Shown: piece after piece, positions 1-64,000 of the stretch
How positions within the stretch are numbered: position 1 is the stretch's first letter
How the letters are laid out: each line of letters begins with the position of its first letter
IMG/VR virus record: IMGVR_UViG_3300045141_000107
Coordinates: 26,206 to 90,205 of that record
Reading direction: 5' to 3' (one strand)
DNA length: 64,000 nt
From: a virus
The notes under the pieces: model-generated
The model's input: only the letters and a program-made list of their open reading frames with translations
What the model was told of the DNA's origin: nothing
Databases searched by the model: none
Made by a program: the position numbers and the translations under genes

Positions 1-217
1 TCTTCTGCACTACCAGAGCGTCATATTCCTTCAACGCCAGCAGTAGCACAGGGTTCAGACAGTAGGTGTTATCTCCTACAGTTAGAACACCACCGTCAAT
101 ACTAACAGCATCTGTATCACCGGTGCTGTCACCAAAGACAAATCTGGCAAATTGCCTGATAAGCCATCCAGGCTTGATGTTCACCTGTTGCATATCTGCT
201 GGCGTTACTGTTTTCAT
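1..217 (-). CDS. hypothetical protein, truncated by window edge
   Basis: ATG at 217 overlaps the stop of the upstream gene (TAATG); frame MKTVTPADMQQ... stays open to position 1. Confidence 0.5.
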   Translation of the reverse strand, partial: MKTVTPADMQQVNIKPGWLIRQFARFVFGDSTGDTDAVSIDGGVLTVGDNTYCLNPVLLLALKEYDALVVQK

Positions 218-732
218 TACGGCATCATTGCCCTTAGACCGAATGCACGGCGCTTGCCTCTGTAGCGCGTGTTGCTTAGTGCACCAATGGGAGGTGTGAG
301 GCCACCAATGACGTTGGGGATGTGACTGTCGTTCTGAAGCTCTACATGGTTGCCAGCAGGCATAGTCACCACGGCTTTGTTACTGACAGGCTTGCGGTAA
401 GGCTTGACGTAGCTGTTGGACTTGACTACAGACCCGTGCCGCAGGTTTACAGACATGGGTTCCGTGTGTATACCCTGGTCGAACAGGACCAGAGAGACCT
501 GTGCAGCACGTGGTGTCAGGTACACATACCGCAGCTTCTTTTCTGGGTCGGTGAAGCGGATAGTCTGCACATCCACAGACACAGACTTGGCTGTAGGAAA
601 CGCTGCCCGCACTGCATCAGCCCACATGCAGTGTGATGAACTACGTGCCTCAGCGTTCTGGATAATCTCCTCCGTAACCGTGATCGTCAGCTTAGGTGCA
701 TGTGGTCGTCTAACTGTAGTTTGCTCTGCCAC
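217..732 (-). CDS. hypothetical protein
   Basis: ORF track 217..789; GTG at 732 follows a purine-rich RBS-like sequence and is the more likely start. Confidence 0.6.
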   Translation of the reverse strand: MAEQTTVRRPHAPKLTITVTEEIIQNAEARSSSHCMWADAVRAAFPTAKSVSVDVQTIRFTDPEKKLRYVYLTPRAAQVSLVLFDQGIHTEPMSVNLRHGSVVKSNSYVKPYRKPVSNKAVVTMPAGNHVELQNDSHIPNVIGGLTPPIGALSNTRYRGKRRAFGLRAMMP

Positions 733-752
733 GATTTGTCCCTTTCTCCACA

Positions 753-802
753 TAAACAAACGGGGCGAAGGTGTGACACACAGCACCAACGCCCCGCTGT
801 TT
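753..802 (-). terminator. stem-loop, possible terminator after the DUF932-like gene
   Basis: inverted repeat AAACA(A)ACGGGGCG ... CGCCCCGCTGTTT, T-rich at the 3' end on the minus strand. Confidence 0.45.
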
Positions 803-822
803 CCGCTCTAGGCGGTCCTCTG

Positions 823-1932
823 CTACGCTTCTGCTAGCGCTGCCGCCCTACGCCGTTCCCGCTTGGGCATAACGCGGTGACAGGTTTCACAGATGCTGTG
901 ATGCTGAACAATATTGCCGCCCACCCGCATAAGGCGACGTACAAGGCTTGGATCCTCCAAGACCCTGCTGTAGTTTGACGCCACGTAGGTCACGTGGTTA
1001 GCCAACTGATACAGGTTTTCTACAGGATGGTTAACCAGCCTGTTGCGGATCATGTCGCGGACAGCAGGTGGGATGCCGAAATCTGCCAGCATTGCTGCAA
1101 GCTCTTCGTCAGTGTGGCTACCCACTGCGACGTCTTTCAACGCCTTGAAGCGGTCCACCTCTGTGCCCACCCGATCGAGGATAGTGGGTACGTTGGTGGT
1201 AATCCACTCTTTGTCGTCCGACTCTTCACGGCTCCTGCCGTAGTGCGCTACGTTCTGGGTGCTGGTCATGCCGTTGGTGCACACCAGACGCTCCCAGTAA
1301 CCAGAGAGATCCAACCCTAGACCAGTGCCACCAGGGGCACTGTACCCGTATGGGCTGACGTAGAGCTGGATGCCACTGGTAACTACGTCGTTAACCTTGG
1401 CTCCTTGTGCCCCACCTTCAAGACGCTGGTAGTCCTTGCCGCCCATGCTGTACTCGTTGTTACCAACAAGCGAGATATACTGGCGGTCAGGGGTTCCCCA
1501 GACCTTGTACCCCTTGACGTTTCTGCGACCACCCATTGCACGCTCTACGGTGCGCATGTAGTCAACGGGGTCACGCACTTCGACCTTACCATCGATGATG
1601 GCTTGGATCTCACCGTCACGTGTTAGTGCTTTGAGGGAGCCTTGCCGTTCCCTGAAGCTGTGATCGAGCAGAGCCACAACGTGCTCCTGGGCTGGTGTGC
1701 CCATGTACTTGAGCATGCTATTACTCTGCAAGCCGCTAACCCGGAAGATGGTATCCCAGGCACCCTGGCCCAGAGGCATGGTATCGTCCTTGTTGCCGAA
1801 GCGGTACTGGACTTTACCACTGGTGCCCACTTGCAACCCGTAGCTGTCGTCTGGGGCGAACTGGCGTTCCTGCAACCCGCTAAAGGGTAGGAGCGTCTGC
1901 AGTGCCGTGTCACGATCAACCATTTGCGTCAT
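823..1932 (-). CDS. DUF932-like phage protein
   Basis: 369 aa; RLVCTNGM motif typical of the DUF932 family; C-terminal CxxC. Confidence 0.65.
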   Translation of the reverse strand: MTQMVDRDTALQTLLPFSGLQERQFAPDDSYGLQVGTSGKVQYRFGNKDDTMPLGQGAWDTIFRVSGLQSNSMLKYMGTPAQEHVVALLDHSFRERQGSLKALTRDGEIQAIIDGKVEVRDPVDYMRTVERAMGGRRNVKGYKVWGTPDRQYISLVGNNEYSMGGKDYQRLEGGAQGAKVNDVVTSGIQLYVSPYGYSAPGGTGLGLDLSGYWERLVCTNGMTSTQNVAHYGRSREESDDKEWITTNVPTILDRVGTEVDRFKALKDVAVGSHTDEELAAMLADFGIPPAVRDMIRNRLVNHPVENLYQLANHVTYVASNYSRVLEDPSLVRRLMRVGGNIVQHHSICETCHRVMPKRERRRAAALAEA

Positions 1933-1936
1933 TGTG

Positions 1937-2140
1937 TTATGCCACTACTTTCTTTTTCTTGACTTCGGGGCGCAGTTTGGTAATCTTTACCACCTTCGTC
2001 CCGCACTTGGTATGGTTGCCTTCGATCATGCCGCGATTGTTGGGTGTTGTGCGGTACCTCCCACGTAGGTTCTTCACTTTTACGCGGCACTTCATGCAAT
2101 ACCCGTCGTACAGTTCTTGTCCTTCTTCAAGGGCTGCCAT
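1937..2140 (-). CDS. small zinc-ribbon protein (DUF5679-like)
   Basis: YCMKC...GNHTKCGTKV pattern; ATG at 2140 after GGGAG. Confidence 0.6.
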   Translation of the reverse strand: MAALEEGQELYDGYCMKCRVKVKNLRGRYRTTPNNRGMIEGNHTKCGTKVVKITKLRPEVKKKKVVA

Positions 2141-2247
2141 GTTTTTCTCCCTGGGCTGCATGGGCCGACAACCAAAGTATGCCACATTGGACGGTCGGCC
2201 TGCAACCCTACTTGGACTATCTAGTCTGCTCTATCTGATCGAAATAT

Positions 2248-3258
2248 CTAACGTCGGCGGCCGAGGGGTCGCTTCGTTGTTGCTGCTGCCCGCGCAGGTG
2301 TTTTTGTAGTCTTCCGTCGTGGTGCTTCTTCTTCCTCGTCTTCATCTTCTTCGTCTTCTTCGTCGGCATCATCTTCGTCTTCGTCCTCATCCTCCTCTTC
2401 TTCTACTGGTGCCGCTTTTCGTCCTCGGGCTGTGGCCGTTTTTCGGCTTCGCGCTGGAGGCTCTTCTTCATCTTCCTCTTCATCTTCTTCATCCGATTCT
2501 TCTTCGTCTTCATCCTCGTCCTCGTCTACCGGGGCACGACGACGTGACGTCTTGGCTGCGGTTTTACGACGAGGGGCCTCCTCCTCGTCTTCATCCTCAT
2601 CTTCATCCTCCACATCTTCCACATCGTCTTCGTCCTCATCATCATCAATGGACGAAGCTCGTGCTTTCAGCCCACGGCTACCGCCGTAGTAGGCTTGTGC
2701 CTGCTGATCGAGGTACTGAACAATATCGATCAGCTTGATATTGCGCTGGTCGAAGCGTTCCTTCTCCTCCGCTTCGATGTGGTATTTGGTGTCGGTGCCT
2801 TCACCTGTACGAGTAATGCTATAGTCGCGGTCCATGATGGTTCCGCGGCGCTCGTACTTGATGATCAGGTTCTCGACCATCGCTCCCGTGAGCTTCAGCA
2901 AACGAACCTGCTTGCTGTCACGGTCCCAGACGTTCACGTACCAACGCTTTCCGGCACGCACATCACCGTCCAGACGGCAGTTGTCGATGCAGGGGACATA
3001 CGCCCCGTTACCGCCTCCGCCCCCAGGAACGTAGTGCTCATAGTACTCCACCCATGGAGTCTTACCGAACGGTTCATGCAGGAAACGTACTGTACGCGCT
3101 TCTCCCTCCTTGAAGGTCAAGCGCACGCTAGGCATCTGCTTAGCGGAGTCCTGCAAACTCTTGGAGTCTGTGTGCGTCGCTGTACGCACTTTGATGGTCC
3201 TGGGCGCTTCCTCGTCACGCCCATTACGTGAGAACGCGGTCTTCTTGGCTACTGCCAT
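2248..3258 (-). CDS. single-stranded DNA-binding protein (gp32-like) with long acidic/basic tail
   Basis: VRFL..., YYEHY, DYSITRTGEGTDTKY motifs; acidic C-terminal region; adjacent to primase and helicase. Confidence 0.7.
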   Translation of the reverse strand: MAVAKKTAFSRNGRDEEAPRTIKVRTATHTDSKSLQDSAKQMPSVRLTFKEGEARTVRFLHEPFGKTPWVEYYEHYVPGGGGGNGAYVPCIDNCRLDGDVRAGKRWYVNVWDRDSKQVRLLKLTGAMVENLIIKYERRGTIMDRDYSITRTGEGTDTKYHIEAEEKERFDQRNIKLIDIVQYLDQQAQAYYGGSRGLKARASSIDDDEDEDDVEDVEDEDEDEDEEEAPRRKTAAKTSRRRAPVDEDEDEDEEESDEEDEEEDEEEPPARSRKTATARGRKAAPVEEEEDEDEDEDDADEEDEEDEDEEEEAPRRKTTKTPARAAATTKRPLGRRR

Positions 3259-3325
3259 ACTTTCTCCTAGACCCAAATTTTGGGTGCCACCTAAACTGTA
3301 CTTGTCCCAGCTTTGTGGAGCAACC

Positions 3326-4318
3326 CTACCCTCTGAACGGGTCGTAATCAGGCTCTACCATAGCCGACCAATGAACTCGCCTGGCAAGCATCCTACGCAT
3401 CGTCTGCTCGCTTAGCTCATTGGGATCTTTCCTGTTTGCCCGCCATTGTACCACAAACACCCGTGGCACAAGCTCGGCTAGGTCTTGGCACATCTTGAAC
3501 TGAGCAATGTGTCCAGGAGCATCGTTGTCGCAAAACACCGTCACTTCATCGAAACGGTCCACTATAAGCGCTAGTTGCTCTCGGGTAAGTCCGGTTCCAA
3601 GTGCTGCGACAAAATTCTCAATTCCGTATTCGTATGCCCGGAGTGCATCTTTAGCACCTTCGACCACAACAACATTATCATATCGGGCAGCAACATACGG
3701 CAATCCATACAGGACATGGCGGCGATCAAAGTCTTTAGAGTATAGATATCTTGGGCGTTGTGTTTGGTTGACAGCTCGTCTGATGATGCCAACCCACTTG
3801 CCCTCTGCTCTAATCGGGATAACCGCTCGTTTAGATACACCATCATATCCAAGGCAAAAGCGCTTGACAGTCTCTCGACTGAACCTCCCGAACGGAATTC
3901 CATTATACCACCACCATGATTTGCCTTTCCGGTACCTTGTGATATCTAGGTCTACAAAGCTGTGTCGTGGCGGGTTCAGGATGGCATCCAATTGTGCCAG
4001 GTTGCGCTTACGCATACTTACCACATCGAGCAAGCTGCCGTACTCGCTGATAACGTCTATGGCGTCCTTGTAGGTGGTGCCCTGCGTAAGCATAACCAGC
4101 CGTGGCAGGTTGCCTCTCTCCCCACACACCCAACAATGCCATAGTCCCGTGCGCGTGTTAATCTCCAGGTTAGGCGCTCCAGTTTCCCCATGGAATACGC
4201 ACAGGGTTACAAATTCTTGTTGTATTACCTCGCCTTCTATGCGCAGTCTTTCCAATACCTGAGGCACGTTTACCTCGAGGTCGTCAAGCTGCGGCTGTGA
4301 TCTCTCCGTATATTGCAT
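3326..4318 (-). CDS. DNA primase (CHC2 zinc finger + TOPRIM)
   Basis: CVFH...WHCWVC zinc finger; VVEGAKDA and DND TOPRIM motifs. Confidence 0.9.
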   Translation of the reverse strand: MQYTERSQPQLDDLEVNVPQVLERLRIEGEVIQQEFVTLCVFHGETGAPNLEINTRTGLWHCWVCGERGNLPRLVMLTQGTTYKDAIDVISEYGSLLDVVSMRKRNLAQLDAILNPPRHSFVDLDITRYRKGKSWWWYNGIPFGRFSRETVKRFCLGYDGVSKRAVIPIRAEGKWVGIIRRAVNQTQRPRYLYSKDFDRRHVLYGLPYVAARYDNVVVVEGAKDALRAYEYGIENFVAALGTGLTREQLALIVDRFDEVTVFCDNDAPGHIAQFKMCQDLAELVPRVFVVQWRANRKDPNELSEQTMRRMLARRVHWSAMVEPDYDPFRG

Positions 4319-4499
4319 TACACTCAGGGCACCAACTGGTGGTGATAGTTACCGTTTGTATAGCTTCTCTGTTCTCTATCTGCTGTAGGTACATAAGATC
4401 TCCATGCTCTATAGCAGTCCATACAGCATTCTGGTCAACAAGATTGATGTCTTGAAGAAACACGCTATTGGGGTGGGTGCACTTACCGCTCGACGCCAT
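4284..4499 (-). CDS. small hypothetical protein (CxH/CxxC)
   Basis: 71-aa ORF overlapping both neighbours in the operon. Confidence 0.45.
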   Translation of the reverse strand: MASSGKCTHPNSVFLQDINLVDQNAVWTAIEHGDLMYLQQIENREAIQTVTITTSWCPECNAIYGEITAAA

Positions 4500-4674
4500 T
4501 GATCATCACCTTTACGGAATCGTAGCCGTGTTTTTCCAGGTAATCAGCAAGGGCTTCGTCAAGGAGTCTGTATACGGGCATACCCTGACGTAGTGCCATT
4601 ACGCGCAAGCGGCGCACCAACACTTCGTCAACACCCCTGACTGCCCACCTGTACGGGGGAGTCTCGTCAGTCAT
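4483..4674 (-). CDS. ribbon-helix-helix DNA-binding protein
   Basis: WAVRGVDEVLVRRLRVMALRQGMPVYRLLDEALADYL fits the RHH pattern. Confidence 0.6.
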   Translation of the reverse strand: MTDETPPYRWAVRGVDEVLVRRLRVMALRQGMPVYRLLDEALADYLEKHGYDSVKVMINGVER

Positions 4675-5965
4675 CCGACTCCTCGTCGCTGGTTACACGT
4701 GCACGACGGCGTGCTGTGCTAATCTCACTAATGAAACCATTGTCGATGTCTAGCTCGAACTTGATGGTGTCACCAGTGCGCCCACGCCTGTTCTTCTTCA
4801 CAACCATCTTGAGGTCGCCAGCGCGGTAACGCAACGAAAGCACCTGGTCGCTGTCTGCACCCAACGCATCCGTCAGCGAGATATGGTCCAGCTCTGGCGC
4901 GTCCTGCGCATCGACACCCTTGCGGTTGGCCTGTGCGTTCAACACAAACGGGATGTCAAACTTCATGGCAATGTTGTGTTTCGCCATGCGGCTGGTCTGC
5001 ACTGCCTGGATCCAGTTCTCGCCACCACGGGTTACGTCGTTACCCACACCCAGACCAAAGTAGTCGAAGAACGCAATGTTAGGCTCGTGCTGCTCGCACT
5101 TGGCAACCATCGTTGCCATGCTAAAGCCACCTTGCGCATTGGGTGTGATGAATCCAGACTTGAGGTGTTTCTTGGCACGAATCAGGAAACGCCTGTACTT
5201 GGGTAGGTCTACCGTACCCATCATCATGCCCATGTTGCTGAAGCGGTCCTTGAACTCATTCTGCATGGTGGACGCCAGCATGTTGTTCAGCAACGTCTGC
5301 ACACGCATACCGATCTGTGCGGGGGACATCTCCAGGCTGGCGTATAGGACTTTGGCACCCTCAACCGCAGCCCGCGTGGCAAAATACAAAGACATCCACG
5401 TCTTGAACTCACCCTGGCGTGCTACGATGGTGATGAGGTCTGGCCCCTGCATGCCGCCTGTGATTTTGTCCAGGGTTGGTATCCCAAACGGGTACCCAAT
5501 GGACTCACCAGCAGCCACTTGATCGTGTGCATGTTTCACGTGGTTGTACGTGTGCTGCCAGTTGTTGAAGATATCCACATCCTCGCCCTTGGCGTATGTC
5601 TGAAGGATTAGGCGGATATCGCTTTCTAGCTCTGTAGCCAGTTGCGTTGGCTCGACACGTCCAAGCCTGCGCATTGCACGCTCGAACATCTTGCCCATGT
5701 CGTACTCTGCCTTGTTGCGCTGCACCTGTGCAACGAGCAACTGCATTTCCTCTGGGTCTGTTACGACTACCCGGAAGTTGGGAAATCGTGCCTTGAACGT
5801 CTCCTTGCCCGCGGACCTGTGCTCCTGCAACCAGATCCACTCGGCCTTGCGGCGCATAAACAGGCCATCGGTTGCGCCTAACCTAGACGCGGCACCTACG
5901 CCTTTACCCGGACCACGCGGGTGCCGCACAATCGCACTAATAAGGATGTCTTCGCTTGTCGCCAC
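4667..5965 (-). CDS. DnaB-like replicative helicase
   Basis: GIPTLD..TGG, ARQGEFKT (Walker A variant), SLEMS, FFDY, QANR, KNRRG motifs. Confidence 0.9.
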   Translation of the reverse strand: MATSEDILISAIVRHPRGPGKGVGAASRLGATDGLFMRRKAEWIWLQEHRSAGKETFKARFPNFRVVVTDPEEMQLLVAQVQRNKAEYDMGKMFERAMRRLGRVEPTQLATELESDIRLILQTYAKGEDVDIFNNWQHTYNHVKHAHDQVAAGESIGYPFGIPTLDKITGGMQGPDLITIVARQGEFKTWMSLYFATRAAVEGAKVLYASLEMSPAQIGMRVQTLLNNMLASTMQNEFKDRFSNMGMMMGTVDLPKYRRFLIRAKKHLKSGFITPNAQGGFSMATMVAKCEQHEPNIAFFDYFGLGVGNDVTRGGENWIQAVQTSRMAKHNIAMKFDIPFVLNAQANRKGVDAQDAPELDHISLTDALGADSDQVLSLRYRAGDLKMVVKKNRRGRTGDTIKFELDIDNGFISEISTARRRARVTSDEESDD

Positions 5966-6000
5966 TCTTTACTCTCCAGCAGCTTTTTGCTGCACCCCAC

Positions 6001-6029
6001 AGTATACCATCTGCGTACCTGAGATGCAA
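6001..6029 (-). promoter_or_regulatory. sigma70-type promoter for the helicase/primase operon
   Basis: minus strand TTGCAT-17 bp-TATACT with extended -10 TG. Confidence 0.6.
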
Positions 6030-6030
6030 G

Positions 6031-6930
6031 CTAGTCGTAGATACCAAAAGCTCGTCTGGTGAGCCTGTTGTTGTATTCAACTGAGGCAGCAATACTCTCA
6101 GCCTTTACTTTCTCCCAGATCCAGGGGAAGACACACTCATCATCATACTCCCCCAATTCGTCTTCGGTGTATCTCTGAGCTATTACCTCGCGAAAGTAAT
6201 AGTCATTGGTGAAACTACGTAGTCCATTGGGTTTACGCTTAGCACCCAGAAAAGCAGTCTGGATGAACACCTTCAGTTTCCAAGGTTCTCCCAGCCTGTG
6301 CAACAAGATACGTGCAGCCCCGACTTCCATAGGCCAGTTTAGCTGCGGTATTTCCCCAAACCTTACCCTGAAGACATAGGAGAAGTAGCAGACGAAATCA
6401 GGCCCAGTCCACTGGTCCACGTTGTTGCAGTGTGTTCTAAATCTCTTGAAAGGAGAACTATGCGTCTTCACCGTTTTCAAGAGACTGGGTACGTTATCGA
6501 ATACCGTACCATTACGTATATGCGCATCCCGCTGCGCATTTTCCTTTTCCTTGCCTATAATATACCTAAAGGGTACTACTTCTTTTTGGAAAACCGTTTT
6601 GGAGGCATCCATAGACCCTTTTTGGTTGCCGCTAGGAACGTGGCGAACGACCTTCTTAGGGGTACTGCCAGTAGAAACAGACTGGTTGCCCCTAGATCTA
6701 GTTTGGTTGCCCCTAATTGACGCGACTTGATATTTCGTTGGTCTGTGGCCGGTACCCACTTGAAGGACTTCCAGACTGCCGTCGTCTATAAGAGCCTTCA
6801 GTATCTTCTTGGTATACTGGCGCGACCAGCCGAATATCAAACCTATCTCAGTGCTGCCAACCCTGACGATACCTTGTACGTTACAATGGTCTTCGCACCA
6901 TACCAACACGAGGCGTTGGTTCTTAGTCAC
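6031..6930 (-). CDS. putative replication initiator (N-terminal winged HTH)
   Basis: STEIGLIFGWSRQYTKKILKALIDDGSL HTH, low-complexity linker containing DNA repeats, immediately upstream of DnaB. Confidence 0.55.
   Translation of the reverse strand: MTKNQRLVLVWCEDHCNVQGIVRVGSTEIGLIFGWSRQYTKKILKALIDDGSLEVLQVGTGHRPTKYQVASIRGNQTRSRGNQSVSTGSTPKKVVRHVPSGNQKGSMDASKTVFQKEVVPFRYIIGKEKENAQRDAHIRNGTVFDNVPSLLKTVKTHSSPFKRFRTHCNNVDQWTGPDFVCYFSYVFRVRFGEIPQLNWPMEVGAARILLHRLGEPWKLKVFIQTAFLGAKRKPNGLRSFTNDYYFREVIAQRYTEDELGEYDDECVFPWIWEKVKAESIAASVEYNNRLTRRAFGIYD
6623..6715. repeat. iteron-like repeats TGGTTGCC(C/G)CTA x3, candidate origin
   Basis: copies at 6623, 6683 and 6704; adjacent AT-rich tract ~6540-6600. 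Confidence 0.55.
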
Positions 6931-7037
6931 AGAAGACTGTCCGGTTTACCCTCTTTTTTGCCATGCCACAAATTGTAGCAGCTACGACGTTCCTAGGGGC
7001 ATCTCCAAAAAGTAGATTTGAACTCAGAACTTATAGA

Positions 7038-7066
7038 TTGCTTGTAGACTAAAGATTTGGTATAGT
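7038..7066 (+). promoter_or_regulatory. sigma70-type promoter for the SF2 helicase
   Basis: TTGCTT-17 bp-TATAGT with extended -10 TG. Confidence 0.55.
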
Positions 7067-7078
7067 AAAGGCACAGCA

Positions 7079-8584
7079 ATGGCAAGAGCATCTAGGCAAA
7101 AGATTACTGCCACGGTCGGAGGTAAACTGGTCTTACCAAGACAGCAAGTACCACGCGATCTATTTGAGGCACTCCTTACGCACCTTACTTGGGATAATCC
7201 TGAGTACACGGACCGTGTGTTCAGACAATTGAGTACGCGGATATACGACAAGAAAACGCGCACGTGGCGAGAGATACCAAAACACATCTACGGTATCGCA
7301 ATAAATGACGAGAACCAGACATACGAACTGGCAAGAGAGTTCGTACCAGAGTTCGAGAGACTGTGTGGGGAACGCGAGATAGAGATAGAATGGGACGATA
7401 GACGGGTTATACATGAAGCCCATCCTTTGCCCCACAGCATAGAATTATGGGCACCACAGATACCCGCTGTCGAGGACCTAATGCATGATGATTACGGACA
7501 TCAAGGTGTGCTTGAGGCACCATGCGGGTCTGGGAAAACAGTTATGTTGCTGTATCTCGTGGCAGAACTGGGACAGCCAACTATCATACTCGCTCATACA
7601 GATGATCTTCTCAAACAATGGCAAGATTACTGCCGCCGTCTTCTGGATTACGACCCAGGACTTATCCAAGGAGACACCTGCGACATAAAGCAAATCACGC
7701 TGGCTAGCGTAATGACGCTTGCACGTAGGCATCTGGACGACGAGTTCCTGAGCCAGTGGGGTATGATTATACTGGACGAGGCGCACCATTGTCCGGCAGC
7801 TTGCTTTCAAGAAGTAATGACACAGTTTCCCGCATACTACCGCTTTGGAGCTACTGCTACACCCAGACGGGAAGACAACTTGCAGGGACTCCTCTACGCC
7901 ATCTGTGGGCCAGTTATTGCTAAGGTACAACGTAGGGCACTAAAGCAAGCCGGACTTATTGTAGACCCCGTCGTGATGGTACAGGAAACTGGTTTCACCT
8001 ACCCGTACACAAACATGCATCAGTGGCACCCAATGGTGCGTTCTTTGATACATGATAGGCGACGTAATGCCCAGATCATCGAAAACATCATCCGAGACTT
8101 CGACAGCGGAGACCACGTCCAGCTTGTCCTATCTCAGCAAATCGACCACCTCGATCTCCTGGCAAAATCTTTACAAGAACGTCGACCTGACATTACCCAA
8201 GAGCTCCTTATCGCCGGAGGAACTAAGAAAGATAAGTACGGACATATCACACGTACTATCGGTCGTACGAAGAAGGAAAGGGCGGCAGCTATCAAGTCTG
8301 CTAGAAAAGGCGATCTGCGCGTACTTTTTGGAACTCAACTGGCAGACGAGGGACTCGATATCCCACGCCTCGACAGGCTTCACCTTGTCTTTCCCACAAG
8401 GGCACAAGGCAAGATTGCGCAGCAAGTTGGACGCATTCAACGTGTCCATCCCCGAAAGAGAGATGTTATCGTCCGTGATTACGTGGACGAACCGCGCGTC
8501 CTCAAAAACCAGTGGTTCGAGAGGCGAAAAGCTTACGTAGAAATGGAGTTAGAGATAGTCCGTGCGAATCAAAGGACGAGCTGA
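7079..8584 (+). CDS. superfamily II DEAH-box helicase (UvsW/XPB-like)
   Basis: APCGSGKT, DEAHH, TAT, GLDIP, QQVGRIQR motifs. Confidence 0.9.
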   Translation: MARASRQKITATVGGKLVLPRQQVPRDLFEALLTHLTWDNPEYTDRVFRQLSTRIYDKKTRTWREIPKHIYGIAINDENQTYELAREFVPEFERLCGEREIEIEWDDRRVIHEAHPLPHSIELWAPQIPAVEDLMHDDYGHQGVLEAPCGSGKTVMLLYLVAELGQPTIILAHTDDLLKQWQDYCRRLLDYDPGLIQGDTCDIKQITLASVMTLARRHLDDEFLSQWGMIILDEAHHCPAACFQEVMTQFPAYYRFGATATPRREDNLQGLLYAICGPVIAKVQRRALKQAGLIVDPVVMVQETGFTYPYTNMHQWHPMVRSLIHDRRRNAQIIENIIRDFDSGDHVQLVLSQQIDHLDLLAKSLQERRPDITQELLIAGGTKKDKYGHITRTIGRTKKERAAAIKSARKGDLRVLFGTQLADEGLDIPRLDRLHLVFPTRAQGKIAQQVGRIQRVHPRKRDVIVRDYVDEPRVLKNQWFERRKAYVEMELEIVRANQRTS

Positions 8585-8993
8585 ATTACTTACCTGGCTA
8601 CGGCGTAGGGCAACGCTTGATGAGAAGCGTAAGACGCTTACCCGTAGCATAGACAACATCAACGGTTGGGTACTGGCATACTATGAGCGCCACAACCTTA
8701 CCGATGTTGTAGACCCAGAAACCAAGACCAAGTGGCAGAAGCGCCAGGGTACCACACAGATCTGGAACAATGAAGAACTGAAAAAGCTGCTCAAGCGCCG
8801 CCAGGTGCCAGAGGAGCTAGTATTCAGCATTGTCCCAACGGAAGTGCGCAATGATGAGGCTATCTTCCAGCTTATGCGTGATGGCATCCTCAGTATTGCA
8901 GACATCGAAACAGTCAGCATGTTGCAGAGCCACAAACCCTACATTATTGGATTGAACAAGAATGCCAAGAAACACAGCGATACAGAAGATTAG
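8562..8993 (+). CDS. hypothetical protein (N-terminal coiled coil)
   Basis: 143-aa ORF overlapping the helicase stop. Confidence 0.55.
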   Translation: MRIKGRAELLTWLRRRATLDEKRKTLTRSIDNINGWVLAYYERHNLTDVVDPETKTKWQKRQGTTQIWNNEELKKLLKRRQVPEELVFSIVPTEVRNDEAIFQLMRDGILSIADIETVSMLQSHKPYIIGLNKNAKKHSDTED

Positions 8994-9192
8994 TCCACCC
9001 CTGGACGAAGGCGATAAGGTGGGCGTAAGTTTTGGTGTTACCCTCAATATGGGTGAATACCAGAGTCTGCGCGTAGAGGCGTGGGCAGAAACAACTATAC
9101 GGGAGGGCGAGACCTCCGCCTCTGCATACAGACGTATATTCGATCTAGTAGAAAAGCAAGCCAACACCAAAGCCGCTGAGTACAAGCGCTAA
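8962..9192 (+). CDS. hypothetical protein
   Basis: 76 aa; TLNMGEYQSLRVE motif resembles small phage proteins. Confidence 0.55.
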   Translation: MPRNTAIQKISPPLDEGDKVGVSFGVTLNMGEYQSLRVEAWAETTIREGETSASAYRRIFDLVEKQANTKAAEYKR

Positions 9193-9198
9193 ATGGGC

Positions 9199-9227
9199 TT
9201 GCAAACCCAGAACCTCTGTGTTATAGT
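9199..9227 (+). promoter_or_regulatory. sigma70-type promoter
   Basis: TTGCAA-17 bp-TATAGT with extended -10 TG. Confidence 0.55.
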
Positions 9228-9296
9228 GACGTTGTGCAGCAGCCAATCAGGGAAATTGGACTCCCAAATCTTATTTGGCTACTAAGGAGAATCGAG

Positions 9297-9746
9297 ATGG
9301 CAAAGGCAAGTACCCCCGCAAAGGCGAGTCGCAGGGTTGCAGTGGAAGAGGATGAGGAAGACGAGGAGGAAGTGGTAGTAGTCTCCAGCAAGAAGAAGGC
9401 TGCTGCTCCCGCCAAGTCAACCACCAATGGCCGCGCGAACGGCGCTACCAAGACCAAGGCGACCGTCACCAAGAAGACCGTCAAGGAAGTCGACGACGAA
9501 GCTTCCTACACGCCTAACCCCAACAGCATGCGTGACTTCATCATGCGTGCCATGAAGCGTGGCGGCAGCTCTGCGCAGATCAAAAAGCGTGCCGCCAGTT
9601 ACGCTGAGAAGAAGGGCGTGGACACACTCTCAGACCCCAAGGCGTACAAGAACTTCGACGTGGCTTTCTTCGCCAAGTTTCTCAACACCAAGGGCTTCCC
9701 TGTGGAGATCGACGAGGAAGCAGACAGCTACACACTCAAGGCGTAA
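9297..9746 (+). CDS. hypothetical protein, Lys/Ala-rich with acidic patch (possible DNA-binding)
   Basis: AAGGAG RBS before ATG 9297; disordered N-terminus and helical C-terminal domain. Confidence 0.65.
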   Translation: MAKASTPAKASRRVAVEEDEEDEEEVVVVSSKKKAAAPAKSTTNGRANGATKTKATVTKKTVKEVDDEASYTPNPNSMRDFIMRAMKRGGSSAQIKKRAASYAEKKGVDTLSDPKAYKNFDVAFFAKFLNTKGFPVEIDEEADSYTLKA

Positions 9747-9798
9747 CCCGCCCTTTGTGTGCTACAATACAAAAATCTTACAGGGAAGGAGGGTACCC

Positions 9799-9900
9799 AT
9801 GTTCGAAGATCCAAATCCGCATCCGGAACCACATCCGGAGCCGCACCCGGAACCCGAGCCAGAGCCGGCACCACAGCCAGCTCCGCCGCCGACCAGGTAA
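9799..9900 (+). CDS. 33-aa Pro-rich peptide
   Basis: AGGAGG RBS; MFEDPNPHPEPHPEPHPEPEPEPAPQPAPPPTR. Confidence 0.45.
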   Translation: MFEDPNPHPEPHPEPHPEPEPEPAPQPAPPPTR

Positions 9901-9920
9901 TCCGGAGCAGAGTGCATTAG

Positions 9921-9953
9921 AATCCCCCTGTGTTGGGCTTCCGCAGGGGGATT
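9921..9953 (+). terminator. stem-loop / terminator
   Basis: AATCCCCCTG ... CAGGGGGATT inverted repeat. Confidence 0.5.
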
Positions 9954-9971
9954 TCTATGTCTGGAGAATAC

Positions 9972-10223
9972 ATGCCAAATAGACTCACACTAGCACAACA
10001 ATGGACGTCATTCGAATTGATGACTGGTGTTGTCAAGACCAGTGGTATCCAACGCCATGAAATGCGCCGTGCGTTCTATGCAGGCGCAGCAGCACTGATG
10101 GATGCAATGATGATCGGCCTTAGTGCAGATGCCGAACCAACTGAAGCAGACATGCAGTACATGGACTCTATCGCCGACGAACTACGACAGTTTGCTGAGA
10201 ATGTATCAATAGGGCGGGCATAG
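9972..10223 (+). CDS. hypothetical protein
   Basis: GGAG RBS; QRHEMRRAFYAGA motif resembles small phage proteins. Confidence 0.6.
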   Translation: MPNRLTLAQQWTSFELMTGVVKTSGIQRHEMRRAFYAGAAALMDAMMIGLSADAEPTEADMQYMDSIADELRQFAENVSIGRA

Positions 10224-10224
10224 A

Positions 10225-10284
10225 AAGACCCCCTACTTTCTCCTGCTAGCGGCGGGCAAGCGCCGCAGGAGTTTCAGGGGTCTT
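10225..10284. terminator. long hairpin between convergent genes
   Basis: nested inverted repeats AAGACCCC/GGGGTCTT, CTCCTGC/GCAGGAG. Confidence 0.5.
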
Positions 10285-10321
10285 CCACTCACCCGCCGTG
10301 GCATACGGGTGATCCGGCGAA

Positions 10322-10618
10322 CTAGAAGCTTGCTTCTTCCTCTTCGTCGTCCTTTACGTTGGGCGCAGGAAACATCTTCTCAAGACGTGCCTGCTCGGCT
10401 GGTTCAAGCAGGTGAACGGAGAAGCTGCGCCAGTATTCGTTCTCTCTTCTTAGCATCTTCTCGTTGTGGTCCATTATCTCTTTGAGATCTAATATCTGTT
10501 TGTCCTTGGATTCTATCAGCGCTTTGGACAGATACGATATCGCTCCAGTCAACACGCCCATAATGCCGCCAATAGCTGCAAGTGTTGTGAGATTTAGAAC
10601 GAATTGTTCGTCCGCCAC
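10322..10618 (-). CDS. membrane protein (N-terminal TM + coiled coil), lysis cassette
   Basis: LAAIGGIMGVLTGAISYL hydrophobic segment followed by a charged heptad region. Confidence 0.6.
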   Translation of the reverse strand: MADEQFVLNLTTLAAIGGIMGVLTGAISYLSKALIESKDKQILDLKEIMDHNEKMLRRENEYWRSFSVHLLEPAEQARLEKMFPAPNVKDDEEEEASF

Positions 10619-10623
10619 AGTTT

Positions 10624-11727
10624 CTACGGCCGATTGGGGAATGGGGGTGTTGGTAGGGGTGGGCGAGGTGTTATCGTTGGTCTGGGCGTAAAGGTTGGCC
10701 GAGGCGTAAAAGTAGGACGCGGAGTGAACAGCCGATCTATTAACGAAGGTGTATTTGTTGGCCTCGGGGTCGGGGGTGGCACACTTGTTGGTGGCACAGA
10801 GGTAGGAGGTAAAGGGACAGATGTACTGGTCGGCACCTCCGGTACTCGTGTTGGTTGTGCCGGTACCGACGTCGCAGTAGGTATTACAACTGGTGGCGCA
10901 CTGGTAGGGGTTGGCTGGCTTGGGATTGGTGTAGACGGTGCTACAGGAGCATCTGTGGGGCGCCCAACAACGGGTGTGTTTGTAGCAGCTCCAGGAACTG
11001 ACGGTGACGTCGGCTGAACAGGTACAGGAGTGTTAGTTGCCTGCCCTGGAGCGACAGGTACAGATGTATTCGTCGGCGGGCTACCTGGGGACTGTATAGG
11101 GCCAGATGCGATAACCGTCTGCGGCGTGGGAGCACTATCGTCTTCTGGCTCTGGTGTAAATACAGGGGTAACCACGTCAACAACCCTATCCGGTTCCCTG
11201 GCTGACTCCGCGGCAATGGGTTCTCCATTTTGGTCTGGTACTTCCTGTTCTGGCTCCGGAGTAGCTGTTGGTATGATAACTATGGTAGCCTGAGGCTTTA
11301 CTGCGGGCTTGGGTGCCACAGGAATAGCTATCGTCGCCACCAGGAACGGTGTAGACGTAGGACCTGCTTGTTCTATTGGTGTTGGATTGGTTTCTACTGA
11401 CACCACGTTGTTGTCCTCGTCTACATCTACCGCCAGCACAACTGGAGTTGCTTCCTGTGTCGGCACACCCTCAGCCTGCACACCTTGTGCAGAAACTACA
11501 ACATCCCCCTGAGCATTGTGGCTAAGTGTCACTTGCAGCGCTACTGGAGCTATCGGGGTCTCCGTTGGCCCGATTGTCGCCGTAGGAATAGGCGTGGGTG
11601 AAGGCGGTATTGCATTGACTACATGGACAGCCGATATATTCACTATCAGCAGCATGAGTCCAACGCCAGCCCAACCAGCAACAAACATCCATGCCCAAGG
11701 ACCAAGATAGCCCCAGAACGACCTCAT
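10624..11727 (-). CDS. membrane-anchored Pro/Thr-rich protein
   Basis: likely start ATG 11727 (ATGA overlap); N-terminal TM/signal segment, then ~300 aa of PTATP/PTFTPRP-type low complexity. Confidence 0.65.
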   Translation of the reverse strand: MRSFWGYLGPWAWMFVAGWAGVGLMLLIVNISAVHVVNAIPPSPTPIPTATIGPTETPIAPVALQVTLSHNAQGDVVVSAQGVQAEGVPTQEATPVVLAVDVDEDNNVVSVETNPTPIEQAGPTSTPFLVATIAIPVAPKPAVKPQATIVIIPTATPEPEQEVPDQNGEPIAAESAREPDRVVDVVTPVFTPEPEDDSAPTPQTVIASGPIQSPGSPPTNTSVPVAPGQATNTPVPVQPTSPSVPGAATNTPVVGRPTDAPVAPSTPIPSQPTPTSAPPVVIPTATSVPAQPTRVPEVPTSTSVPLPPTSVPPTSVPPPTPRPTNTPSLIDRLFTPRPTFTPRPTFTPRPTITPRPPLPTPPFPNRP

Positions 11728-11894
11728 CTCAATAGAATTGCTACGTTGGTGGCTCCAAGCAATATCGCCGTCTGAGCATCCATCTTGTTGGTCAGCCACA
11801 GAACCAAACAAGCAACGATGACCAGGATCGCAATCAGCGCACCAATCCACCCACCGTATACCACGGGATAAGTACGCGTCGTCTGTACTGCCAT
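11724..11894 (-). CDS. 56-aa membrane protein (not in ORF track)
   Basis: MAVQTTRTYPVVYGGWIGALIAILVIVACLVLWLTNKMDAQTAILLGATNVAILLR; TAATG and ATGA couplings at both ends. Confidence 0.65.
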   Translation of the reverse strand: MAVQTTRTYPVVYGGWIGALIAILVIVACLVLWLTNKMDAQTAILLGATNVAILLR

Positions 11895-12109
11895 TATGTG
11901 CCTCCCTCGTTGGGTGCAGCCGGAACTAGATACGCTACGCCGAAACTGATGACCGTGATCAGTGCACCCGCTACAACCACAGGCATCGTAATACCGAACA
12001 TACTGAGTACCCAGATGATGATGGTAGTCACAGCCGCACCAACACCACCCGCTGTTACTTTCCGTACTGGTGCAGCAGATGGAGCATCAACTGATTTGGC
12101 TTCACTCAT
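11894..12109 (-). CDS. holin (2 TM)
   Basis: RKVTAGGVGAAVTTIIIWVL and VVAGALITVISFGVAYLVP TM segments, directly after the endolysin. Confidence 0.7.
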   Translation of the reverse strand: MSEAKSVDAPSAAPVRKVTAGGVGAAVTTIIIWVLSMFGITMPVVVAGALITVISFGVAYLVPAAPNEGGT

Positions 12110-12846
12110 ACACAAGCCTCCAGACCCAGATCGTTAGCCAGTGCTTGGAACCGCCCAGAGTTCCACCATCTGTTCCCACAGCACTGCGTCCGTGAGCTAG
12201 GGCTGATGATGCGGTGACCCATCAAGTACCTGATGTCTGGGAACATCTTCAGGGCAACCTGGCACACTTCCAGCGTACCCTGGTACTGAGCATCGGTTAC
12301 TGTCGTGCTGCCAGAGCCATTGTCTTCTGTCTCAACGGTTACCGTCTGGTAGTTAGGGTTCTGGCTGTTGCCCACAATGCCCACCCACTTGTTACCAGAC
12401 TCTAGGATACCGTTTGCCCAGGAACCATCTCGCAAGTTTACGTATTGATGCTTCTGCCCTCCTAAGCCAATACCAAAGTGAGAAGAGACTTGTGCAGCAG
12501 AATTCTGAAACCAATTGTCACATGAAGACAGGGTGCCAGCCATCGTATGAATCACAATAGCTACTACCCGCATGCCAGCCCTACCGTTGTAATGATTGGG
12601 GCTGGCGATGTACTGGATATTCGCTTCTGGCGGTATGGGTGGTGGTATGTCGCGCGTGTACAGTGGACTTCTGGAATTGAGCCTTCCCGTCCAAGTTGGA
12701 TTCAGCGCCAGTAGCCAACCTTCAACGGAATCTGCCCCGGACTCCGACGCCAACCACCTACCATCTTCCATCGCAGCCAAGGCGCGTGTGATAGCAGACT
12801 GTTGCTGGCTCAGAGTAGCCATTCGCCATTCCAGGTTGTCGTCCAT
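12106..12846 (-). CDS. endolysin, N-acetylmuramoyl-L-alanine amidase (Amidase_2)
   Basis: SPNH..R, IVIHT, SSHFGIG, GHR...CCG zinc-amidase motifs; likely start ATG 12846 (TGATG coupling). Confidence 0.85.
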   Translation of the reverse strand: MDDNLEWRMATLSQQQSAITRALAAMEDGRWLASESGADSVEGWLLALNPTWTGRLNSRSPLYTRDIPPPIPPEANIQYIASPNHYNGRAGMRVVAIVIHTMAGTLSSCDNWFQNSAAQVSSHFGIGLGGQKHQYVNLRDGSWANGILESGNKWVGIVGNSQNPNYQTVTVETEDNGSGSTTVTDAQYQGTLEVCQVALKMFPDIRYLMGHRIISPSSRTQCCGNRWWNSGRFQALANDLGLEACV

Positions 12847-13025
12847 CAGTACAGTGGCTTCTTGGGGCTTGTTTGGATATTGGGATCTAGCGCCTTGACC
12901 CAACCATCCACGGTATCGGCCCCACCAGCCCAACGAGCTTCAAGTGCAGCCCTGATTGCGTTGGTCTGATAAGCCTGCTGCTGCTCAAGCTGGTGTATCT
13001 TAGCCGCCATTTCCTCAGGGTTCAT
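12846..13025 (-). CDS. 59-aa protein paralogous to the endolysin N-terminal domain (not in ORF track)
   Basis: GGAG RBS; MNPEEMAAKIHQLEQQQAYQTNAIRAALEARWAGGADTVDGWVKALDPNIQTSPKKPLY. Confidence 0.7.
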   Translation of the reverse strand: MNPEEMAAKIHQLEQQQAYQTNAIRAALEARWAGGADTVDGWVKALDPNIQTSPKKPLY

Positions 13026-13284
13026 GGTTTACTCCGTTCATGCTTTGTTCTTCCTTGGGTGTGATGAGTAGTTCGTTCTGTTCTTCCTTGAATTCAACAC
13101 TGTAACTCTCTGGCAATTTCTCACCAGCCTGATCTGCTATCAAGAGAATCACATCACGCACGTTCTGCTCGGCAAGCTTGGCTGCATTTATGGCAGCTTG
13201 CACTACCGAATTTGCCTCATCAGAGTGTCCTATCAAGTAGGACAACCTCCTTGCAGTATGGTTGTTGAGTTGCAGTGTTATCAT
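13015..13284 (-). CDS. hypothetical protein
   Basis: 89-aa ORF with GGAG RBS. Confidence 0.55.
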   Translation of the reverse strand: MITLQLNNHTARRLSYLIGHSDEANSVVQAAINAAKLAEQNVRDVILLIADQAGEKLPESYSVEFKEEQNELLITPKEEQSMNGVNHEP

Positions 13285-13291
13285 GGCGCTC

Positions 13292-14365
13292 CTAGTGTGG
13301 ATATGTAGTGGTCGGGCAGTAGACTAGCCACAGATTGCCGTTCATGCCTGCTCCAAAGTTGCAGTTCATCTGCACAGCAACAACCGTCCCTGCATTGACA
13401 AGAACTGCACCACCAGCTCCATCATAACCAGTATGCCAGCCGTAGTTTGTGGCTCCAGGAGCAGGGTTGTTGAAGTTCTGTTGCGTCCCAATACTACCAC
13501 CAAACCTGAACCTGATGAAGCCACCGTATGGAGCAGGAGCACCACCACCGAAGTAGCAGTGTATCATTCCTGCCCAATAACCTGTTCTGTTTACGGTAAT
13601 AGCTGCGATGTCTACCCACTGCCCACCAGTACCTGAGCTACCTACACTAAGACCAGTACTCAGGACAGATAACGCAGGAGGCAAGACTCTGTTGTAGGCA
13701 GCTTCCCAGCTCTCACCGTTGCTCCATACACGACTTGGACCCCAGGCACTATTGGCTCTAGCTTGCCAAGTGTCTCTCTGGTTGACCATGTCGTTGTAGT
13801 AGCCGACGTAGGCGTTGTAGTTCTGCTCCCAGGTAGAACCATTGTTCCACTGTCGGCTTGGTCCCCAGTAGTAGTCTGCCTGTCCCTTCCAATAGGCAGC
13901 AGTCTGGCTCCAGAAGACAGCATTTGCTGGTTGCCCAGGATAGCTGTAAGCATAACCCTGAGGATCTCTGGCATTTCGCCACTCATTACCCCATTGAGCA
14001 TTCCACTGCTCAGCGGTGGTGGAGTAGAACTGTCCGTTGTTCCAGCCTGGCGGATGCTGCGCCCCTAGTCCAGAGCTACCCTGGCCTCCACCAGTATCAC
14101 GAGCATTGTTGTACTCTGTGACGTACATTGGAATCCACTGTCCGGCAGTGGTACTCCAAAGCTGTCCATTTACCCACCCTGTAGGATGTGATCCAGTAGA
14201 GGTGTCCCTAGCGTTGGCGTACTCTGTGTTATATCCGGTCTGCCACTGTGTAGACGTAGTAGACCAGCGCTGTCCGGGTGTATACCCAGAAGGAGGATGG
14301 ACTCCTGTGCTATTGTCGTTAGCCTGCCCAACCCAATAGCCTACTTGAGAAGCAGCGTATGTCAT
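13292..14365 (-). CDS. Trp/Tyr-rich repeat protein, putative fibre or receptor-binding protein
   Basis: repeats EYxNARD...HPxGWxxGQxWSTTAxQW, beta-rich C-terminal domain; distal to the baseplate genes. Confidence 0.55.
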   Translation of the reverse strand: MTYAASQVGYWVGQANDNSTGVHPPSGYTPGQRWSTTSTQWQTGYNTEYANARDTSTGSHPTGWVNGQLWSTTAGQWIPMYVTEYNNARDTGGGQGSSGLGAQHPPGWNNGQFYSTTAEQWNAQWGNEWRNARDPQGYAYSYPGQPANAVFWSQTAAYWKGQADYYWGPSRQWNNGSTWEQNYNAYVGYYNDMVNQRDTWQARANSAWGPSRVWSNGESWEAAYNRVLPPALSVLSTGLSVGSSGTGGQWVDIAAITVNRTGYWAGMIHCYFGGGAPAPYGGFIRFRFGGSIGTQQNFNNPAPGATNYGWHTGYDGAGGAVLVNAGTVVAVQMNCNFGAGMNGNLWLVYCPTTTYPH

Positions 14366-15216
14366 GCTGCCCTCCACTGGATGCCATTGCTCTTGAAGCT
14401 GTATGCATCGCCAGCGACTACTATACCGTTCTGGACAGCGCCAGTAACCAGATTAGTAGACCCTCCAAACACCGTGCTGCCACCAGTAGCAGTTACCGTG
14501 ATTGTACCAGCCTCAGCAGCAACTGTGATGGGTCTTTCTGTTAGTGTTGGGTCTGGAAGCACTAAGCTCTGTGCAGATGCCAGATAGCCGAAGAAGAACA
14601 GCTTGCCTGCCAACATCGCAGCGGTAACGGGTGTGACATTGGACCTGAGAGTTGTGTTCTTGTACATGCTCTCAGGATCACTACCCGTGCTAGGGTGTAA
14701 GTAGGCAAGGCAGGTACCGCCAGCGGGGTTCTCCAGAGCAATCCCAAACGCTGCGGAGGTACCAAGTGCAGTACCAGTAGCTATAACACTGTTATCCTGC
14801 GTTACGAGGTACTGGAGGCGGCTGATACCAGTAGCCTTCGTCCGCACAAAACCTTCCATCGCAACGCGTCCGACAGCACCAGCGGCGATGTCTTCTACAA
14901 CAACGCCAACCATCTCACCTCTGGCGCCTGCGACTGGCATGATGAAACCTCGGTCCACAGCAGGATCGAGCATCACCACGTCGCCACTTTGTCTGGCAGC
15001 ACCAGTATTGTTCACGAAGTCCTGGCTTAGCCCACCTGTGAGGGTGATAGTGGAGAAACTCCATCTGCCAGTGATTACTTCGTTGAAATCAAAGAAAGTG
15101 CTCCTATCACTCAGGCTCGAGTTGAATCTGGTGGTATCCCTAACACCAGCGTTTGGTGTAGGGTCATCATCAGTTACCTCTGGAAGTAGAAATCCGTGTC
15201 GAACGGTTGTTTGCAT
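14362..15216 (-). CDS. baseplate-associated / fibre-anchor protein (DUF2190-like middle domain)
   Basis: follows the DUF2313-like gene; NNTGAARQSGDVV...VGVVVEDIAAGAVGRV pattern. Confidence 0.5.
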   Translation of the reverse strand: MQTTVRHGFLLPEVTDDDPTPNAGVRDTTRFNSSLSDRSTFFDFNEVITGRWSFSTITLTGGLSQDFVNNTGAARQSGDVVMLDPAVDRGFIMPVAGARGEMVGVVVEDIAAGAVGRVAMEGFVRTKATGISRLQYLVTQDNSVIATGTALGTSAAFGIALENPAGGTCLAYLHPSTGSDPESMYKNTTLRSNVTPVTAAMLAGKLFFFGYLASAQSLVLPDPTLTERPITVAAEAGTITVTATGGSTVFGGSTNLVTGAVQNGIVVAGDAYSFKSNGIQWRAA

Positions 15217-15225
15217 TTGCTCACC

Positions 15226-15879
15226 TTACTCAAATCGGAGATCTGCCCAGGTTACGTTGCCAAGATCTGCCCACGTTCTGTCCGTCATGTTGCTGGTGTC
15301 ACCATGCCAAGTCACTTCACTATACTCAATGAAGTAACCCAGGTGTGATGGCTTTATGCGCTTGATCATGAGGTTTATATTCGACTGTACGTTGGGCGGA
15401 AATCCCTTGGGTTTGATGATGCGAATACTGAAACTATAACGCCTAAGATCGGTTGGCGGCAAGTCGAAGTATTCTACTACTGCAATCTCATCTGCATACT
15501 GTGCGATCTGCGAGTGTATATATGCAGGCGTAGGTGTTGCGGTACCCTGCATTCTAGTGATAATATTCGCCCTGCGCTCTGGTAGCGTTGATGAAGCATC
15601 AATGGGTGAGCTGAACATCTGTTCCCAGTACGCCATCGCTGCTTCGTTGGCAGTGCGCACAAACCACGCGGAATGCATCGGTTCCAGGTTCGTAGTCAGT
15701 TGCTGCCCGATGGCTCCATATATCTCTGCATCGGTCATGAAACGCACGAACCTGCCTATCGGGTCGAATTCAAACCCGAGAGCCATCAGGAACTGCTGCA
15801 TGAAGTCGTCTTCTTCCCAGTAAGTGGGCAAGTTCTCCATCAAGAGCTCGCCCCAACCGTAGAAATCTTTGTCTCTCAT
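15226..15879 (-). CDS. baseplate wedge protein (DUF2313/YmfQ-like)
   Basis: LPTYW, WEQMF, ERRANI, IKPSHL motifs; follows baseplate J. Confidence 0.75.
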   Translation of the reverse strand: MRDKDFYGWGELLMENLPTYWEEDDFMQQFLMALGFEFDPIGRFVRFMTDAEIYGAIGQQLTTNLEPMHSAWFVRTANEAAMAYWEQMFSSPIDASSTLPERRANIITRMQGTATPTPAYIHSQIAQYADEIAVVEYFDLPPTDLRRYSFSIRIIKPKGFPPNVQSNINLMIKRIKPSHLGYFIEYSEVTWHGDTSNMTDRTWADLGNVTWADLRFE

Positions 15880-17522
15880 ACAGCCGTTACCGTCCCTGCA
15901 ACTGGTTTCTCAGTACCCGTAACGGTTACGTTGTTGGTACTGAAGGAAGATGCTCCAGCACGCCTGATACCGTAACCCGTAGAGTACATATCAAACGTCT
16001 CGATGCCATCTGTCCCTGCAATAGCTGCCTGCTGCACGCGGTAGAACATGACGTGCCCATCTTCGCCGCCAACAGGCTGAGCATTGAGGAAGGTAGTAAT
16101 AGCATCCCTCGCCTGCTCTTGCACTGCCACCAGGCTGAAGTTCTCTTGCACAGTCAGAGTAAACCTGGCTTCGATCAGTGCAGCCACAGCAGCTTCTACA
16201 GTGACGTGTGCCCCGATTGGTCTACGGGTCTGGATGTAATCGTACACTTTGCCTACTGTAGCAGCGTCTGGAATAGAGTTATCGGAGTTGACGATAACTA
16301 CCTTGACAGTGCCGTATCCTGCCCATTCCTCAATGACGCTAACCGTACCCAGGCTAGTTCCCGGAGTTTCGCGTGCCCAGATCTGGTAGTCTGTATCGTT
16401 ACCACCAGCGGACCTCTGCCGAACCGTCAACAGGAACCTGCTCAGGAACAGTCTGTCCGACTCCCTGTCTACACCATCAACAGCAGGCACAGGGTTTGTC
16501 ACCCTGCTAACGAACGAGACAGGTACTGCCAGTCTGTTGATAGCACCCGCCAGAACGTTGCCGTTTCTGCCTGCTATTGCCGCTTGAACCCTGACACCAG
16601 TGAAGATCTTGTAGGTCGATGTCAGATCAGGAATACCACCTGGATCCCAATCCATGACATTGATAGTGGTAGCAGTGTTGTTGATCACTTTGCGCCACTG
16701 GTTGAGACCCTTGCCCAGAGTGATCAGGACATAGTAATCCTTCCACTGGTCCACAGCCCACGCCGCAGTGTTGTCTGTCAGACTAGTTGTAGTAGAGCTA
16801 GTCACCAGCCCTGCAACCGGATTCTTGAACGTTATAGGGGCCGTCTCCAAACTATTGAAGACCAGTGGTCTGTCTGTAGTGTTCGGTGTTGCTGTAGTGC
16901 TGAAGGAAATAGTGCTAGGGATCACGGTACCTACGGCAGCCGTGACTTCCATCACCGTCTGTGCGAAACTGGCTGTATTCCTCAGTACACCATGTTCTTC
17001 AGCACGCAGGTCTAGCAGCGCACCACCCATGAACTGCGCAAAACCCTGTGGAAACAGATCGTCCAGACGCTTGTAGATCTTCTCAAACTCTGGTGCCTGT
17101 GCAGCAGTCATATCCCAGGGTACTTGTCCCTGGCGCTTGTCGTATGGTAACCCATTGGGTGCTATTCCAATGCGGTCCATAATGCGCTGCTGGATGACGT
17201 CTGTTGTATTGTTGGTCTGAAACGGTAAGGCAGGAAGGTTGACGCTAATCCTGAAAGCATTGTCCAACTGTGCTATGTCTTCGCCGCCATTATCAACCAC
17301 CATGGAATAGAATCCAATGGGAATGGTATTGGCGGGTACAACCGAGCGAATCATACTGCTAGTTACCAGTTGGAAATTCGCCAACGGGTATTCTACTGGC
17401 GGATCCTCTGGGCTTAGCAGTCTAGCTACCGAAGTAGTTAGAAATCCAGTCCCAGTGATCTCTACCGTTGTATCAACACCAACCTGGGTCAACGTTGGAG
17501 ATACTGAGATAATTGTTGTCAC
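15876..17522 (-). CDS. baseplate J-like protein
   Basis: LDLRAEEHGVLR, GRNGNV, GVDRESD, GGNDTDYQIWA, GTVKVVI, RPIGAHVTV motifs. Confidence 0.85.
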   Translation of the reverse strand: MTTIISVSPTLTQVGVDTTVEITGTGFLTTSVARLLSPEDPPVEYPLANFQLVTSSMIRSVVPANTIPIGFYSMVVDNGGEDIAQLDNAFRISVNLPALPFQTNNTTDVIQQRIMDRIGIAPNGLPYDKRQGQVPWDMTAAQAPEFEKIYKRLDDLFPQGFAQFMGGALLDLRAEEHGVLRNTASFAQTVMEVTAAVGTVIPSTISFSTTATPNTTDRPLVFNSLETAPITFKNPVAGLVTSSTTTSLTDNTAAWAVDQWKDYYVLITLGKGLNQWRKVINNTATTINVMDWDPGGIPDLTSTYKIFTGVRVQAAIAGRNGNVLAGAINRLAVPVSFVSRVTNPVPAVDGVDRESDRLFLSRFLLTVRQRSAGGNDTDYQIWARETPGTSLGTVSVIEEWAGYGTVKVVIVNSDNSIPDAATVGKVYDYIQTRRPIGAHVTVEAAVAALIEARFTLTVQENFSLVAVQEQARDAITTFLNAQPVGGEDGHVMFYRVQQAAIAGTDGIETFDMYSTGYGIRRAGASSFSTNNVTVTGTEKPVAGTVTAV

Positions 17523-17986
17523 CGAATCGTCCTTGCGAAACTAAACTCTTTCTCGTGCCCCGAAATGGTTACCACGCGGAACGACAGATAGAGCTGGTCC
17601 CCCTGTACCTGTGTAACGAAGTTGTCAATGAAGCGTATCAGGTCGATATTGCCAAGACACTCACGTACATAACGCTCGGCAACAGACTGTATAGCTAGCT
17701 CACTCAAACCGCGCCCAATGATGACCCAAAAGTCCGAGCCGAACCCTTTATCGTAAGCATTATACATCAGCCGCTCTGTGATCATCGACTTGACGATAAG
17801 CTGCTCAAGGGTCATAGCGGGGTTGGCAAACACAAACTGGTTGGACTCATTGAACACAATCAGAGAGCCATCTGCTGTGTCAAAGTTCAACAATGGTGCT
17901 GTGCCCCAAGTTGGTTCGGTAGAAGGGTCCTGGACGTCGGCAATGAACGCTGGATCCTCAAACCTGGGTACGGTTTGTATAGGCAT
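17519..17986 (-). CDS. baseplate wedge protein (DUF2634/XkdS, gp25-like)
   Basis: KSMITER..Y...FGS, RYVRECL motifs; upstream of J. Confidence 0.7.
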   Translation of the reverse strand: MPIQTVPRFEDPAFIADVQDPSTEPTWGTAPLLNFDTADGSLIVFNESNQFVFANPAMTLEQLIVKSMITERLMYNAYDKGFGSDFWVIIGRGLSELAIQSVAERYVRECLGNIDLIRFIDNFVTQVQGDQLYLSFRVVTISGHEKEFSFARTIR

Positions 17987-18327
17987 TAGTGAGCCTTTAC
18001 TACCTCATCGGTTGAGACTTTCCCATTCTTGCTCGTGTCTGAAGCATTCAGTACGGCATCGATGAAGTCTAGTAGATTTCGGTCCACCAAGCCCCACTGC
18101 ATTGCTTCAACCTTTGCCTTGAGATGGGCATAGTCTGCATCCTCCAACTCGAGAACATCAGTACTCGCATCTAACTTATCGAAGATGCGGATACCTTTGC
18201 GCATCTCTTCGATGTTGACTCCCTTGTCTTTCTCCAATGGCTGGCGGATAACAGTACGGATCACTTCATCGTATGAAAGTGGCTGACCATCAGGCACTTC
18301 GATTGTGCGAAGAGGGATGTATTTCAT
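17986..18327 (-). CDS. hypothetical protein (tail-fibre associated)
   Basis: 113 aa; LELEDADYAHLK motif; coupled to both neighbours. Confidence 0.55.
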   Translation of the reverse strand: MKYIPLRTIEVPDGQPLSYDEVIRTVIRQPLEKDKGVNIEEMRKGIRIFDKLDASTDVLELEDADYAHLKAKVEAMQWGLVDRNLLDFIDAVLNASDTSKNGKVSTDEVVKAH

Positions 18328-18629
18328 GCCAAACCCACTATGCGCATAACAAACGTGAGATCGATGGCATCCAGTGCCGAATCCAAACTGCTAACTGCGG
18401 CCTTCAACGCATCCTCCTGATCACCAGTGAAATTGTACGGCGAAACCTTCAAATCGGTAGCAGCACAGAACCGTGCATCTTGATCTATTGCGACTTTCGC
18501 CGCAAGGAAATCACTGAGGTGTTTGCCAATAACCGCGTTGACCTCGTCTGGGCTACGTGGGTTTCCACCTACTGTTGTTGGTGATTGCCCAGGAGGAGTG
18601 GGAAACGTTGGGTAAGTTGGGAAAGTCAT
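18324..18629 (-). CDS. putative tail-fibre chaperone, paralogue of 22570..22845
   Basis: full-length alignment to 22570..22845 by eye; follows a fibre gene. Confidence 0.55.
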   Translation of the reverse strand: MTFPTYPTFPTPPGQSPTTVGGNPRSPDEVNAVIGKHLSDFLAAKVAIDQDARFCAATDLKVSPYNFTGDQEDALKAAVSSLDSALDAIDLTFVMRIVGLA

Positions 18630-21436
18630 ACGTTTAGTTTCTCCTCTAGTTCTTCAACACGTGCATTGAGTGTTCGTACAGCGTCCCACAAGATAGGTAC
18701 CAGTGCACCATAATTGATACCCACCGGCTCATTTGTGTCCGGATCCAGACCAACGACTTCAGGAACAACCTCGACCATTTCCTCAGCAATAAAGCCAACC
18801 GATGGTCGGGCAAATATTTGTTTCTGACGTCTGTCGTTGATAGTATAACGCACAGGTCGCACGCGCTCATCAGCAATCAACGACATTCCATCACGGAGCG
18901 TCTTGATGTTTGACTTGTTCTTTAGTGTTGATGGATTGTGGAAACCAGCCAGATCTACATAACCCATGCTCGTACCATCCCAAGCACGATGCCATTGACA
19001 CCAGGCGTCATAGACGTAAATCTTCATCTGGTTGGTGCTGGTCGGACGGAAGATGCGGACGTTGTCGTCAATGAACCTTAGGCCGCTCGTTGTGTTGCGG
19101 ATGATGCCGACGTCGCAACTCATTTCGTTCGGAGACCACATGCGCGGCTGGACGTTGACCCAGGTGCCGTCCCAGTACAGACCAACGGCTGAGTTATTTG
19201 CCATCCAGTAGTAGCTACCAGAGGTACCAATACCAGACGTGCCGTAGGCACGCATCCATGTCCCGTCGTAATTCCAGTACACCCCGCCGTTGTTGCTGAA
19301 CCCGTAGCTTCCGCTGTTCAGCATGATACCGTGTGAGGCGTGAATCCACGTGCCGTCCCAGCCGCCCAGGTAGATTGCCCCGTTACCGTTGAAGTAGAAA
19401 CCACCCCACGACATCACGTTCATATTCACAGCCTGGAAGTAGCTGCCACCATCCCAGTTGATATAGTAGCTACCGTTGTTCTTGAAATAGATTGGTCCCG
19501 TGCCCACGTCCATGCCGTTGAGGACCGCGTAGGGAGCGCTGATCTGCCCCGAACTGAGCGTGCCCGCGATACTCACCGTGCTGCCGAAGGTGGCCGCGCC
19601 GTCCTCTTGGAACGGACCAGCGATGTATACGTACCCGTCGTCACGGGTGTAGAAGATGTTCCGTGTCGCTGCCGCATTGACGTGCTGATAACCAATAGTG
19701 GCGCTCGTCTCCCCGAAGCCGACCATGCGAACGCCGTAGCCAGACATCGGTGCGGTGCGGATACCGATGCTGCCACCCAGGTCGATGGTCATCTTGGTGG
19801 TCTGCGCCAATGCGCCAGTACCCGCCGCCGACGTCTGGAAGAGGATGCCGCCAGTGCTGGCGATGACGACTGTCGAACCTGCCGTGGTGTCCCAGCGCTG
19901 CCAGGTGGTACCGTCCCAGTAAGCGTTGCCGCCGACGTGCGTGCCCTGCTTCGAGGACAGGAACAGGTAGCCGTCGCTGCTCTCGATGCTCAGGTGCGCC
20001 GCGTTGTTGACGGGGTTGCGGATGACCTCGTTTGCGCTGCCCAGGAACATGCTCGCGCCCGCCGTGCCTGACTGGCTGACACCCCACAGCCACCGGATTC
20101 CAGTGACGGGGTTCGCATGGGCGGGCGCGATGGCCACCGCAGCGCCACCTGCGCTCAGGTTGAGGTAAGCGGTCGGGTTCGCCACGGTGTAGGCCTGGAA
20201 GTTCGTGCCGTCGAAGTAGGCGTTCATCGAGGCCCAGACGCCCGCGCCGTACGAGCCGACCGCCGTGGGGATGAAGTTGATCGAACCAGCCGACGGGCTG
20301 AGGAGGTTTCGCGACAGATACAGGTCTCGGATGCGCTGCGAGCTCGTACCGATATCCTTGGTATTGTCGGTAGACGGCAGGAAGTTGCTACCGCTCATCG
20401 AAAAGTACGGCGTACTGGCCGACCCGAAGATCATCGAGCCAAAGTTACTGCCCACGAGATACGCACCTGAGGTCGCGGACACACCAAGCGACACCTGCTG
20501 AGTACCTGAGTTAGTCACTACTGACGTACCCACATACACTGTACGAGGCCTGTTTGCTCCAGATGCGCCGATATCTACAGTATTATCAGGTTGAAACCGC
20601 AGACCACCCGTCATAGTTTTAGTACCATCTTGACGGACGTACATGGTATCTGCCATTCCGTCTGTCAGATAAGTACCACCAGGAGCACCAGAAATAATGG
20701 CATAACGCGCATCACCCTCCGCCATTGTCAGATACTGAGGGTGTGGGTCAATGTTGGCTACATGGGTTGCATCACCAGTAGTTGCCGCACCCAACACATC
20801 ATATCGCGCATCTGCCAAAATCTGTGTTAGAAGTGGACTCTCTGCACCACTGGTATCCTTCAAATACAGCTTATGGTCGCTCTTACCATACAGCCGCAAG
20901 AAACCAGTGTTGGGAGTCACTGGTGATGCGATCTCTGCAAACTGCCCAAAGGTACCAATGTTGACGTTCTGGTCTATTGTCAGTTGTGCACCAGAAAGAC
21001 GTAACCTGCCAGGCATCTCTTTGTATAGAGTTTCCCCATCACCTTCAGGCGTCCATCTATATGTGTTGGCAACTATGCCATCAGCAGTGATCTTTCCAGA
21101 TGCTGCAATGTTCTGGACAGAAAGACCAGCATTGATTGACAATGCACCACTGAGTATTCCACCAGTAAGCCGCAAGTACCGTGCATCACTCTGGGCCTGA
21201 GACATACCGCTAATGACTATCTCGTTACCAGCAGAATCCAACTGGTAAAACTTTCCATCCGATTTTGGATATAGTCTCAGGCTACCCGCTGGTGGATTAG
21301 TTGGTGTAGCGATCTGCTGCTGCTCAAAGTAGGTAGGCGCAAGGAGTGCACCAGGCAACGTCAGAGGCGTAGCAAGCTCTGTACCATCCCAAGGGAAATC
21401 CTTAAGCATACCATTGGCGACTTGTTGCTTCGTCAT
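18626..21436 (-). CDS. tail fibre with C-terminal intramolecular chaperone (peptidase S74)
   Basis: 936 aa Gly/Ser/Thr-rich; STLKNKSNI...GFIAEEM...INYGALVPILWDAVR + coiled coil. Confidence 0.85.
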   Translation of the reverse strand: MTKQQVANGMLKDFPWDGTELATPLTLPGALLAPTYFEQQQIATPTNPPAGSLRLYPKSDGKFYQLDSAGNEIVISGMSQAQSDARYLRLTGGILSGALSINAGLSVQNIAASGKITADGIVANTYRWTPEGDGETLYKEMPGRLRLSGAQLTIDQNVNIGTFGQFAEIASPVTPNTGFLRLYGKSDHKLYLKDTSGAESPLLTQILADARYDVLGAATTGDATHVANIDPHPQYLTMAEGDARYAIISGAPGGTYLTDGMADTMYVRQDGTKTMTGGLRFQPDNTVDIGASGANRPRTVYVGTSVVTNSGTQQVSLGVSATSGAYLVGSNFGSMIFGSASTPYFSMSGSNFLPSTDNTKDIGTSSQRIRDLYLSRNLLSPSAGSINFIPTAVGSYGAGVWASMNAYFDGTNFQAYTVANPTAYLNLSAGGAAVAIAPAHANPVTGIRWLWGVSQSGTAGASMFLGSANEVIRNPVNNAAHLSIESSDGYLFLSSKQGTHVGGNAYWDGTTWQRWDTTAGSTVVIASTGGILFQTSAAGTGALAQTTKMTIDLGGSIGIRTAPMSGYGVRMVGFGETSATIGYQHVNAAATRNIFYTRDDGYVYIAGPFQEDGAATFGSTVSIAGTLSSGQISAPYAVLNGMDVGTGPIYFKNNGSYYINWDGGSYFQAVNMNVMSWGGFYFNGNGAIYLGGWDGTWIHASHGIMLNSGSYGFSNNGGVYWNYDGTWMRAYGTSGIGTSGSYYWMANNSAVGLYWDGTWVNVQPRMWSPNEMSCDVGIIRNTTSGLRFIDDNVRIFRPTSTNQMKIYVYDAWCQWHRAWDGTSMGYVDLAGFHNPSTLKNKSNIKTLRDGMSLIADERVRPVRYTINDRRQKQIFARPSVGFIAEEMVEVVPEVVGLDPDTNEPVGINYGALVPILWDAVRTLNARVEELEEKLNV

Positions 21437-22545
21437 GGCATATTCACTGGATTGAATTGGACAGTTGAGTCTCTATATGCTACGTAGTCCACGTTTTCCT
21501 CGCCTTCCTCCACCACTAGTTCAAATTCCGCTTGGTCCCATAATACCATAGGATAGTTGCCTGCCCTAGTAAAAGTAGATCCGTTCCAGAGAACTAGTGC
21601 TGTGTTGGTTGGTATAACAGACGCCGTAGCCCTTCCATTTGCATTACCAACTATAGCTCTCGTTCTTAGGATCGTTACACCACTAGTTACAGCTACACCA
21701 TCGGATAAGCCAAGCAGCGGTCTCTTTCTAAGTAATGCCGTAACAGAAACTACAGCAATTCCATCAGAAGAAGCCACAAGACTACGGTAGCGCCGTATGA
21801 CAGCACTAGCACTAGCGCTACCAACTGCTCTAGACGGTATCAGCGTTATCTCACGGCTTATTACACCCGTTGTTACCGCTACACCAGCGCTAGCAGCAAC
21901 AAGAGGTCTCTTACGCCCTATAAGACCACTAACGCTAGCAACACCAGAAGCAATGCCTATTAGTGATGCTTTGGTATTAGAAATTATTCCTGATGCTGTC
22001 GAACTACCAGAGGAAGATGCTTCAAGTGATCGTTCTGCAGTTATAATCCCTGATACTGTCGACCCACCAGAAGAAACTACTAAAAGTGATCTTCCGGCAG
22101 ATATATCCCCCGATGCTGTCGCTTCACCAGAGGAAGAAACTACAAGTAATCGCTTAGCAGAAATCTCCCCAAGTGTTGTCGCACTACCAGACGAAGATAC
22201 TGCAAACAGTCGGTTAGCGGAAATTGTGCCAACTGCTGTGGATTTACCAGAGGACGATACTACAAGTGACCGTCTTGCAGATATCGTCCCAACATCTGTG
22301 GCTACACCTACAGATAAGACAGTTAGTGCACGTTTCCCTGTAAGCTGCCCTACATCAGTAGCAGTACCAGCAGATGTTCCTGTAAGAGCTCGCCTACTTG
22401 TGACTGTAGCTGTTGTCGCACCAATACCATTAGCAACACCAGTTAGATCACGCGGACCACCGAGAACAGGAAACGGAGATCCTGGGGTAATTACCCCAGG
22501 CGTGCTGAACGGTGTACCGAGTATCCCTGTAGATGGTAAGGGCAC
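21433..22545 (-). CDS. Ser/Ala/Gly-rich 21-aa tandem repeat structural protein
   Basis: repeats RxLxVSSSGxxTxxGxISA (63-bp units, ~21960-22400). Confidence 0.6.
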   Translation of the reverse strand: MPLPSTGILGTPFSTPGVITPGSPFPVLGGPRDLTGVANGIGATTATVTSRRALTGTSAGTATDVGQLTGKRALTVLSVGVATDVGTISARRSLVVSSSGKSTAVGTISANRLFAVSSSGSATTLGEISAKRLLVVSSSGEATASGDISAGRSLLVVSSGGSTVSGIITAERSLEASSSGSSTASGIISNTKASLIGIASGVASVSGLIGRKRPLVAASAGVAVTTGVISREITLIPSRAVGSASASAVIRRYRSLVASSDGIAVVSVTALLRKRPLLGLSDGVAVTSGVTILRTRAIVGNANGRATASVIPTNTALVLWNGSTFTRAGNYPMVLWDQAEFELVVEEGEENVDYVAYRDSTVQFNPVNMP

Positions 22546-22569
22546 GCCACTATCTCAAGTTGACAGTTT

Positions 22570-22845
22570 CTAGAACATTCCCACAATGCGAGAAATGAAT
22601 GTCAAGTCAACTGTCTGGAGTGAAGTGTTGAGCTGCGCAATCGCCGTTTTGATCTCTGTCTCCTGATCTGCTGTAAACCCGTATGGTGCAGCCTTCAGGT
22701 CCGTCGCAGCCATAAAGTTCTGGTCTTGCTCGATAGTTGCTTTCGCAGCCAGGAACCCCTTGAGGTGTGTACCAACCAGACCATTTACCTCATCAGCATT
22801 CCGAGGATTGGTACCTATCGTGGTGGGAGCCGGAGGTATCGTCAT
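22570..22845 (-). CDS. putative tail-fibre chaperone, paralogue of 18324..18629
   Basis: shared NPR..DEVN, FLAAK, AATDLK..PY.FT.DQE, DLTF..RIVG. Confidence 0.55.
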   Translation of the reverse strand: MTIPPAPTTIGTNPRNADEVNGLVGTHLKGFLAAKATIEQDQNFMAATDLKAAPYGFTADQETEIKTAIAQLNTSLQTVDLTFISRIVGMF

Positions 22846-25800
22846 GCTTTCTTCTCCAATTCTTTTACTTGTGTTTCCAATTCCAAGATGCGAGTATCTG
22901 CTGTCGTGACATATTCCTTGAACGCCTGGAGTAGAATCGCCGTAACTTGTTGATAGTCCATGCTACGCGGTAACCCATCTGCGTCATGATCGACTACATC
23001 TGGTGCGATGCGCTCCCACGGCTCAGCAATCAACCCGTACTTTGGCACATCTTTCTCCACTTGCTGTGGTGGATTGTAGAGGAAATGCGTTCCCTCCACT
23101 TCTGGATCCATCACCATAGCTAGCGCATCGGTAATCTTGGTAATGTTCTTCTTGTAACGTCGGGATGAGTTGGTGGTGATCCCATTGCACAAAATGCCTG
23201 TGAATCCGAAGACGTTGAAATTAGGGTAACTCTGTTGAACACCAACAGTGAAATTGGGGTGCATGTACAGATGTGACGCACCGCCACCTAGAACAAGATC
23301 ACCATTACCAGAGTTCGCGATAACTGCCTGTTGTCCACCTACAGCAGTGGCTGTAAGAACCGCACCACTGATAGAAATGGGACCACAAGTAATTTGAGTG
23401 GCAGTCCCTCCAGCATTCTGAACAACCAGTCCATTTGCTGAACGAAGATAGAAGTATCCGGACGATGTTACCAGATAAGAGTTGGCATCAGGCAAATAGA
23501 TGTAATTGCCAGTAACCGTAAGCGAGCCATCTATGAGTAGATTGTTTATATAGAAACGGTACTGACTGCCATCATAACCGACGTAATGGTTACTGTCGCC
23601 CAGAAATACGTAGCCTGTGACAGGGTTGCCACCGCGGCTTACATTGAGATCACCTGCAATCGGCCAACCACCCCCAAATGATGGACCAGTAGAGAAGCTA
23701 GCCGCATGGACGCTGGCACCGAAGTTTCCATTACCAACAGAGTCCACGGTCAGCATATTTGTCCACCCAGAAATTGGATTAGCTCCGGACGGAACAGCAT
23801 AGATGGCAAATGTAGTGTTGGTTACACCGCCAAAGTTGATGTGCATCGCTCCGTTTGCGGTGGTGAACCGTTGCCAGTTGGTGCCATCATAGTAGGCGTT
23901 ACTTCCGATCAGTACCGAGTTCTTTCCTTGAAGTTGAGCATATCCGTCTGCGCTCTCGATACTAATCGAAGCCGAGGAGTTGACAGAGTTGCGAATGGTT
24001 TGGTTAAGACTGCCGATGTATACCTGCTGCCCAAAGAAACTATTACCCAGATTGTAAAGGCTATAGTTGGCACTGCTCGCACCAGAAGTGGCCTGAAGGT
24101 AGATTCCGTATGCGTTCGTCTTTCCAGTGCCACCCTGGTTCACAACGTTGATACCGCGCACATTGGTTATCGTTGTGCCAGTACCAGGGATAGGCCCGTC
24201 GACGTAGAACCCAGTCACAAGAGGAGCGGTATAGCTGCCGTTGGCCGTGCCGACTTGCACTGCTACGCCGATGATCTGTGCCGTTCCCGTGGCATCACCG
24301 TTGACCCTGAAGTACATGCCATTCTGGGTCGCTGAACCAGTCAGGTTTCCGCCAACATTGAGCATGGTGGCCGAGTTGGGACCCACACCCATGCCGTTGT
24401 CGAGGGACATGGTGCCGTTGAAGATCGAGACGACACCACTGATGGCAACGTAGCGGGTGTTGTCCACCCACGGGTCGTTATTGATCCCCACCCGCCCAGT
24501 CAAGCGCGTAGTACCTTCGTTGCGCAGACCGATATTGGTGGTCGTAGCACCGGATTGCGCCGCTATATAGACACCATAAGCGTTAGTCACGCCCGACTTG
24601 CCTTGGTTAGCAGCGTAGTACCCGAACATACTGGTGACCGTTACACCCGAACCAAGTGTCGGGGAATCGGCGTAGAAACTAGCTCCTGATGCTACGGTGC
24701 GCGTGCTGGCAGCAAATGTCGGAAGCGTATAGAAGACGAAGTTATTGCCAGTTCCAGTGGTACTGAACGTCAGTGGGGCATACAGCGCGAACTGATTCGC
24801 TCCTGACATGGTGGGCTGGAAGATCAGACCGGAGTATGTGACCGGAGCCACACCAATACCTAGCGTGCCGCTGATCTGGCTAGTGCCACCGATGATCTCG
24901 TTGCGACCCAGGTAGAAATCACGAGGCCTGTTCGCGCCGGACGCCCCGATGTCATAGACGTTGTCGGTCAGCGTCATGAAGTGGCCCGCAGTAGAGATCT
25001 GCCACTGCGAAGCAAACGCTGTTCCAAAGGACAGGGACCCAGATGCCGACTGGAACAGCGGGGTGTAGATCCCAGTCGCTGTCTGGAAGAAGCCAGCAGC
25101 GTAGATGTTTCTAGGGCGCAGGGTTGTAGAGGTTGCGCCTATATCATATGTATTGTCCGGAGAGAACGTCAGGTTCTGGGCCAATGGTAGGGTAATCCCA
25201 CCGCCGGAGATCGTGGTCCAGGTCAGAGCGTAATCAGAATTACTCGACTTCGAGAGGACCTGGCCTGTGGTGCCGCCGGTAGGGATAGAGCCCGGACCAA
25301 TGAAACTTGTCGCAGCGTAGATCGTCCGGGGCCGGTTCGCTCCGCTGGCACCAATATCGTAAGTGTTATCAGCGCCCGCGAGCAGGGCAGTGTTGGAGAT
25401 CTGCCAGCGCGTCACGTTATTGGTACGAAAGTTCAGGACATTATTCGTCGTTGGGCCGACGGTCAAAGCAACGCCCTGAGAGTCAATGGAAGGCGTAACC
25501 ACACTAGACGCTGCGTAGATACTGCGCGGGCGGTTAGCCGCCACTGCTCCAATATCATACGTGTTGTCTGGGCTAAACGTCAGGTTTTGACTTAGTGGAA
25601 ACGTTGTACCCGCAGCATTCTTCAGACTATTCTGTGTGATAACTGCTGAGATACTAGCACCAGTAGACCAAGCACGTGCAGTCTGATCACCATTGTATGG
25701 CTCTACCGCACGTGTAACGGTCAAAGTATCTGTGCCTTGCCCACCCGTGACATATACCAGTTCGTAAGGGCCATTGGAGGGATCTTGACAAATTACGGCA

Positions 25801-25925
25801 CGGTATTCACCACCTGTAGGCCACTTGGTCGCATCAGAAGTGACAATGCGCAACGTTGTAGCGCCAGATGTGAGATCAGCAGCAAGGCTACTACGAAGAC
25901 CATTGCCAGGTAGAATCTCTGCCAT
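22842..25925 (-). CDS. tail fibre with C-terminal intramolecular chaperone (peptidase S74)
   Basis: 1027 aa; DNTYDIGA repeats; SSRRYKKNI...GLIAE...MDYQQVTAILLQAFKE. Confidence 0.85.
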   Translation of the reverse strand: MAEILPGNGLRSSLAADLTSGATTLRIVTSDATKWPTGGEYRAVICQDPSNGPYELVYVTGGQGTDTLTVTRAVEPYNGDQTARAWSTGASISAVITQNSLKNAAGTTFPLSQNLTFSPDNTYDIGAVAANRPRSIYAASSVVTPSIDSQGVALTVGPTTNNVLNFRTNNVTRWQISNTALLAGADNTYDIGASGANRPRTIYAATSFIGPGSIPTGGTTGQVLSKSSNSDYALTWTTISGGGITLPLAQNLTFSPDNTYDIGATSTTLRPRNIYAAGFFQTATGIYTPLFQSASGSLSFGTAFASQWQISTAGHFMTLTDNVYDIGASGANRPRDFYLGRNEIIGGTSQISGTLGIGVAPVTYSGLIFQPTMSGANQFALYAPLTFSTTGTGNNFVFYTLPTFAASTRTVASGASFYADSPTLGSGVTVTSMFGYYAANQGKSGVTNAYGVYIAAQSGATTTNIGLRNEGTTRLTGRVGINNDPWVDNTRYVAISGVVSIFNGTMSLDNGMGVGPNSATMLNVGGNLTGSATQNGMYFRVNGDATGTAQIIGVAVQVGTANGSYTAPLVTGFYVDGPIPGTGTTITNVRGINVVNQGGTGKTNAYGIYLQATSGASSANYSLYNLGNSFFGQQVYIGSLNQTIRNSVNSSASISIESADGYAQLQGKNSVLIGSNAYYDGTNWQRFTTANGAMHINFGGVTNTTFAIYAVPSGANPISGWTNMLTVDSVGNGNFGASVHAASFSTGPSFGGGWPIAGDLNVSRGGNPVTGYVFLGDSNHYVGYDGSQYRFYINNLLIDGSLTVTGNYIYLPDANSYLVTSSGYFYLRSANGLVVQNAGGTATQITCGPISISGAVLTATAVGGQQAVIANSGNGDLVLGGGASHLYMHPNFTVGVQQSYPNFNVFGFTGILCNGITTNSSRRYKKNITKITDALAMVMDPEVEGTHFLYNPPQQVEKDVPKYGLIAEPWERIAPDVVDHDADGLPRSMDYQQVTAILLQAFKEYVTTADTRILELETQVKELEKKA

Positions 25926-26332
25926 CAGTCTTCAGTTATTGTCAAAGCCCCAGGAGCAAACCGAGGGATGTCACCGACACTCATTGCCGTGCTAGGGCAA
26001 TCACCCCAATACAGTTGGTTACCACCGCTGGCGGCGTCGCAGATAGCCCAGCCGACGACCGTGTAGGGTGCGGCTGTAACAGCAGCGAATGCTACTTCCG
26101 CAGCATTTGTCACGGTATTGGATCCTGGTGTATGTGTCCATCCAGCAGCAGCAACCGCTTGTCGAACATAAGAAGAACCAACTACCTCAGTACCAGCCGT
26201 AGTATCACTAGGCACTGCCGTGTAGAGGGCGACGTATACCGTTGACAATGCAGTCAAGGCAGGTGTCGCACCACCTTTGAACAGATGGTCGATTAACCTG
26301 GATTCAAATGCATCTGTTTTTGAACCAGCCAT
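25925..26332 (-). CDS. conserved phage tail / fibre-associated protein
   Basis: YVALYTA.P, EV.G..Y.RQ, DAASGGN.L, GD...F..GAL motifs. Confidence 0.65.
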   Translation of the reverse strand: MAGSKTDAFESRLIDHLFKGGATPALTALSTVYVALYTAVPSDTTAGTEVVGSSYVRQAVAAAGWTHTPGSNTVTNAAEVAFAAVTAAPYTVVGWAICDAASGGNQLYWGDCPSTAMSVGDIPRFAPGALTITED

Positions 26333-26341
26333 TAGTTCTCC

Positions 26342-27613
26342 TTACGATGGTGGTGGTGGACCGCCCGGATCTAGTTTTGCCATGATGACCTTGAGATAAT
26401 CACGCAGTTCTGCATCTACCGCTGGACCTTGTGCTGTTGCTGCCTGTGGTGGCGGTACTCCACCTGGATCTAGTATCGACATCAAGTTCTGTACGTAAAT
26501 ACGCAATTGTGTGTCGGCACCAACCATCGTAGCGGCACCATATGAGATTATAACACGTTCGGTACCATTGAATGGCTCACTGAAAGTTACTGTGTTGCCA
26601 CCGTCCGTCAGCATATAGTTGCCATCGACAATTGACTGAACCACGCCGCCTCTGGCCACAAACAGCAAGACGATAGCTGGCATACTAAGATGAACAACAG
26701 TATCACCAGCAAGTGGAACAAATTCCTCGTGAGCACCAGTCGATGTTGCCCCTGGCGTACCCATTACGCCTTGTGGTCCTGGATCCCCCTTAGGTCCAGG
26801 ATTCCCCTGTGGTCCAGTGGGTCCAGTAGCACCAGGCTGTCCCTGTGGCCCGGTCTTCCCATCGAACCCTTGTGGACCCATCAAGCCCTGTGGACCTCTA
26901 GGTCCTTCTGGGCCTTCGTTACCCCTGGGGCCTAGATCGCCTTTGGGTCCAGTAGCGCCAGCAGGACCAGCTAGGCCAGTTGGTCCAGGATTACCTTGCG
27001 GGCCAGCAGGTCCCGCAGGTCCAGGCACGGTGCTGTCTTTTCCGGGAGGGCCAGAAGTACCGGGAGGGCCTGCGGGACCAGCGGGTCCGGGAGGTCCGAC
27101 TATAACGTCGTCGGCTATTTCCGAATTGTTAACATAAACATTATCACCGTTGACGTTAGTAGTACCGCCACTAACATTAGTGATACCACCAACCAGATTA
27201 ATCGTGACTTTTCCAGTTACAGGATCCTCTATAACTTCCAGACCAGCAAACTCACCACCAGCTCTGTCGTTGTTCAGGCCAAACCGAGCACGATATATCT
27301 GGTCTGCACTGGTACGGGTCTTGAACAGGATAACCCAACGCCTCTTGGACAGAGGGGCCATAACAACCGTGTCGCCAGTTGTTATGAACAGATCCTCTGG
27401 TATAAGCAAGTCACCCTTGGAATGGTCAAAGATCATCGGGCCACCCATGGAAGACTCACCATCCATGGATATCGTGATCTCTGGCAAAGCAGTGAGGACA
27501 ACACCAGTTCTGAGGACAAGCCCTGTGCCCGTAAGGGCATTCATCTTGTCCTCTTGATCTGCAATGTTACGCAGAAGGTTTAGAAACTTCTGCGGCCCAT
27601 CTATCGTGGTCAT
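26342..27613 (-). CDS. baseplate spike-position protein with collagen-like G-X-Y repeats
   Basis: follows the hub gene; OB-fold-like N-terminus; long GPxGPx tract. Confidence 0.6.
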
Positions 27614-29841
27614 TAGTTGGGAATCCTATTGAGCACGGTCTGTTTCCACGCAGGCCACTGCGGACCAGGACACTCTGTTGAATAAGCATCCTTGTGGCCT
27701 TCTACAGTAAGCTTCCTACCAATCTTCTTCTGGCAGTAGCCGATAGCATTAGCCATACCTGTCATCTGCTCGTCATTAGGTGCTACGTCACCAGCATAAC
27801 AGATACCGACATAGGTCTGGTTCCTACCGCTAGCCGCACTGTGCCAACACGCTACATTGAGGTCCCATGCCATAGACGTCTTACCATCTTGCTCGACAAA
27901 GAACGTGTATGCCAGACCTGGGAACGGAGTGTTGTTACCAGTTTGTCCCCTGGCTGCTTCAGAAGTCTGATACTGAGCCACTTGGTAGGCTGTCTGGCTA
28001 GCAGGACCAGCAGTGTAGTGGAGCGTCACACCAGTAATGGCACTAATATCTCGCTGGGAGTAATTGGCTTCGTGGTTCGTGGGTAGCTGGCCTATGACGT
28101 TGACCGGCTGCCAATCTGGGGAAGTCTTCTGTGCACCAGAACCTACGATAGCACGCACATACTCCACTTTGGCATTGTACTCACCCTGTGGTGTACCACC
28201 ACCTGCTCCATTCCAGTTGGGATAGACGTGCCACTGGCGGAATCCTGCTTCACCACCACCAGCACCCTTCCAGATACCATAAGCTGCTCTGGCATTTGTA
28301 GCTGGAGCTGCCAGGACGTCTGGCCCACCATACGTCGGCCAATGTACCTCGTTGATCTGCCACAACCCTGTATCATGCCCATTGACGGGATAGGTCATGT
28401 CGCAGTTGCCGCATTCGTACAAGCTAATGGCGACCATCTTGATTGCATCGTCATTAGTCTGTACAGGCGAGAAACCAGCCGCCACAGCCAGTTGGTATCT
28501 GTCAAGGACGCTAACCGAGCCAGACATCTTGGTCCACTCACGGCCAGACGGTACAGCAGTCTGCCCGCCACTACCAGCCACGGCTGGACCAAGCAGATCG
28601 CTACCAGCAGAGCTAGCCTTCGTCTGTGCTCTAGCTGCGTAGGCTTCAGGCAGTGCATCTTCAATGTTCACCGTAAGAGACATTGAAGCTTCTTGGTCTG
28701 ATACTGTGTGGGTACCCGACTTTACGTAGTATTTACCAACCAGACCAGTAATCTCATCACGGATATGTACAGGGTCGCCAGCCCGCACCGTGTTGATATT
28801 GAAGGTGGTGATAGTACCTGTGTTCTCAAACTTCACCAACTTCTTATACAGCTTCATGCCCTGCTGTTCTGCATTAGCTCTGTCGTTACCCAGATCGAGT
28901 GCTACCTCGCCAGGTGCTTGCAGATCTACAGACTCTGAGAACATACCGTACTTGTTGACTTCTTTATCGTTTCCAGCCTCAATAACATCCTGGGCAGGCC
29001 ACTGGAAGATCAGACTTGGTCCACCACCACTACCACCCTCCAGCAGATCATTAGCAGTGCTGCCTCCAGAACTACCCTTGTAGACCCTGATGACGTTTGA
29101 GTAGTTCTCCATGCTAAAGTTGTTCTGTGAGGAGAAGATATTTCCAGGGTTGTTGTTCCAAGAGTCTGGCCCAGGCTCGAACATACCACGATTGAAGTTC
29201 CAGATGCCACTTGGTGGAGTACGCGCCACAAGCTCTACCTTGCCAGCATTCTCCTGCAACAGGAACCGTGCATCAGCATTGATGTCTCTGGTATAGGACA
29301 ACGCAGAGACCCACATGTCCCAGATGGTACGGTTCATGAACGGCTCACGCTCTAGCTGCACACCAGTGTCCATGATAGTGCCCAACGGTATACCGTAGTA
29401 TGCAGCCGTGCGCGTGATGAACTGGCTAGCCGTCTCGCTCTCAAGCATAATAGAGTCTTTATTACGCATGATGTACCACATGACGTTGTAGCCAGTAGCT
29501 TGGAGAGTGCCACCCTCTTCACTACTCAAAGTGGTCTTGGAGATAAATGCCCTCTTGAGCAGGTCCCAAGTCATCTCAAGGTTACTACCTACCGGACGTA
29601 CACCGTACCCATAGATCTTAATCCTGTCACCAGGCTTGACAAGATTAGCAATGTTCTGCGTGTGGGCAAAAGTGACGGTATAATGCTCAGCAGGTTGGTC
29701 AAGATCGTAATCCCACTGAATGGAGGTTACGATCTCAGTAAAGTCCTGGCTAGTGCCAAGGTCAGCACTAACCACCACGACCTTGTATTCACTTATCTTG
29801 AGGTCGTTGATGTTTGGGGTTTGCGTACTAAGTAGTGGCAT
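27613..29841 (-). CDS. baseplate hub (XkdQ-like) with lysozyme-like and amidase domains
   Basis: hub N-terminus; AISLYE...GLWQIN (lysozyme/SLT-like); HYTAG...WH...GHKD...ECPG (Amidase_2). Confidence 0.75.
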
Positions 29842-31430
29842 TAGAATTTGGGCGGCATGCCCTTCCTTGGTGTCTCAGAAGGTGTATTCTTCGGCATACC
29901 AATTGTGTTGTCGGTACCAGCAGAGCCAGTAGTTGTCGGACCAAGTTGTGCACCAGCCCCAACAGGACCAGTAGACAATCCAGCCCCTACAGCTCCAGTT
30001 CCAGCAGCAGCGGCTCCAGCTACTGCTGTCGCAGCACCTTCCACAGCAGTAACGGCTTGATCGATAACAGTCGGCTTGGCTGCGGATACTGGCTGTTCGC
30101 TGTAGTACCTCACACCGCTACCAACCTTGAGGGGACTAGTGTAGGGATCATAATGGTTGTCCAAAACCCACTGGTTTAGAGCCAATAGGGTAGACATGTC
30201 ATTTGGTCCCTTACTGTTCACCCTACCCATTACCTGAGAAAGTGTTTCGCCAGGATGCCTATATTCGTCAGGCAAATTGGGGTCGTTGGGATCTATGTAG
30301 CCGATGTTTGGATCAACATGCTGGAGGTTTAGAGGCTCTTCCACAACCAGCGTAGTCTCAATGTGGATAAGAGAATCTCTACCGCCAGTGTGGTCAGTTG
30401 GTGGGGTAGTGGGAGTATCCGGTACCACTGGTACTTCAGCAGGGTTAGGATCAGTGTTGTCTGGAATCTCAACAGCAACACCAGAATCCGTGGTAGCACC
30501 AGGCTTGCGCGGATCCTTAGGCCACCTGTCCTTCTCAGAGTCTGGGTTAGGCGACGTGGTGACAATCGGCGCACGGTACCTTTTCATGGAGATCGTGTAG
30601 TAAATGTCGAAGATCTCACCAGCTTTGTGTCTGTAGTTGAAGTTGGTGATTACTACCTGATCATTCCATATGCCGCCACCTACCACCAGCATACAGTTCA
30701 TCTTGAATCGCATTGTCCAGATTAGTCTGGACGTTAGCGACCTGGGATCCTCAAGCTCAGTTGGTGTGATGAACATGTAGTCTGAATCGTAGTGGCTCGG
30801 GAAGAAGCTGTCCCAGCTGATAGTCTCCATTGACTGCCCGCCAGGCATGATGATCTCACCCAGACCAACTACTCTCGGTGTCCAGTATTCATGGGTGAAA
30901 TCAGCGCCAAACTCCTCTGGCATTACGGGAAACTTGATGTCTCCACCGTATGCCCCTAAGAGTGTGATATCAATGAAATTACGCTGCGCACCCTCCCCCA
31001 TTGTGGGGGAACCATCGATCTCAACGCACGGAGTCCAGTCGTGCTTGGGATTGATCTCAATAAGATTAGGTGCACTTCTTGCTGGGACAAAGATGTTGGT
31101 GCCGCTAGCTGTCCCACCACCAGGCACTCCATTGTTCAGCCAGGGTGCATAGCCTGGAGGTGGCGGATCTTTGGTACTAAGGCCCCAGACATCTGTATCA
31201 ACTCCAAGACCTGAAGTACGCATTGTACCATCAGGCCATTTGGGGCCAAACTTTGGACCTACTGTCTCAAAGGTGTCGAACTCTACGTCGCCCTGCCAGT
31301 AAGTCTTCTTCCGCATCTCCAGGCCAACAGACCCTGGATATGTAGGATCTGTGGCATTGGGGTCAAAGTAGACTTGCTCGCCTACCTGTACGGCATCAAA
31401 GCCTTCACCTGTTTCAGGGTTCATTGTCAT
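29841..31430 (-). CDS. tail tube initiator (XkdP-like, degenerate LysM)
   Basis: FPVMPEE, GLGEI, ISWDSFFP, DIYYTISMKRYR; PGETLSQV...LALN...LKVG. Confidence 0.65.
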   Translation of the reverse strand: MTMNPETGEGFDAVQVGEQVYFDPNATDPTYPGSVGLEMRKKTYWQGDVEFDTFETVGPKFGPKWPDGTMRTSGLGVDTDVWGLSTKDPPPPGYAPWLNNGVPGGGTASGTNIFVPARSAPNLIEINPKHDWTPCVEIDGSPTMGEGAQRNFIDITLLGAYGGDIKFPVMPEEFGADFTHEYWTPRVVGLGEIIMPGGQSMETISWDSFFPSHYDSDYMFITPTELEDPRSLTSRLIWTMRFKMNCMLVVGGGIWNDQVVITNFNYRHKAGEIFDIYYTISMKRYRAPIVTTSPNPDSEKDRWPKDPRKPGATTDSGVAVEIPDNTDPNPAEVPVVPDTPTTPPTDHTGGRDSLIHIETTLVVEEPLNLQHVDPNIGYIDPNDPNLPDEYRHPGETLSQVMGRVNSKGPNDMSTLLALNQWVLDNHYDPYTSPLKVGSGVRYYSEQPVSAAKPTVIDQAVTAVEGAATAVAGAAAAGTGAVGAGLSTGPVGAGAQLGPTTTGSAGTDNTIGMPKNTPSETPRKGMPPKF

Positions 31431-34400
31431 GGGGTAACCGATCCTGTTTGACCGACAACGGAACCACCAGTAGACAGTTTGGTCAACATATCTGCCATCT
31501 GGCCCAACAACGACCTGATATCAGTATTCCCGTCCATACGCTCTACGTTCATTAGGTTTTGAATGGTGATTGTTGTGCCGCCACCAGCCGCAGCTCCTGG
31601 ACCTGTGCCTGTTCCTGCCTGCCCCTGCATGGCTGCAATGTCTGCTTCTGTAACAGGTGATCCTCCAGGACCACTTCCTGTGCCGCCACCAGGAGCGCCA
31701 GTGCCGTAGACGGCTCCCATAACAGGACCCAATGCAGACATCTCTTGTGGGGTCATCCACTCCTTGCCACCCCACTTCGAGACAACCGTACCAGAGACAC
31801 CTACATTGAATCTGTTAGTAGACGGATCCCAACCACCAATCTGGAAGAAGTGACCTGGGAACTTGCCACGAGGTCCGATATTGACGACACCTGGGATACC
31901 AGCCTGAGCATTGTTCGCCAGTTTACCCCAGTCTACATCTTTACCCTGGTAGACTTCGTTCCCGACACCCAACTTTGTCAGGGCAGTACCGATAGTCTGT
32001 ACTCCCTTGGTACCACCTACACCAGCCGCAGCAGGATCACCACCTTGGATCTGGGTTACCAGAGCATATGCTTCCTTCAGTGTTGGGTTACGTCCGTATG
32101 CTCTGGCGAAGAACGCTGCCGCAGCAGGACCACAAGCAGCTTGAGCCTGCTGCGGTGTCAACTGCTGTGTGTCTAGTTGGTTTACAAAACTAGATCCTAA
32201 ACCTGTTCCGCCTGTAGCTGCCGCAGGTGACTGTGCACTCCCTGCTGCTCTTACAGGAGGGCCACCTGAAACAGTAGCACTAACGCTGCCATGAGAAAGT
32301 ATGTCTCGGATCTGCGTAAGTAGTGAAGTAGCCAGGCTATCGTCTACGCCTTGTGCAAACATCTGAGAAATGGCAGTACGTTCTGGAGCACCAGCGTCTG
32401 CAACCGTCATTGGTTCGCCAGCTTTACCTGTGCCAGGATGGGTTAGATCGAATGCAGACGTACCAATCCATCTACCAGCCGCATTACCGCCCATACCCAT
32501 AGCAGCAGCTAAGATAAAGCTCCCTAGACCACCAGTAGTGGCAGCACCGATACCAGCACCAAGGATACCTCCACCAATACTACCTACTGTTCCACCTACT
32601 GCTCCCCATTTCTCTCTTTCTGATTCGTCAGACATCAACTCAGGAATCGTCATAGCTGCCTGCAAACCAGCACCGACGAGACCAGACTTGCCGCCAACCA
32701 CCTTCATCAAACCACCTAGACCACTAGGAGAAGGTATTGGGGGTCTAACACTGGCAGCACCAGACCGCATACTTGCCCAGACCTGGAAAGCTTCCATAAC
32801 ATCCTTAGGGCTGCGCAAACCACCAAAAGGAGATGGAATACCAGACTTACCAAAGATATTCTTACTACCAAATCTCTTGAACAATGCCGCTGCTGCGACA
32901 CTAGTAACAGCAGTACCCACAGCAGGCAACGCTAGAGATCCCAAGTCTACACCAAGACCACTATCGTTATTGAACCCACCACCTGAGGTACTTTGAGTCA
33001 CTGCTGTAGTCAGAGCTGGGACTCCCAATGCAAGAGCACGACTAGCATTGTCTGGAATTTTACCCTTGGTGACATAACGGATAGCGATTGCTTCAACGAC
33101 ATCCCTGGTAATGACGCTAGTCAGCATTGCTTTCAACATATCTGGAAACGTTTGCTGGATACCAGATATGAAAGCCGCTGAAAATGCTGCGCCAGCCTCT
33201 ACCAGTACGTTGTCTTTGCCACCACGGAAGAAACTTGTGACAGCATCACCAACGAAGACACCAATATCTCTACCAACAGATTGGATTTCTGCTCTACCTG
33301 GCCCCCTGTAGTAAGCAGTAAAGGAATCCATCAGGCTGTTGGCAATAATGCGTATCTTGCCGAAGAAACTGGCGTTCTGGAAGATATTGTCGCTCAACAG
33401 GTTGTTGAACATCTCCACAATTGGATTGACACCAGCAACCAGAGGCTTCTCAATAGATTTGAACAAGGAAGTTTGCATGGCTGTCCAAGCTTGTTCCAGC
33501 TTGCCCTGTACAGCCTTGAAACTCTTGTCCATCTCTGCTACGCCCTGACCAGTAGCCCCCTGGAGTCCACCGTAGTACGCAGTCGAGGCTCTTTGCAGCA
33601 GTTCTGGAGTGATTAGCTGGAAGCCTCGGACAGCCCTCAGGTCACCAAAATACTGCTGTAGTAATTGCTGCTGACCAGTGCCACGTAGAGCCTCTTCTGG
33701 CTGTGCATTACCTAGTTTTCGCTGATTTGCTACGTACTGGTCAACCATCTTGCCATGCAGATCAAAGACGTTACGTAGCTGAGTCAGTGCCCCCATCGGG
33801 CCGTTCTTCATGATGGCAGTAGGGTCGAGGCTCAACTCCTCACCTAGACCCTGTGTCTTCCTAATACGCTCCCAGGAAGATACCAACCTCTGTTGTTCAG
33901 CCGACATTGAGCCTACGTCTTTGAAGATGTTGGCAAATGATGTAGCCGCTTGTTCAGCAGGCATAACCTGAGTCATTGCAGCAAAGGCTGCGAAGGACTC
34001 GTTCATCACCTTCATCTTGCCGTCTGCTGTATCGTACTGCTGGATCAGTGGACCCATAGCAGCAGTAACACGAGGCAAGACCTGCTCTAGTTGGTTGAAG
34101 CGGATTGTACCTACGTCTGTAATTGCAAACAGTGAGTCGGACACTTCTGCCACATGCTCGATCTCTAGACCATATGTAGCCATAGTCTGGATCAGAGTGG
34201 TCGTAGCCTCAGAAGCATCTGTGCCAGTAGCGTAAGCTAGCCGCGCAGAGCCTTCTACCAATTTGACGGCAACACTAGCATCGTACGCAGCTTGGCCCAT
34301 GTCGTTCAGGGCCTGTGTATTGACTTTGATAGCAGATACGCTAGATGCCGCAGTCGTAAACAGCTCACGCATAGACTGCGTCGAGACATTGTATTGGATA

Positions 34401-34888
34401 GACAACTTCTGGACTGCTACGTTGGTAGCTTCGAATTGCTGCTCGTTCTGTCTCAGAAGTGTGTTCGCGACACGCATCTGGTCCTGCCACTCGGCACCTA
34501 CCTTGACAAACTCCGACAATGATTCAATTGCTCTCTGTGGTAACTGCACAAGAGGCAGCAATACAGAGAACAAGACCATGGACTTTGTTAGGGACAGAAT
34601 GTTATCTGTCAGGCCACGAGTGGACTTACTATGCGTATCCAGCGCTTCCCTACCCTTGACAACGCTGTTAACCATAGAGTTGAACGCTGTACCAGTATTG
34701 CGCAGCGCAGAAGCCATACCCGTCATGGCTCTGGACGACGTAGTAGTCGCACTAGCCATGCGGTTGATGTTGTTTATGGCATTGATGGTGGCACGTTCTA
34801 CCGCCAGGTACCCCTGAGCCAAGCGGTCAAGGTTTCGCTGTCCATTGATAACAACGTCAATAGCAGCTACAACCCTACGAACTGCCAC
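31427..34888 (-). CDS. tape measure protein with C-terminal C39-like peptidase domain
   Basis: 1153 aa, helical and Ala-rich, after the chaperone genes; FVNQ...ACGPAAAA...GHF. Confidence 0.85.
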   Translation of the reverse strand: MAVRRVVAAIDVVINGQRNLDRLAQGYLAVERATINAINNINRMASATTTSSRAMTGMASALRNTGTAFNSMVNSVVKGREALDTHSKSTRGLTDNILSLTKSMVLFSVLLPLVQLPQRAIESLSEFVKVGAEWQDQMRVANTLLRQNEQQFEATNVAVQKLSIQYNVSTQSMRELFTTAASSVSAIKVNTQALNDMGQAAYDASVAVKLVEGSARLAYATGTDASEATTTLIQTMATYGLEIEHVAEVSDSLFAITDVGTIRFNQLEQVLPRVTAAMGPLIQQYDTADGKMKVMNESFAAFAAMTQVMPAEQAATSFANIFKDVGSMSAEQQRLVSSWERIRKTQGLGEELSLDPTAIMKNGPMGALTQLRNVFDLHGKMVDQYVANQRKLGNAQPEEALRGTGQQQLLQQYFGDLRAVRGFQLITPELLQRASTAYYGGLQGATGQGVAEMDKSFKAVQGKLEQAWTAMQTSLFKSIEKPLVAGVNPIVEMFNNLLSDNIFQNASFFGKIRIIANSLMDSFTAYYRGPGRAEIQSVGRDIGVFVGDAVTSFFRGGKDNVLVEAGAAFSAAFISGIQQTFPDMLKAMLTSVITRDVVEAIAIRYVTKGKIPDNASRALALGVPALTTAVTQSTSGGGFNNDSGLGVDLGSLALPAVGTAVTSVAAAALFKRFGSKNIFGKSGIPSPFGGLRSPKDVMEAFQVWASMRSGAASVRPPIPSPSGLGGLMKVVGGKSGLVGAGLQAAMTIPELMSDESEREKWGAVGGTVGSIGGGILGAGIGAATTGGLGSFILAAAMGMGGNAAGRWIGTSAFDLTHPGTGKAGEPMTVADAGAPERTAISQMFAQGVDDSLATSLLTQIRDILSHGSVSATVSGGPPVRAAGSAQSPAAATGGTGLGSSFVNQLDTQQLTPQQAQAACGPAAAAFFARAYGRNPTLKEAYALVTQIQGGDPAAAGVGGTKGVQTIGTALTKLGVGNEVYQGKDVDWGKLANNAQAGIPGVVNIGPRGKFPGHFFQIGGWDPSTNRFNVGVSGTVVSKWGGKEWMTPQEMSALGPVMGAVYGTGAPGGGTGSGPGGSPVTEADIAAMQGQAGTGTGPGAAAGGGTTITIQNLMNVERMDGNTDIRSLLGQMADMLTKLSTGGSVVGQTGSVTP

Positions 34889-35112
34889 CAGTCAATCCTT
34901 TCGCTGCACGAATCCTAGACAACATCGTTTTTATGTTCTTCGGAGAACCTGCTTCACCGCCACCCTTGAACTTAGCGCCAGTGATCATGGCAGCATAGAT
35001 GAGCGCACGCTCACCACGCGGCAGGTCGTAGATCTCATGTGGGAATCTACCCGTTTCAATGAAGATCCTAGACAGCAGGTTGGTCTCCGGGTGCGTCTCA
35101 ATCAGCGCTTTT
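34875..35112 (-). CDS. tail assembly chaperone, frameshifted C-terminal extension (gpGT-like)
   Basis: P.EIYDLPRGERALIYA motif; no good independent start; lies in the +1 frame of the upstream gene. Confidence 0.6.
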
Positions 35113-35637
35113 GGCGACCTCCACAAGGTCTTCGTGGAAACCGCTCAGTTCCAACACTGCGTTAGACACATGCAACAGAAGCCCAGGCTGGTTCTTGTAG
35201 ATCTCCAGAATCAGGCGGTCTTCCTGCGTTGTACGCATGTTGTATTTCCGCATGATCTTGGAGTCTCTGTGATTTGGTGACTTTACACCGTATGCCACCA
35301 CCAATGCCTGGAACTTTTGACCGTCCATTTGCTTCTGGAGGGTTCCAGAACCAGTGTTTTTTACAACACGGCTAGCCCGTTCGATAAGCTGGCTGTGTTC
35401 CGGGCCGGTCAGGTTCGTGATTTGCCATGGAGACTTGAAGCCGTACTGACTCATGTCCAGTTCGTCAGTAAACTTCTTGTCCGAATCATAAGCAAGTAAC
35501 TCCTCCAGAGGATCTACCGCTTCGCCCTGGTATTGCTTCTCGGCTTCCTCTGGAGTAAGCTCAATCTGCTCGTTCGGCCTTGGGGCCACCCTACGCATAG
35601 GGGTACGGACGTCTTGTGCTTGTACTGTATCGGTCAT
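35098..35637 (-). CDS. tail assembly chaperone (XkdN-like)
   Basis: between tube and tape measure genes; V.SP, PG, VLELSGF motifs. Confidence 0.75.
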   Translation of the reverse strand: MTDTVQAQDVRTPMRRVAPRPNEQIELTPEEAEKQYQGEAVDPLEELLAYDSDKKFTDELDMSQYGFKSPWQITNLTGPEHSQLIERASRVVKNTGSGTLQKQMDGQKFQALVVAYGVKSPNHRDSKIMRKYNMRTTQEDRLILEIYKNQPGLLLHVSNAVLELSGFHEDLVEVAKSAD

Positions 35638-35656
35638 GCCCGCTATTACTCCTTGG

Positions 35657-36130
35657 TTAGTTGCAGTCCTTACCTTCGGATTCCCACTCTTGCAGGTCTC
35701 CGTCGATGCAGGACAGCATGTTGTGGTTGATGAACGTGAACGGAATAGCTTCTTCTACCAGCTCATCAACCTGGAACCCGATCGGGATTTCCCAGAACTT
35801 CACGCCGAGCAGCTCAACTACCTCAGCACCAAACGCCTCTGGGTCATCCAGTTCGTAGCGAATGAGTGCTGGGATCTGGCGGCTACGGCTGTGACGCTGG
35901 TATGCACCAATCGTCCTCAGGAAGTAGCTGGTGACTTTGAAGCCTGTGATGGTACCGTCACCAGCGGTACCTGTCGCCTTGTAACCAGTCTGACGTGCAC
36001 CAGCAAGGCGCACCTCACGACGGTTGATTGTGATACGACCCTCTACGCGCTGTACCTGGGTTTGCCACACACCATCTAGGAACAGTTCACCGTAGGAGCC
36101 GTTGATTGTACGATCTGGATTAAGAGCCAT
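35657..36130 (-). CDS. tail tube protein (XkdM-like)
   Basis: INGSYGELFLDG, G.GTIT..KVTS, LDDPEAFG.E, EEAIPFTF. Confidence 0.9.
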   Translation of the reverse strand: MALNPDRTINGSYGELFLDGVWQTQVQRVEGRITINRREVRLAGARQTGYKATGTAGDGTITGFKVTSYFLRTIGAYQRHSRSRQIPALIRYELDDPEAFGAEVVELLGVKFWEIPIGFQVDELVEEAIPFTFINHNMLSCIDGDLQEWESEGKDCN

Positions 36131-36131
36131 G

Positions 36132-37619
36132 CTAGGACCCAACCTTCACAGTGACAAGGATAACGTCGATTGTGTCAACCACCGTCATCGAAATGTCAAG
36201 GTATAGGCGCTCCCCTTCTGACACACGGGTTTGCGAGAGCGCAACCGTGTAGTTGTTGCGGATGGCACGTTGCCCTGCCATCACACGCAGAAAGTCGCGC
36301 ACCACACCAACTATGGCATTCTGACCATCCGTGTCGTTGGGGACTTTCCCGATGTAGTTGGTTCTAGCAGCCAGCTCGATAGCCGCTGCAATGGCGTCAC
36401 ACGTGTTGACGATCGAAACCTTCTTGAAGCCCTGAGGCAATGGGTTACCATCAGCCGCGTAACCAGGCACGACCATACAAGTCACACCCTTTACGATGTG
36501 GTAGTTCAACCCTGCCTTACCAATGACCGTGACGCCGTTGTTGATAAGAAGGTCGATCGTGGTACCTTTGGACTTGGTCTCGAGTGAAATTACCTCCTGT
36601 ACAGGATAGTACGTCATTCCCTGGCCCAACGGCAGCGACGACCGGATGCCTGCTACCTGTGCCGCAAACGCAGCACCTCGCACGGTGATAGCATTGCCCT
36701 GGGAGTCGGTCTGCATAACGCCAGGATAGACGTACTGGACGCCTTCGTTGTTGATACCCGAAGCAGTGGCCTCAGCAGTGGTCGAGGACTCACCAAGGTC
36801 GCTTCCAAGTACCATAGCCGACCGATATCCTTCAAGTCGGATGTCCTTGAACCAGGTGAGCAACGTCGCTTCGATGCCAGACAAATTGGCGTTCTTGATA
36901 TCTACCGTGAAGACATCCCAATCGTCTGCTTCGAGACCAATGGTGGACAACAGGTCAACGTAGTCCTGCATAACTGGTGCAGAACCATTGCTGCCGCTTG
37001 TCAGATTCAGTGACACTGTAGCCGGGATGCTGTTACCTTCTGCGATCAGTGTGGCAACGACCCAGTAGTTGGCCGAATCCTGGTTTACAATCGCCACCAA
37101 GTCCTTCATGTGTCCTACAGCGCCACGACTCGTACTGCTAGTCCATACCGCTTGCAGCGTCGTGCCGACCGTTAGTAGGATGTCTGTCTTGGTGACATCG
37201 CCAGGGTTAGGGCGAGTCTGGATCGTGAAGGTATTGCCGAGAACACCTTCGTTCTTTGCCTCGAACTTGATGGCCTGCACGGGAGTACCCGCTGTATCCA
37301 CCAGATTGGCATTGGCCTTCGTGGACCCCTGCCCCATGATGCGATACATACGGAGCTCTCTTGCCCCACCGATGAAAGCCTGGCGTCCGGCATAGTAAGC
37401 ATTGTTTGTGCCAGATTCGTCGGCTGTGAAGTAATTGATCAGCTCGGCAAAGCTGTCAATCACCTGTACCTGATTTGCTGGCCCCCACTGCGCCCTGACG
37501 ATCATAGCAACTCTTCCCCGGACACCTACGGTAATCGCCGCAAGTGCATCCGAGATGAAGTTGATGTATAGACCAGGACGAGTTGGAGGTGCTGCTGGTG
37601 TCCACGGACCGCCTGGCAT
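36132..37619 (-). CDS. tail sheath protein
   Basis: RPGLYINF, WGP, K..G..GN, NYIGKVPN...G motifs; 495 aa. Confidence 0.9.
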   Translation of the reverse strand: MPGGPWTPAAPPTRPGLYINFISDALAAITVGVRGRVAMIVRAQWGPANQVQVIDSFAELINYFTADESGTNNAYYAGRQAFIGGARELRMYRIMGQGSTKANANLVDTAGTPVQAIKFEAKNEGVLGNTFTIQTRPNPGDVTKTDILLTVGTTLQAVWTSSTSRGAVGHMKDLVAIVNQDSANYWVVATLIAEGNSIPATVSLNLTSGSNGSAPVMQDYVDLLSTIGLEADDWDVFTVDIKNANLSGIEATLLTWFKDIRLEGYRSAMVLGSDLGESSTTAEATASGINNEGVQYVYPGVMQTDSQGNAITVRGAAFAAQVAGIRSSLPLGQGMTYYPVQEVISLETKSKGTTIDLLINNGVTVIGKAGLNYHIVKGVTCMVVPGYAADGNPLPQGFKKVSIVNTCDAIAAAIELAARTNYIGKVPNDTDGQNAIVGVVRDFLRVMAGQRAIRNNYTVALSQTRVSEGERLYLDISMTVVDTIDVILVTVKVGS

Positions 37620-37930
37620 TATTGTGTGGTCTCCGGGGTGAATGTAGTATCGGGTACCATCATCATTTCATTGATGGCGCTCTGTACCGCAGTGGGAAGA
37701 TACGTCTGGGACTGATCCAACTTGCCAGAAGTAAACACCGCTGCAACAACCCAGGAAGGTTGCTGATACAGTGCCTGGGCATAGAGGACGTGATCTGCGT
37801 AGCCCAGAGGTTGCGTCACCTCCGTGGTTTGTTGTTGAGTCTGCGCCGCCTGTTGTTCTGTAGGGGTTGGTGGTGTACCAGCCCCTGTGTCTTGTGGATT
37901 CTCAGGGGTTACGGGCGGTTGTTCTGTCAT
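37619..37930 (-). CDS. hypothetical protein (sheath-upstream)
   Basis: 103-aa ORF coupled to the sheath gene. Confidence 0.55.
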   Translation of the reverse strand: MTEQPPVTPENPQDTGAGTPPTPTEQQAAQTQQQTTEVTQPLGYADHVLYAQALYQQPSWVVAAVFTSGKLDQSQTYLPTAVQSAINEMMMVPDTTFTPETTQ

Positions 37931-38808
37931 GCGTCCACCACAATTGTGAATCTGCCGTCATTGTTTACAGTGGTCTCTGCCTCGATATGCTCGATTGCAG
38001 GCAGTTGTACCCGATCATGCTCCTGTTCTACAGTGGTTTGCAGGTTGATATTACCTGTAAAGACACCGTTGGTTATGTCGTCTTCCCTGCTACTGGCAGC
38101 AAATCCTGTGACACGGAGATACTGCCACATGACCCTAACTGTATCATCTGGCTCCTGGGGTGCAGCTCCAGTGCCAAGTAGATTGCTTATCACAGTCTGG
38201 GGGTAGAGATAGCCACTTCTGGGCGGCAATTCCACGGAAACTTCCCTATGTCCATTGACATATACCCTGAAATTAGTGAACAGAGGGGAACTGTAGGGCA
38301 CACGTGGTATGCGTATGCCTATTGCGTTGTCTGGAGCCACCAATGTGATGTCTTGTTCAGCACTTGCGGCGCTTTCATTGCCACATATGTCTATAGCGCT
38401 TACACGGACACCATATGTACCAGGAACCAGATTGCCACCAACGGTTGGAGCGATGTTTACGGGCGGGTACTGCCAGCTAAATCGCCATGCAGGGATCAAA
38501 TTGACGAGTCGGAAGCGCTTACCTCCTTGTTTCATGGAACGTTCGAACAGATTTAGCTTATCCATGACGTCTGCGCGGTTTGAGCCGTAATAATCGATCG
38601 TCCAATCGATAATTTGGCGAAACCTGCGAGAAGTAAGCTGCTCATCACGATGCGAAAGGTAGGTAACGCGCCAGCTAGGCCGAACAAGTATGTTAGGACG
38701 CTCTTCAAGCACTCTCTGCTTGCTGCCTACTGGATAAATAGACCAGATGGCATGCTTTACAGAGTGAAATTGCTCTTCGATGTCTATTGTTACCGTTGAC
38801 CTAGCCAC
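37927..38808 (-). CDS. tail terminator / completion protein with inserted Fn3-like domain
   Basis: gene position; GTYGVRVSAID..GNESAAS insertion. Confidence 0.55.
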   Translation of the reverse strand: MARSTVTIDIEEQFHSVKHAIWSIYPVGSKQRVLEERPNILVRPSWRVTYLSHRDEQLTSRRFRQIIDWTIDYYGSNRADVMDKLNLFERSMKQGGKRFRLVNLIPAWRFSWQYPPVNIAPTVGGNLVPGTYGVRVSAIDICGNESAASAEQDITLVAPDNAIGIRIPRVPYSSPLFTNFRVYVNGHREVSVELPPRSGYLYPQTVISNLLGTGAAPQEPDDTVRVMWQYLRVTGFAASSREDDITNGVFTGNINLQTTVEQEHDRVQLPAIEHIEAETTVNNDGRFTIVVDA

Positions 38809-39559
38809 GCCTGTTCGGGTTCCTTACCCTGCGTCTGCCAGTTTGTCCCTCAAAGGCATCATTTATGCTGCCAGTAACGATACCTTCCACCTGGGCTTCC
38901 GTCTTGGCGATGCCTTCCTCGATGTAGTGCACGCCTTCCCACTCGGCTTTGACGGGTTTAGCTCGCGGGTTGCCGTATGGGATGATCCACATGCTGCCCC
39001 CATCATTGGCCAGACCAGCATACGGCAGGAAAGTACCGACTTCAGCAGTCCAAACGGCACCTTTGACGCGTTTGATCTCGGTAATGGCACCCATGAGGAT
39101 CTCAGTTTCCTCACCAGTGTCACGACCTTCTACAGGGTTACCGCCCGCAACGTCGTTTTCTCGTGCCCATTTCTCGTGTTTGTACTGAATAGGCACCTTG
39201 TCAACGTCGTCTACCTGACCGCGCATGGATTCCGGCGTGTATCTGCCCCATGCAGCCAGAAGTCTGCCCTTTGAGAATTCAAATGGTTCGCCAGTGCTGC
39301 CACGTGGTCGCCAACCTGGAGCACGCATGTGTCTCCGCAGAGCATCTTTGGTGTTTTCTGTCAGTGCATCCGCAAGTTCAACAGCAGCATCAGCGCCAAC
39401 AACCAGCAAGCGACTACTAAGAGCCGCCATATCCTCAATCGCACCTTGGAAGTCATTGACTTTGTCCTTAGCAAGCGTTGTACCAGTCCTGCTTGGACGC
39501 CCTCTCTGGGTAAACGTCTGTCCTGAGCTAGTGTACAAAGACAAAGAGTTGGCAGGCAT
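38801..39559 (-). CDS. neck protein (HK97 gp10-like)
   Basis: GRLLAAW, EVGT..PYA...NDG, GVHYIE motifs. Confidence 0.6.
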   Translation of the reverse strand: MPANSLSLYTSSGQTFTQRGRPSRTGTTLAKDKVNDFQGAIEDMAALSSRLLVVGADAAVELADALTENTKDALRRHMRAPGWRPRGSTGEPFEFSKGRLLAAWGRYTPESMRGQVDDVDKVPIQYKHEKWARENDVAGGNPVEGRDTGEETEILMGAITEIKRVKGAVWTAEVGTFLPYAGLANDGGSMWIIPYGNPRAKPVKAEWEGVHYIEEGIAKTEAQVEGIVTGSINDAFEGQTGRRRVRNPNRRG

Positions 39560-39918
39560 CAGCGGAATCTTCCTCCTTGTACGTTTACCTCAAAGTGGTG
39601 CATGGTGAACATGTCGTCCGCTTCGTCTATACTGAGGATATCATAGCGTATACCATCTTGCATTATCCAGTTGTTCTCGTCAAAGTTGTCCGGGTAGGAC
39701 AACCTGGGATCCTGGATGAAGATGATGGCGCGCCTGATCCCTTGCTCGCCACCCGTGACCGTAGACTCAATACTACGGCGATACAGAATGCTATCAACCC
39801 TACATGGCACAGCAGGATAAAGCAAAGCTTCGCCATCTCTTGAGTCTTCCACTTCTGGGTCAAAATGCACCATGCCCCAGATGTCACACGTTCTGTCTAA
39901 CAATGCAAGAATTGGCAT
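39559..39918 (-). CDS. head closure / head-tail adaptor
   Basis: 119 aa; VPCRV, DG.RYDI, HHFEV pattern. Confidence 0.65.
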   Translation of the reverse strand: MPILALLDRTCDIWGMVHFDPEVEDSRDGEALLYPAVPCRVDSILYRRSIESTVTGGEQGIRRAIIFIQDPRLSYPDNFDENNWIMQDGIRYDILSIDEADDMFTMHHFEVNVQGGRFR

Positions 39919-40766
39919 CAGGCTGGATCCTTTGTACCAAATCCGTGCCAGCGGCCTAGCAGAATGCCACGGCGCAGCTCAAGGTCTGTGAAATCATGCC
40001 AGGGGCGCACTTCAACACCCACATACTGCGGAGTAAGCAGATACCAGGGTCTTGGGGCCAACTCTGGGAAGACCTGTGTAGTCTTCATGTGGATCATCGA
40101 GCTTGTGCCGCACGTGTAGTAGCCTAGGATCGCTAGAGCTTCTGGGCCAAACGCATACGGGTCATTGTAGTCTGTACTGTTACTGGCGGCGCTGGAGGTA
40201 TTCAGGGTATAGCTGTAGGAGCCAATCTTCTCGCTCTGGACGCCACTTACCCTGCGCGCACGTATGCTGGCATCGCTTGTAATGTACAACTGCTCTACGA
40301 CCATCAGACCGGCTATCCTACTCATCACGTTCCAGTTAGCCTTGTCTGTGGTGCAGAAACCGCCGTACTGCTGAGACCAACCATACATCAGAGCTTCTGC
40401 ACGCCAGATGTAGTTCCACAGCTTGGCATCGCTCATAGACGCCAGCACTGGAAAGTCTGTGTTTGCCCTGATGTAGTCTGGTGTCAGGATACCCAACGGT
40501 CCTTCCGCTGGTATGCCTTGAAACGGTAATGATTTCTCACTCACATTTGATGGTGTAGCCTGGAAGTACTCGGCGCGGTACCAACTAGTTTGCTCACCAT
40601 CTACGTCATCGTACTCGTAGTTGACCGTACTCATTACCAATTGGATAGTCCCAATTGGCGGGTCGGAGAATGGGCCATCCTGGGCAGTGTCGCGGTAGAT
40701 CCTAATCGTGTCGAAATCCAGGATAATCTCGTTGATGTTGGATACGCGAATGCCCAGGACAATCAC
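39918..40766 (-). CDS. head-tail connector protein
   Basis: SEKIGSYSYT motif; likely start GTG 40766 after GGGAG. Confidence 0.65.
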   Translation of the reverse strand: MIVLGIRVSNINEIILDFDTIRIYRDTAQDGPFSDPPIGTIQLVMSTVNYEYDDVDGEQTSWYRAEYFQATPSNVSEKSLPFQGIPAEGPLGILTPDYIRANTDFPVLASMSDAKLWNYIWRAEALMYGWSQQYGGFCTTDKANWNVMSRIAGLMVVEQLYITSDASIRARRVSGVQSEKIGSYSYTLNTSSAASNSTDYNDPYAFGPEALAILGYYTCGTSSMIHMKTTQVFPELAPRPWYLLTPQYVGVEVRPWHDFTDLELRRGILLGRWHGFGTKDPA

Positions 40767-40783
40767 ATCATTCTCCCTATCGC

Positions 40784-40903
40784 CTAAGCGACTTTCTTGG
40801 CTCCCTTGGTGCCAGTCATGGGACCCATCTTGACCTTGGGTACTCCAGACTGCCTGGAGCCGCCCTGTCGCGAGGGCTTGCTGCCCGTTACTTTGAACAT
40901 CAT
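40784..40903 (-). CDS. 39-aa basic peptide (not in ORF track)
   Basis: MMFKVTGSKPSRQGGSRQSGVPKVKMGPMTGTKGAKKVA; ATGA coupling. Confidence 0.45.
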   Translation of the reverse strand: MMFKVTGSKPSRQGGSRQSGVPKVKMGPMTGTKGAKKVA

Positions 40904-41421
40904 GGGGTTGGTGTCTCCTCTTCTTCGGGTGGTGGTTCCGTACCAGCCGCCTCGGCCTGTGACTCAGCCGCGGCCTGCGCCTGTTCCTTCTCCTTCTTCT
41001 CAATGGCACCGATCATCTGGTCACGGTCAGTGTCAGCTGGGAAGTTGAGGCCGACTTTTTTTGCGCGTACACGCAGTTCTTCGCGGCTCTGCGTGTTGAT
41101 GTCAGGCTGCGTAGTAGCCTGAGTCACTACAGGCGGCTCGCCAGGGGCTTGCATACCAGCCAGTGTCCTGATCTGGCCGGATGCAGCCTTGATAGCAGCG
41201 AGTTCATCCTCCTCGGGTGTGTACTCCTTGTACATCACGAAACCATACTTGGTAGTCTGGTCTTCTTCCGAGAGAGGAGGGTGCATCTTGGTAAAGCCCA
41301 TCGAGCTACCTTCGATGACTTCACCGTCCTGGCATACCGTCATTCCAACGGTATACCCGCCAGACACCTGATAGTAATCGGCGAACTGGACTTCTTCTTC
41401 AGCTGGTGGTGTCTGTGTCAT
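40900..41421 (-). CDS. hypothetical protein with C-terminal HeH/Rho-N-like motif
   Basis: SREELRVRAKKVGL......RDQMIGAI; follows the capsid gene. Confidence 0.55.
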   Translation of the reverse strand: MTQTPPAEEEVQFADYYQVSGGYTVGMTVCQDGEVIEGSSMGFTKMHPPLSEEDQTTKYGFVMYKEYTPEEDELAAIKAASGQIRTLAGMQAPGEPPVVTQATTQPDINTQSREELRVRAKKVGLNFPADTDRDQMIGAIEKKEKEQAQAAAESQAEAAGTEPPPEEEETPTP

Positions 41422-41422
41422 G

Positions 41423-42424
41423 TTAGCCTACCGTCGCAACGCCGACGTTGTCGGGCTTGGGAAGAATTGGAACGAACGGGTACTCCTCGAGCACGACGCG
41501 TGTGCTTGGGTCCTTCTCCTTCCATGACTTGGTGTACTTTCCGGTGTTGTTGGCTGGCGCTTCGTCGTCCGCGGTTGGCCCTTCCATGATGCCATAGGCA
41601 GAGCGCTCCTCAGCCAGGAAAAGGATCTTGTTGTTGGGAACGTACAGCTTGGTAGTGGGTGTACCTGGGGTTGTCCAGTCGTCCGTGTAGGTGTTGTCGT
41701 ACACCACCCAATCGACACCAGCCAGCCCTGAGATAATGCCAGTCTTGAGGAAGGCATCGCGCATCTCATTGCTCAGCAGGGTCTGGATCTTCTGGTTCGC
41801 AAACACAACGCTGTACAGAGTCGTGCTATTGAGGAACACGCGCCGCACTGCCACGTTGCTATCGACCTGGATCTGCAACTTCCACGCCGTGACGTTCGCC
41901 AGGATGTTGGAGTTTGCCAGATCCGTCCACAGTGGCGCAGGCGTGAAGAAGTGGCTTGAAGGAATCTGGTAGTTAATGTTGACACGCGGTGCATCTGGGC
42001 GGTTGACGACCAGGGTACCCGTGAGCAGCATCTGCCACGTCGACCACTCGACGAAGCGTTCGATACCATCATCCAGGTCAGACACCTCTTCAGCAACCTT
42101 TGCCTCTGCGGCGCTCCTGGCAATGTCACCAGGGGTGCGCAGCCAGTGGATGGCAGTCGGGGTGAAGACCTTCTTGTCTCGCATGTAGATGAACGAACCA
42201 GCCACTTGCCCGACACCACGCTGCGGACGAATGTGGGCTTCCTGGTTGGGCACGTTCGGCTTGGACATGAGCTGGTTGCCCTGCACGATGTCGTAAGCCC
42301 ACGTTGGGAACGGGTAACCCGTACGGGCACCCATAAGCGAGAGTCCCAACAGATTCTGGGGGAACGGCTTGCGGCGCACAAAGCCGTTGAGTACCGTTGG
42401 CTGAAGCAGGCTAATCTCTGGCAT
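41423..42424 (-). CDS. major capsid protein (phage capsid E family)
   Basis: 333 aa; EWSTWQMLLTG, W......IL, YD..Y, KEKDPS, P.LP motifs; follows the decoration gene. Confidence 0.85.
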   Translation of the reverse strand: MPEISLLQPTVLNGFVRRKPFPQNLLGLSLMGARTGYPFPTWAYDIVQGNQLMSKPNVPNQEAHIRPQRGVGQVAGSFIYMRDKKVFTPTAIHWLRTPGDIARSAAEAKVAEEVSDLDDGIERFVEWSTWQMLLTGTLVVNRPDAPRVNINYQIPSSHFFTPAPLWTDLANSNILANVTAWKLQIQVDSNVAVRRVFLNSTTLYSVVFANQKIQTLLSNEMRDAFLKTGIISGLAGVDWVVYDNTYTDDWTTPGTPTTKLYVPNNKILFLAEERSAYGIMEGPTADDEAPANNTGKYTKSWKEKDPSTRVVLEEYPFVPILPKPDNVGVATVG

Positions 42425-42432
42425 GTCGTTAC

Positions 42433-42837
42433 CTACCCTAGGATGATAACGGCGTCAAGATTGGCATGAATCTTGCAGCCAACGAACACGGTTGCGAGCT
42501 GACCGTCTGTGTACCACCTGTTCAGCTCCGACTTCTTGAAGATGCCCGACAGATACACGTCGCACACCTGCTGGTCTGTAGCGTTGGGGTACACGTAGTT
42601 TGCAGCTACGAGCTCCGCTGCTTCCGTAGCAGGCACCACAGGACGAAACTGCCCAGACGTGGCATCCTTGATCAGACCCATGCCAGGGTTGATCTGGGCT
42701 GTGCCAGGCGCGATGCTGGCAGCCCCGGAGATCTTGCACTGGAGTGCAGTCGAGCGCAAGATCTCAATCGGGTCGGTAACCGGAATGGTGGAAATTGACC
42801 CGTATGCACGGGTGTTCCCAGTGGGTACTGCTGGCAT
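42433..42837 (-). CDS. head decoration protein (lambda gpD-like)
   Basis: 134 aa between scaffold and capsid genes; VYLSGIF. Confidence 0.65.
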   Translation of the reverse strand: MPAVPTGNTRAYGSISTIPVTDPIEILRSTALQCKISGAASIAPGTAQINPGMGLIKDATSGQFRPVVPATEAAELVAANYVYPNATDQQVCDVYLSGIFKKSELNRWYTDGQLATVFVGCKIHANLDAVIILG

Positions 42838-42840
42838 CGT

Positions 42841-44502
42841 CTACTTCCTCTTGGCCGCGAGGCGACCTTCAAGCTCAGGAACCAGTTGCATGTAGCGATC
42901 TGCTTCCTCGGTAGCCTTGCTGGGATCGGAGAACTTCTCAGCGCTCGCGTGCCCAGGCTCCTGAGAAATGCCATCGCCGCCGATCTCACCAAGCTGCACG
43001 TAAGGCTCGAGATCCTTGGTCATCTCCTCGAACAGCTCGTGGTTGGTGTTGTACAGCTTGAGGTACTGATCGCGCTTGGCAGGAGGCACCTTGCCGCTGT
43101 CTACGAGTTTGTCAACCGCCGTACTGGCCTTGGTGTCGTCCAGTTCCTTGCGGATGGACTTGATGGCGTCAGCGTTCTCGTTGTTCTGCGTCTTCAAGGC
43201 GTTGTACCCTGCCAGGACCACTTCGGCAATGTCGGCATCGGCATCGAATTTGAAGCCAGCAGCAGCGAACTTGGTACGTGTGCTCTCGAGCGAAGCTGCG
43301 CTGCCGAAAGCACCCTCGATCGCATCGGTAGCTGCCTGGTCATCACTCAATGCCAGCCCGAAGTTCTTGTTGAGATGTGCGATGAGATCCGCGTACTTCA
43401 TGTCCTCATCTTCCTCGTCGTCCTCTTCCTCATCTTCGTCCTCTTCAACGTCTTCATCGGACGCCTCAGGGGAATACCCTGTGAAGAAGGAACGATCATC
43501 GTCCTCTTCTTCGTCCTTATGTGTGCCGTCGTCAAATTCCCAAAGCACATCGCCAAACAACCCTATCTGGATACGGTTGTCGGCTTTGCCTTCACCAAAC
43601 TTGACAGCAGGCATCTGCTTGAAAAACGGACGGTTTGTCAGGCCGCCACCAAACAGAACGTTTTTGACCGTCTTGCCATCTGGTCCAGTAAACGCACCAA
43701 TCTCGGCACTGAAGTAACGGTATATGTCCCGCTCCAGCAGTGACCTGCCAAGGTCCGTCCACTCAACATCAGCAAACAGCCCAACGTGGTTCTGTCCGCC
43801 TATTTCGCTAGCTCCGTGGTGTACGTTCCTGAACCAACCTAGCGCCTTGCCTCTGTCATGGCCTTCGTCGACCATGATGTCCGTTCCAAGTATCTTTGCG
43901 TCGAAGTGGCGCTTGACGGAACGTAGCACTGGCGCTGTAAAGTCGAGATCCCCGTACCACGGATGCTTGAATTTGCCCTCGGGCAAAACAGGTACGCGAC
44001 TACTGTACCGACCGTTCTCCTCCTTTAGGACTAGAGTAGGTAATGCGAAGAACTCTGTCAGATGTGCGTCAGCGGTATGCTCACCCACACCAGCAGAACG
44101 GGCGTGTGCTAGAAGATGTGATCGAGCTCTTGCCTTTGCGGCTGACGACACTCCTGTCACCTGATTCACCCTAGCCAGTGCATTGCGTAGATGGTTTAGG
44201 TCTAGCTTGCCGCTGGCGTTGTGATGAGGCAGTTTACGGACCTTTGTACCGTTCACTGTCTCAACAATTGCGTATGCGGAATCCGGCAGGCTGGCGCGAC
44301 TCTTGATGACTGCAAGGTCATCGTTCTTTTTGCCTATTGCTTCTGGGTGCGCTTGTTTCACTGCGCCAATGCATGCACGAATCGCGTCTACATCACTACC
44401 TCCACGTTTGAGGGTACTGTTTGCTGCGGCGACACATACGCTTTTCGCAGCCGCAGACCAGTTCTTAGCTGGTCTAGGTGGGTTCTTGACGGTCCAAGGC
44501 AT
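42841..44502 (-). CDS. prohead protease / scaffold (Mu gpI-like) with extra N-terminal domains
   Basis: VDEGH..KALGW, VEWT..G......YRYFSAE, LTNRPF; C-terminal scaffold. Confidence 0.8.
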   Translation of the reverse strand: MPWTVKNPPRPAKNWSAAAKSVCVAAANSTLKRGGSDVDAIRACIGAVKQAHPEAIGKKNDDLAVIKSRASLPDSAYAIVETVNGTKVRKLPHHNASGKLDLNHLRNALARVNQVTGVSSAAKARARSHLLAHARSAGVGEHTADAHLTEFFALPTLVLKEENGRYSSRVPVLPEGKFKHPWYGDLDFTAPVLRSVKRHFDAKILGTDIMVDEGHDRGKALGWFRNVHHGASEIGGQNHVGLFADVEWTDLGRSLLERDIYRYFSAEIGAFTGPDGKTVKNVLFGGGLTNRPFFKQMPAVKFGEGKADNRIQIGLFGDVLWEFDDGTHKDEEEDDDRSFFTGYSPEASDEDVEEDEDEEEDDEEDEDMKYADLIAHLNKNFGLALSDDQAATDAIEGAFGSAASLESTRTKFAAAGFKFDADADIAEVVLAGYNALKTQNNENADAIKSIRKELDDTKASTAVDKLVDSGKVPPAKRDQYLKLYNTNHELFEEMTKDLEPYVQLGEIGGDGISQEPGHASAEKFSDPSKATEEADRYMQLVPELEGRLAAKRK

Positions 44503-44504
44503 AA

Positions 44505-45947
44505 CTACGTCCTAGTCTGTGCTGGTCGCGTTGGTTGTCGCCTCGTTGCAGCAGGAGCCGCTGCTGGTTGCGCGGGGGCTACGGGAGCCACTGGTGCTGG
44601 AGTCGGTTTAGCTGCTACTTTCGCTGCGGTTGCAGCCTGCTTCTGAGCGACCTTTACCTGGGATACGCCTGATTGCGCTTGCTGTCGTTCGTTGATGTTC
44701 GCAATCATATCAGCTTCTTTCTTGTCGTAGTCGATCTCGTCTTCAAACCCAAGCATTTCTGCCATTTTTCGCTCTAGTGCCAACCAGAACTCAGGGCTTG
44801 TGTTTACCTGACGAGCAGCGCTGATATGTTGGAAGATTTCCTTTGTCAATACCTTTAGGTCAGTGCTTGGTGGTAGCAACTTGATCTGAGGGTATTTCTG
44901 GCTATTGAAATTCCAGTCGATCAACTCTGGAATAACATAACTGTTGACCACCTGAGCAATGTCGTCACGCAGTGCAGTGAGTGACAACAGCAGCATTTCG
45001 AGCTGCGTTTGCCCCAGGGAGTAAGAACCGCCAGAAACGGTCGTCCCCATGTTGATGATCTGGCCCAACACAGCTTTTGCCATTTCGATGTCATGATGGT
45101 CAATCAAAGGCATACTGTCTGCCACTTGTCGGGTCTCATGAATCTCCATGCTGTAGCCTTCGGGTACGATAATGCTGGTGTTCACGCCCACGTTGTCGAG
45201 TGCGTTCTGGAATGCCTTGCGCTCGCTGTCCTGTACACCCGGAGGCATGCTACCTTCACGGATAGGAATAGCATTCAGGGCGTAGGCCAGGTGAGAGATG
45301 TAGTACAGCTTGTGCTTCATCTCATAGTGGCCGTAAGCCGGAAGCATCATGGAGCGCCCGTACAGGGGGTTGTGCTCTTTGCCCTGCACAAACAGGACGC
45401 ACTTCTCTTTGGGGATGATTACGTTGCCGTCCGGCAAAATCTGCGTGACACCGTTGAAGCCACCCTTGCTATCCATTCGGATAATAATTGAGTGGCGAGG
45501 GCGAGGAGCAAGCTTACGTAGGACCGTATGCCCATTGCGCACCTCATGCACTTTCTCCAGAACCTCTGCCCCTGTGAGTACAAACTTGGCAATGTTCTGG
45601 ATTACTCCTGACCAGGGAGTAGTCATGCCACCAAGCTCAGGCGGGTTTACCAACTGAGCCTGTATGAAGTTTGCTTCCTGGGTGCCACCATCTACTGCCT
45701 TGACGCGCAGTTCACCAGCACGAATAGGCATAGTGAGAATGCGGTAAAGAGACATAGCTTGACCATCGGTCTGTACCATCCTGTCCAAGTCGGCAAGAGT
45801 TACTGCACTCTCGTCGAATAACTCTTCGACATCAAACAGGGAGAACGGCGAGATAATAGACTTACCTAGCTCTGTCAGGCTAGGCTTGTCCCTGGTCTCC
45901 TCCGGCTGTAGGTCCTTGACTATGTTCCTTGGTCGTCCTGGTGGCAT
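44505..45947 (-). CDS. portal protein (DUF935/Mu gp29-like)
   Basis: G..VLEKV, NPLYGRS, HHD.EMAKAVLGQ, GSYSLG, IPELIDWNF. Confidence 0.85.
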   Translation of the reverse strand: MPPGRPRNIVKDLQPEETRDKPSLTELGKSIISPFSLFDVEELFDESAVTLADLDRMVQTDGQAMSLYRILTMPIRAGELRVKAVDGGTQEANFIQAQLVNPPELGGMTTPWSGVIQNIAKFVLTGAEVLEKVHEVRNGHTVLRKLAPRPRHSIIIRMDSKGGFNGVTQILPDGNVIIPKEKCVLFVQGKEHNPLYGRSMMLPAYGHYEMKHKLYYISHLAYALNAIPIREGSMPPGVQDSERKAFQNALDNVGVNTSIIVPEGYSMEIHETRQVADSMPLIDHHDIEMAKAVLGQIINMGTTVSGGSYSLGQTQLEMLLLSLTALRDDIAQVVNSYVIPELIDWNFNSQKYPQIKLLPPSTDLKVLTKEIFQHISAARQVNTSPEFWLALERKMAEMLGFEDEIDYDKKEADMIANINERQQAQSGVSQVKVAQKQAATAAKVAAKPTPAPVAPVAPAQPAAAPAATRRQPTRPAQTRT

Positions 45948-45961
45948 TAGGTCATATCGTA

Positions 45962-47743
45962 CTAAAATCCCTTCAGGCTAGCAAAAGTAGATCGCAAGTC
46001 CATACCTGCTGGAACTAGGTCCTGCAACCGTAGTCCTCCACCACCTGGCCCCTCGAGAGCACCACCCACATGCAAGTCTTCTATTCTACCGCGCCCGTAT
46101 ATGTTAGCGGCTGCTTTCGCATAATTATCCGCGTGGCGATAGTGGTCATCACCCACTTTCAGCCATACAGCTACGGTGTTACCCTTGGCGTCTTCTTGCA
46201 GGTCGCGCTTCATGTTGGTCATCTGCTTGATGAACTCTTCCTGTTCCTCGTTCAGGTTCTTCAGGGGGTCACCAACCAGAAACGCCATACCATCGATCCA
46301 GTCCTGAGCACTATCGTCCAGAGTTTCAGTTCTGTCCAAGTGCATAGTGCTGGTCTCGGTTTCCTGTTCCTTCTTGCGCTTTTCCTGCTCACGCCGTTTG
46401 TTCTCGGTTATATACTTCTTCTCCTCACGCTGGTCCTTGTAGTATGCCATATACATACGCCCACGGAAGCGTTGTACTAGATCTCTCGCGTTGTGCTTGT
46501 TGGGGAGGGCGTCAATAATTCCAGACCGCACACGGTACAGACTAATGATGCTATCAATTTTGTAGAAGTCGTTGGTAACACCGAAAGCAACCACGGCCAT
46601 TCTGCCGGTGGGAAGGACTCTTCGTACAACCCAGTGGAGTAAATCACCTTGATCGACTCCAATAACGTTGAAACCTGTATCTGGGATGGATGCCTGCATT
46701 GTCCTGAGGATAGTATCACGGGTGATAAGGCCCTCGCCGGTAAGGTACGGCAGACCAAGGTCAAAGTTGTGGAAACGCTTGCGAGCGAAGTTGGTATTCT
46801 TACGCTCTACCTTGCGCCACTCTGCCCAAACGCTCGTAGCTGTAACGTATGTGAAGGTCAGTGGATTGATCCAGTACCCACGCATGCCGTCAGCAGGGGC
46901 TACCAAACGACCCTGGTCATCGTATACAGCATCCGTCGCCTTCTGTGGGTGTTTGGCTACCCATGCACCGTTACGACGGTTCAGCTTTACGCCGCATCTT
47001 CGGCACCCGAAGTATGGAGTCCCACCCTTCCGTTTGAGGAGGTTGTGCTCGAAGGTAACGTCCTGCCACTTGCCGCAGCTTGTGCATCTAACAAGCCAGT
47101 GTCTTTGATCAGTATCTTTATAGAGCGCATTGATGCCAAAGTCGGGGATGCTCGGCGTACTGAAGCGCCAGAACCACTTGAGCTTGCTAGCACCCACCCT
47201 TTTCTCGAAAGTGTCCATGACGTCTTGAGCAGAAAAATCATATTCGTCGTTGACGATGATGTCTGCAGGGACAGAAATAGCCTGGCTGTGTTTCTGAGCA
47301 CCGCGGAAGTATAGCGTACTCGCGCCCATACGTTTGAGCGTGGCATTGTCAACATTGCCCATCCTGGCACTGAGGTAGTTAGAAGCCTTGATAACTGGCG
47401 CAAATCTAGCTTGTGAGAATTCAAAAACGTCCTTTGCCGTCGGCATGGTGTAGATTGCCGTAATATTGTGGGTGTCGCAATAATACAGCAGCTTGCATAT
47501 CTGGCATGTCGTCATACCGATCTGTGAGCCCTTCTGGGCCACAATAAGCGGGTGCCAGTCCCTATATACATCCACCATAGGCAGGTGGTCCTTGAACTCC
47601 AGGGGCTCCAATTTTTCGGTGCGCAAATTTGCCCTTGCAGACATCCAAGTAATAGGGTCTATATCACCCAATATTTCGCTAGCTACAGTAGGGTTGTCCT
47701 TTATCAGTTCTGCAAAGCCAGCGGTTACGTCACTTATCGACAT
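45962..47743 (-). CDS. terminase large subunit (GpA-like)
   Basis: QKGSQIGMT Walker A, DEYD, STP, CxxC zinc finger, GVDQG, DHYRHADNY. Confidence 0.9.
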   Translation of the reverse strand: MSISDVTAGFAELIKDNPTVASEILGDIDPITWMSARANLRTEKLEPLEFKDHLPMVDVYRDWHPLIVAQKGSQIGMTTCQICKLLYYCDTHNITAIYTMPTAKDVFEFSQARFAPVIKASNYLSARMGNVDNATLKRMGASTLYFRGAQKHSQAISVPADIIVNDEYDFSAQDVMDTFEKRVGASKLKWFWRFSTPSIPDFGINALYKDTDQRHWLVRCTSCGKWQDVTFEHNLLKRKGGTPYFGCRRCGVKLNRRNGAWVAKHPQKATDAVYDDQGRLVAPADGMRGYWINPLTFTYVTATSVWAEWRKVERKNTNFARKRFHNFDLGLPYLTGEGLITRDTILRTMQASIPDTGFNVIGVDQGDLLHWVVRRVLPTGRMAVVAFGVTNDFYKIDSIISLYRVRSGIIDALPNKHNARDLVQRFRGRMYMAYYKDQREEKKYITENKRREQEKRKKEQETETSTMHLDRTETLDDSAQDWIDGMAFLVGDPLKNLNEEQEEFIKQMTNMKRDLQEDAKGNTVAVWLKVGDDHYRHADNYAKAAANIYGRGRIEDLHVGGALEGPGGGGLRLQDLVPAGMDLRSTFASLKGF

Positions 47744-47888
47744 ACTTCTTCAATTCTTCGTACAACTGAGCCAATTGCCTGCGGATTTCCTCCTTACGCG
47801 CAGGCGTTGTCTCTGGGTCCTTGAACTCCGCGGACATCTGGTCTATCTGTGCATTCACAGAAAGAATCAGGTTGGTCATGGAGTCCAT
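47730..47888 (-). CDS. 52-aa hypothetical protein (not in ORF track)
   Basis: MDSMTNLILSV...EELKKYVDK; TGATG coupling. Confidence 0.45.
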   Translation of the reverse strand: MDSMTNLILSVNAQIDQMSAEFKDPETTPARKEEIRRQLAQLYEELKKYVDK

Positions 47889-48085
47889 CAGTTCATACTC
47901 TTTGTCTCTATGTATGGTTTCATGATCATGTCAGCAATCTGATCTAGCGGGTGACAGCTCAGCACCGCACCCGTCAGTTCGCCCCGCCGTATCTGTACTA
48001 TTAGCGCAAGGCATCTGGGGCAAACATAGTCCTGGGGAGGGTTGGGGGAATCTGGCGGTTGGTCTTGGGACTGGCGTCGGCTCAT
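47888..48085 (-). CDS. small CxxC protein
   Basis: 65-aa coupled ORF. Confidence 0.45.
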   Translation of the reverse strand: MSRRQSQDQPPDSPNPPQDYVCPRCLALIVQIRRGELTGAVLSCHPLDQIADMIMKPYIETKSMN

Positions 48086-48270
48086 GGAACGTTATTGGTC
48101 CCGGACCGCACCGTATCGCCACTATGTATATCACTATGCTTATTACGATGAGCGATATGAGATGGCGTTTCACTGAGGTTGAGTTTGCTCCTACACCATC
48201 TGCATCGTGGGTACCTTGCCTGCTTCAGTTTCCCACACGCACACTCGTCAAGTTGCATGCGTTTATCCAT
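48082..48270 (-). CDS. small Cys-rich (CxC...CxxC) protein
   Basis: MDKRMQLDECACGK...CRWC. Confidence 0.45.
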   Translation of the reverse strand: MDKRMQLDECACGKLKQARYPRCRWCRSKLNLSETPSHIAHRNKHSDIHSGDTVRSGTNNVP

Positions 48271-48397
48271 CCCACGACTCATGCTCGTGCTCGATGTACT
48301 CCCTGTGCTGGTTCGCATCCCACCAGATTGCATAGACCATCAGGAGTACCACGCCAGCAAAGGCACCAGCACCAATCAAAATACTATTCTTCTTCAT
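48263..48397 (-). CDS. 44-aa single-TM protein (not in ORF track)
   Basis: MKKNSILIGAGAFAGVVLLMVYAIWWD... Confidence 0.45.
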   Translation of the reverse strand: MKKNSILIGAGAFAGVVLLMVYAIWWDANQHREYIEHEHESWDG

Positions 48398-49028
48398 CAG
48401 CAAACGCCTCCTGTCGTGCAACCCTGATAGCGCGGCTCGCCTGGCCGCTTACGTTGGACAATTGCCCGATCAGGATCCGCTGTTGTTCTGGTGGTAGCTG
48501 GTCAAAGCTTACCTTCAGCTCGTTCTTCCTCTGGTCGTAGTAGGTAATAGCGCCACCCTGAGGTGTTGTTATAGACTGCCCGTTGCTCTTCTTCAGGATG
48601 CGCTCGCGCTCCTCGCGCGTGAACTTCATGAGGTTGATTGCCTCACCCACGTTCTTGGGAAACATACCATAGCGCTTGGGGTAACGCAAGACCTCACGCA
48701 TGATATGCTGGATCTGAGTCAGTACCTTGGCGGTCTCAATGTCGTCCATTGCCAACTGCTGCAAGACGGGGTCTTCGCTGGTGCGCAGCATCCGCTGTAG
48801 CTCGTTGTGGTAGACGGCAGCTTTCGCTTCCCAGTCAAACTTGTCCCGCCATCTGGTAATGGTACCCACGGAAACTTCAGTACGTAGTTTCTCTTTGCAG
48901 ATCTTCGCAGTCTGGCTCGCGTTCTGCTCGTTGTGCAGCCAGATCCTAAACACCTTCTCGCGGAAAGCAGGCAAGTAGTGCGTCTGCTGTGCCCGCATTC
49001 TGCTTTCTCTCATTACTTTACGGCCCAT
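48384..49028 (-). CDS. putative terminase small subunit
   Basis: N-terminal HTH (VSVGTITRWRDKFDW), helical, upstream of the large subunit. Confidence 0.65.
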   Translation of the reverse strand: MGRKVMRESRMRAQQTHYLPAFREKVFRIWLHNEQNASQTAKICKEKLRTEVSVGTITRWRDKFDWEAKAAVYHNELQRMLRTSEDPVLQQLAMDDIETAKVLTQIQHIMREVLRYPKRYGMFPKNVGEAINLMKFTREERERILKKSNGQSITTPQGGAITYYDQRKNELKVSFDQLPPEQQRILIGQLSNVSGQASRAIRVARQEAFADEEE

Positions 49029-49488
49029 ATGCCCTTATGATATACTTCAGCGCGTAATTCATGCAACATAGGTACGCAAGGGGTGGCAGTCTACAAACTG
49101 AAGCAAGGTACCATCGAAACCAACTATCACTACGAAGTCGTGGGCGCGTCTCGCGCGTATATACACCTGTTAGGTAGGGACATTACAGATGTCATCCACA
49201 GACCCGAAGGACGCGGAATCCGGAAACAGTCGCTACAAAGAGCTCCGCAGTCTGCCAAATCACAACAAGAAGCCAGATTGTCCTCTTTGCAAGCACAACA
49301 AAGAGGCTTTCGGCAGTACGGTAAAAACGTGCTACGAAAGCGATTCACCTAACGCAGGAGAAGATACCAAGACCTTTATTGAGGGATCAAAGCAAACTTA
49401 CTAGCGTGCGCATCGTCATCTTTCTGATGATTTTGCTATTCCTTATGCTCCTGTACGTCCTGATAATAGAGTTCTTCAAGGGGATTTC

Positions 49489-49749
49489 ATGACCAGAGTA
49501 GATCGTGAATACGGTTTCATCGAGGATGCTGAAGGTGATCCTACAGTCTATACCGTCACAGTAGAGGGCAGTCACACAGCAGACCAGGACCAGCTAGATC
49601 GCATACTTCAGTTCGTCCTCGTAGAACTTGGTGTCGATACATCCTGGCAGATCGCCCCTCCAGATCCTACTCCTGAGGAATTGCCTCCTCCGCAAGTTCC
49701 TCCTCTCCCAGATGTACCACCGGAGAACCAACCCACTGGTCAAATCTAG
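49489..49749 (+). CDS. hypothetical protein, acidic with Pro-rich C-terminus
   Basis: AAGGGG RBS; 86 aa. Confidence 0.5.
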   Translation: MTRVDREYGFIEDAEGDPTVYTVTVEGSHTADQDQLDRILQFVLVELGVDTSWQIAPPDPTPEELPPPQVPPLPDVPPENQPTGQI

Positions 49750-49906
49750 GAGAATCAAGATTCTCCGTAAGCCAGCTAAGGAAAAATGCTGGTACACCAA
49801 CAAAATAATCTTCGCATCTTATAGGGATGCAGAGAAGTCATCACATGGCATGCGAGTCTATATCTGTCGCTGGTGTATGAAGTATCACCTTACCAGGAAT
49901 ATGTAG
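49736..49906 (+). CDS. small zinc-finger phage protein (start uncertain)
   Basis: C...K..F....A...RVYICRWC..YHLT pattern at the 3' end of ORF 49628..49906. Confidence 0.45.
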   Translation: MVKSRRIKILRKPAKEKCWYTNKIIFASYRDAEKSSHGMRVYICRWCMKYHLTRNM

Positions 49907-50249
49907 GGTCTCCCTATATGTATAGTGTATACGCTCGTAGCGCATCGCGCGTACCTTAGTAGGGTTGCAGTAGGGGTGTAGGGGGCACCCGGAAACTTTG
50001 TGTTTGTCTCAGCGGGTACCCTAAGCGGACATTAGAAGCGTCGTTGTCTGCGTCGTTTGAAACGGATCTTGTTCGAGATCGTAAGTACCTTCCCGTGTGC
50101 CGTTGGTAGGGTGGCATGGCGCGGGCCGGTACCTTGCGCTTGCTAGCTGCCTCTGCGCCAGCGCTGGCAGGCGCGGCAGGCAGGCGCTTTGCCGTTGTCC
50201 GCGGGTAGAACGCTTGTTCTGGCGCTGCCCTGGTGCGCAAGTAGGCAAC

Positions 50250-50278
50250 AAAAAAGCGCTGCCGTGTTGGCAGCGCTT
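50250..50278 (-). terminator. intrinsic terminator
   Basis: minus strand AAGCGCTGCC-AACAC-GGCAGCGCTT running into a T-tract. Confidence 0.7.
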
Positions 50279-50299
50279 GCGCTTGCGGACTGACGTAGG

Positions 50300-50593
50300 T
50301 CAGTCTGGCGAGTCGGAGTAATAGCGCCAACGGCGCAGGCGTTGTACGGCAGCGATAACCTCTGCCTGCCATTCTGTGAGCGCTGGCGCTAGCGAGTAAC
50401 GCGGTGCGGTGTAGTAGCTGGCACCGTTGGAATGGCAATCGACAACGGTGTAGCGCGGTGCCGTTGGCACTGCCTCACTGGCAGTGACAATGGTGTAGAT
50501 CCGCGCCTGCGCAGGCAGTGAGGCAGCGCAGGCTAGCCTAGGGTAGCGGTGCCATACGGCAGGCGCGGCAGTGAGGTTAGTTGTGGCATGCAT
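50300..50593 (-). CDS. hypothetical protein in the anomalous island
   Basis: 97-aa ORF between a hairpin (50611-50635) and a terminator. Confidence 0.45.
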   Translation of the reverse strand: MHATTNLTAAPAVWHRYPRLACAASLPAQARIYTIVTASEAVPTAPRYTVVDCHSNGASYYTAPRYSLAPALTEWQAEVIAAVQRLRRWRYYSDSPD

Positions 50594-50644
50594 GGCGGTA
50601 AGCCTAGCGGTGCGGCAGGCAGTGAGCCTGCCGCAGGCAGCTAG

Positions 50645-51820
50645 TTAGCTGGCGCTCCAATCCGTAGCGCCACACGCGCTACATTCCGTGTTGGTGGTGA
50701 AATTTCGAGCGGTGCAATGCTGGCAGCGCGCCGTTGAGGCAATGCCACCGTTAGGCAGCGCTTGTGCCGCTGGCGGAGTCGGAACACGCGGTGTAGCTGG
50801 CGCGGCAGGCGTGGCAACCTCTGCCGCTTGCGCAGGCGCAGGCGTTGAGGTTGAGCCGTTCCATGCTGCCAGCGCTGCCGCATCCGACGAAACGAAACGG
50901 ACGCCAGCGGTGCCGCGTGCTGCTAGTCGGAATCGACCGTCGGAGTAAAGCGCTACGCCTGCGCCTGAAAGGAATTTGAGCGCCAGCGTATCAGCGCCTT
51001 TAGGCGCGCCAGCCGCATGCGGTCCGAATCCAAACAACCATGCATCCGTGGCAGCGCTTTCGCCTCCGTCTTTGAGTCCGATTGAAAGCAAGTAACGGCG
51101 CATGACAGGCACAAGCGCCAGATAGTCGGATTTGTTGGCTACGCCTGCGCCAGCGAATGAAACGATGGAAACGTAGCGCGTGCCTGCCACGGCAGAGACT
51201 CCGCGCAAATCGCCAGACCATTCCTTGCGGAATTCGGAGTAGGCAGCGGCAGCGCGAGCGTAGACAGTCGGATCACTGTCTGCCTGCGCCAGCGCTTGCG
51301 CATTGCGCTCCGCCGTGCGCGGACCAATTGGTTTGCGGCCGACATACGGCGCAGGCGCGGCAACCTCTGCCGCTGGCGCTTGCGGTGGCGCAGGCGCGTA
51401 TTTCGTTTCGATGGCTGCGAGCATGGCTGCGAGCAATTCCGCAGGCAGGCTAGCTGCGGCAGCGGTGGCAGCGGCAATCTCTGCCGTTTTCTGCGCTTGC
51501 AACGCAACCTCTGCCTCTGCCATCGCCAGCGCTCCGCGCGCCGTTTCGAGCGCTGCCTCAAGCGCAGCACGCGCGGGATTGTCTGCCGTTAGGACTGTCA
51601 ACGCGGTTTCGATGTTGGCAACCGTTACTGCCTCTGGCAGCATGGCAGCGGTGGCAACCTCAACGGTGCCGTTTGCGGTGGGTTCGATGTTGGTAGGAAT
51701 GTCCGTACCCTCAACTGTTGGAACGCTGGCAGGCGTGTTGTCTGCCGCTGGCGTGTTGTCGATTGTCGCTGCCTCTGCCTGCGCAGCTAGCTTTTCAATT
51801 AGGCGCTTTGTCGCTGCCAT
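50645..51820 (-). CDS. Ala-rich protein with C-terminal zinc ribbon
   Basis: GGGAG RBS before ATG 51820; coiled coil, central globular region, CQHC-x10-CSAC. Confidence 0.7.
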   Translation of the reverse strand: MAATKRLIEKLAAQAEAATIDNTPAADNTPASVPTVEGTDIPTNIEPTANGTVEVATAAMLPEAVTVANIETALTVLTADNPARAALEAALETARGALAMAEAEVALQAQKTAEIAAATAAAASLPAELLAAMLAAIETKYAPAPPQAPAAEVAAPAPYVGRKPIGPRTAERNAQALAQADSDPTVYARAAAAYSEFRKEWSGDLRGVSAVAGTRYVSIVSFAGAGVANKSDYLALVPVMRRYLLSIGLKDGGESAATDAWLFGFGPHAAGAPKGADTLALKFLSGAGVALYSDGRFRLAARGTAGVRFVSSDAAALAAWNGSTSTPAPAQAAEVATPAAPATPRVPTPPAAQALPNGGIASTARCQHCTARNFTTNTECSACGATDWSAS

Positions 51821-52021
51821 GTCGTGTCTCCCGCGCTGCCGTGTTGATTTGGTTGGTTCGGAGCGCTGCGGCAATTATGTATCTACGCATAGAATCGCGC
51901 CGTTACACTCAACCGCTTGTACTTGCATACATCGTTCTGGCGCTTGCGCTTGCCAGGGCCAACGCTGGCAAGTTTTGTAACGGCGGCAGTTTGGCGCGTG
52001 GTACAAAAAGTCGGTACAAAT

Positions 52022-52208
52022 CTCAACCGCGCTCAACCGCTTTTTGCTGCCGCTCAACCGCTTTTCGGCGGGTTACGGTAAAGCGGTTTTTCGTTGGATT
52101 TTTCGTAGGCAGTCTGCCGCAGGCATTACTTGCGCTTGCACGTTTGCATTTGATAACGGCGCGCCATTTGATAACACGGCGTCACCCGTACGCGTACGTA
52201 CGCGTACG
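52022..52208. repeat. CTCAACCGC x3, CATTTGATAAC x2 and a 22-bp perfect palindrome
   Basis: copies at 52022, 52032, 52053 (also 51908); 52147, 52165; CGTACGCGTACGTACGCGTACG at 52187-52208. Confidence 0.8.
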
Positions 52209-52220
52209 CATTTACTTGCG

Positions 52221-52485
52221 TTAGCACGTGCTAATGTGCAAGCGTTAGCCGATGCTAACGGCCTTAGCCCCAGCTAAGCGCAAGCGTTAGTTAGCACATA
52301 CTAACAGCCGCGGACAGCGCAAACTGGCAACGTTAGCATATGCGAACGCCAGGGCAGCGCAAGTGCAAACTAACCTCCTTAGTATGTGCTAACTTGCAAG
52401 CGCAGCATGTGCAAACTGCAAGCGTTAGTTCGTACATGCTAACGTCCTAAGCACGTGCGTGCTTCGGGACGCAGTGCGTGCTAAG
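52221..52485. repeat. array of 14-bp palindromes TTAGC-N4-GCTAA
   Basis: copies at 52221, 52245, 52264, 52291, 52333, 52379, 52429, plus degenerate copies near 52402, 52448, 52471. Confidence 0.85.
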
Positions 52486-52502
52486 GCACGCCGCGGCGTC
52501 AA

Positions 52503-52730
52503 TAGAAACTACTGTCTCTCCCCAGATTCGTGCCGAATTTTGGGAATTCACCGTCTCTCGTGGGGTCGGGCCCAGATCGTGATCTGCTGATCGGGATCGT
52601 GTACTGAAGGAAGTGACCGACCTACAGATCGGGATCAGGATCCTTTAGAAACTACCGTCTTTCCCCAGATCATACCAGATTTTACATGAATACACGGCAA
52701 TAAAACGGGAATCTACCGTCTTTCTGGGGG
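52503..52730. repeat. duplicated 25-bp units enclosing a GATC cluster
   Basis: TAGAAACTACYGTCTYTCCCCAGAT at 52503 and 52646; GATC at 52575, 52581, 52589, 52595, 52627, 52633, 52639, 52668. Confidence 0.8.
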
Positions 52731-53108
52731 ATAACTCAAGATTACAGACGTCAATCATGCCTAGATGGAGAGATCTTCACATGAACAACTACACATGCAC
52801 GAATTTTACTACGAAATTGATACAGAACAAACATTATTCATTACATACTACCTGCTGTTGCACTGAGGGACTAGGTATACCGAGCTCTTTTTAGCGATTA
52901 CTTATAGATCAGATAGTCGCGTCGCACAACAGTGTTTGCAAATATCTAGACCGGGGATATCCAGACGGGGTATCTAGCATGGGGGTATCCCAAACCATAC
53001 TACCTGTGTTTCAGGGCTTGATCAGGGAAAGAATGCAACTAAGGCGCAAGGTACCGGAATATATCATGGTCGTACAAAGAGGCACCAAATATCCAGCAGT
53101 GGGGATAT

Positions 53109-53498
53109 CTAGACGGGGGTATGTGGACAATAGCCTCTCATACCATACGACCAGTTACAATTCATACACAATGTACGGAATGTAGTGGGGTAGTTCTCGC
53201 GTATGATGCGTAGGTATGCCTGAAAACTGTTCTCTGGGTATGGCTTGCCGCCGATATGATCTATGTTTAGGAATTCCTCGTGCTGCTCCCCACAACACAC
53301 GCATTCCCACCCATAGTGGTTGAACACTTTGATCCGGATCTCTTTCCTTAGCTTAGCAAGGCGCAAGTTGTTCTGTTCCCTGCGGCAATAGATACAGACT
53401 GTCCCACCCTGAAATGTACCACCCGCGATCGTACCAGTGTTGCCGCACCGACACACACGTCTCTTGTTCCTACGGCTTATGACTATACGTTTCAGCAC
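53109..53498 (-). CDS. HNH endonuclease
   Basis: HYG.ECVCCGE....LNIDHI...LCMNCN. Confidence 0.75.
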   Translation of the reverse strand: MLKRIVISRRNKRRVCRCGNTGTIAGGTFQGGTVCIYCRREQNNLRLAKLRKEIRIKVFNHYGWECVCCGEQHEEFLNIDHIGGKPYPENSFQAYLRIIRENYPTTFRTLCMNCNWSYGMRGYCPHTPV

Positions 53499-53625
53499 TA
53501 CCCATATTATACCATACGTAGATCACGATCTATATTTCAGCACAATAAAGGCCACCTTTCTAGGGGTGGCCCATCTAGACGGAGGGGGTATTGGGGCGAT
53601 TACTTGGCTGCAATACGGGAAGCAA

Positions 53626-53904
53626 TCATGGGTGCTGAGGTCGTGTCAGATTTTCAGCTTTCACAATACGATTGGCTTCCACAAGCCCGCAACTGTTCGT
53701 GCGGCAGGTAACCCAGACACGTGCCACGTAAGAGTTCTGGAGCTGAATAAGTGCCACGCCGTTCTGCATTACCACCCAATGGAGGCCATCCTGCATGAGA
53801 ATGTATCCCTTGTATGCAATCGTACCTGCACTTTCGTTGTAGAACCCGTTCTGTACCGCCAGCTTGTACACCTGGAGGCGTGTGCTTTCGTTGCGCATTG
53901 CTTC
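53626..53904 (-). CDS. hypothetical protein
   Basis: within ORF 53626..53943; AAGGAAG precedes MRNESTR; start approximate. Confidence 0.4.
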   Translation of the reverse strand, partial: EAMRNESTRLQVYKLAVQNGFYNESAGTIAYKGYILMQDGLHWVVMQNGVALIQLQNSYVARVWVTCRTNSCGLVEANRIVKAENLTRPQHP

Positions 53905-54719
53905 CTTAGCTGAAATAATCACTGTGGTGCCCTCGCCGAACATTATACCACCTGCCTATTTCTCAATAATGTAGAGCACACAAATGATCATGAGAGCACA
54001 CCACACCGGAAATGGTAGGGAAGCAATCAAGTTCACCCACCAATCGAAAGCGTATGTGTAGTGATGCAATTGTTCTAGCAGTGCCTGTTCCATGGTCTAT
54101 CGGTCCACGTATTTCTGTCCTGGCTGCACCCAGGCTGCATTCCCAACCATGATGGCTGGACCACGGCTGTCCAAGTACACCACCAGATAGTTGTACTTCG
54201 TACCCTTGATTAGCTGTGTGAGGGCGCTCTTACGCGCCGCCACACTCTTGTAAATGCGCCACTCCATTACGCTTCAGCCTCCACTTCCTGGTGCTGTGCT
54301 TCAATCCAGCTTTCAATGCCTTCCTGGCAGGTGAAACGGCGTGCGTGCTGATGCACGTAGCCGTTCTTATCCATTAGCCGCCAGAAGTCGTCACCACAGT
54401 GCACGTATCTCACTCCATGCATTGTGTATTGCTGAAAGTGTGCCATCTTAGCCAATGAACCCCGAACCAACTGCCCAGACGCCAGCCACAACCACCAGAC
54501 TGTAAACCGTTCCAGCCATGAACGCTACCAGATAGCCCATTGTTCTCACTCCTTAGCGGGCAGGCTTCAGCAGCCTGTGGACCCGCAGGTACTCAGCCGC
54601 AACCTTGCGGCTAATCTTGTAGGGGCGGTACGGGAGTACGCCCCTATCCATGTACGGCTGGCGTCCGTTTACCAGCAGATAGGCATCAGTGCCCCAGAGC
54701 TTGTACGTGGCCTGATGCA

Positions 54720-55082
54720 TTACCACTTCTCCCGTATTGGGGTCCAGGGGCCTTTCGGCATCTGTGTACCCTTGTAATCGCGTGTGGGACGTGGCATTGG
54801 TCGCTGGCCCTTGCCGCTTGGACGGTTGGCACGGTCGGCCGCAACCTGTTCTGGTGTTGGGTTGTACGGTTTGCTCAGTTCGGCCTGCCGTTTCTTGCTC
54901 ATGGCCCGTAGCATGGCAAGGTGCGCGTCGTGTTCCTCGGCCTCAACGTAGCCCATGCTTTCCATCCGGTCCACCCAAGCCATGAACTTGGCCGCGTCAG
55001 TGGTAATGAACTCGGCCATTGGTGCAGAAAACGGGCTGTCACCCTTTGCCATACGGAACATGACGCCGTGGTACTGTGGCAT
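54720..55082 (-). CDS. hypothetical protein
   Basis: MPQYHGVMF... after an AAAGGTGG RBS, downstream of a promoter. Confidence 0.55.
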   Translation of the reverse strand: MPQYHGVMFRMAKGDSPFSAPMAEFITTDAAKFMAWVDRMESMGYVEAEEHDAHLAMLRAMSKKRQAELSKPYNPTPEQVAADRANRPSGKGQRPMPRPTRDYKGTQMPKGPWTPIREKW

Positions 55083-55165
55083 TAGACACCACCTTTCATA
55101 TGCGCAAGCCTGGTTGCCCCTTGGGGCTGGACGCTGCCATTGCCTACGCCGCTGCGCATGGCTAA

Positions 55166-55195
55166 AGTATGCCCCATAGAGTATCTGGGCCACAA
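55166..55195 (-). promoter_or_regulatory. repeated early promoter
   Basis: TTGTGG-cccAGAtacTCTatgggg-CATACT. Confidence 0.6.
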
Positions 55196-55493
55196 GCTAA
55201 TGCTGAACGTGGCGTGAGTGTGTAGAGAGGGGGGCCTTTCGACCCCCAGACCTTGCACTACTTCGCTTCCAGCGCCTGCTCGATTGCATTTAGCGCATTG
55301 AAAGCAAACAGGGTCCCAACCAGTTTCTGGTTCTTTAGGAACCATGCCCGTGCCTGATAAAGCTCAGGCTTTGTCCAACTCTTTAGCTGCCGTACCTGAG
55401 CATCCATAACCCACTCCATAACACACTCCATGGCGCGCACGCGGTTTAGCCCCTTGGGGCCGTGGAAAGCACCTACGCCGCTGCGCACGCCAC

Positions 55494-55523
55494 ATTATGC
55501 CATATAGAGGCTCTGTGGTGCAG
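55494..55523 (-). promoter_or_regulatory. repeated early promoter
   Basis: CTGCAC-cacAGAgccTCTatatgg-CATAAT. Confidence 0.6.
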
Positions 55524-55554
55524 TCCCTGCTGAACGTGTGGTGAACGTGGCGTC

Positions 55555-55875
55555 CTATTCGGTCTCCCTTTCCAGGATGAGGAGTGCAATATCCGCTCCC
55601 GTTTGTACGCTCGTGCGTCCGCACACCATCAGTACCTCTGTGAGACCGAGTGCCTGCAGGAACGCCTTGGCAATCCCAAGGTCCTGGGTGCGGAACGTGG
55701 TTTCGTTCTCGGCAGTGATCTCGACGACGACTGGTTCCGGTTCGGGCTGTTTCATGTCTACCAAAGTCGTGCCAGATTTACGGCATGACGGGTGTGAAAA
55801 CATCATAGTCTCTCCCATACCATGATAATAACTGTCCCGGCCAATGCGGCCAGGACTAAGACTGTACCAATCCAT
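55555..55875 (-). CDS. hypothetical protein
   Basis: 106-aa ORF. Confidence 0.45.
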   Translation of the reverse strand: MDWYSLSPGRIGRDSYYHGMGETMMFSHPSCRKSGTTLVDMKQPEPEPVVVEITAENETTFRTQDLGIAKAFLQALGLTEVLMVCGRTSVQTGADIALLILERETE

Positions 55876-56355
55876 TCCATTACCTTAGCAGGCTTGCCAT
55901 GTCCAGCCGTTGGCATTCACTCACGGGCAGACGTGCTTCAAGCATCTCCTTGTACACTAGCTTTTCTGCTAGTGTGTGATTGGCATGTGCGTAGTGGTGG
56001 TCTGGGAGACAGATAACCATCTCACCAACACTGATGCGGTACTCTCGCCTGTCACGCAACACCATGCAGATGCGACAATCATAGCCTGGTTCGAAGGTTG
56101 AAGGGAGGGGCAACTGCCCCTCGAACTCCAATGGTACGCGGTACATTTCAGTCCTCGCTGTATGCGTCATGCTCCATGGTGAAGCCGTTGTCCCGCATAC
56201 GATAAGGGCAACCCACGCAGGAGTCTTCGTCATCCACCGTGTTGCACGGAGGGCAACCATTGTCCCAGTCGCTGTTGATTGGGAGACCAGCCGCACTGGC
56301 CTCCAAGTACAGCGCCGCTAGACGCTGGTTCAGTTCTTGCAACTTTGTCACTATC

Positions 56356-56682
56356 TCACTCCTTGCCATCGCAGATGGCACAATACCCTGGCCCGTCACA
56401 GGCGGGCTGCATAAGCATGCTGAACGCCTGGATGAAGTACAGCTTGTCCAGGAACAGCAGGTAGGCAACCCACAGTTCCAGCAACGCGGCCAGCTCAAGG
56501 TCTGGCCCAACATCACTGTACTCAGCAACAATCTCACGCCCATTGCGGCGTGAGAGCTTAGCCATTCGGCGCTTCTCCCAACGATAGGGAGTTGTGGCTG
56601 GCCTCCAGCCACGCCCACCATCGAAGTGGGTCAATTCTTTGTGGCGCAGATTGGGGCTAAACTCTACAACCAAACGGGACAT
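56356..56682 (-). CDS. hypothetical protein
   Basis: GAGGG RBS downstream of a promoter; C-terminal Cys cluster. Confidence 0.5.
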   Translation of the reverse strand: MSRLVVEFSPNLRHKELTHFDGGRGWRPATTPYRWEKRRMAKLSRRNGREIVAEYSDVGPDLELAALLELWVAYLLFLDKLYFIQAFSMLMQPACDGPGYCAICDGKE

Positions 56683-56731
56683 AACTCTTACCCTCTTGCT
56701 TCATATAGGCAATGCCTGGTTGCCTAGCCGT

Positions 56732-56761
56732 AGTATAGGGCATGGACGCTCTGGTTAGGTT
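56732..56761 (-). promoter_or_regulatory. repeated early promoter (weak -35)
   Basis: accAGAgcgTCcatgccc-TATACT followed by a TAGGCAA/TTGCCTA hairpin. Confidence 0.5.
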
Positions 56762-57228
56762 CAGTTGACCCAACCATCTCCCGCTAAGATACGGCTGATC
56801 TGCGAATGTGCTACTTCGAATCTCCGTGCTAGATGCCTTTGACTACATCCAAGGACACAATACAGAAAGATTATTGCCTGAACCTGTCTGTATGTTAGTC
56901 TAGCTGAACCATGCCTTTCTCCTACAGCCTGTCGCCCCTTAGCCACCATGTCATCCATGTTCACCTGTTGTGTACCTAGGAACAGATGGCTTATCTCACC
57001 ACACACTCTGTTATCACATGTGTGTAGAACTTGTAATCCTTCAGGCGCTGATCCATTATGGTGTGTCCACACTAGAATATGAACCCGCCATAATCGTTGG
57101 TGGTATCTAACTAGACCGTACCCATTATCCGACAGTGGCCGTCCGCTCCAGTTTCTGCATCCAGTGACAGGGTCTAGTATTAGCCTAGTCTCTATATCAG
57201 TCCATGTTGCGCGACGGCCTTTAGTCAT
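56761..57228 (-). CDS. HNH homing endonuclease with C-terminal HTH
   Basis: GCRNWSG, GYG, VH, VLHTCDNRVC...HLFLGT...NMDDMVAKGR. Confidence 0.9.
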   Translation of the reverse strand: MTKGRRATWTDIETRLILDPVTGCRNWSGRPLSDNGYGLVRYHQRLWRVHILVWTHHNGSAPEGLQVLHTCDNRVCGEISHLFLGTQQVNMDDMVAKGRQAVGERHGSARLTYRQVQAIIFLYCVLGCSQRHLARRFEVAHSQISRILAGDGWVN

Positions 57229-57674
57229 TAGCTGCTATGCCCGAATATTGTCTTTTCGGCGCAGTTGCCGCATCTAAATTCACCCTGCCAGTAGACCCAC
57301 CCATTCGGGTAGTTCCCACCGTACCATGCGTAGCAGTCGTCTTCATTGCCACCATTGTCCCAGGGGAGAAGCAAATGGTTCACTCCGTCGCATCCCTCCC
57401 TGGTACCTGGAATCTCACCAGTAACCGCGTTGCACCACAGAACCGGAAACCAGTTCTTGGCACTTTCCACAGAATGCTCTGAGACAGTGTGGTCTTCCAA
57501 CTGACACATATCACAGATAGCATGTTGGCACCAGATTTTGTCAGGTGCCGTCCAGTGGTAGATAGCAGCTTCCTCACCCATGATTACTTCTGCACCACAG
57601 GGGGCATCAGCCACCCAATAGTGCATCTTCATCACAGGAGAGTACCTGCGTGCTTTGACAAACGCTGGCAGCAT
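57228..57674 (-). CDS. Cys-rich hypothetical protein
   Basis: 148-aa coupled ORF. Confidence 0.5.
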   Translation of the reverse strand: MLPAFVKARRYSPVMKMHYWVADAPCGAEVIMGEEAAIYHWTAPDKIWCQHAICDMCQLEDHTVSEHSVESAKNWFPVLWCNAVTGEIPGTREGCDGVNHLLLPWDNGGNEDDCYAWYGGNYPNGWVYWQGEFRCGNCAEKTIFGHSS

Positions 57675-57925
57675 CAGTTCAAGCCGTCCTGCATGTAGAG
57701 GCCGATAGCCACTGGCACACAGTGCTCACCGTGGTCAGCGCAATCAACACGAACTGCCCACGCTGGTGTAATCAGGCAGTTCTTGTCACACACTTCACAC
57801 ACGTAGTGGTGGTCTTCATCCACAAACTCAGGCGGGCTGGCGAAGTGGCCTCCGCAACAATCGGAGGCCCATGTGATGCCCACAATTGGGAAGGCATCCT
57901 TCAGTTCTTGGCTGACAGTTTGCAT
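57674..57925 (-). CDS. Cys-rich hypothetical protein
   Basis: MQTVSQELK...SDCCG...CEVCDKNC; TAATG coupling. Confidence 0.5.
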   Translation of the reverse strand: MQTVSQELKDAFPIVGITWASDCCGGHFASPPEFVDEDHHYVCEVCDKNCLITPAWAVRVDCADHGEHCVPVAIGLYMQDGLN

Positions 57926-58135
57926 TACGGGGTGTCTTTTGCCTCTTGCTCTGCTTCCAGCAGCGCATCCGTCACACGCGGGGGCTTGCCTGAAGCCTTC
58001 CAAATCTCCCGACAACGTGCCCATGCGGCCAGCTTCTCGGGGCTAACCTCTGTGTTCACAGGCTGCTCGACAGGTTTCTGTGCCATGATTATCTCCATAG
58101 CTTTTCAAGTACCGTGGGCCTGTTGGCCCACCCAC

Positions 58136-58165
58136 ATTATGCCACATGGAGCGTCTGTGGCACAT
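58136..58165 (-). promoter_or_regulatory. repeated early promoter
   Basis: ATGTGC-cacAGAcgcTCcatgtgg-CATAAT followed by a GTGGGCC-AACA-GGCCCAC hairpin. Confidence 0.55.
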
Positions 58166-58253
58166 CTCCAGCCGTTCTTGACTGCACTTACCCCTAGCTG
58201 CCCATTCCCATGGAAAGAGATGGTCTGCGACTCGTGCTAGAACTAATCATGGG

Positions 58254-58667
58254 TTAGATTATCGTGCCAGATTTCCTCAAGTATCTCGCCAAGCCAAGCA
58301 ATGTCTCACGACGGTCCCGAACATTTCCCAACGCCAGATTACAAGACGGGCAGAGCAGACCACGTACACATTTTCCACACGTGTTATTCCCTGGACAACA
58401 ACGGCGGTCATGGTCCACACATATCTTAGGCATTGGTCGCTCGCACCCACCACATAGAAAGTTTTGCTTCACAAGCAAGTCAACGAACTTACGTGGTGGG
58501 ATATTGAACTTTCTCTCAAGGCGACTTTTCAGGGCAAACGCACGACCACGGACAGTACGCATTCTAGCCTGCATTCCAATTCTCTTGCAGGTGACACAGT
58601 AATCTCCAGGGAAACCATCCTTCCTTGGGCTACGTTGATGTGTAGTATCGGAGCAACGCTTGGGCAT
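58254..58667 (-). CDS. endonuclease VII-family protein
   Basis: Q..LC..C, VDHD..CC...CGKCVRGLLC..CN..LG. Confidence 0.85.
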   Translation of the reverse strand: MPKRCSDTTHQRSPRKDGFPGDYCVTCKRIGMQARMRTVRGRAFALKSRLERKFNIPPRKFVDLLVKQNFLCGGCERPMPKICVDHDRRCCPGNNTCGKCVRGLLCPSCNLALGNVRDRRETLLGLARYLRKSGTII

Positions 58668-58682
58668 TGCCCCAATTATACC

Positions 58683-58937
58683 CTATGACGCCGCTTGCTT
58701 CTCCATGGCACAGTATTCACACACGTGCGGTGCGTACTCGATGTAGTCCACCATCCACTGCCAGACGTGCCAGAGCCACGGCCTGAAACCACCTAGCTCC
58801 TCGAACACGTACGTCTCACGCTTGTTGCGCCACGTCATTCTCAGCAGGCAGCGCACATGGAACCTGCGGGCCAAGATAGCCCGCACCACCATACTTAGAA
58901 TGACACCGTTGGGTTTCGACCAGTTGGCGTAGGTCAC
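58683..58937 (-). CDS. hypothetical protein
   Basis: 84-aa coupled ORF. Confidence 0.45.
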   Translation of the reverse strand: MTYANWSKPNGVILSMVVRAILARRFHVRCLLRMTWRNKRETYVFEELGGFRPWLWHVWQWMVDYIEYAPHVCEYCAMEKQAAS

Positions 58938-59287
58938 TACTTGACCTTGCGCACTGAGAATTGGCCCTCAGGGTTTGCTTCCATGGAGATGGCCCGCTGC
59001 TTACGCATCTGGCTCTCGGTGCCGCGCTGGAGTACCTGGCCTGTCTCCTTGTTGACCAGCTCATGGGTGCCCTCAGGCACACCCACCACAAAGACCTCCT
59101 CGGGCACCGTATCCACTTCACCAGTGGCAGTCTCGTCCCAACCCTGTGGGACGGTTTCTTCCTCCACGTGGTTGTGAGTGTTGTGCATGTACTGCTGCAT
59201 GCTCATGCGGCGGCCAGCACGGATGTCGATGCGCTTCTGCAAGCGCTTGCGAGCCTGCTTGACGCGGCCCATAGTTCTACGGTTCAT
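58937..59287 (-). CDS. hypothetical protein, basic N-terminus
   Basis: AGGAG RBS downstream of a promoter. Confidence 0.55.
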   Translation of the reverse strand: MNRRTMGRVKQARKRLQKRIDIRAGRRMSMQQYMHNTHNHVEEETVPQGWDETATGEVDTVPEEVFVVGVPEGTHELVNKETGQVLQRGTESQMRKQRAISMEANPEGQFSVRKVK

Positions 59288-59343
59288 ACCACTCCTGTGT
59301 GCACATTCTAGTCATATAGGCTTGCCTGGTGTGCACTGGCCTA

Positions 59344-59373
59344 ATTATGGGGCCTAGATTATCTTTTGCGCAA
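59344..59373 (-). promoter_or_regulatory. repeated early promoter
   Basis: TTGCGC-aaaAGAtaaTCTaggccc-CATAAT. Confidence 0.65.
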
Positions 59374-59562
59374 CGCCACGGACCGCATGGCCTGAGGTAA
59401 GTTCTCCACAAACCATTCTTTGACTTCCTCTGCGGTCAACCCCTGCCGATACAGTCTGCCGACCAGGCGTACCAGATCATCGCGTGACTTGGCAGCCATT
59501 TCGGCCTGTGAGAGTGGGTTCACCACTCTGTTAGTCTTACGCACTGGCACGACTTTGCTCAC
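59359..59562 (-). CDS. hypothetical protein
   Basis: 67 aa; stop codon lies inside the downstream promoter. Confidence 0.5.
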   Translation of the reverse strand: MSKVVPVRKTNRVVNPLSQAEMAAKSRDDLVRLVGRLYRQGLTAEEVKEWFVENLPQAMRSVALRKR

Positions 59563-59942
59563 GCCTGGACACCAACTGGATAAGCAGCCAGCTCACGCTT
59601 GGCCTGTGCATCCCACTTAGCAGGGGCATCAGCCTCACACCTGAATGCATAGTCAAGCGCGAGAGGGTAAGCCCGATTGTAGTGGCAGACTACCTCGTAG
59701 TAGCCATAGTCACCATCTCGGTTGAACTTTGCAGCCAGCCGTGCTCCCTCGGGTTCGTTCCCAAGGGTACGGCGTATGAGTTGCATGAACGCATGGCACT
59801 CTGCTCTCATGCGCTCGTAGTTCGAGCCAGAAACGTTGGCCTGCTCACACTTCTCGTCGCAGGGCGCAGGCCCAATTTCAATGTAGTCCAACATCAAATC
59901 ACTCCAGGGTTTAGACACTGCCAGCCTTTTGTGCAGAGCCAC
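59559..59942 (-). CDS. hypothetical protein (start probably internal)
   Basis: IGPAPCDE.C.Q...ECHAF..LIRR..G.EPEGA.L...GYYEVVC. Confidence 0.55.
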   Translation of the reverse strand: MALHKRLAVSKPWSDLMLDYIEIGPAPCDEKCEQANVSGSNYERMRAECHAFMQLIRRTLGNEPEGARLAAKFNRDGDYGYYEVVCHYNRAYPLALDYAFRCEADAPAKWDAQAKRELAAYPVGVQA

Positions 59943-60259
59943 ACTGTCTCGTTGCTCAGCACCACGATGTCCCCCATTGAGAAGCTGCGCTCCATTGGCA
60001 CAGCTTTCTCGCTGAAGTAGTTATTACCCTGTGCATCCCACGCGCGTTCGCACAAGGTAATCTGGCTCTGGTCATTCTCAACGGAGATGTAGTACATCTT
60101 GTACACACCCTGCGTCAAGTACCAGAGGGCACGTGCTGGGAACTTGGGATCGAAGTACACTTCCGTAACTGGATGCTGTCCCCAACGCTCTGTGCATGCC
60201 TCCCAATCCAGCACACCAATTTGCACTACAACCGTGTCCACACTTGTGTCAGTAGCCAT
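59894..60259 (-). CDS. hypothetical protein (YodL-like RSFSMGDIVV)
   Basis: MATDTSV start after AAGGAG; RSxSxGD motif. Confidence 0.5.
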   Translation of the reverse strand: MATDTSVDTVVVQIGVLDWEACTERWGQHPVTEVYFDPKFPARALWYLTQGVYKMYYISVENDQSQITLCERAWDAQGNNYFSEKAVPMERSFSMGDIVVLSNETVWLCTKGWQCLNPGVI

Positions 60260-60299
60260 CTCGCCACACTCCTTGCGGTACCTATGGGCACCCACCCAC

Positions 60300-60329
60300 A
60301 TAATACCACACAGACCGTCTACCAGGGTT
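60300..60329 (-). promoter_or_regulatory. repeated early promoter (weak -35)
   Basis: ggtAGAcggTCTgtgtgg-TATTAT followed by a GGTGCC-CATA-GGTACC hairpin. Confidence 0.5.
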
Positions 60330-60531
60330 CACTGACTTTGACAGCGATATGCCTTGGACCACTGCCGTCAGTGGACCTGATCCTGATAGTAAAGTTGAGC
60401 CTGTCGATGCGTGTGATATCCATGCGGTCCATATCCACACCAACACCCTGAAGTGAATCAACCATGTACATCCTTGTCATGGCGACCAGCGCGTCTGTGA
60501 CTTTGTACTTGGTATCCTGGGGTAGGGGCAT
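60319..60531 (-). CDS. hypothetical protein
   Basis: 70-aa coupled ORF. Confidence 0.5.
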   Translation of the reverse strand: MPLPQDTKYKVTDALVAMTRMYMVDSLQGVGVDMDRMDITRIDRLNFTIRIRSTDGSGPRHIAVKVSEPW

Positions 60532-60749
60532 TATGATGCTAGCACCTCCTGCTTCGCGATGATGTTGTTGTCGGCATCTGTCTCACAAATCTCCCAGATG
60601 CTACCCATGTCGTCGGTGACAATGCCTACCGTGTTTTCTTCGGTAGAAGCAGAATCATAATAGAACGGGTCCATGCTGGCCTGCACATGGACTACGTGTT
60701 TCTCAGCGCTAAACTTACTCAGCGCCTTCACAAAGTCTTTTGTCAACAT
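60531..60749 (-). CDS. hypothetical protein
   Basis: 72-aa coupled ORF. Confidence 0.5.
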   Translation of the reverse strand: MLTKDFVKALSKFSAEKHVVHVQASMDPFYYDSASTEENTVGIVTDDMGSIWEICETDADNNIIAKQEVLAS

Positions 60750-62257
60750 TAGTGGATGTGTAGCTCCTGTATCGCACGAGTAATGGCAACGTACTTGAGA
60801 TTGTACTCTTGCTGGATTTCCTCATCCGTGGTTGCCATTGGATGCGGCATAAGTCCAGGCTCGATAATGTGCACGATGTGGCTCTCAAGGCCCTTGGCTC
60901 GGTGCACGCTAGACAGTAGCACAAACTTGGTCTTGTCCGTGCTGCCATCGATATCGGCAAAGATTAGCTGGATACGGTCCAACACCTGCTGAACAGTTTC
61001 CATTCCCTGGCATAGTGCGTCGATGCAATCACACTTGTCTGCCAGTACCTGAAGCTTGGCTTCGTTGCTGATAGCCCTTGTAGGGTCTGCACCCAGGCGC
61101 AGTGTCTCTTTGTCACGCCACTCGTTCAGCTTGGTAGTCAGTTCGACCACCGTGTCATGCGGCGCGGCAAGACGCTTGATTAGCTTGGCTAAGTCAGCAC
61201 CTACTTCTCTGCCCTGGATTTTGACTGGCACATTGCCAGCAATCAGCCCGTAGGCTGCACTGACCAGCGGTGCATTCGTGCGACACAGCACCATGTGGCT
61301 GCGCCGGAACTCCAGCGTGCTGTTGTGCTTGACGATGCCGTACTCCATAGGAGGTTCTTCCTTGGAGCCACTGGTTTTCCATACCAAGTATGGTTCCCAT
61401 AGTTCCGGCACGCACTCGAACGTAGGCACAATCTCTTGTGCTAGTTCCACCACAGATGGTGGGCATCTGCGCGTCACTGTTAGAGGCAGTACCTTTACCT
61501 CTCTGTCAGTACCTTCCAGCATGATGCGCATGTTGTCCATGCTATGCGCATCGGCACCCCTGAACCTGTAGATAGCCTGGCGCTTGTCGCCTACCAGGAC
61601 AATACGAGAGCCAGACATCATAACCAGCTCTTGCTGCACACGGTTCAAGTCCTGGCTCTCATCCACAAACAGCACATCGAACTTCTCAACTGCCAGCCCC
61701 AGGACTACGGGCAGGTACAGCATGTCGTCGAAGTCGATGGTGGTCAGGTCTTTCTTGCTTTTCTCAAGGCAGCCCCGCGTTAGACCGCAGATTACCTTGG
61801 TGCTGTCTTCCAGTTCTATGCCGTACTCGGCAGCCAGCCCAACCAGATTCTCAGTAGTTGGTTCCGTCAGCGTGTTCTTGCACAACGACACCAACCTGAG
61901 CGTTGCACTTCTCACATGCGGAGAAGCCAGCGGCGGTATCATTTTGGCAACCTTGTCTCGGTCCAACATGTCACGCAATGGTTTCTTTGCGTGGTCCGAG
62001 ACAGCCTTGCCACCGAGACTATGCAACGTCGCAGCCTTGACGCCCCTTGGCACCCTGTTCTGCAACTCCATTGCAATGGTCCGGTTGAAACAGACGAAGG
62101 CCACTTTCTTGCCACGTGGTAGCACCTTCAGTGCTTCCAAGATGGTAGTGGTCTTGCCCGTACCAGCAAGCGCTTCGATAATCAGGTGGCAGTTCTCTTC
62201 CTTGCACACCTTCATAATCTGTGCTTGCTGCGGACTAAGTGTTAGTGCCACGTTCAC
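60749..62257 (-). CDS. UvrD/Rep-like superfamily I helicase
   Basis: ALAGTGKTT, VDESQD, VGDKRQAIYRFRGA, SVHRAKGLE, YVAITRA. Confidence 0.92.
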   Translation of the reverse strand: MNVALTLSPQQAQIMKVCKEENCHLIIEALAGTGKTTTILEALKVLPRGKKVAFVCFNRTIAMELQNRVPRGVKAATLHSLGGKAVSDHAKKPLRDMLDRDKVAKMIPPLASPHVRSATLRLVSLCKNTLTEPTTENLVGLAAEYGIELEDSTKVICGLTRGCLEKSKKDLTTIDFDDMLYLPVVLGLAVEKFDVLFVDESQDLNRVQQELVMMSGSRIVLVGDKRQAIYRFRGADAHSMDNMRIMLEGTDREVKVLPLTVTRRCPPSVVELAQEIVPTFECVPELWEPYLVWKTSGSKEEPPMEYGIVKHNSTLEFRRSHMVLCRTNAPLVSAAYGLIAGNVPVKIQGREVGADLAKLIKRLAAPHDTVVELTTKLNEWRDKETLRLGADPTRAISNEAKLQVLADKCDCIDALCQGMETVQQVLDRIQLIFADIDGSTDKTKFVLLSSVHRAKGLESHIVHIIEPGLMPHPMATTDEEIQQEYNLKYVAITRAIQELHIH

Positions 62258-62298
62258 CCCTGTGCTTTCTATAGCGTAGCCCTGGTTGGGCTAGCCAC

Positions 62299-62328
62299 AG
62301 TATGCGGCACAGACTATCTTTTGTGCAA
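62299..62328 (-). promoter_or_regulatory. repeated early promoter
   Basis: TTGCAC-aaaAGAtagTCTgtgccg-CATACT. Confidence 0.65.
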
Positions 62329-62652
62329 TGCCGCCAGACGGGTACCTTTGACAACAAGGTATCTGAAGCCTGTGTTGTCTCTGGCGATGCGCATGGCCTC
62401 GCCGTTCAAAGCATCAAAGATAATCTCAAGCTGGATGTTCATCTCTTCCCAGACTTGGTCCCAGCTTTGCTGGCTGGTTTGTTCGTCAAACCATTTCTCT
62501 GGCAGATAAGCCTTGAAGTAGGCTATCCCCATATCACGCGAGCTATCTACGGTACCGGGACCTGTCGCCAACTCTGCTGCAACCACGTCACGCATGAAGC
62601 CTATGGCTAGCATGCGTGCCTGGTCAGCGTCTACCCTACGTTTCTTTGTCAC
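62314..62652 (-). CDS. hypothetical protein
   Basis: 112 aa; stop codon lies inside the downstream promoter. Confidence 0.5.
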   Translation of the reverse strand: MTKKRRVDADQARMLAIGFMRDVVAAELATGPGTVDSSRDMGIAYFKAYLPEKWFDEQTSQQSWDQVWEEMNIQLEIIFDALNGEAMRIARDNTGFRYLVVKGTRLAALHKR

Positions 62653-62829
62653 CTCAGTCGTCGAGTTCCTCCAGCAGTACGGCTTTGGTCGCCTCCAGCA
62701 GTTTCTCCCAAGTTTGGGTTGGGATAGACACCAGTTTCTTGCTGGTATCGGTCTGGTATGGCTCGGCCTGTCGTTCTGCCAGCCTACGCGCCGCTAGCAA
62801 GTTGATAAGCGTCTGGTCTTTCAATGTTT

Positions 62830-63093
62830 TCACTCCCTGTATCCTGCCTGTTTCGGTACCTTGAGTCTGTCGGTGTGGAACCCAACATAACTCTTCACGT
62901 GGGGTTCGATGTGAAAGTGCCACGCGGGGTGCTCTTTCGCCAAACCCTCAATCATCTCGTCCACAAACTTGCTCTCTGCCTCGTAGTACATGCCGTAGAC
63001 TTCGACGCCCTCAAGTGGCACCTGACTATGCGGCAGTTCGTTCAGGCCAGCACCAGATGTAGCCTCTGGTCGGTACACTAGTACAACAATCAT
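62830..63093 (-). CDS. hypothetical protein
   Basis: GAGAGGG RBS downstream of a promoter. Confidence 0.55.
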   Translation of the reverse strand: MIVVLVYRPEATSGAGLNELPHSQVPLEGVEVYGMYYEAESKFVDEMIEGLAKEHPAWHFHIEPHVKSYVGFHTDRLKVPKQAGYRE

Positions 63094-63138
63094 TAGCCCT
63101 CTCTTTCATATGGCGGTACCTAAGGCACCGCTGCCCAC

Positions 63139-63168
63139 AGTATAGGGGCTAGATTATCGGGTAGGCAA
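63139..63168 (-). promoter_or_regulatory. repeated early promoter
   Basis: TTGCCT-acccGAtaaTCTagcccc-TATACT. Confidence 0.65.
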
Positions 63169-63480
63169 TCCTAGAGCGAGTCTGGCAGTGTACAGCCGTA
63201 GCTGTTTCTTACCTTGAGGACTGAGCCTGTGCCGTAACCATGCTTTCAAGCACTCTTTGCAGCGGCCAGTTCCATAGAAACCCGACACGTCTGTAGCAGA
63301 CCCTAGCTCGTAGCCCTTGAATCTGCCATTCACCATAATCATCTTCTGCGTAATGGTTTTCTTACCACACAACGTATAGTCATTGCGCTTCAAGATGTGC
63401 CGATTATGGCGGTAGTCTTCGGATAAGACAATACAGGCACCCTTGTATCCTAGTGCCATGAGCATTTGAGTTGGTATCAC
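63154..63480 (-). CDS. hypothetical protein (H...TLCG...CKEC)
   Basis: 108 aa; stop codon lies inside the downstream promoter. Confidence 0.5.
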   Translation of the reverse strand: MIPTQMLMALGYKGACIVLSEDYRHNRHILKRNDYTLCGKKTITQKMIMVNGRFKGYELGSATDVSGFYGTGRCKECLKAWLRHRLSPQGKKQLRLYTARLALGLPTR

Positions 63481-63775
63481 AGTATCTTATCTTTGAGTTG
63501 GAGTACCTTGCCCCTGGCGGGGCAACCCCACCAGGGACAAGAGCGGCACCACACCATGTTTGAAATCTCAGTGTTCCGCGCCCACAAGATTCTTATAGGG
63601 AAGCCCTAGCACTGACATGCCAATAGGCTTATATGCCCCTACGTCTTCGGGTGTCAGCCCGAAGTCCACATATAATTGTTCACTCCATGCCAGACCAGGG
63701 GGAGGGAGTGAAGCTCAACCCCTGGATTGGGCAGACAACGGTGCACAGCTTAGGCATCTAAAAGATGGCCTGCTC

Positions 63776-63994
63776 CTAAGCTGGTAATTCAATGTTCCAT
63801 GGTGGGATGGGCACCCAATGGGCACGGCCCTTCTTGTCCACCACTCTACGCCCTATCCACTTGAGAGCGCCTTGTGACCACTGAAATATACCGTAGTTGT
63901 GTCCGGGGTGTTGGTCCCACCACAGCCACGCTCTTGTGTAGTCCATAGTGTGGACTACTGGTATCACTCCCTCGCCCAGGGCTTTCGGTTTCAC
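63776..63994 (-). CDS. Trp-rich hypothetical protein
   Basis: 72-aa ORF after AGGAG. Confidence 0.4.
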   Translation of the reverse strand: MKPKALGEGVIPVVHTMDYTRAWLWWDQHPGHNYGIFQWSQGALKWIGRRVVDKKGRAHWVPIPPWNIELPA

Positions 63995-64000
63995 TCCTAC

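Follow-up and report, generated by a model that had tools for sequence, protein, structure and literature searches.

The question raised by this locus is why a soil phage should carry, overlapping the start of its endolysin gene, a second and very small gene whose product resembles the beginning of that same endolysin. The window, that is the whole stretch of 64,000 nucleotides that was analysed, comprises bases 26206-90205 of a 90,205-base IMG/VR record (IMGVR_UViG_3300045141_000107) with an estimated completeness of 98%. PHROG matches, every one in a minus-strand gene, to the large terminase, portal, major head protein, tail sheath, tape measure and baseplate identify a contractile-tailed phage; tRNA genes were searched for and none was found. 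Behind the structural genes, and also on the minus strand, genes overlap in a chain that consists of an 89-aa ORF, the 59-aa ORF of interest, the endolysin gene, a holin gene and a gene for a 56-aa membrane protein (Table 1). As read from the sequence, successive members of this chain overlap by 11, 1, 4 and 1 nt, the holin ATG (12109-12107) lying across the last codon and stop of the endolysin. No Pfam or PHROG family was matched by the 89-aa ORF, which is kept at another locus, L003, and has an unrelated ORF in its place at L005. The 56-aa membrane protein, also without a significant Pfam or PHROG family, is possibly a second holin-like protein.

Table 1. Features of the lysis region, with positions counted along the window
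Feature	Position	Strand	Basis or remark
89-aa ORF, function unassigned	13015..13284	-	First in the overlapping chain; its end overlaps the start of the small gene by 11 nt
GGAG Shine-Dalgarno-like motif	13032..13035	-	6 nt upstream of the small-gene ATG; read from sequence
Small gene, 59-aa free-standing S-type module	12846..13025 (coding 13025-12849, stop TGA 12848-12846)	-	ORF and translation
TGATG junction	12844..12848	-	Small-gene stop overlaps the endolysin ATG (12846-12844) by 1 nt
Endolysin gene, 246 aa	12106..12846 (coding 12846-12109, stop 12108-12106)	-	Amidase_2 and PHROG lysis families
Endolysin N-terminal N-type module, residues 1-63	12658..12846	-	Paralogue of the small protein
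Proline-rich linker, about residues 64-80, TRDIPPPIPPEANIQY	12607..12657	-	Low-pLDDT segment 54-69 in model
Amidase_2 catalytic domain, about residues 81-246	12109..12606	-	Profile match, alignment, model
Holin gene	11894..12109	-	phrog_9284, E 2.6e-13
56-aa membrane protein	11724..11894	-	Hydrophobic stretch read from sequence; TAATG-coupled to the holin

Several neighbours of this chain are recorded here in their own right. Directly after the holin genes (10624-11850, minus strand) is a Pro/Thr/Val-rich protein with an N-terminal membrane anchor, listed as an ORF of 408 aa whose true start is probably further in; it has no family match, is conserved in L003, and is followed by a 98-aa membrane and coiled-coil protein (10322-10618). 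Between the baseplate and lysis genes (13292-14377, minus strand) a 361-aa protein is encoded in which Trp-rich motifs (W-S-T-T..Q-W, N-A-R-D) recur; it too is conserved in L003, lacks a Pfam or PHROG match and is a candidate tail fibre or receptor-binding protein. The tail region holds two more proteins with hydrolase domains, presumably entry lysins: a 742-aa tail protein (27613-29841, minus strand) with a C-terminal amidase at residues 589-735, and a 529-aa protein (29841-31430, minus strand) with a phrog_380 endolysin-like domain. Neither of them carries the module described below, since the whole record has only two matches to it.

An earlier note, made from the letters of this DNA, had pointed to a 59-aa ORF that was coupled by a TGATG to the amidase gene and was alike, from end to end, to about the first 63 residues of the amidase. 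The ORF is present as claimed, from its ATG at 13025 to its TGA at 12848-12846, the junction is found in the sequence, and the likeness proved to be far beyond chance. BLASTP of the small protein against the 246-aa endolysin gave 21 identities in 56 positions (38%) with an E value of 2e-9, residues 9-59 aligning with residues 8-63. The Smith-Waterman score was 89, against 23.9 +/- 5.1 (maximum 58) for 2000 shuffles of the endolysin's N-terminal 70 aa, and not one of the shuffles reached 89. When a profile of 29 small proteins was compared with a profile of 25 endolysins, hhalign returned a probability of 98.2% and an E value of 3.5e-14 over 61 columns. These alignments establish true paralogy between the small protein and endolysin residues 1-63. 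The two kinds of copy, called here S-type (free-standing) and N-type (at the endolysin N-terminus), can be told apart by their own profiles; at L003, for example, they score 130 (S) and 44 (N) bits in the one case and 40 (S) and 126 (N) bits in the other.

An ORF as short as this one, and absent from the ORF track that accompanied the earlier note, could be a chance ORF, or a leader or upstream ORF that is translated for the sake of coupling only, and thus not a functional protein gene. We consider this hardly credible, and it is already contradicted by the selection data. Across 29 small-protein sequences 24 of 59 columns are invariant, and the median dN/dS of the small gene is 0.207 (64 unique sequences; calculated from pairs with pS between 0.05 and 0.6 only, the mean pS being 0.62), like that of the catalytic domain (0.236, 44 sequences), the N-terminal module having 0.266 (55 sequences). 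In scans the gene was found at 75 metagenome and 4 viral loci, down to 47% identity, and in the window it has a Shine-Dalgarno-like motif of its own. Conservation of the ORF, on which the proposal of the earlier note depended, is thus accompanied by purifying selection, and the small ORF is a real gene. Public gene calls do include it, as 28 homologous clusters (57-71 aa, 66-93% identity) are already predicted in metagenomes, all of them unnamed or 'hypothetical' except for one labelled 'coiled-coil protein SlyX'; a conserved gene for a 59-aa protein can evidently be omitted from an annotation track. The small protein had no tblastn match at E up to 1 in 50,697 isolated-phage records, and no relative was found with the small-protein alignment in prophages of bacterial genome contigs.

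The association between the small gene and the endolysin gene was followed through 80 loci including the window, some of which are duplicated between collections, and which together hold 62 unique pairs of small protein and N-module. Six of these loci have less than 250 nt downstream of the small gene and no module was seen in them; the remaining 74 are informative. At 70 of the 74 the gene for the N-type module starts within 2 nt of the small-gene stop or overlaps it, 68 being recognised by a start-codon rule and two more (L017, L018) having the module directly after the small gene where the rule failed. Three loci (L026, L031, L039) have an insert of 549-632 nt between the small gene and the endolysin gene, the insert being an oppositely oriented gene for an HNH_3 endonuclease (E 4.4e-17), and two of the six uninformative loci (L035, L042) end inside the same insert. 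The only informative locus with neither arrangement is L044 (small gene 595-772), where the 466 nt downstream have no match to the module or to HNH. It is worth recording separately that at L031 the HNH_3 homing-endonuclease gene (533-1090, minus strand) lies exactly between the small gene and the endolysin gene, and that this same site between the genes holds two different HNH genes which are 37% identical.

The form of the junction varies from locus to locus, with overlaps or gaps of -1, -4, -8, -14, +1 and +2 nt. Of the 18 unique loci whose genes are joined by TGATG or TAATG, 13 have a Shine-Dalgarno-like match of at least 4 nt upstream of the small gene and 2 have one upstream of the endolysin, and the endolysin start in the window has no such match. 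Because the small gene has a Shine-Dalgarno motif and the window's endolysin does not, the endolysin is probably translated by re-initiation after the small gene. A programmed frameshift fusing the small protein to the amidase was considered and rejected, as the frame of the endolysin differs between loci; no slippery heptamer was seen in the window. Two deep clades, in which both partners are co-inherited, account for the 62 unique pairs. Parallel changes between the clades occur at homologous positions, T changing to S, and W changing to Y or F in the small protein but to I in the N-module, but these are effectively one event and hence no statistical claim of covariation between the modules is made.

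The catalytic part of the endolysin was identified as Amidase_2 (PF01510) at residues 92-224, with an E value of 2.5e-14 and 54.1 bits against a cut-off of 26. The endolysin also matches PHROG lysis families, and 24 related clusters were collected. In an alignment of 25 endolysin relatives H100, H211 and C222 are invariant, and by analogy with the T7-lysozyme family these residues may be the zinc ligands. The earlier note had described a proline linker ahead of the catalytic domain and no visible C-terminal wall-binding domain. The sequence TRDIPPPIPP does follow the module, and the secondary structure of the endolysin model runs to residue 245, which leaves no room for a C-terminal binding domain; as the linker is succeeded by a catalytic domain that reaches the C-terminus, the enzyme has no accessory domain besides its N-module. 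Among isolated phages, the catalytic domain is nearest to lysins from phages of Streptomyces, Bifidobacterium, Bacillus and Paenibacillus (32-46% identity). The N-terminal module is left uncovered in the best 25 of the 28 matching phage records, where the matches begin at residue 69 or later.

The suggestion that the region shared by the two proteins is a possibly undescribed module was borne out by searches of several kinds. Among 67 module sequences compared with Pfam at E up to 0.01 there was no match to a wall-binding or other relevant family (PG_binding_1, LysM, SH3b, CW_7, LGFP etc.), the sole Pfam match, of one sequence to YafQ_toxin (E 0.0037), being taken as chance. Five module proteins had no match in NCBIfam, the small protein's only PHROG match was at E 0.055, and a PDB sequence search with the module profile returned only chance matches (beta-propeller 'YALNP' repeats and the tetranectin coiled coil, E 0.41). 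An AlphaFold2 model of the module, built from a 67-sequence alignment, has a pLDDT of 93.8 and consists of a helix at residues 3-28, a 10-residue loop, a second helix at 39-46 and an ordered tail; the same module within a model of the full-length endolysin, for which only 25 sequences were available, scored poorly (block means 42-63). Foldseek gave no match to the module at E up to 0.001, VIA-align a best Z of 5.2 with all matches being generic helical hairpins such as Rop and Vta1, and the ESM Atlas a best score of 0.82, which is at noise level. From its sequence and model the module is an undescribed helix-loop-helix unit of approximately 55 aa, not a known wall-binding domain.

The distribution of the module was explored with a profile of 25 cut module sequences, a mixed alignment of short and long proteins being unsuitable since hmmbuild kept the catalytic columns. 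Among 1.84 billion representative proteins, 75 clusters matched this profile at E up to 0.001, and 17 still did so at a limit of 1e-10. P0105, a false match to a beta-propeller repeat, was removed from the 75, which left 74. Forty-seven of these are no longer than 115 aa, a few of which look like truncated pieces of fused forms and which include a tandem pair (P0095) and a chimera with the PheRS N-terminal domain (P0119). In the latter, a 114-aa protein, a clear module copy adjoins, without a break, the N-terminal domain of the PheRS alpha subunit (PF02912, E 2e-16); the fusion may be genuine or a product of sequence assembly. In the remaining clusters the module is N-terminal (9/74), C-terminal (17/74, including P0062, which looks like an over-extended or truncated gene call) or an N-terminal tandem pair (P0099). 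By Pfam and PHROG the fused partners are NlpC/P60 (P0099) and, behind an N-terminal module, Amidase_2 (P0063, P0067), a GH19 or phrog_181 endolysin (P0065), an Rv2525c-like glycosidase or phrog_291 endolysin (P0115) and a Cys- and His-containing domain without a family (P0071, P0073 and the enzyme of locus L080). Barrels resembling Glyco_hydro_cc carry the module at their C-terminus, with P0122, P0132 and P0129 at or above the Pfam cut-off and P0089 and P0082 below it. On this pattern the module is a mobile unit that shuffles like an accessory domain of many wall hydrolases.

The module also tends to occur in twos. In the amidase clade an S-type small gene precedes the fused N-type copy. In L080, and in the cut-short locus L054, a small gene precedes an N-module that is fused to an unrelated domain of 222 aa without a Pfam or PHROG match, so that the pair has come through a swap of the catalytic domain. 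Tandem non-identical modules about 58 residues apart within one chain were found in P0099 and P0136 (both NlpC/P60), P0135 (Rv2525c-like) and P0095, and by the classic argument from same-chain fusions this suggests that the separately encoded copies interact. A further case is the virus record G001, in which two adjacent glycosidase-like genes carry one module each, one N-terminal (a weak match, E 9.8e-4) and the other C-terminal (P0082). The tendency to occur in twos refers to these cases, and not to most of the 47 short clusters nor to the single-module enzymes of GH19, Rv2525c-like and C-terminal types. For the latter enzymes, single-protein scans of viral contigs found nothing; a degenerate DNA pattern for other module enzymes gave seven loci of which only L087 is real, and a second such pattern gave two matches, both by chance.

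Two observations on these enzymes may be added. What replaces the amidase behind the N-module at L080 (480-1148), as a cut copy at L054, and in P0071 and P0073 is a C-terminal domain of about 150 aa with conserved Cys and His (W-x-C-S..., Y-H-W-V) and no match in Pfam, NCBIfam or PHROG, and it may be an undescribed cysteine-peptidase-type endolysin domain. G001, which is GC-rich and is represented by loci L087, L090 and L091, has a third adjacent putative glycosidase gene, which is GH25-like and has no module.

It could be supposed that the two paralogues form no complex and act separately, for example with each binding the wall or another target or with the small protein serving some other late step, and that their linkage merely reflects an origin by tandem duplication. 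The module folds confidently as a monomer in its model and so need not pair, a point which also counts against the heteromer proposed below, and many short module proteins exist beyond those whose gene neighbourhood is established. Against separate action are the adjacency at 70 of the 74 informative loci, maintained down to 47% identity of the small protein, the retention of translational coupling as well, the persistence of the pairing after the catalytic domain was swapped, and the existence of tandem fusions. We therefore regard separate action as improbable.

The reading that we prefer is that the endolysin is a heteromer encoded by two genes, with two non-identical modules that would pair as the only accessory domain of the enzyme, possibly for wall targeting; to this we give an even chance. 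The earlier note had offered either an oligomerisation or wall-binding module supplied in extra copies or a dominant-negative lysis timer. The first of these gains in part, from the paralogy, the selection on the small gene, the tight coupling and the undescribed nature of the module, its extra copies being unsupported, and the second is disfavoured. In the proposed mechanism the small protein and the N-module of the endolysin, with one copy of the module in each polypeptide, would pair into a small helical-bundle accessory domain. Since the amidase gene lacks a separate ribosome-binding site and begins on the stop of the small gene, the enzyme would be made only after the small protein, by ribosomes fresh from the small gene, and its partner would be kept at least equimolar. 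Neither protein has a hydrophobic leader, as read from the sequences, and without export signals the complex would form in the cytoplasm, from which it would reach the wall through the holin that is encoded next. The paired modules would be the sole non-catalytic part of the enzyme and would most likely serve in wall targeting or assembly. A structure prediction for a complex of the full-length endolysin and the small protein, run without controls, scored 0.31 against a mark of 0.32 and thus speaks neither for nor against pairing.

The same early and at least equal production of the small protein would also suit a regulator or timer, in which the free module, by binding the N-module or by vying with it for a partner or a site on the wall, would keep the enzyme inactive or delay lysis. 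Paralogy offers a ready means of competing, and in CTP1L a secondary product is reported to regulate activity (PMC4777826). Tandem pairs fused in cis to enzymes would make little sense for an inhibitor, however, the pair persists through two deep clades and a catalytic-domain swap, and timing is already supplied by the holin. It is because the modules are mobile and recur in twos that pairing in a heteromer is favoured over a dominant-negative timer, which we think unlikely.

Within the heteromeric reading, pairing, a 1:1 stoichiometry and wall targeting are all inferred from the genes, and wall targeting is the weakest step. It is proposed because these enzymes have no other binding domain, because the module changes between N-terminal and C-terminal positions from one catalytic type to another, because proline-rich linkers of the kind typical of binding domains join it to the enzymes, and because the nearest isolated relatives of the catalytic domain are found in lysins of Gram-positive phages. 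By a count from the sequences both modules are mildly acidic, which speaks against it, as many wall-binding domains of Gram-positive phage lysins are not acidic like these modules. To our knowledge, a helical hairpin is also not a known wall-binding fold. Plain oligomerisation or stabilisation would fit equally well.

A more general proposal, which is tentative and which we hold to be somewhat more doubtful than not, is that the module of about 55 residues is a 'pairing module' and an obligate two-copy unit, the second copy being supplied in cis, from a small gene or by a second enzyme, and that it equips many unrelated hydrolases of soil phages. If so, the locus would represent a new class of two-gene heteromeric endolysin with paralogous subunits whose ratio is set by translational coupling. 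Multimeric endolysins were long treated as curiosities, and recent work suggests that they are common, by way of internal starts and known binding domains. Recurrence of the module in pairs, with six or more kinds of catalytic domain, would, if true, reveal a new way of building phage lysins, one that allows the second module copy to come from a gene of its own, and would provide a new accessory domain for lysin engineering. It would also follow that amidases expressed alone, as is routine in enzybiotic screens, may be unstable or inactive if the small partner is needed.

A limited literature search found no paper on an endolysin with an upstream gene paralogous to its own N-terminal domain. 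Among the Amidase_2 endolysins (PGRP or T7-lysozyme type) the catalytic domain described here is an ordinary member, but it is accompanied by an N-module that is covered by none of the isolated-phage matches listed, and by a small protein without a match at E up to 1 in the isolated-phage records. The closest analogues are Ms6 Gp1/LysA, PlyC and the internal-start heteromers, none of which is homologous.

Of these, Ms6 Gp1/LysA has the most similar gene layout. [quoted passage not shown] This layout, including the HNH interruption, raises the possibility that our small protein is a Gp1-like chaperone that binds the N-terminal domain and stabilises the endolysin or aids its delivery across the membrane. 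Homology between the two was not apparent when the module profile was compared with Bxb1 gp7, one presumed family member (hhalign probability 0.4%), which was taken as Gp1-like from its position and from a statement on subcluster A1 in the same portions (PMC3111421); nor is Bxb1 gp7 a paralogue of the N-terminus of its own lysin (best E 0.10). Ms6 Gp1 is linked to holin-independent export, whereas the cassette described here has a canonical holin, and modules at C-termini and in tandem would be unsuited to acting as an N-terminal export signal. For these reasons a chaperone of this type seems to us rather improbable.

Parallels for the heteromeric reading are offered by PlyC and the internal-start enzymes. 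In PlyC of the streptococcal phage C1, as outlined in the sections of the source concerned with its structure (PMC10604209), the catalytic PlyCA is joined by eight wall-binding PlyCB subunits whose octameric ring docks on a central helical domain of PlyCA. As in PlyC, catalytic and non-catalytic polypeptides here come from separate adjacent genes, although the holoenzyme is in our case a predicted one; as in PlyC, too, a helical element of the catalytic chain would serve for docking, and the other subunit is small and would be non-catalytic. PlyCB is not presented in those sections as a copy of a part of PlyCA, whereas the partner here is a paralogue of the enzyme's N-module, and no PlyC chain was among the PDB matches to the module profile at E up to 10. 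With the internal-start heteromers (Lys170, LysIME-EF1, CTP1L, CD27L, CS74L and LysP7951) the likeness is of another kind, namely an additional copy of the enzyme's own non-catalytic domain. According to the passages of the source that treat these enzymes (PMC9430671), extra copies of the non-catalytic domain join the full-length chain in ratios of 1:3, 2:2 or 1:5, and the isoforms of LysP7951 are inactive until assembled. There the second polypeptide arises from an in-frame internal start and is identical to a C-terminal wall-binding domain of known type, whereas the partner in the present system is encoded by a separate upstream gene in another frame, is 38% identical to its counterpart, corresponds to the N-terminus of the enzyme and belongs to an undescribed helical family.

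Follow-up and report, generated by a model that had tools for sequence, protein, structure and literature searches.

A compositionally extreme island, probably a collapsed direct terminal repeat, in the genome of an uncultured soil phage

RESULTS

Genes of the locus

Within the 64,000-nt stretch of DNA analysed here (the window; IMG/VR record IMGVR_UViG_3300045141_000107, positions 26,206 to 90,205), a GC-rich island holds two genes, both on the minus strand, which form a unit with a terminator as the original prediction had it: a hairpin running from 50278 to 50254 and then a T run (Table 1). The product of gene 1 carries a CxxC...CxxC zinc ribbon at its C terminus, and alignment A1 of this gene has 25 invariant columns, four Cys among them. 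Its match to Pfam Zn_ribbon_RanBP (E 5.5e-4) falls below the cut-off, and a profile search of the PDB returned weak zinc-ribbon rows only (eL40/NZF-type, E 0.06 or worse). The central domain (residues 160–325) is predicted to be well folded (pLDDT 95); the best match in a structure search of 48,161 chains had a Z of 4.0, and several winged-helix DNA-binding proteins among the rows at Z 2–3 provide a lead only. With the whole gene 1 model, Foldseek gave no match in the PDB or BFVD at E up to 0.001, and VIA-align found generic long helices only (Z up to 7.6).

All 48 homologues of gene 1 are metagenomic, and a pattern-limited scan of one genome per species (185,579 species) found no relative. 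Gene 2 lies downstream of gene 1 in 4/4 relatives, at 40–52% identity by tblastn, and has no Pfam match above the cut-off and none in PHROG or NCBIfam. Neither island protein matched a PHROG family at E up to 1, Pfam gave nothing for either except the weak zinc ribbon, NCBIfam gave nothing, and tblastn against 50,697 phage records gave no match; at the level of sequence comparison, no cellular or cultured-phage relative of either family is found. Positions 49000–54000 had no match in Rfam or, by megablast, in the phage records, and a search for related loci returned none with a single protein as query and only viral contigs already known with an alignment as query. A consensus scan found no σ70-type promoter site for the unit, none lying in 51821–51960, and for this reason the leader and promoter that we infer there are listed as candidates.

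Table 1. Features of the island and its edges (window coordinates; strand ‘.’, no strand assigned)
Feature	Position	Strand	Remarks
Box 2, AAGGTAC	50085..50091	-	Conserved in all 17 sequences compared
Box 1, AGCGCAAGGTACCG	50127..50140	-	At the compositional edge; no other element of the locus is as well conserved
Intrinsic terminator of the two-gene unit	50244..50278	-	Stem of 10 pairs, 7 of them G-C; 5-nt loop; TTTTTGTT follows
Gene 2, 97 aa, no known family	50300..50593	-	ORF; tblastn in relatives
Gene 1, 391 aa	50645..51820	-	ORF; Ala-rich helical N-terminal part, central domain, Pro/Ala linker, C-terminal zinc ribbon
Leader and candidate promoter of the unit	51821..51960	-	GGGAG 8 nt before ATG; CATAAT ~50 nt upstream; read from sequence
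Four copies of CTCAACCGC	51908..52061	+	Starts 51908, 52022, 52032, 52053
22-bp perfect palindrome	52187..52208	.	Self-match on opposite strand; hairpin listed
TTAGY-N4-RCTAA palindrome array, then long hairpin	52219..52490	.	Family D4, 5 copies
Right edge	52500..52690	.	Composition change ~52500; end of doubled depth estimated at 52500–52690
Four GAAACTACCGTCTTTC-type repeats interleaved with 8 GATC (52575–52668)	52505..52724	+	Family D9; just outside the island

Boxes, palindromes and repeats

Box 1 is invariant in the five-genome alignment A2, has an exact match in 5/5 IMG/VR relatives and is present with at most one mismatch in 13 of the 17 metagenome contigs, of which only 14 extend far enough to include it. 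A box scan of viral contigs returned 22 stretches, of which only the four in relatives already known have the island as their context; the remaining ones look like chance matches in GC-rich DNA. A second, inverted copy lies at 53043–53056 and is also present in L028 and L030; its 12-nt core has no exact match in the IMG/VR relatives L005–L009. We considered this copy as a mark of the right end and rejected it, the depth arithmetic given below excluding a repeat that reaches so far.

The repeat and palindrome arrays predicted at the inner edge are real and occupy 51908–52490. Several of the TTAGY-N4-RCTAA palindromes have GCAAGCG just before them, and one block of this array is 81% identical to L007. 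The GAAACTACCGTCTTTC-type repeats beyond the edge are conserved in the five-genome alignment A3.

Nucleotide composition

No other stretch of the 90-kb phage genome deviates as strongly as the island (about 50087–52500): its dinucleotide signature lies at a distance of 245 from the rest of the genome as against 60±20 (maximum 133) for 166 other windows of equal size, and its GC content is 0.61–0.63 against about 0.52. It contains 944 distinct 6-mers versus 1302±39, and its single strands fold more strongly than dinucleotide shuffles (mean z -2.04 in 23 island windows versus -0.27 in 39 windows outside). The counts on which the original prediction rested are confirmed for 50100–52500, which has no GAAG and one CTTC (52462), a single CCGG (50126), two GATC (50498 and 51271) and four GGCC, together with the narrow vocabulary described for it (76 GCGC, 47 GGCA, 35 TGCC, 44 AGCG and 41 CGCT), and GATC does return first at 52575. 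That the missing motifs are frequent elsewhere holds for GAAG/CTTC (10.6 per kb) but needs qualifying for CCGG, which is rare everywhere (1.5 per kb), for GGCC (2.7 per kb) and for GATC, of which the part of the window from 53801 to 64000 is also nearly free.

When the island sequence was shuffled 1000 times with its dinucleotides preserved, GAAG/CTTC (1 observed versus 12.8±3.5), CCGG (1 versus 9.8±3.0) and GGCC (4 versus 13.5±3.2) proved to be depleted, whereas GATC (2 versus 2.2±1.4) and GCGC (76 versus 71.7±6.2) are close to their shuffle values and so follow from the dinucleotide make-up of the island. The depletion survives permutation of synonymous codons within the 391-aa gene 1, where GAAG/CTTC occurs 0 times versus 10.0±2.2, CCGG 0 times versus 5.4 and GGCC once versus 8.9, and where GCGC (42 versus 20.7) and GGCA/TGCC (41 versus 18.1) are enriched; Ala-rich codon use is thereby ruled out as its cause. 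The same bias pervades the 933 non-coding nucleotides of the island (GA/TC rho 0.36, GC rho 1.82). Profiles of the z-scores from synonymous permutation correlate among five genomes with r of 0.23–0.67, and their spread is 1.2–1.9 as against 0.9–1.3 in four control genes. The bias of the island is independent of codon use. As a purge of motifs, the original claim stands for GAAG/CTTC and GGCC and, with the reservation that it is rare genome-wide, for CCGG, all three being depleted beyond dinucleotide and codon expectation; it does not stand for GATC, which composition explains.

Conservation and contig evidence for a probable terminal repeat

Ten related loci were fetched, five of which are too short to reach the position of the island. 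All five that reach it carry the island with the same two genes, at a length of 2.2–2.7 kb, with the same signature (GA/TC 0.52–0.73, CC/GG 0.62–0.75 and GC 1.47–1.90, the flanks being about 1) and with sharp compositional edges on both sides. Gene 1 is 38–47% identical in these relatives versus 86–91% for the terminase. Because the island lies at the same place in 5/5 relatives and is covered by contigs from four runs, we reject the idea that it is chimeric or foreign.

We propose that the island is an exact direct terminal repeat of ~2.4–2.6 kb, from about 50087 to 52500–52690, that has been collapsed in a circularly closed assembly, and we put the probability of this reading at roughly 0.6. 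The original claim that the island is terminal is thus probably right, on the strength of contig depth, coincident contig ends and the terminase family. In two of three usable runs the word depth of the assembled Logan contigs, which by the warning of the tool is no copy number, is about twice as high in the island as in its flanks. In run X1, which may be the source sample, the island contig 50057–52027 has a depth of 21.0 against 10.7 for the adjoining contig (47273–49893) and 5.5–11.0 for five other flank contigs; in run X2 the ratio is ~1.8, with 9.61, 7.82 and 7.45 for island contigs against 4.2–5.1 for four flank contigs. Contigs that straddle the right edge have mean depths of 14.2 (X1, 52062–53540) and 7.45 (X2, 51874–52748), from which, by our own arithmetic, the repeat would end at 52500–52690.

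The same depths could arise if the island were an internal early-gene or regulatory element with no terminal role, its excess reflecting GC-dependent library bias or a co-occurring strain that shares the island. We consider this unlikely. It would account for run X3, in which there is no doubling (5.2–5.4 in the island versus 3.8–5.1 in the flanks, ~1.2x), and for run X4, which holds diverged strains and is intermediate (6–7 for the island pieces listed, 22–26 for other pieces, 15–17 for flanks). Eight contigs of X1 that are 90–95% alike imply a second strain in that run, and L027 has the island at 93% identity between other flanks, so that islands can evidently move between backgrounds. The second-strain pieces in X1, however, have depths of 2.5–4.75, too little for an excess of 10, and a GC-rich control piece (54716–55173, GC about 0.6) is not raised (11.0 in X1, 4.22 in X2). 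An internal element is also at odds with the coincident contig ends held by the conserved box and with the sharpness of both compositional edges in five genomes.

These contig ends concern two metagenome contigs, L029 and L036, whose proteins are 92% and 53% identical, respectively, to those of the window. Each contig ends after the GGT of box 2, and the alignment of L029 to the window begins at 50087. Thus 2 of the 13 contigs with box 1 share an end base (50087) while belonging to different lineages; given some 26 contig ends in all, we estimate the probability that two would coincide by chance at roughly 1 in 10. The putative left physical end of the repeat falls between 50086 and 50087, in box 2. 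At the right edge no coincident contig end was found. The relative G001 has a 127-bp end overlap, and both ends of the phage contig map side by side in it; the assembly is circularly closed and contains the proposed repeat once. The large terminase belongs to phrog_675 (E 1e-111) and is 24–27% identical to those of cultured phages.

The circular assembly is what would also be expected of headful packaging from a P1-like pac site in the GATC cluster; on that view only the first headful would have the island as its terminal redundancy. The cluster (4+3 GATC at 52575–52639) does lie directly at the edge of the raised depth. Headful cutting leaves imprecise ends, yet two contigs of this locus stop at a single base within a conserved box; the compositional edges are sharp on both sides, and a phage whose terminase is of the same family has an exact long direct terminal repeat. 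We regard headful packaging as highly improbable.

Restriction sites and DNA entry

The original prediction saw in the island candidate first-injected DNA of a two-step entry system like that of T5. Applied to a terminal repeat, this would mean first-step DNA purged of host-nuclease sites, with entry pausing at the palindrome array until both island proteins act. Its layout does resemble that of the T5 left terminal repeat, whose pre-early genes are encoded on the minus strand and whose injection-stop region lies at the inner edge, and one study describes Type I and Type II systems as striking T5-like phages via sites in the first-step region only (PMC10644984). The depletion of GAAG/CTTC, CCGG and GGCC beyond codon use and the small number of distinct 6-mers, hence of possible targets, are in line with such a role, and the adjacent 18 kb has 12 GATC versus 54.9 expected, a purge that fits polar entry from the island end. 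Restriction sites in general are not purged, however: palindromic hexamers number 54 versus 23.5±5.1 (2.3-fold up) and palindromic tetramers 193 versus 122±12, and the kinds of palindromic hexamer are not reduced (21 versus 17.4±3.5). The behaviour of GATC and CCGG set out above speaks against it as well. In PHROG and Pfam, the two island proteins show no match to the families of T5 A1/A2, and a search of 51821–52760 for TTWTNCACA with up to one mismatch found a single, mismatched DnaA-like box (52408); over the whole window such boxes number 61 versus 89±9 expected. We rate the operation of the proposed T5-like system here as quite improbable.

DISCUSSION

The analyses presented here point to a terminal repeat which, by its position, would be the first DNA into the cell. 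We suggest that a copy of the island would lie at each virion end. It carries an autonomous unit, directed toward the left end, of two fast-evolving genes of no known family and a terminator, one of the genes encoding a zinc-ribbon protein with a possibly DNA-binding core. The 0.7-kb untranslated block at the inner edge may provide palindromic protein-binding sites, and the end near the terminase gene would fall in the conserved AAGGTAC box pair, which may be where the terminase recognises or cuts the DNA. The unusual composition, with GC and CG steps raised, GA/TC and CC/GG steps lowered, a small set of words, abundant short palindromes and strong self-pairing, would be kept by selection on the DNA itself and would be specific to terminal DNA. 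Rather than general restriction avoidance, it could serve the life of a DNA end, namely first expression by the host machinery, protection of the end, and pairing of repeats to give concatemers.

For uncultured phages, the ends of the genome are hardly ever known; here a compositional island, a conserved box pair and the behaviour of contigs point to them from sequence alone. If a repeat-specific composition holds, it would offer a sequence-only marker for terminal repeats and would raise the question of what selective force acts on the DNA that enters a cell first. In addition, both island proteins are candidates for functions in end handling or in the earliest steps of host takeover by a soil phage.

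Comparison with known systems

A GATC-rich 4+3 cluster like the pac site of P1 adjoins the island edge, but it lies outside the island, and whereas P1 packages by headful, the evidence for the island phage points to exact ends. The long terminal repeats of SPO1- and K-like phages (Herelleviridae), whose terminases are distant relatives of that of the island phage, carry early host-takeover genes; unlike the island, they are 8–13 kb long, with many small genes and weak deviation. The SPO1 repeat, which we take to be the first 13,185 nt of its record, is weakly deviant (z 0.6), and the long terminal repeat of K, at a distance of 79 versus 38±13 (maximum 74), is the most deviant window of the K genome, with the shift in the same direction.

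Closer in size is the Acinetobacter phage EAb13, for which a direct terminal repeat is reported in the published description (PMC10508131) and annotated in its record (OQ717042.1) as 2,177 bp with two substantial genes, the terminase gene lying 4 kb inside the right copy. EAb13 and the island phage share a phrog_675 terminase, a similar genome size (82 and 90 kb, respectively), a similar repeat length with two substantial genes, and a minus-strand location for the terminase and the structural genes, which lie a few kilobases inside the right copy. Nevertheless, the terminases are only 24% identical, and the EAb13 repeat is, unlike the island, below its genome in GC (0.355 versus 0.403) and mildly deviant, at a dinucleotide distance of 100 versus 63±21 (z 1.7).

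In the T5 left terminal repeat, as one account describes it (10.1101/866236), the genes read toward the end and the inner edge is formed by untranslated DNA rich in repeats and palindromes, where the stop region has an ordered set of DnaA boxes; the T5 record (NC_005859.1) places the pre-early genes on the minus strand and the injection-stop region at 9140–10149 of the 10219-bp repeat. If the island is a repeat, its genes likewise run toward the end, and 0.7 kb of untranslated repeats and palindromes occupies its inner edge. The island differs in being about 2.5 kb with two genes as against 10.2 kb with 17 annotated genes, and in having no A1, A2 or dmp homologues (Pfam/PHROG) and no DnaA-box array. 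The composition of the T5 repeat is itself shifted, its dinucleotide distance being 185 versus 45±17 (maximum 88), with CG at 1.31 versus 0.76, GC at 1.52 versus 1.11 and GA/TC at 0.80 versus 0.99; GCGC is 6-fold up (5.38 versus 0.88 per kb) and GAAG/CTTC 2-fold down (4.79 versus 10.68 per kb). Our literature searches found no description of this shift of the first-step DNA. In both phages, then, the shift is specific to the repeat (for the island, if it is one), with CG and GC up and GA/TC down, and it is far stronger in the island; the T5 repeat, unlike the island, has fewer kinds of palindromic hexamer (31 versus 42.1±3.4).

Known terminal repeats are displaced in the same direction as the island, and shift vectors correlate (r 0.49–0.92), but the shared shift is no rule, because the EAb13 and SPO1 repeats are only weakly deviant. 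It is conceivable, though we would give it little credence, that unrelated repeat-ended phages (the island clade, T5, K and EAb13) share a DNA-level syndrome of raised CpG and GpC steps, lowered GA/TC steps, a small vocabulary, numerous palindromes and strong self-pairing, extreme in the island, in which the repeat is a purpose-built leading end selected, independently of coding, to persist and function as naked terminal DNA, with few targets for sequence-specific defence, exonuclease-resistant hairpin tails that favour pairing of the repeats, and dense sites for the zinc-ribbon protein.

Genome setting and anatomy of the island

Contig depth, contig ends, circular assembly and terminase family, taken together, suggest at roughly three chances in five that the GC-rich island at about 50087-52500 is a terminal repeat. 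The original prediction, in which this stretch is motif-purged, first-injected DNA of a two-step entry system like that of T5, is partly supported overall: terminal position and layout found support, the purge of restriction sites did not. The observation behind it is confirmed, and the island is probably a terminal repeat that carries the earliest genes, T5-like in layout and extreme in composition.

The IMG/VR virus record of 90,205 bp, of which the window comprises bases 26206-90205, is rated 98% complete and classed as 'linear', and the stretch occurs in four soil and rhizosphere runs. Minus-strand structural genes extend up to the large terminase gene (phrog_675, E 1e-111), behind which lie portal, protease and major head genes; upstream of the terminase gene, at a distance of 2.3 kb, is the island. 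Its two genes are transcribed toward the left end, and a consensus scan found no promoter for the two-gene unit.

Features of the island and its flanks, ordered from the left and read as a terminal repeat (window coordinates)
Feature	Position	Strand	Remark
Large terminase gene	45962-47743	-	
Hypervariable spacer	49907-50067		Just beyond the left boxes
Third GTACCTT	49951		
Second AAGGTAC box	50085-50091	-	GTACCTT on + strand; 41 nt farther out than first box
First boundary box AGCGCAAGGTACCG	50127-50140	-	Most conserved element of the locus, at island edge near terminase
Terminator	50278->50254		
Gene 2 (97 aa)	50593->50300	-	
Gene 1 (391 aa)	51820->50645	-	
Candidate leader			Upstream of gene 1: GGGAG, plus CATAAT about 50 nt upstream
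CTCAACCGC			Four copies beyond leader
Perfect palindrome, 22 bp			After the CTCAACCGC copies
TTAGY-N4-RCTAA palindrome array			Next inward
Compositional edge	52500		
GAAACTACCGTCTTTC-type repeats			Four, just outside island, interleaved with GATC cluster
GATC cluster	52575-52668		8 GATC in 94 nt (4+3+1)
Inverted box copy GGCGCAAGGTACCG	53043-53056	+	545 nt outside island

The arrangement of GAAACTACCGTCTTTC-type repeats and GATC sites is kept in relatives and is situated where the raised depth is estimated to end on the right, and the GATC cluster may serve packaging or replication. L028 and L030, both close relatives, also have the inverted box copy; an exact match of its 12-nt core found none in the loci L005-L009.

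The gene 1 protein consists of a long helical hairpin, a central domain and a C-terminal four-Cys ribbon. Its central domain was modelled confidently (pLDDT 95) and matched no structure above Z 4.0 among 48,161 representatives; several winged-helix DNA binders at Z 2-3 are only a lead. All 48 gene 1 homologues are metagenomic; a search of 50,697 phage records and a pattern-limited scan of 185,579 species, each represented by a single genome, turned up none. The island proteins are new families.

Contig depth and ends

Depth was taken from Logan contigs alone, which give one figure per contig and not a copy number. In the metagenome run X1 the island contig (50057-52027) stood at 21.0, the adjoining 2.6-kb contig at 10.7 and five other flank contigs at 5.5-11.0; in X2 three island contigs reached 7.45-9.61 vs 4.2-5.1 for four flank contigs. 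X3 showed no doubling (island 5.2-5.4, flanks 3.8-5.1), and X4, which contains diverged strains, gave no clear signal. Depth was not elevated in the GC-rich control piece 54716-55173. Judging by the mean depths of contigs straddling the right edge, the raised stretch would end at an estimated 52500-52690. Nine gene 1 contigs of 1.5-3.2 kb (L027, L031-L033, L035, L036, L039-L041) hold little besides the island. [quoted passage not shown]

All five IMG/VR relatives have an exact first box. Of 17 metagenome contigs, one of which (L038) is identical with L007, 13 contain it with no more than one mismatch, and three of the other four end before reaching it. Two box-bearing contigs whose lineages share 92% and 53% protein identity with the window terminate at the identical base, after the GGT of the second box (50087); of the remainder one ends 24 nt further, one 107 nt further and nine continue. 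Homology between strains breaks at 50050-50087. In the spacer, L028 and L030 align to 49907/49953 and resume at 50050/50067 with different sequence between, and X1 has variant contigs there. The ends of the relative genome G001 (90,615 bp) overlap by 127 bp, an assembler's circle, and both ends of the studied contig are adjacent when mapped to it; such circular closure is what a collapsed repeat yields.

Composition and its constraint

No other stretch of the genome deviates as strongly as the island in dinucleotide relative abundance (distance 245 vs 60±20, maximum 133, in 166 other windows of equal length). The core of the bias lies at the dinucleotide level: compared with the rest, GA/TC (0.57 vs 0.96) and CC/GG (0.64 vs 0.93) are lowered and GC (1.69 vs 1.05), CG (1.22 vs 0.80) and AA/TT (1.32 vs 0.92) raised, and the 933 non-coding bases behave like the coding ones (GA/TC 0.36, GC 1.82). 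The word counts originally reported for the island were all reproduced on recount. Beyond dinucleotide-preserving shuffles, GAAG/CTTC (1 vs 12.8±3.5), CCGG (1 vs 9.8) and GGCC (4 vs 13.5) are still depleted; for GATC (2 vs 2.2) dinucleotides suffice, as they do for the abundance of GCGC (76 vs 71.7).

Codon use as the cause was ruled out by recoding gene 1 and by permuting synonymous codons within it, which leaves protein and codon usage unchanged. Permutation predicts 10.0±2.2 GAAG/CTTC, 5.4 CCGG and 8.9 GGCC, vs 0, 0 and 1 observed, while GCGC (42 vs 20.7) and GGCA/TGCC (41 vs 18.1) exceed expectation; when the protein is recoded by genomic codon usage, the expected counts are similar. Over all 4-mers, the z-score profile of gene 1 has a spread of 1.65 vs 0.88-1.29 in terminase, portal, head and helicase genes, and correlates with those of orthologous genes in four relatives at r 0.30-0.67 (all pairs 0.23-0.67). 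Since the word bias is independent of codons and the profiles correlate among relatives, the DNA words of the island are under constraint in their own right.

Ten IMG/VR loci were fetched by terminase, and five extend to the island position (L005 and L006 are identical there). In all five an island is present that measures 2.2-2.7 kb, is elevated in GC and GCGC, has few GATC and GAAG/CTTC and shows the same dinucleotide shifts; preferred longer words vary by genome. Both genes occur in all four distinct relatives, at 38-47% (gene 1) and 40-52% (gene 2) identity, with terminases at 86-91%. The island thus evolves fast yet preserves its composition, an argument against passive retention of foreign DNA; it is conserved and not chimeric. 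In L027 the island is 93% identical to 50077-52541, and both sides are unrelated beyond the boxes and first flank repeat; islands may be swapped at their edges between genome backgrounds.

The motifs had also been called frequent elsewhere, which needs qualifying for CCGG, rare genome-wide, and for GATC, also nearly absent from a much larger neighbouring region. This 18.2-kb zone (window 53801-64000 plus genome 1-8000), which would come after the left repeat, has 12 GATC vs 54.9 expected from its own trinucleotides. Its density is 0.66 per kb; the remaining genome reaches 4.1 per kb, with 281 found and 334 expected. Relatives share the purge, and in L005 and L007 the corresponding flanks lack GATC altogether. 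Early exposure of DNA to a GATC-directed activity would be expected to leave such a pattern, which supports entry from the island side.

Restriction avoidance and folding

Type I and II systems strike T5-like phages only via sites in the first-step region, according to PMC10644984, so the logic of local selection is sound. The island pattern does not look like site avoidance: restriction-type sites are not scarce in it, with 54 palindromic hexamers (21 kinds) vs 23.5±5.1 (17.4±3.5 kinds) and 193 palindromic tetramers vs 122±12 in other windows. Its vocabulary is reduced (944 distinct 6-mers vs 1302±39). The T5 repeat, unlike the island, has fewer palindromic-hexamer kinds (31 vs 42.1±3.4, minimum 33).

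With DNA parameters, folds of island single strands are much more stable, at -35 to -62 kcal/mol per 200 nt vs -9 to -35 in the flanks, and their stability also exceeds that of dinucleotide shuffles of the same DNA, with a mean z of -2.04 (23 windows) vs -0.27 outside (39 windows). Dense short palindromes and self-pairing may fit a putative role at a DNA end, where resected tails could fold, two repeats could pair to give concatemers, or protein might bind densely.

Comparison with known terminal repeats

In T5 (NC_005859.1) the repeat occupies 1-10219; its genes dmp, A1 and A2 are minus-strand, and the injection stop signal is at 9140-10149, a layout that is also that of the island. [quoted passage not shown] Pfam and PHROG family searches of both island proteins found no family in common with T5 A1 or A2.

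Unexpectedly, the T5 repeat is itself the most deviant part of its genome (distance 185 vs 45±17, maximum 88) and is shifted in the same direction as the island (CG 1.31 vs 0.76, GC 1.52 vs 1.11, GA/TC 0.80 vs 0.99). Per kb it has six-fold more GCGC (5.38 vs 0.88), more AGCG/CGCT (11.7 vs 3.7) and less GAAG/CTTC (4.79 vs 10.68) than the rest. Literature searches found no description of such a shift in terminal repeats, including that of T5. The phage K repeat shifts like the island (79 vs 38±13, maximum 74); those of Acinetobacter phage EAb13 (100 vs 63±21) and SPO1 (41 vs 34±12), the latter presumably the first 13,185 nt of the record, shift the same way, weakly. The repeat shift vectors correlate at r 0.49-0.92; for the final 13,185 nt of SPO1 no such correlation is seen.

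With its nearest counterparts from cultured phages, the terminase of the studied phage shares only 24-27% identity. The EAb13 terminase belongs to the same family, phrog_675, and is encoded 4 kb inward of the right copy of a direct terminal repeat annotated, according to the record (OQ717042.1) and the abstract of PMC10508131, as 2,177 bp with two substantial genes.

Follow-up and report, generated by a model that had tools for sequence, protein, structure and literature searches.

A lineage-specific array of dyad sites beside a conserved repeat module at the head of the terminase operon in a group of soil phages

In phage lambda, the cosB segment consists of three R sites bound by gpNu1 and a site for IHF, and phage 21 has a counterpart. 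Specificity switches between relatives are known for cosB of lambda and phage 21, for the iterons of lambdoid origins and for parS of P1 and P7, while lambda ori, P1 oriR and oriC provide models of replication origins. In P1, the pac site lies inside pacA and has seven TGATCA/G hexamers, arranged 4+3, around the cut site (PMC10028697). In T5, iss is located in an untranslated region of 1.2 kb, at the boundary of the terminal repeat, that is crowded with palindromes and with direct and inverted repeats; in some relatives an HNH gene splits it (10.1101/866236). For Acinetobacter phage EAb13, direct terminal repeats of 2,177 bp are described as starting about 4.1 kb upstream of the terminase gene (PMC10508131).

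The DNA analysed here, the window, is a stretch of 64,000 nucleotides (bases 26206-90205) of a 90,205-bp contig that has no terminal redundancy and represents a phage genome. A crude call gave 122 ORFs, almost all on the minus strand. Twenty sequencing runs contain the sequence, all of DNA and all as assembled unitigs, and they come from soil, rhizosphere and root metagenomes. A blastn search of 51000-54000 against 50,697 phage records returned no match, and the large terminase is less than 28% identical to that of any deposited phage; it falls in phrog_675 together with the large terminase of EAb13. Family searches identified a DnaB-like helicase, a primase, an SSB, a DNA polymerase, a UvsX-like recombinase, an endonuclease VII and a DNA methyltransferase, and gave no match to integrase, repressor, ParA or ParB families. 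A thymidine-modification block (genome 21761-26422; L012 3762-8423), which runs into positions 1-217 of the window, encodes a 5-hmdU DNA kinase helical domain (PF18723, 239 bits), a radical SAM/SPASM protein and a deoxyribosyltransferase-like protein, so the thymine read by any protein that binds the array may be modified.

This phage group is known from metagenomes only, and half of its genes belong to no family. The 1.25-kb gap that holds the array is its one obvious cis-acting control region, and orienting, engineering or rebooting such genomes requires the start points of packaging, of the ends or of replication. We consider the array to be best read as a functional cis-acting DNA element.

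Anatomy of the dyad sites

The first-pass annotation had described palindromic TTAGC-N4-GCTAA sites in 52221-52485, and all seven sites that it listed are present, within 52221-52442. Site 1, TTAGCACGTGCTAA (52221-52234), is perfect and palindromic over its whole 14 bp; site 2, TTAGCCGATGCTAA (52245-52258), and site 3, TTAGCCCCAGCTAA (52264-52277), have perfect arms; site 4, TTAGCACATACTAA (52291-52304), site 5, TTAGCATATGCGAA (52333-52346), and site 6, TTAGTATGTGCTAA (52379-52392), have one mismatch each; and site 7, TTCGTACATGCTAA (52429-52442), has two. The stretch 52221-52485 holds 3 sites without mismatch, 6 with at most 1 and 7 with at most 2; for the entire 90,205-bp genome the corresponding numbers are 3, 7 and 28, and all three perfect sites and six of the seven sites with at most 1 mismatch are inside the array. 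In 2000 dinucleotide-preserving shuffles of these 265 bp, the mean was 0.05 and the maximum 2 at up to 1 mismatch (6 seen), and the mean was 0.42 and the maximum 4 at up to 2 mismatches (7 seen); the genome background density is 0.06 sites per 265 bp. Because every perfect site and six of seven near-perfect ones are located here, the array is a single cis site and not a dispersed operator. The threefold occurrence of GCAAGCGTTAG was also correctly noted (starts 52238, 52280 and 52418). As for the degenerate extra copies that had been added to the seven sites, 52447-52493 contains no further 5-4-5 sites; it is a separate G+C-rich inverted repeat with a 19-bp tandem (1.9 copies), placed between the array and the conserved repeats. 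As it lacks a following T-run, this inverted repeat is not an intrinsic terminator. Interleaved with the sites are two copies of a second motif (52308-52371, minus strand; gene strand AGTTTGCGCTGYCCNGG), which read on the plus strand as CCGCGGACAGCGCAAACT at 52308-52325 and CCAGGGCAGCGCAAGTGCAAACT at 52349-52371.

Collecting 14-mers with T1, T2, G4, C11, A13 and A14 fixed across the relatives gave 62 sites, 38 of them distinct. Their consensus is TTWGYRYRYRCWAA, i.e. GTTAG-(YR)3-CTAAC, with constant outer TTAG and CTAA around a core of mostly alternating pyrimidine and purine. The sites have dyad symmetry, the two half-sites starting 9 bp from each other, and the uncommon 10-bp and 18-bp versions retain the ends of the 14-bp form. 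The arms show no covariation at mirrored positions (of 38, 24 were symmetric with 25.2 expected, and 21 with 18.2 expected). Since the arm variants are independent, we infer that the half-sites are read by a protein dimer, and a hairpin is disfavored. To this extent the proposal of a loading platform for a dimeric protein is borne out, by the dyad sites, the fixed outer bases, the independent arms and the conservation in 10 of 11 sequences, but the roles that had been named for the platform are not.

A reading that involves no protein, in which the palindromes would be RNA hairpins in a long leader, DNA cruciforms or Z-DNA, or a functionless tandem repeat, is improbable. Both strands do fold better than shuffles (z -3.2 and -4.8), but any set of palindromes must outfold shuffles, so the folding score cannot discriminate. 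Most site cores alternate pyrimidine and purine, and a perfectly alternating 23-nt purine-pyrimidine tract, CGTACGCGTACGTACGCGTACGC (52187-52209), adjoins the promoter-distal edge of the array; however, the sites of one relative, L004, are non-alternating. RNA structure is further countered by the lack of covariation between the arms, by the many sites that are palindromic to the center and leave no loop, and by the absence of any Rfam match at E up to 1; a tRNA scan was negative. A functionless repeat would also have to retain TTAG...CTAA despite the turnover of its units.

The spacing of the sites had been called irregular. Tandem Repeats Finder indeed reports no period for the array of the window, but the spacings are not arbitrary. 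Successive sites in the window are 24, 19, 27, 42, 46 and 50 bp apart, and 46, 42, 50, 27, 23 and 19 recur among the relatives (19+27 = 46; 42+50 = 92), which defines a 23/46-bp lattice in two phases, offset by 4 bp. The lattice is exact in L005, where Tandem Repeats Finder gives a 23-bp period with 6.7 copies. With no such period in the window, sites that are unlike one another and linkers that recur, the array is neither a CRISPR nor a simple tandem repeat, in agreement with the first description.

The suggested resemblance to SlyA and CIRCE sites fails on spacing. The SlyA box TTAGCAAGCTAA is the 12-bp palindrome TTAGC-AA-GCTAA and has the TTAGC/GCTAA half-sites in common with the array, but its spacer is 2 bp, compared with 4 bp in all seven window sites. 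CIRCE, the operator of HrcA, shares half-site letters; its arms, TTAGCACTC and GAGTGCTAA, are 9 bp long and separated by 9 bp, whereas the array has arms of 5-7 bp and a spacer of at most 4 bp. The KorB operator OB, the 13-bp TTTAGC(G/C)GCTAAA (PMC11790492), has the same half-site, TTAGC, but a 1-bp spacer in place of 4 bp, and the phage has no ParB_N domain.

The non-coding gap and its repeat module

The array is located in the largest non-coding gap of the genome (~51821-53108, about 1.25 kb), between the terminator-like hairpin (53572-53549) that closes the upstream gene block and the operon with the likely small and the large terminase gene. The gap is the only large non-coding region and heads the operon that contains both terminase genes, a position that favors a role in packaging or at a genome end. 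In the gene direction, the gap begins with three GGGGATATCYAGACGGGG repeats, followed by an A+T-rich stretch, the bipartite repeats with their GATC cluster, the G+C-rich hairpin, the array with the second motif, the alternating 23-mer, two GTTATCAAAT words, three CGGTTGAG repeats and the start of the gene for an Ala-rich protein.

The GGGGATATCYAGACGGGG repeats occupy 52938-53118, upstream of the A+T-rich stretch, and their counterpart in L004 is a set of CCCCGTCTAGATA repeats at about 3650-3690. The CGGTTGAG repeats lie on the minus strand at 52022-52065, with a fourth at 51915, and these are four of the five gene-strand copies in the genome; in the same place upstream of the Ala-rich gene, L004, L005 and L146 carry a CAATCAANCGNTTGATTG palindrome instead. 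The word GCTGGGGC may be Chi-like. The gap also contains mobile-looking insertions. The window has an HNH-like ORF (53109-53498, minus strand) that is absent from the relatives, and L007 has a LAGLIDADG-like ORF and a small RHH-like ORF (about 740-1170 and 1540-1760), the latter lying between two of the repeats of L007, with its own sigma-70-like promoter and palindromic operator.

The array stands directly downstream, in the gene direction, of a module of four bipartite direct repeats of ~35 bp (52503-52730, minus strand; gene strand AAATCTGGCC-N10-RRGACGGTAGTTTC). Read on the plus strand, the copies are at 52503-52527, 52542-52565, 52646-52670 and 52707-52730, two on each side of a cluster of seven GATC in 68 bp (52575-52642), which is arranged 4 + 3 with 28 bp between the groups and holds four of the seven GATC-N2-GATC pairs of the genome. 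The bipartite repeats are present in all 11 distinct sequences compared, in 4-7 copies each and with GATC clusters, and their core GACGGTAGnTTC is near invariant over 42 distinct units. Two other explanations of the GACGGTAG repeats were discarded. As RNA hairpins they should covary, and the 42 distinct units show no compensatory changes; as promoters they should be dispersed in the genome, and the full bipartite form (AAATCTGGCC half plus GACGGTAG core) occurs in this module only, the seven other gene-strand GACGGTA copies inspected all lacking the upstream half (an eighth, at -9417, was left out). By analogy, the module looks like the pac site of the conserved small terminase.

The same surroundings could instead belong to a replication origin, in which the palindromes would act as iterons for a phage initiator and the GATC cluster with the A+T-rich stretch as a methylation-sensitive unwinding region. 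We regard this as possible, though on the unlikely side. The 7 to 14 sites follow one another at about two helical turns, 7 GATC fall within 68 bp, and the A+T-rich stretch, 52600-52999, has the lowest G+C of the neighborhood (42-43%). Lambda-type origins likewise have palindromic iterons of ~19 bp, about two helical turns apart, whose specificity switches between relatives, and the lineage-specific switch seen here would match that of lambdoid ori and O-protein pairs. Lambda, however, has its four iterons inside the initiator gene, whereas the 7-14 array sites are non-coding and about 45 kb from the replication genes; iterons in general are also more often direct repeats than palindromes. The phage does encode the DnaB-like helicase, primase, SSB and polymerase that such an origin would use, along with a wHTH protein beside DnaB, and with all genes on one strand replication from here would be co-directional with transcription. 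For this wHTH protein (6031-6930), the candidate initiator, a comparison of only three sequences gave no clear covariation with array type, and 51.8-53.2 kb contains no consensus DnaA box (TTWTNCACA), of which the whole genome has two, at 30370 and 58371.

The position of the array between the terminator-like hairpin of the upstream block and the first gene of the operon would also suit an operator array, or a transcriptional roadblock, that times the late operon of packaging and structural genes. In this case the DNA that separates the first late gene from a promoter upstream would be covered by a phage regulator, and 14-bp dyads are classical repressor operators. A CATGATA box precedes the first repeat and reads in four relatives as an extended -10 element (TGnTATAAT or TGnTATGAT), but the box of the window itself is degenerate and a sigma-70 scan finds no promoter on the gene strand. 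TATA-like hexamers are found 40-60 nt ahead of the start of the Ala-rich gene. On the other hand, a regulator with 7-14 operators at a single promoter and no other in 90 kb would be unusual, and no Cro/CI, MarR or other HTH family scores over its cut-off anywhere in the genome in six-frame profile searches. We judge this reading unlikely.

Conservation and exchange among relatives

With the terminase, the 214-aa protein and the Ala-rich protein as queries, 11 distinct sequences were obtained, the window included (WIN, L134, L136, L147, L137, L139, L146, L005, L006, L007 and L004). L003, which equals L004 at 1499 of 1500 bases, and the duplicates L143, L145 and L149-L153 were left out of the count. 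The first-pass annotation had made its claim depend on conservation in relatives, and a TTAGC-type array is found in the same place, right after the last bipartite repeat, in 10 of the 11 sequences. These ten retain the array type in spite of strong divergence in the next gene and in the non-coding DNA on the flanks. Within each locus, sites with up to 1 mismatch are confined to the array (for example 6 of 6 in L005 over 21.8 kb, 6 of 6 in L007 over 13.2 kb and 7 of 7 in L146 over 6.3 kb). L134 has no site at this threshold; its five sites are TTAGTACGTACTAA-like. Site 3 of the window is part of a gene-strand element, GCGCTTAGCTGGGGC, which with its variants occurs in 8 of the 11 relatives. 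The second motif occurs in its GCGCTKTCCGCGG form in 6 of the 11, including L004, and in related GCGCTGCCCNGG forms in four others.

The most closely related sequences reveal how the array changes. The flanks of the window, L134, L136 and L147 are almost identical, and their 214-aa proteins are identical (over full length in the first three and over the 110 residues within the locus of L147). Their arrays differ by a 46-bp deletion and a 76-bp insertion, and the insertion carries the three perfect sites. Among these near-identical phages the inner six bases of the sites drift and the outer TTAG...CTAA is constant. This constancy through the turnover of units argues for selection.

L004 has a different half-site at the array position. 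Its 11 TCCGA/TCGGA half-sites, in both orientations, follow an exact 9-bp lattice (4145 + 9n) and include three perfect TCCGA-N4-TCGGA palindromes. The genome of the window has no TCCGA-N4-TCGGA site at up to 1 mismatch, and the 13.9-kb locus of L004 has one TTAGC-like site at that threshold. In the terminase tree L004 pairs with the window (support 92/93), nested among TTAGC-type phages, and it is nested in the weaker portal tree too; the TCCGA type is thus derived. The GCGCTTTCCGCGG second motif and the GCGCTTAGCTGG element are still present in L004, so only one component of the region was exchanged. The terminases of relatives that differ in half-site and lattice are 91% identical. The switch is therefore a natural experiment for finding a new DNA-binding protein and how its sites are read, possibly on DNA with hypermodified thymidine.

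The exact 14-mer AGACGGTAGTTTCT is found in at least 117 stretches of IMG/VR, and among the matches listed only the contig of L004 is related. A locus search with the Ala-rich protein returned nothing for the single sequence and only five already known contigs for the alignment, and the distant phages EAb13 and Lana, of the same terminase family, contain no comparable palindrome array.

The switch in L004 bears on the possibility that the array traps a host protein, either as a T5-like injection-stop signal or as a sponge for a host regulator. A close relative, nested among the TTAGC-type phages, that carries a different half-site at the same spot argues against the sponge for a shared host repressor that had been proposed; a shared host factor would leave this difference unexplained unless the hosts differ. 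The 1.25-kb repeat-packed gap with its HNH-like ORF in the window and LAGLIDADG-like ORF in L007 does recall T5 iss, and no binder was found among the candidate phage proteins, but the T5 model needs paired DnaA boxes and there is no consensus box here. A host-protein trap is very unlikely.

Candidate binding proteins and comparison with described systems

The large terminase subunit (45962-47743, minus strand; phrog_675, GpA_ATPase) is encoded 4.5 kb downstream of the array. The array lies 3.2 kb upstream of the gene for a 214-aa protein (48384-49028, minus strand) with an HTH-like segment at its N terminus. The latter has no Pfam or PHROG match, but its language-model neighbors, which carry Terminase_5 (score 0.95, 178 shared features), make it the likely small terminase subunit. 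Relatives share 81-86% identity in this protein, with an HTH-like segment that is nearly identical between TTAGC- and TCCGA-type phages. We rejected it as a cosB-like binder of the array since this segment does not covary with array type; we infer instead that it acts at the bipartite repeats, which are equally conserved.

The first gene downstream of the array encodes the Ala-rich protein (391 aa; 50645-51820, minus strand), which has a coiled N-terminal half, a central domain, a Pro/Thr linker and a C-terminal CxxC...CxxC zinc ribbon. Residues 165-322 are modeled with confidence (pLDDT above 90). Foldseek found no PDB match at E up to 0.001, and in VIA-align long helices alone match (best Z 7.6). 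The protein has 39 homologues at E up to 0.001 that belong to no Pfam family and are named 'hypothetical protein' only, apart from one 'ribosomal protein L40E' label; the family has been seen in this phage group alone, with 38-47% identity among relatives. It too was set aside as the binder, as its alignment has no L004-specific pattern and its fold no match. The block between the Ala-rich and small terminase genes differs in every relative, and in L004 alone it includes a 427-aa Pro/Thr-rich ORF on the opposite strand (7340-8623, minus). The small opposite-strand ORFs of this block match no families and were dropped as candidates.

RHH, HTH and small-terminase proteins had been put forward as binders. 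An RHH-like ORF (63 aa, 4483-4674) and a 71-aa ORF lie within 4284-4674 on the minus strand, between the DnaB-like helicase and the primase. This RHH protein is an insertion that only this genome has; in two relatives the DnaB and primase genes abut. The small terminase does not covary with the array, and the wHTH protein shows no clear pattern in three genomes. Weak matches to HTH_3 and MarR fall inside an HNH_3 endonuclease ORF (56761-57228) that has no homologue in the loci of relatives searched, the best MarR score being 12.1 bits against a cut-off of 24.6. One lead only is a Cys-rich small protein (55883-56146), present in every TTAGC-type locus long enough to include its position (three), whereas L004 has two unrelated ORFs instead; this tracking of array type, 3 versus 1, occurs in a hypervariable block, and a search of the Atlas with the protein gave no lead.

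The protein content also weighs on the partition-like centromere that had been suggested, a plasmid-type site bound by ParB, ParR or an omega-like protein. A fixed lattice of short sites that take either orientation, clearest in the 9-bp form of L004, recalls the centromeres of ParR, ParG and omega, and TTAGC is also the half-site of the KorB operator (PMC11790492). However, a six-frame search at E up to 1 found no ParB_N match in the genome, while a control search was positive in 11 of 14 genomes. ParA, ParM, TubZ, integrase and repressor families gave no match either, the gene content is that of a lytic phage, and the sole RHH protein is the private insertion. We hold this reading to be highly improbable. 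Taken together, the readings other than a packaging end, an origin or a late-operon operator are unlikely, if collectively not negligible.

Our tentative preference, which we hold at somewhat less than an even chance, is that the array is a lineage-specific, protein-coated accessory block of a packaging or genome-end region. A candidate phage-encoded, sequence-specific dimeric DNA-binding protein would coat the array cooperatively and form a nucleoprotein block just downstream of the pac-like module. The 2+2 bipartite repeats around the 4+3 GATC would be the binding and cutting region of the small terminase itself. The array would be the fast-evolving accessory part that anchors or bounds the packaging complex at the DNA that enters the head first, comparable in action to lambda cosB or to the repeat blocks at the repeat boundaries of T5 and T7.

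Several observations temper the packaging-end reading. The genome was read only as assembled unitigs. Unitig depth is ~2x over 50057-52027 in runs X1 and X2 and not in X3 and X4, but in these two of four runs it is confounded with a G+C island. The island (50000-52000, 61-68% against 47-52% in the flanks) spans the gene of the Ala-rich zinc-ribbon protein and the next small gene; because the deeper stretch matches it exactly, the depth may be due to sequencing bias, and it may otherwise reflect a collapsed terminal repeat or sharing between strains. A 127-bp 'direct terminal repeat' of a complete relative proved to be an assembly overlap only. Between the array and the small terminase gene, 3.2 kb away, are two to four genes of no assigned function, and neither the small terminase nor the Ala-rich protein covaries with array type, nor does the wHTH protein in any clear way. 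EAb13 and Lana share the terminase family and lack a comparable array. In addition, a replication origin would equally well account for the GATC clusters, the A+T-rich stretch and the iteron-like sites.

A doubtful further reading is that the array and its candidate cognate protein form a self-contained, fast-evolving and swappable 'address label' at the genome end of this new soil phage group, whose thymidine is modified. Such a label would decide whose DNA is packaged, or how far DNA enters, in co-infection, and the wholesale swap from a TTAGC dimer lattice to a TCCGA 9-bp filament lattice would be a change of address. It would be a specificity module like T5 iss or cosB but outside the known families, with a binder of new fold.

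Compared with lambda cosB, the array similarly would lie between the cut region and the terminase genes, in the first DNA packaged, and its specificity differs between close relatives. cosB, however, has three R sites and an IHF site where the array has 7-14 dyad sites on a 23-bp lattice, and it is tens of bases from the small terminase gene whereas the array is 3.2 kb away and does not covary with the small terminase. The likeness to P1 pac concerns the neighboring module and not the array: the module also has 7 GATC, 4 + 3, with a central spacer and flanking repeats, but the P1 hexamer form TGATCR (PMC10028697) is found in only one of the seven GATCs of 52575-52642. As in T5 Repeat Region 3, the layout of the gap is better conserved than the neighboring ORFs and some relatives have homing-endonuclease insertions; the T5 region has a mapped terminal-repeat boundary and paired DnaA boxes, whereas the gap is known from unitigs, has no sequence similarity to it and belongs to an unrelated family (10.1101/866236). 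By the features tested the array is a member of none of these systems, but it would work like the multi-site protein platforms of phages.
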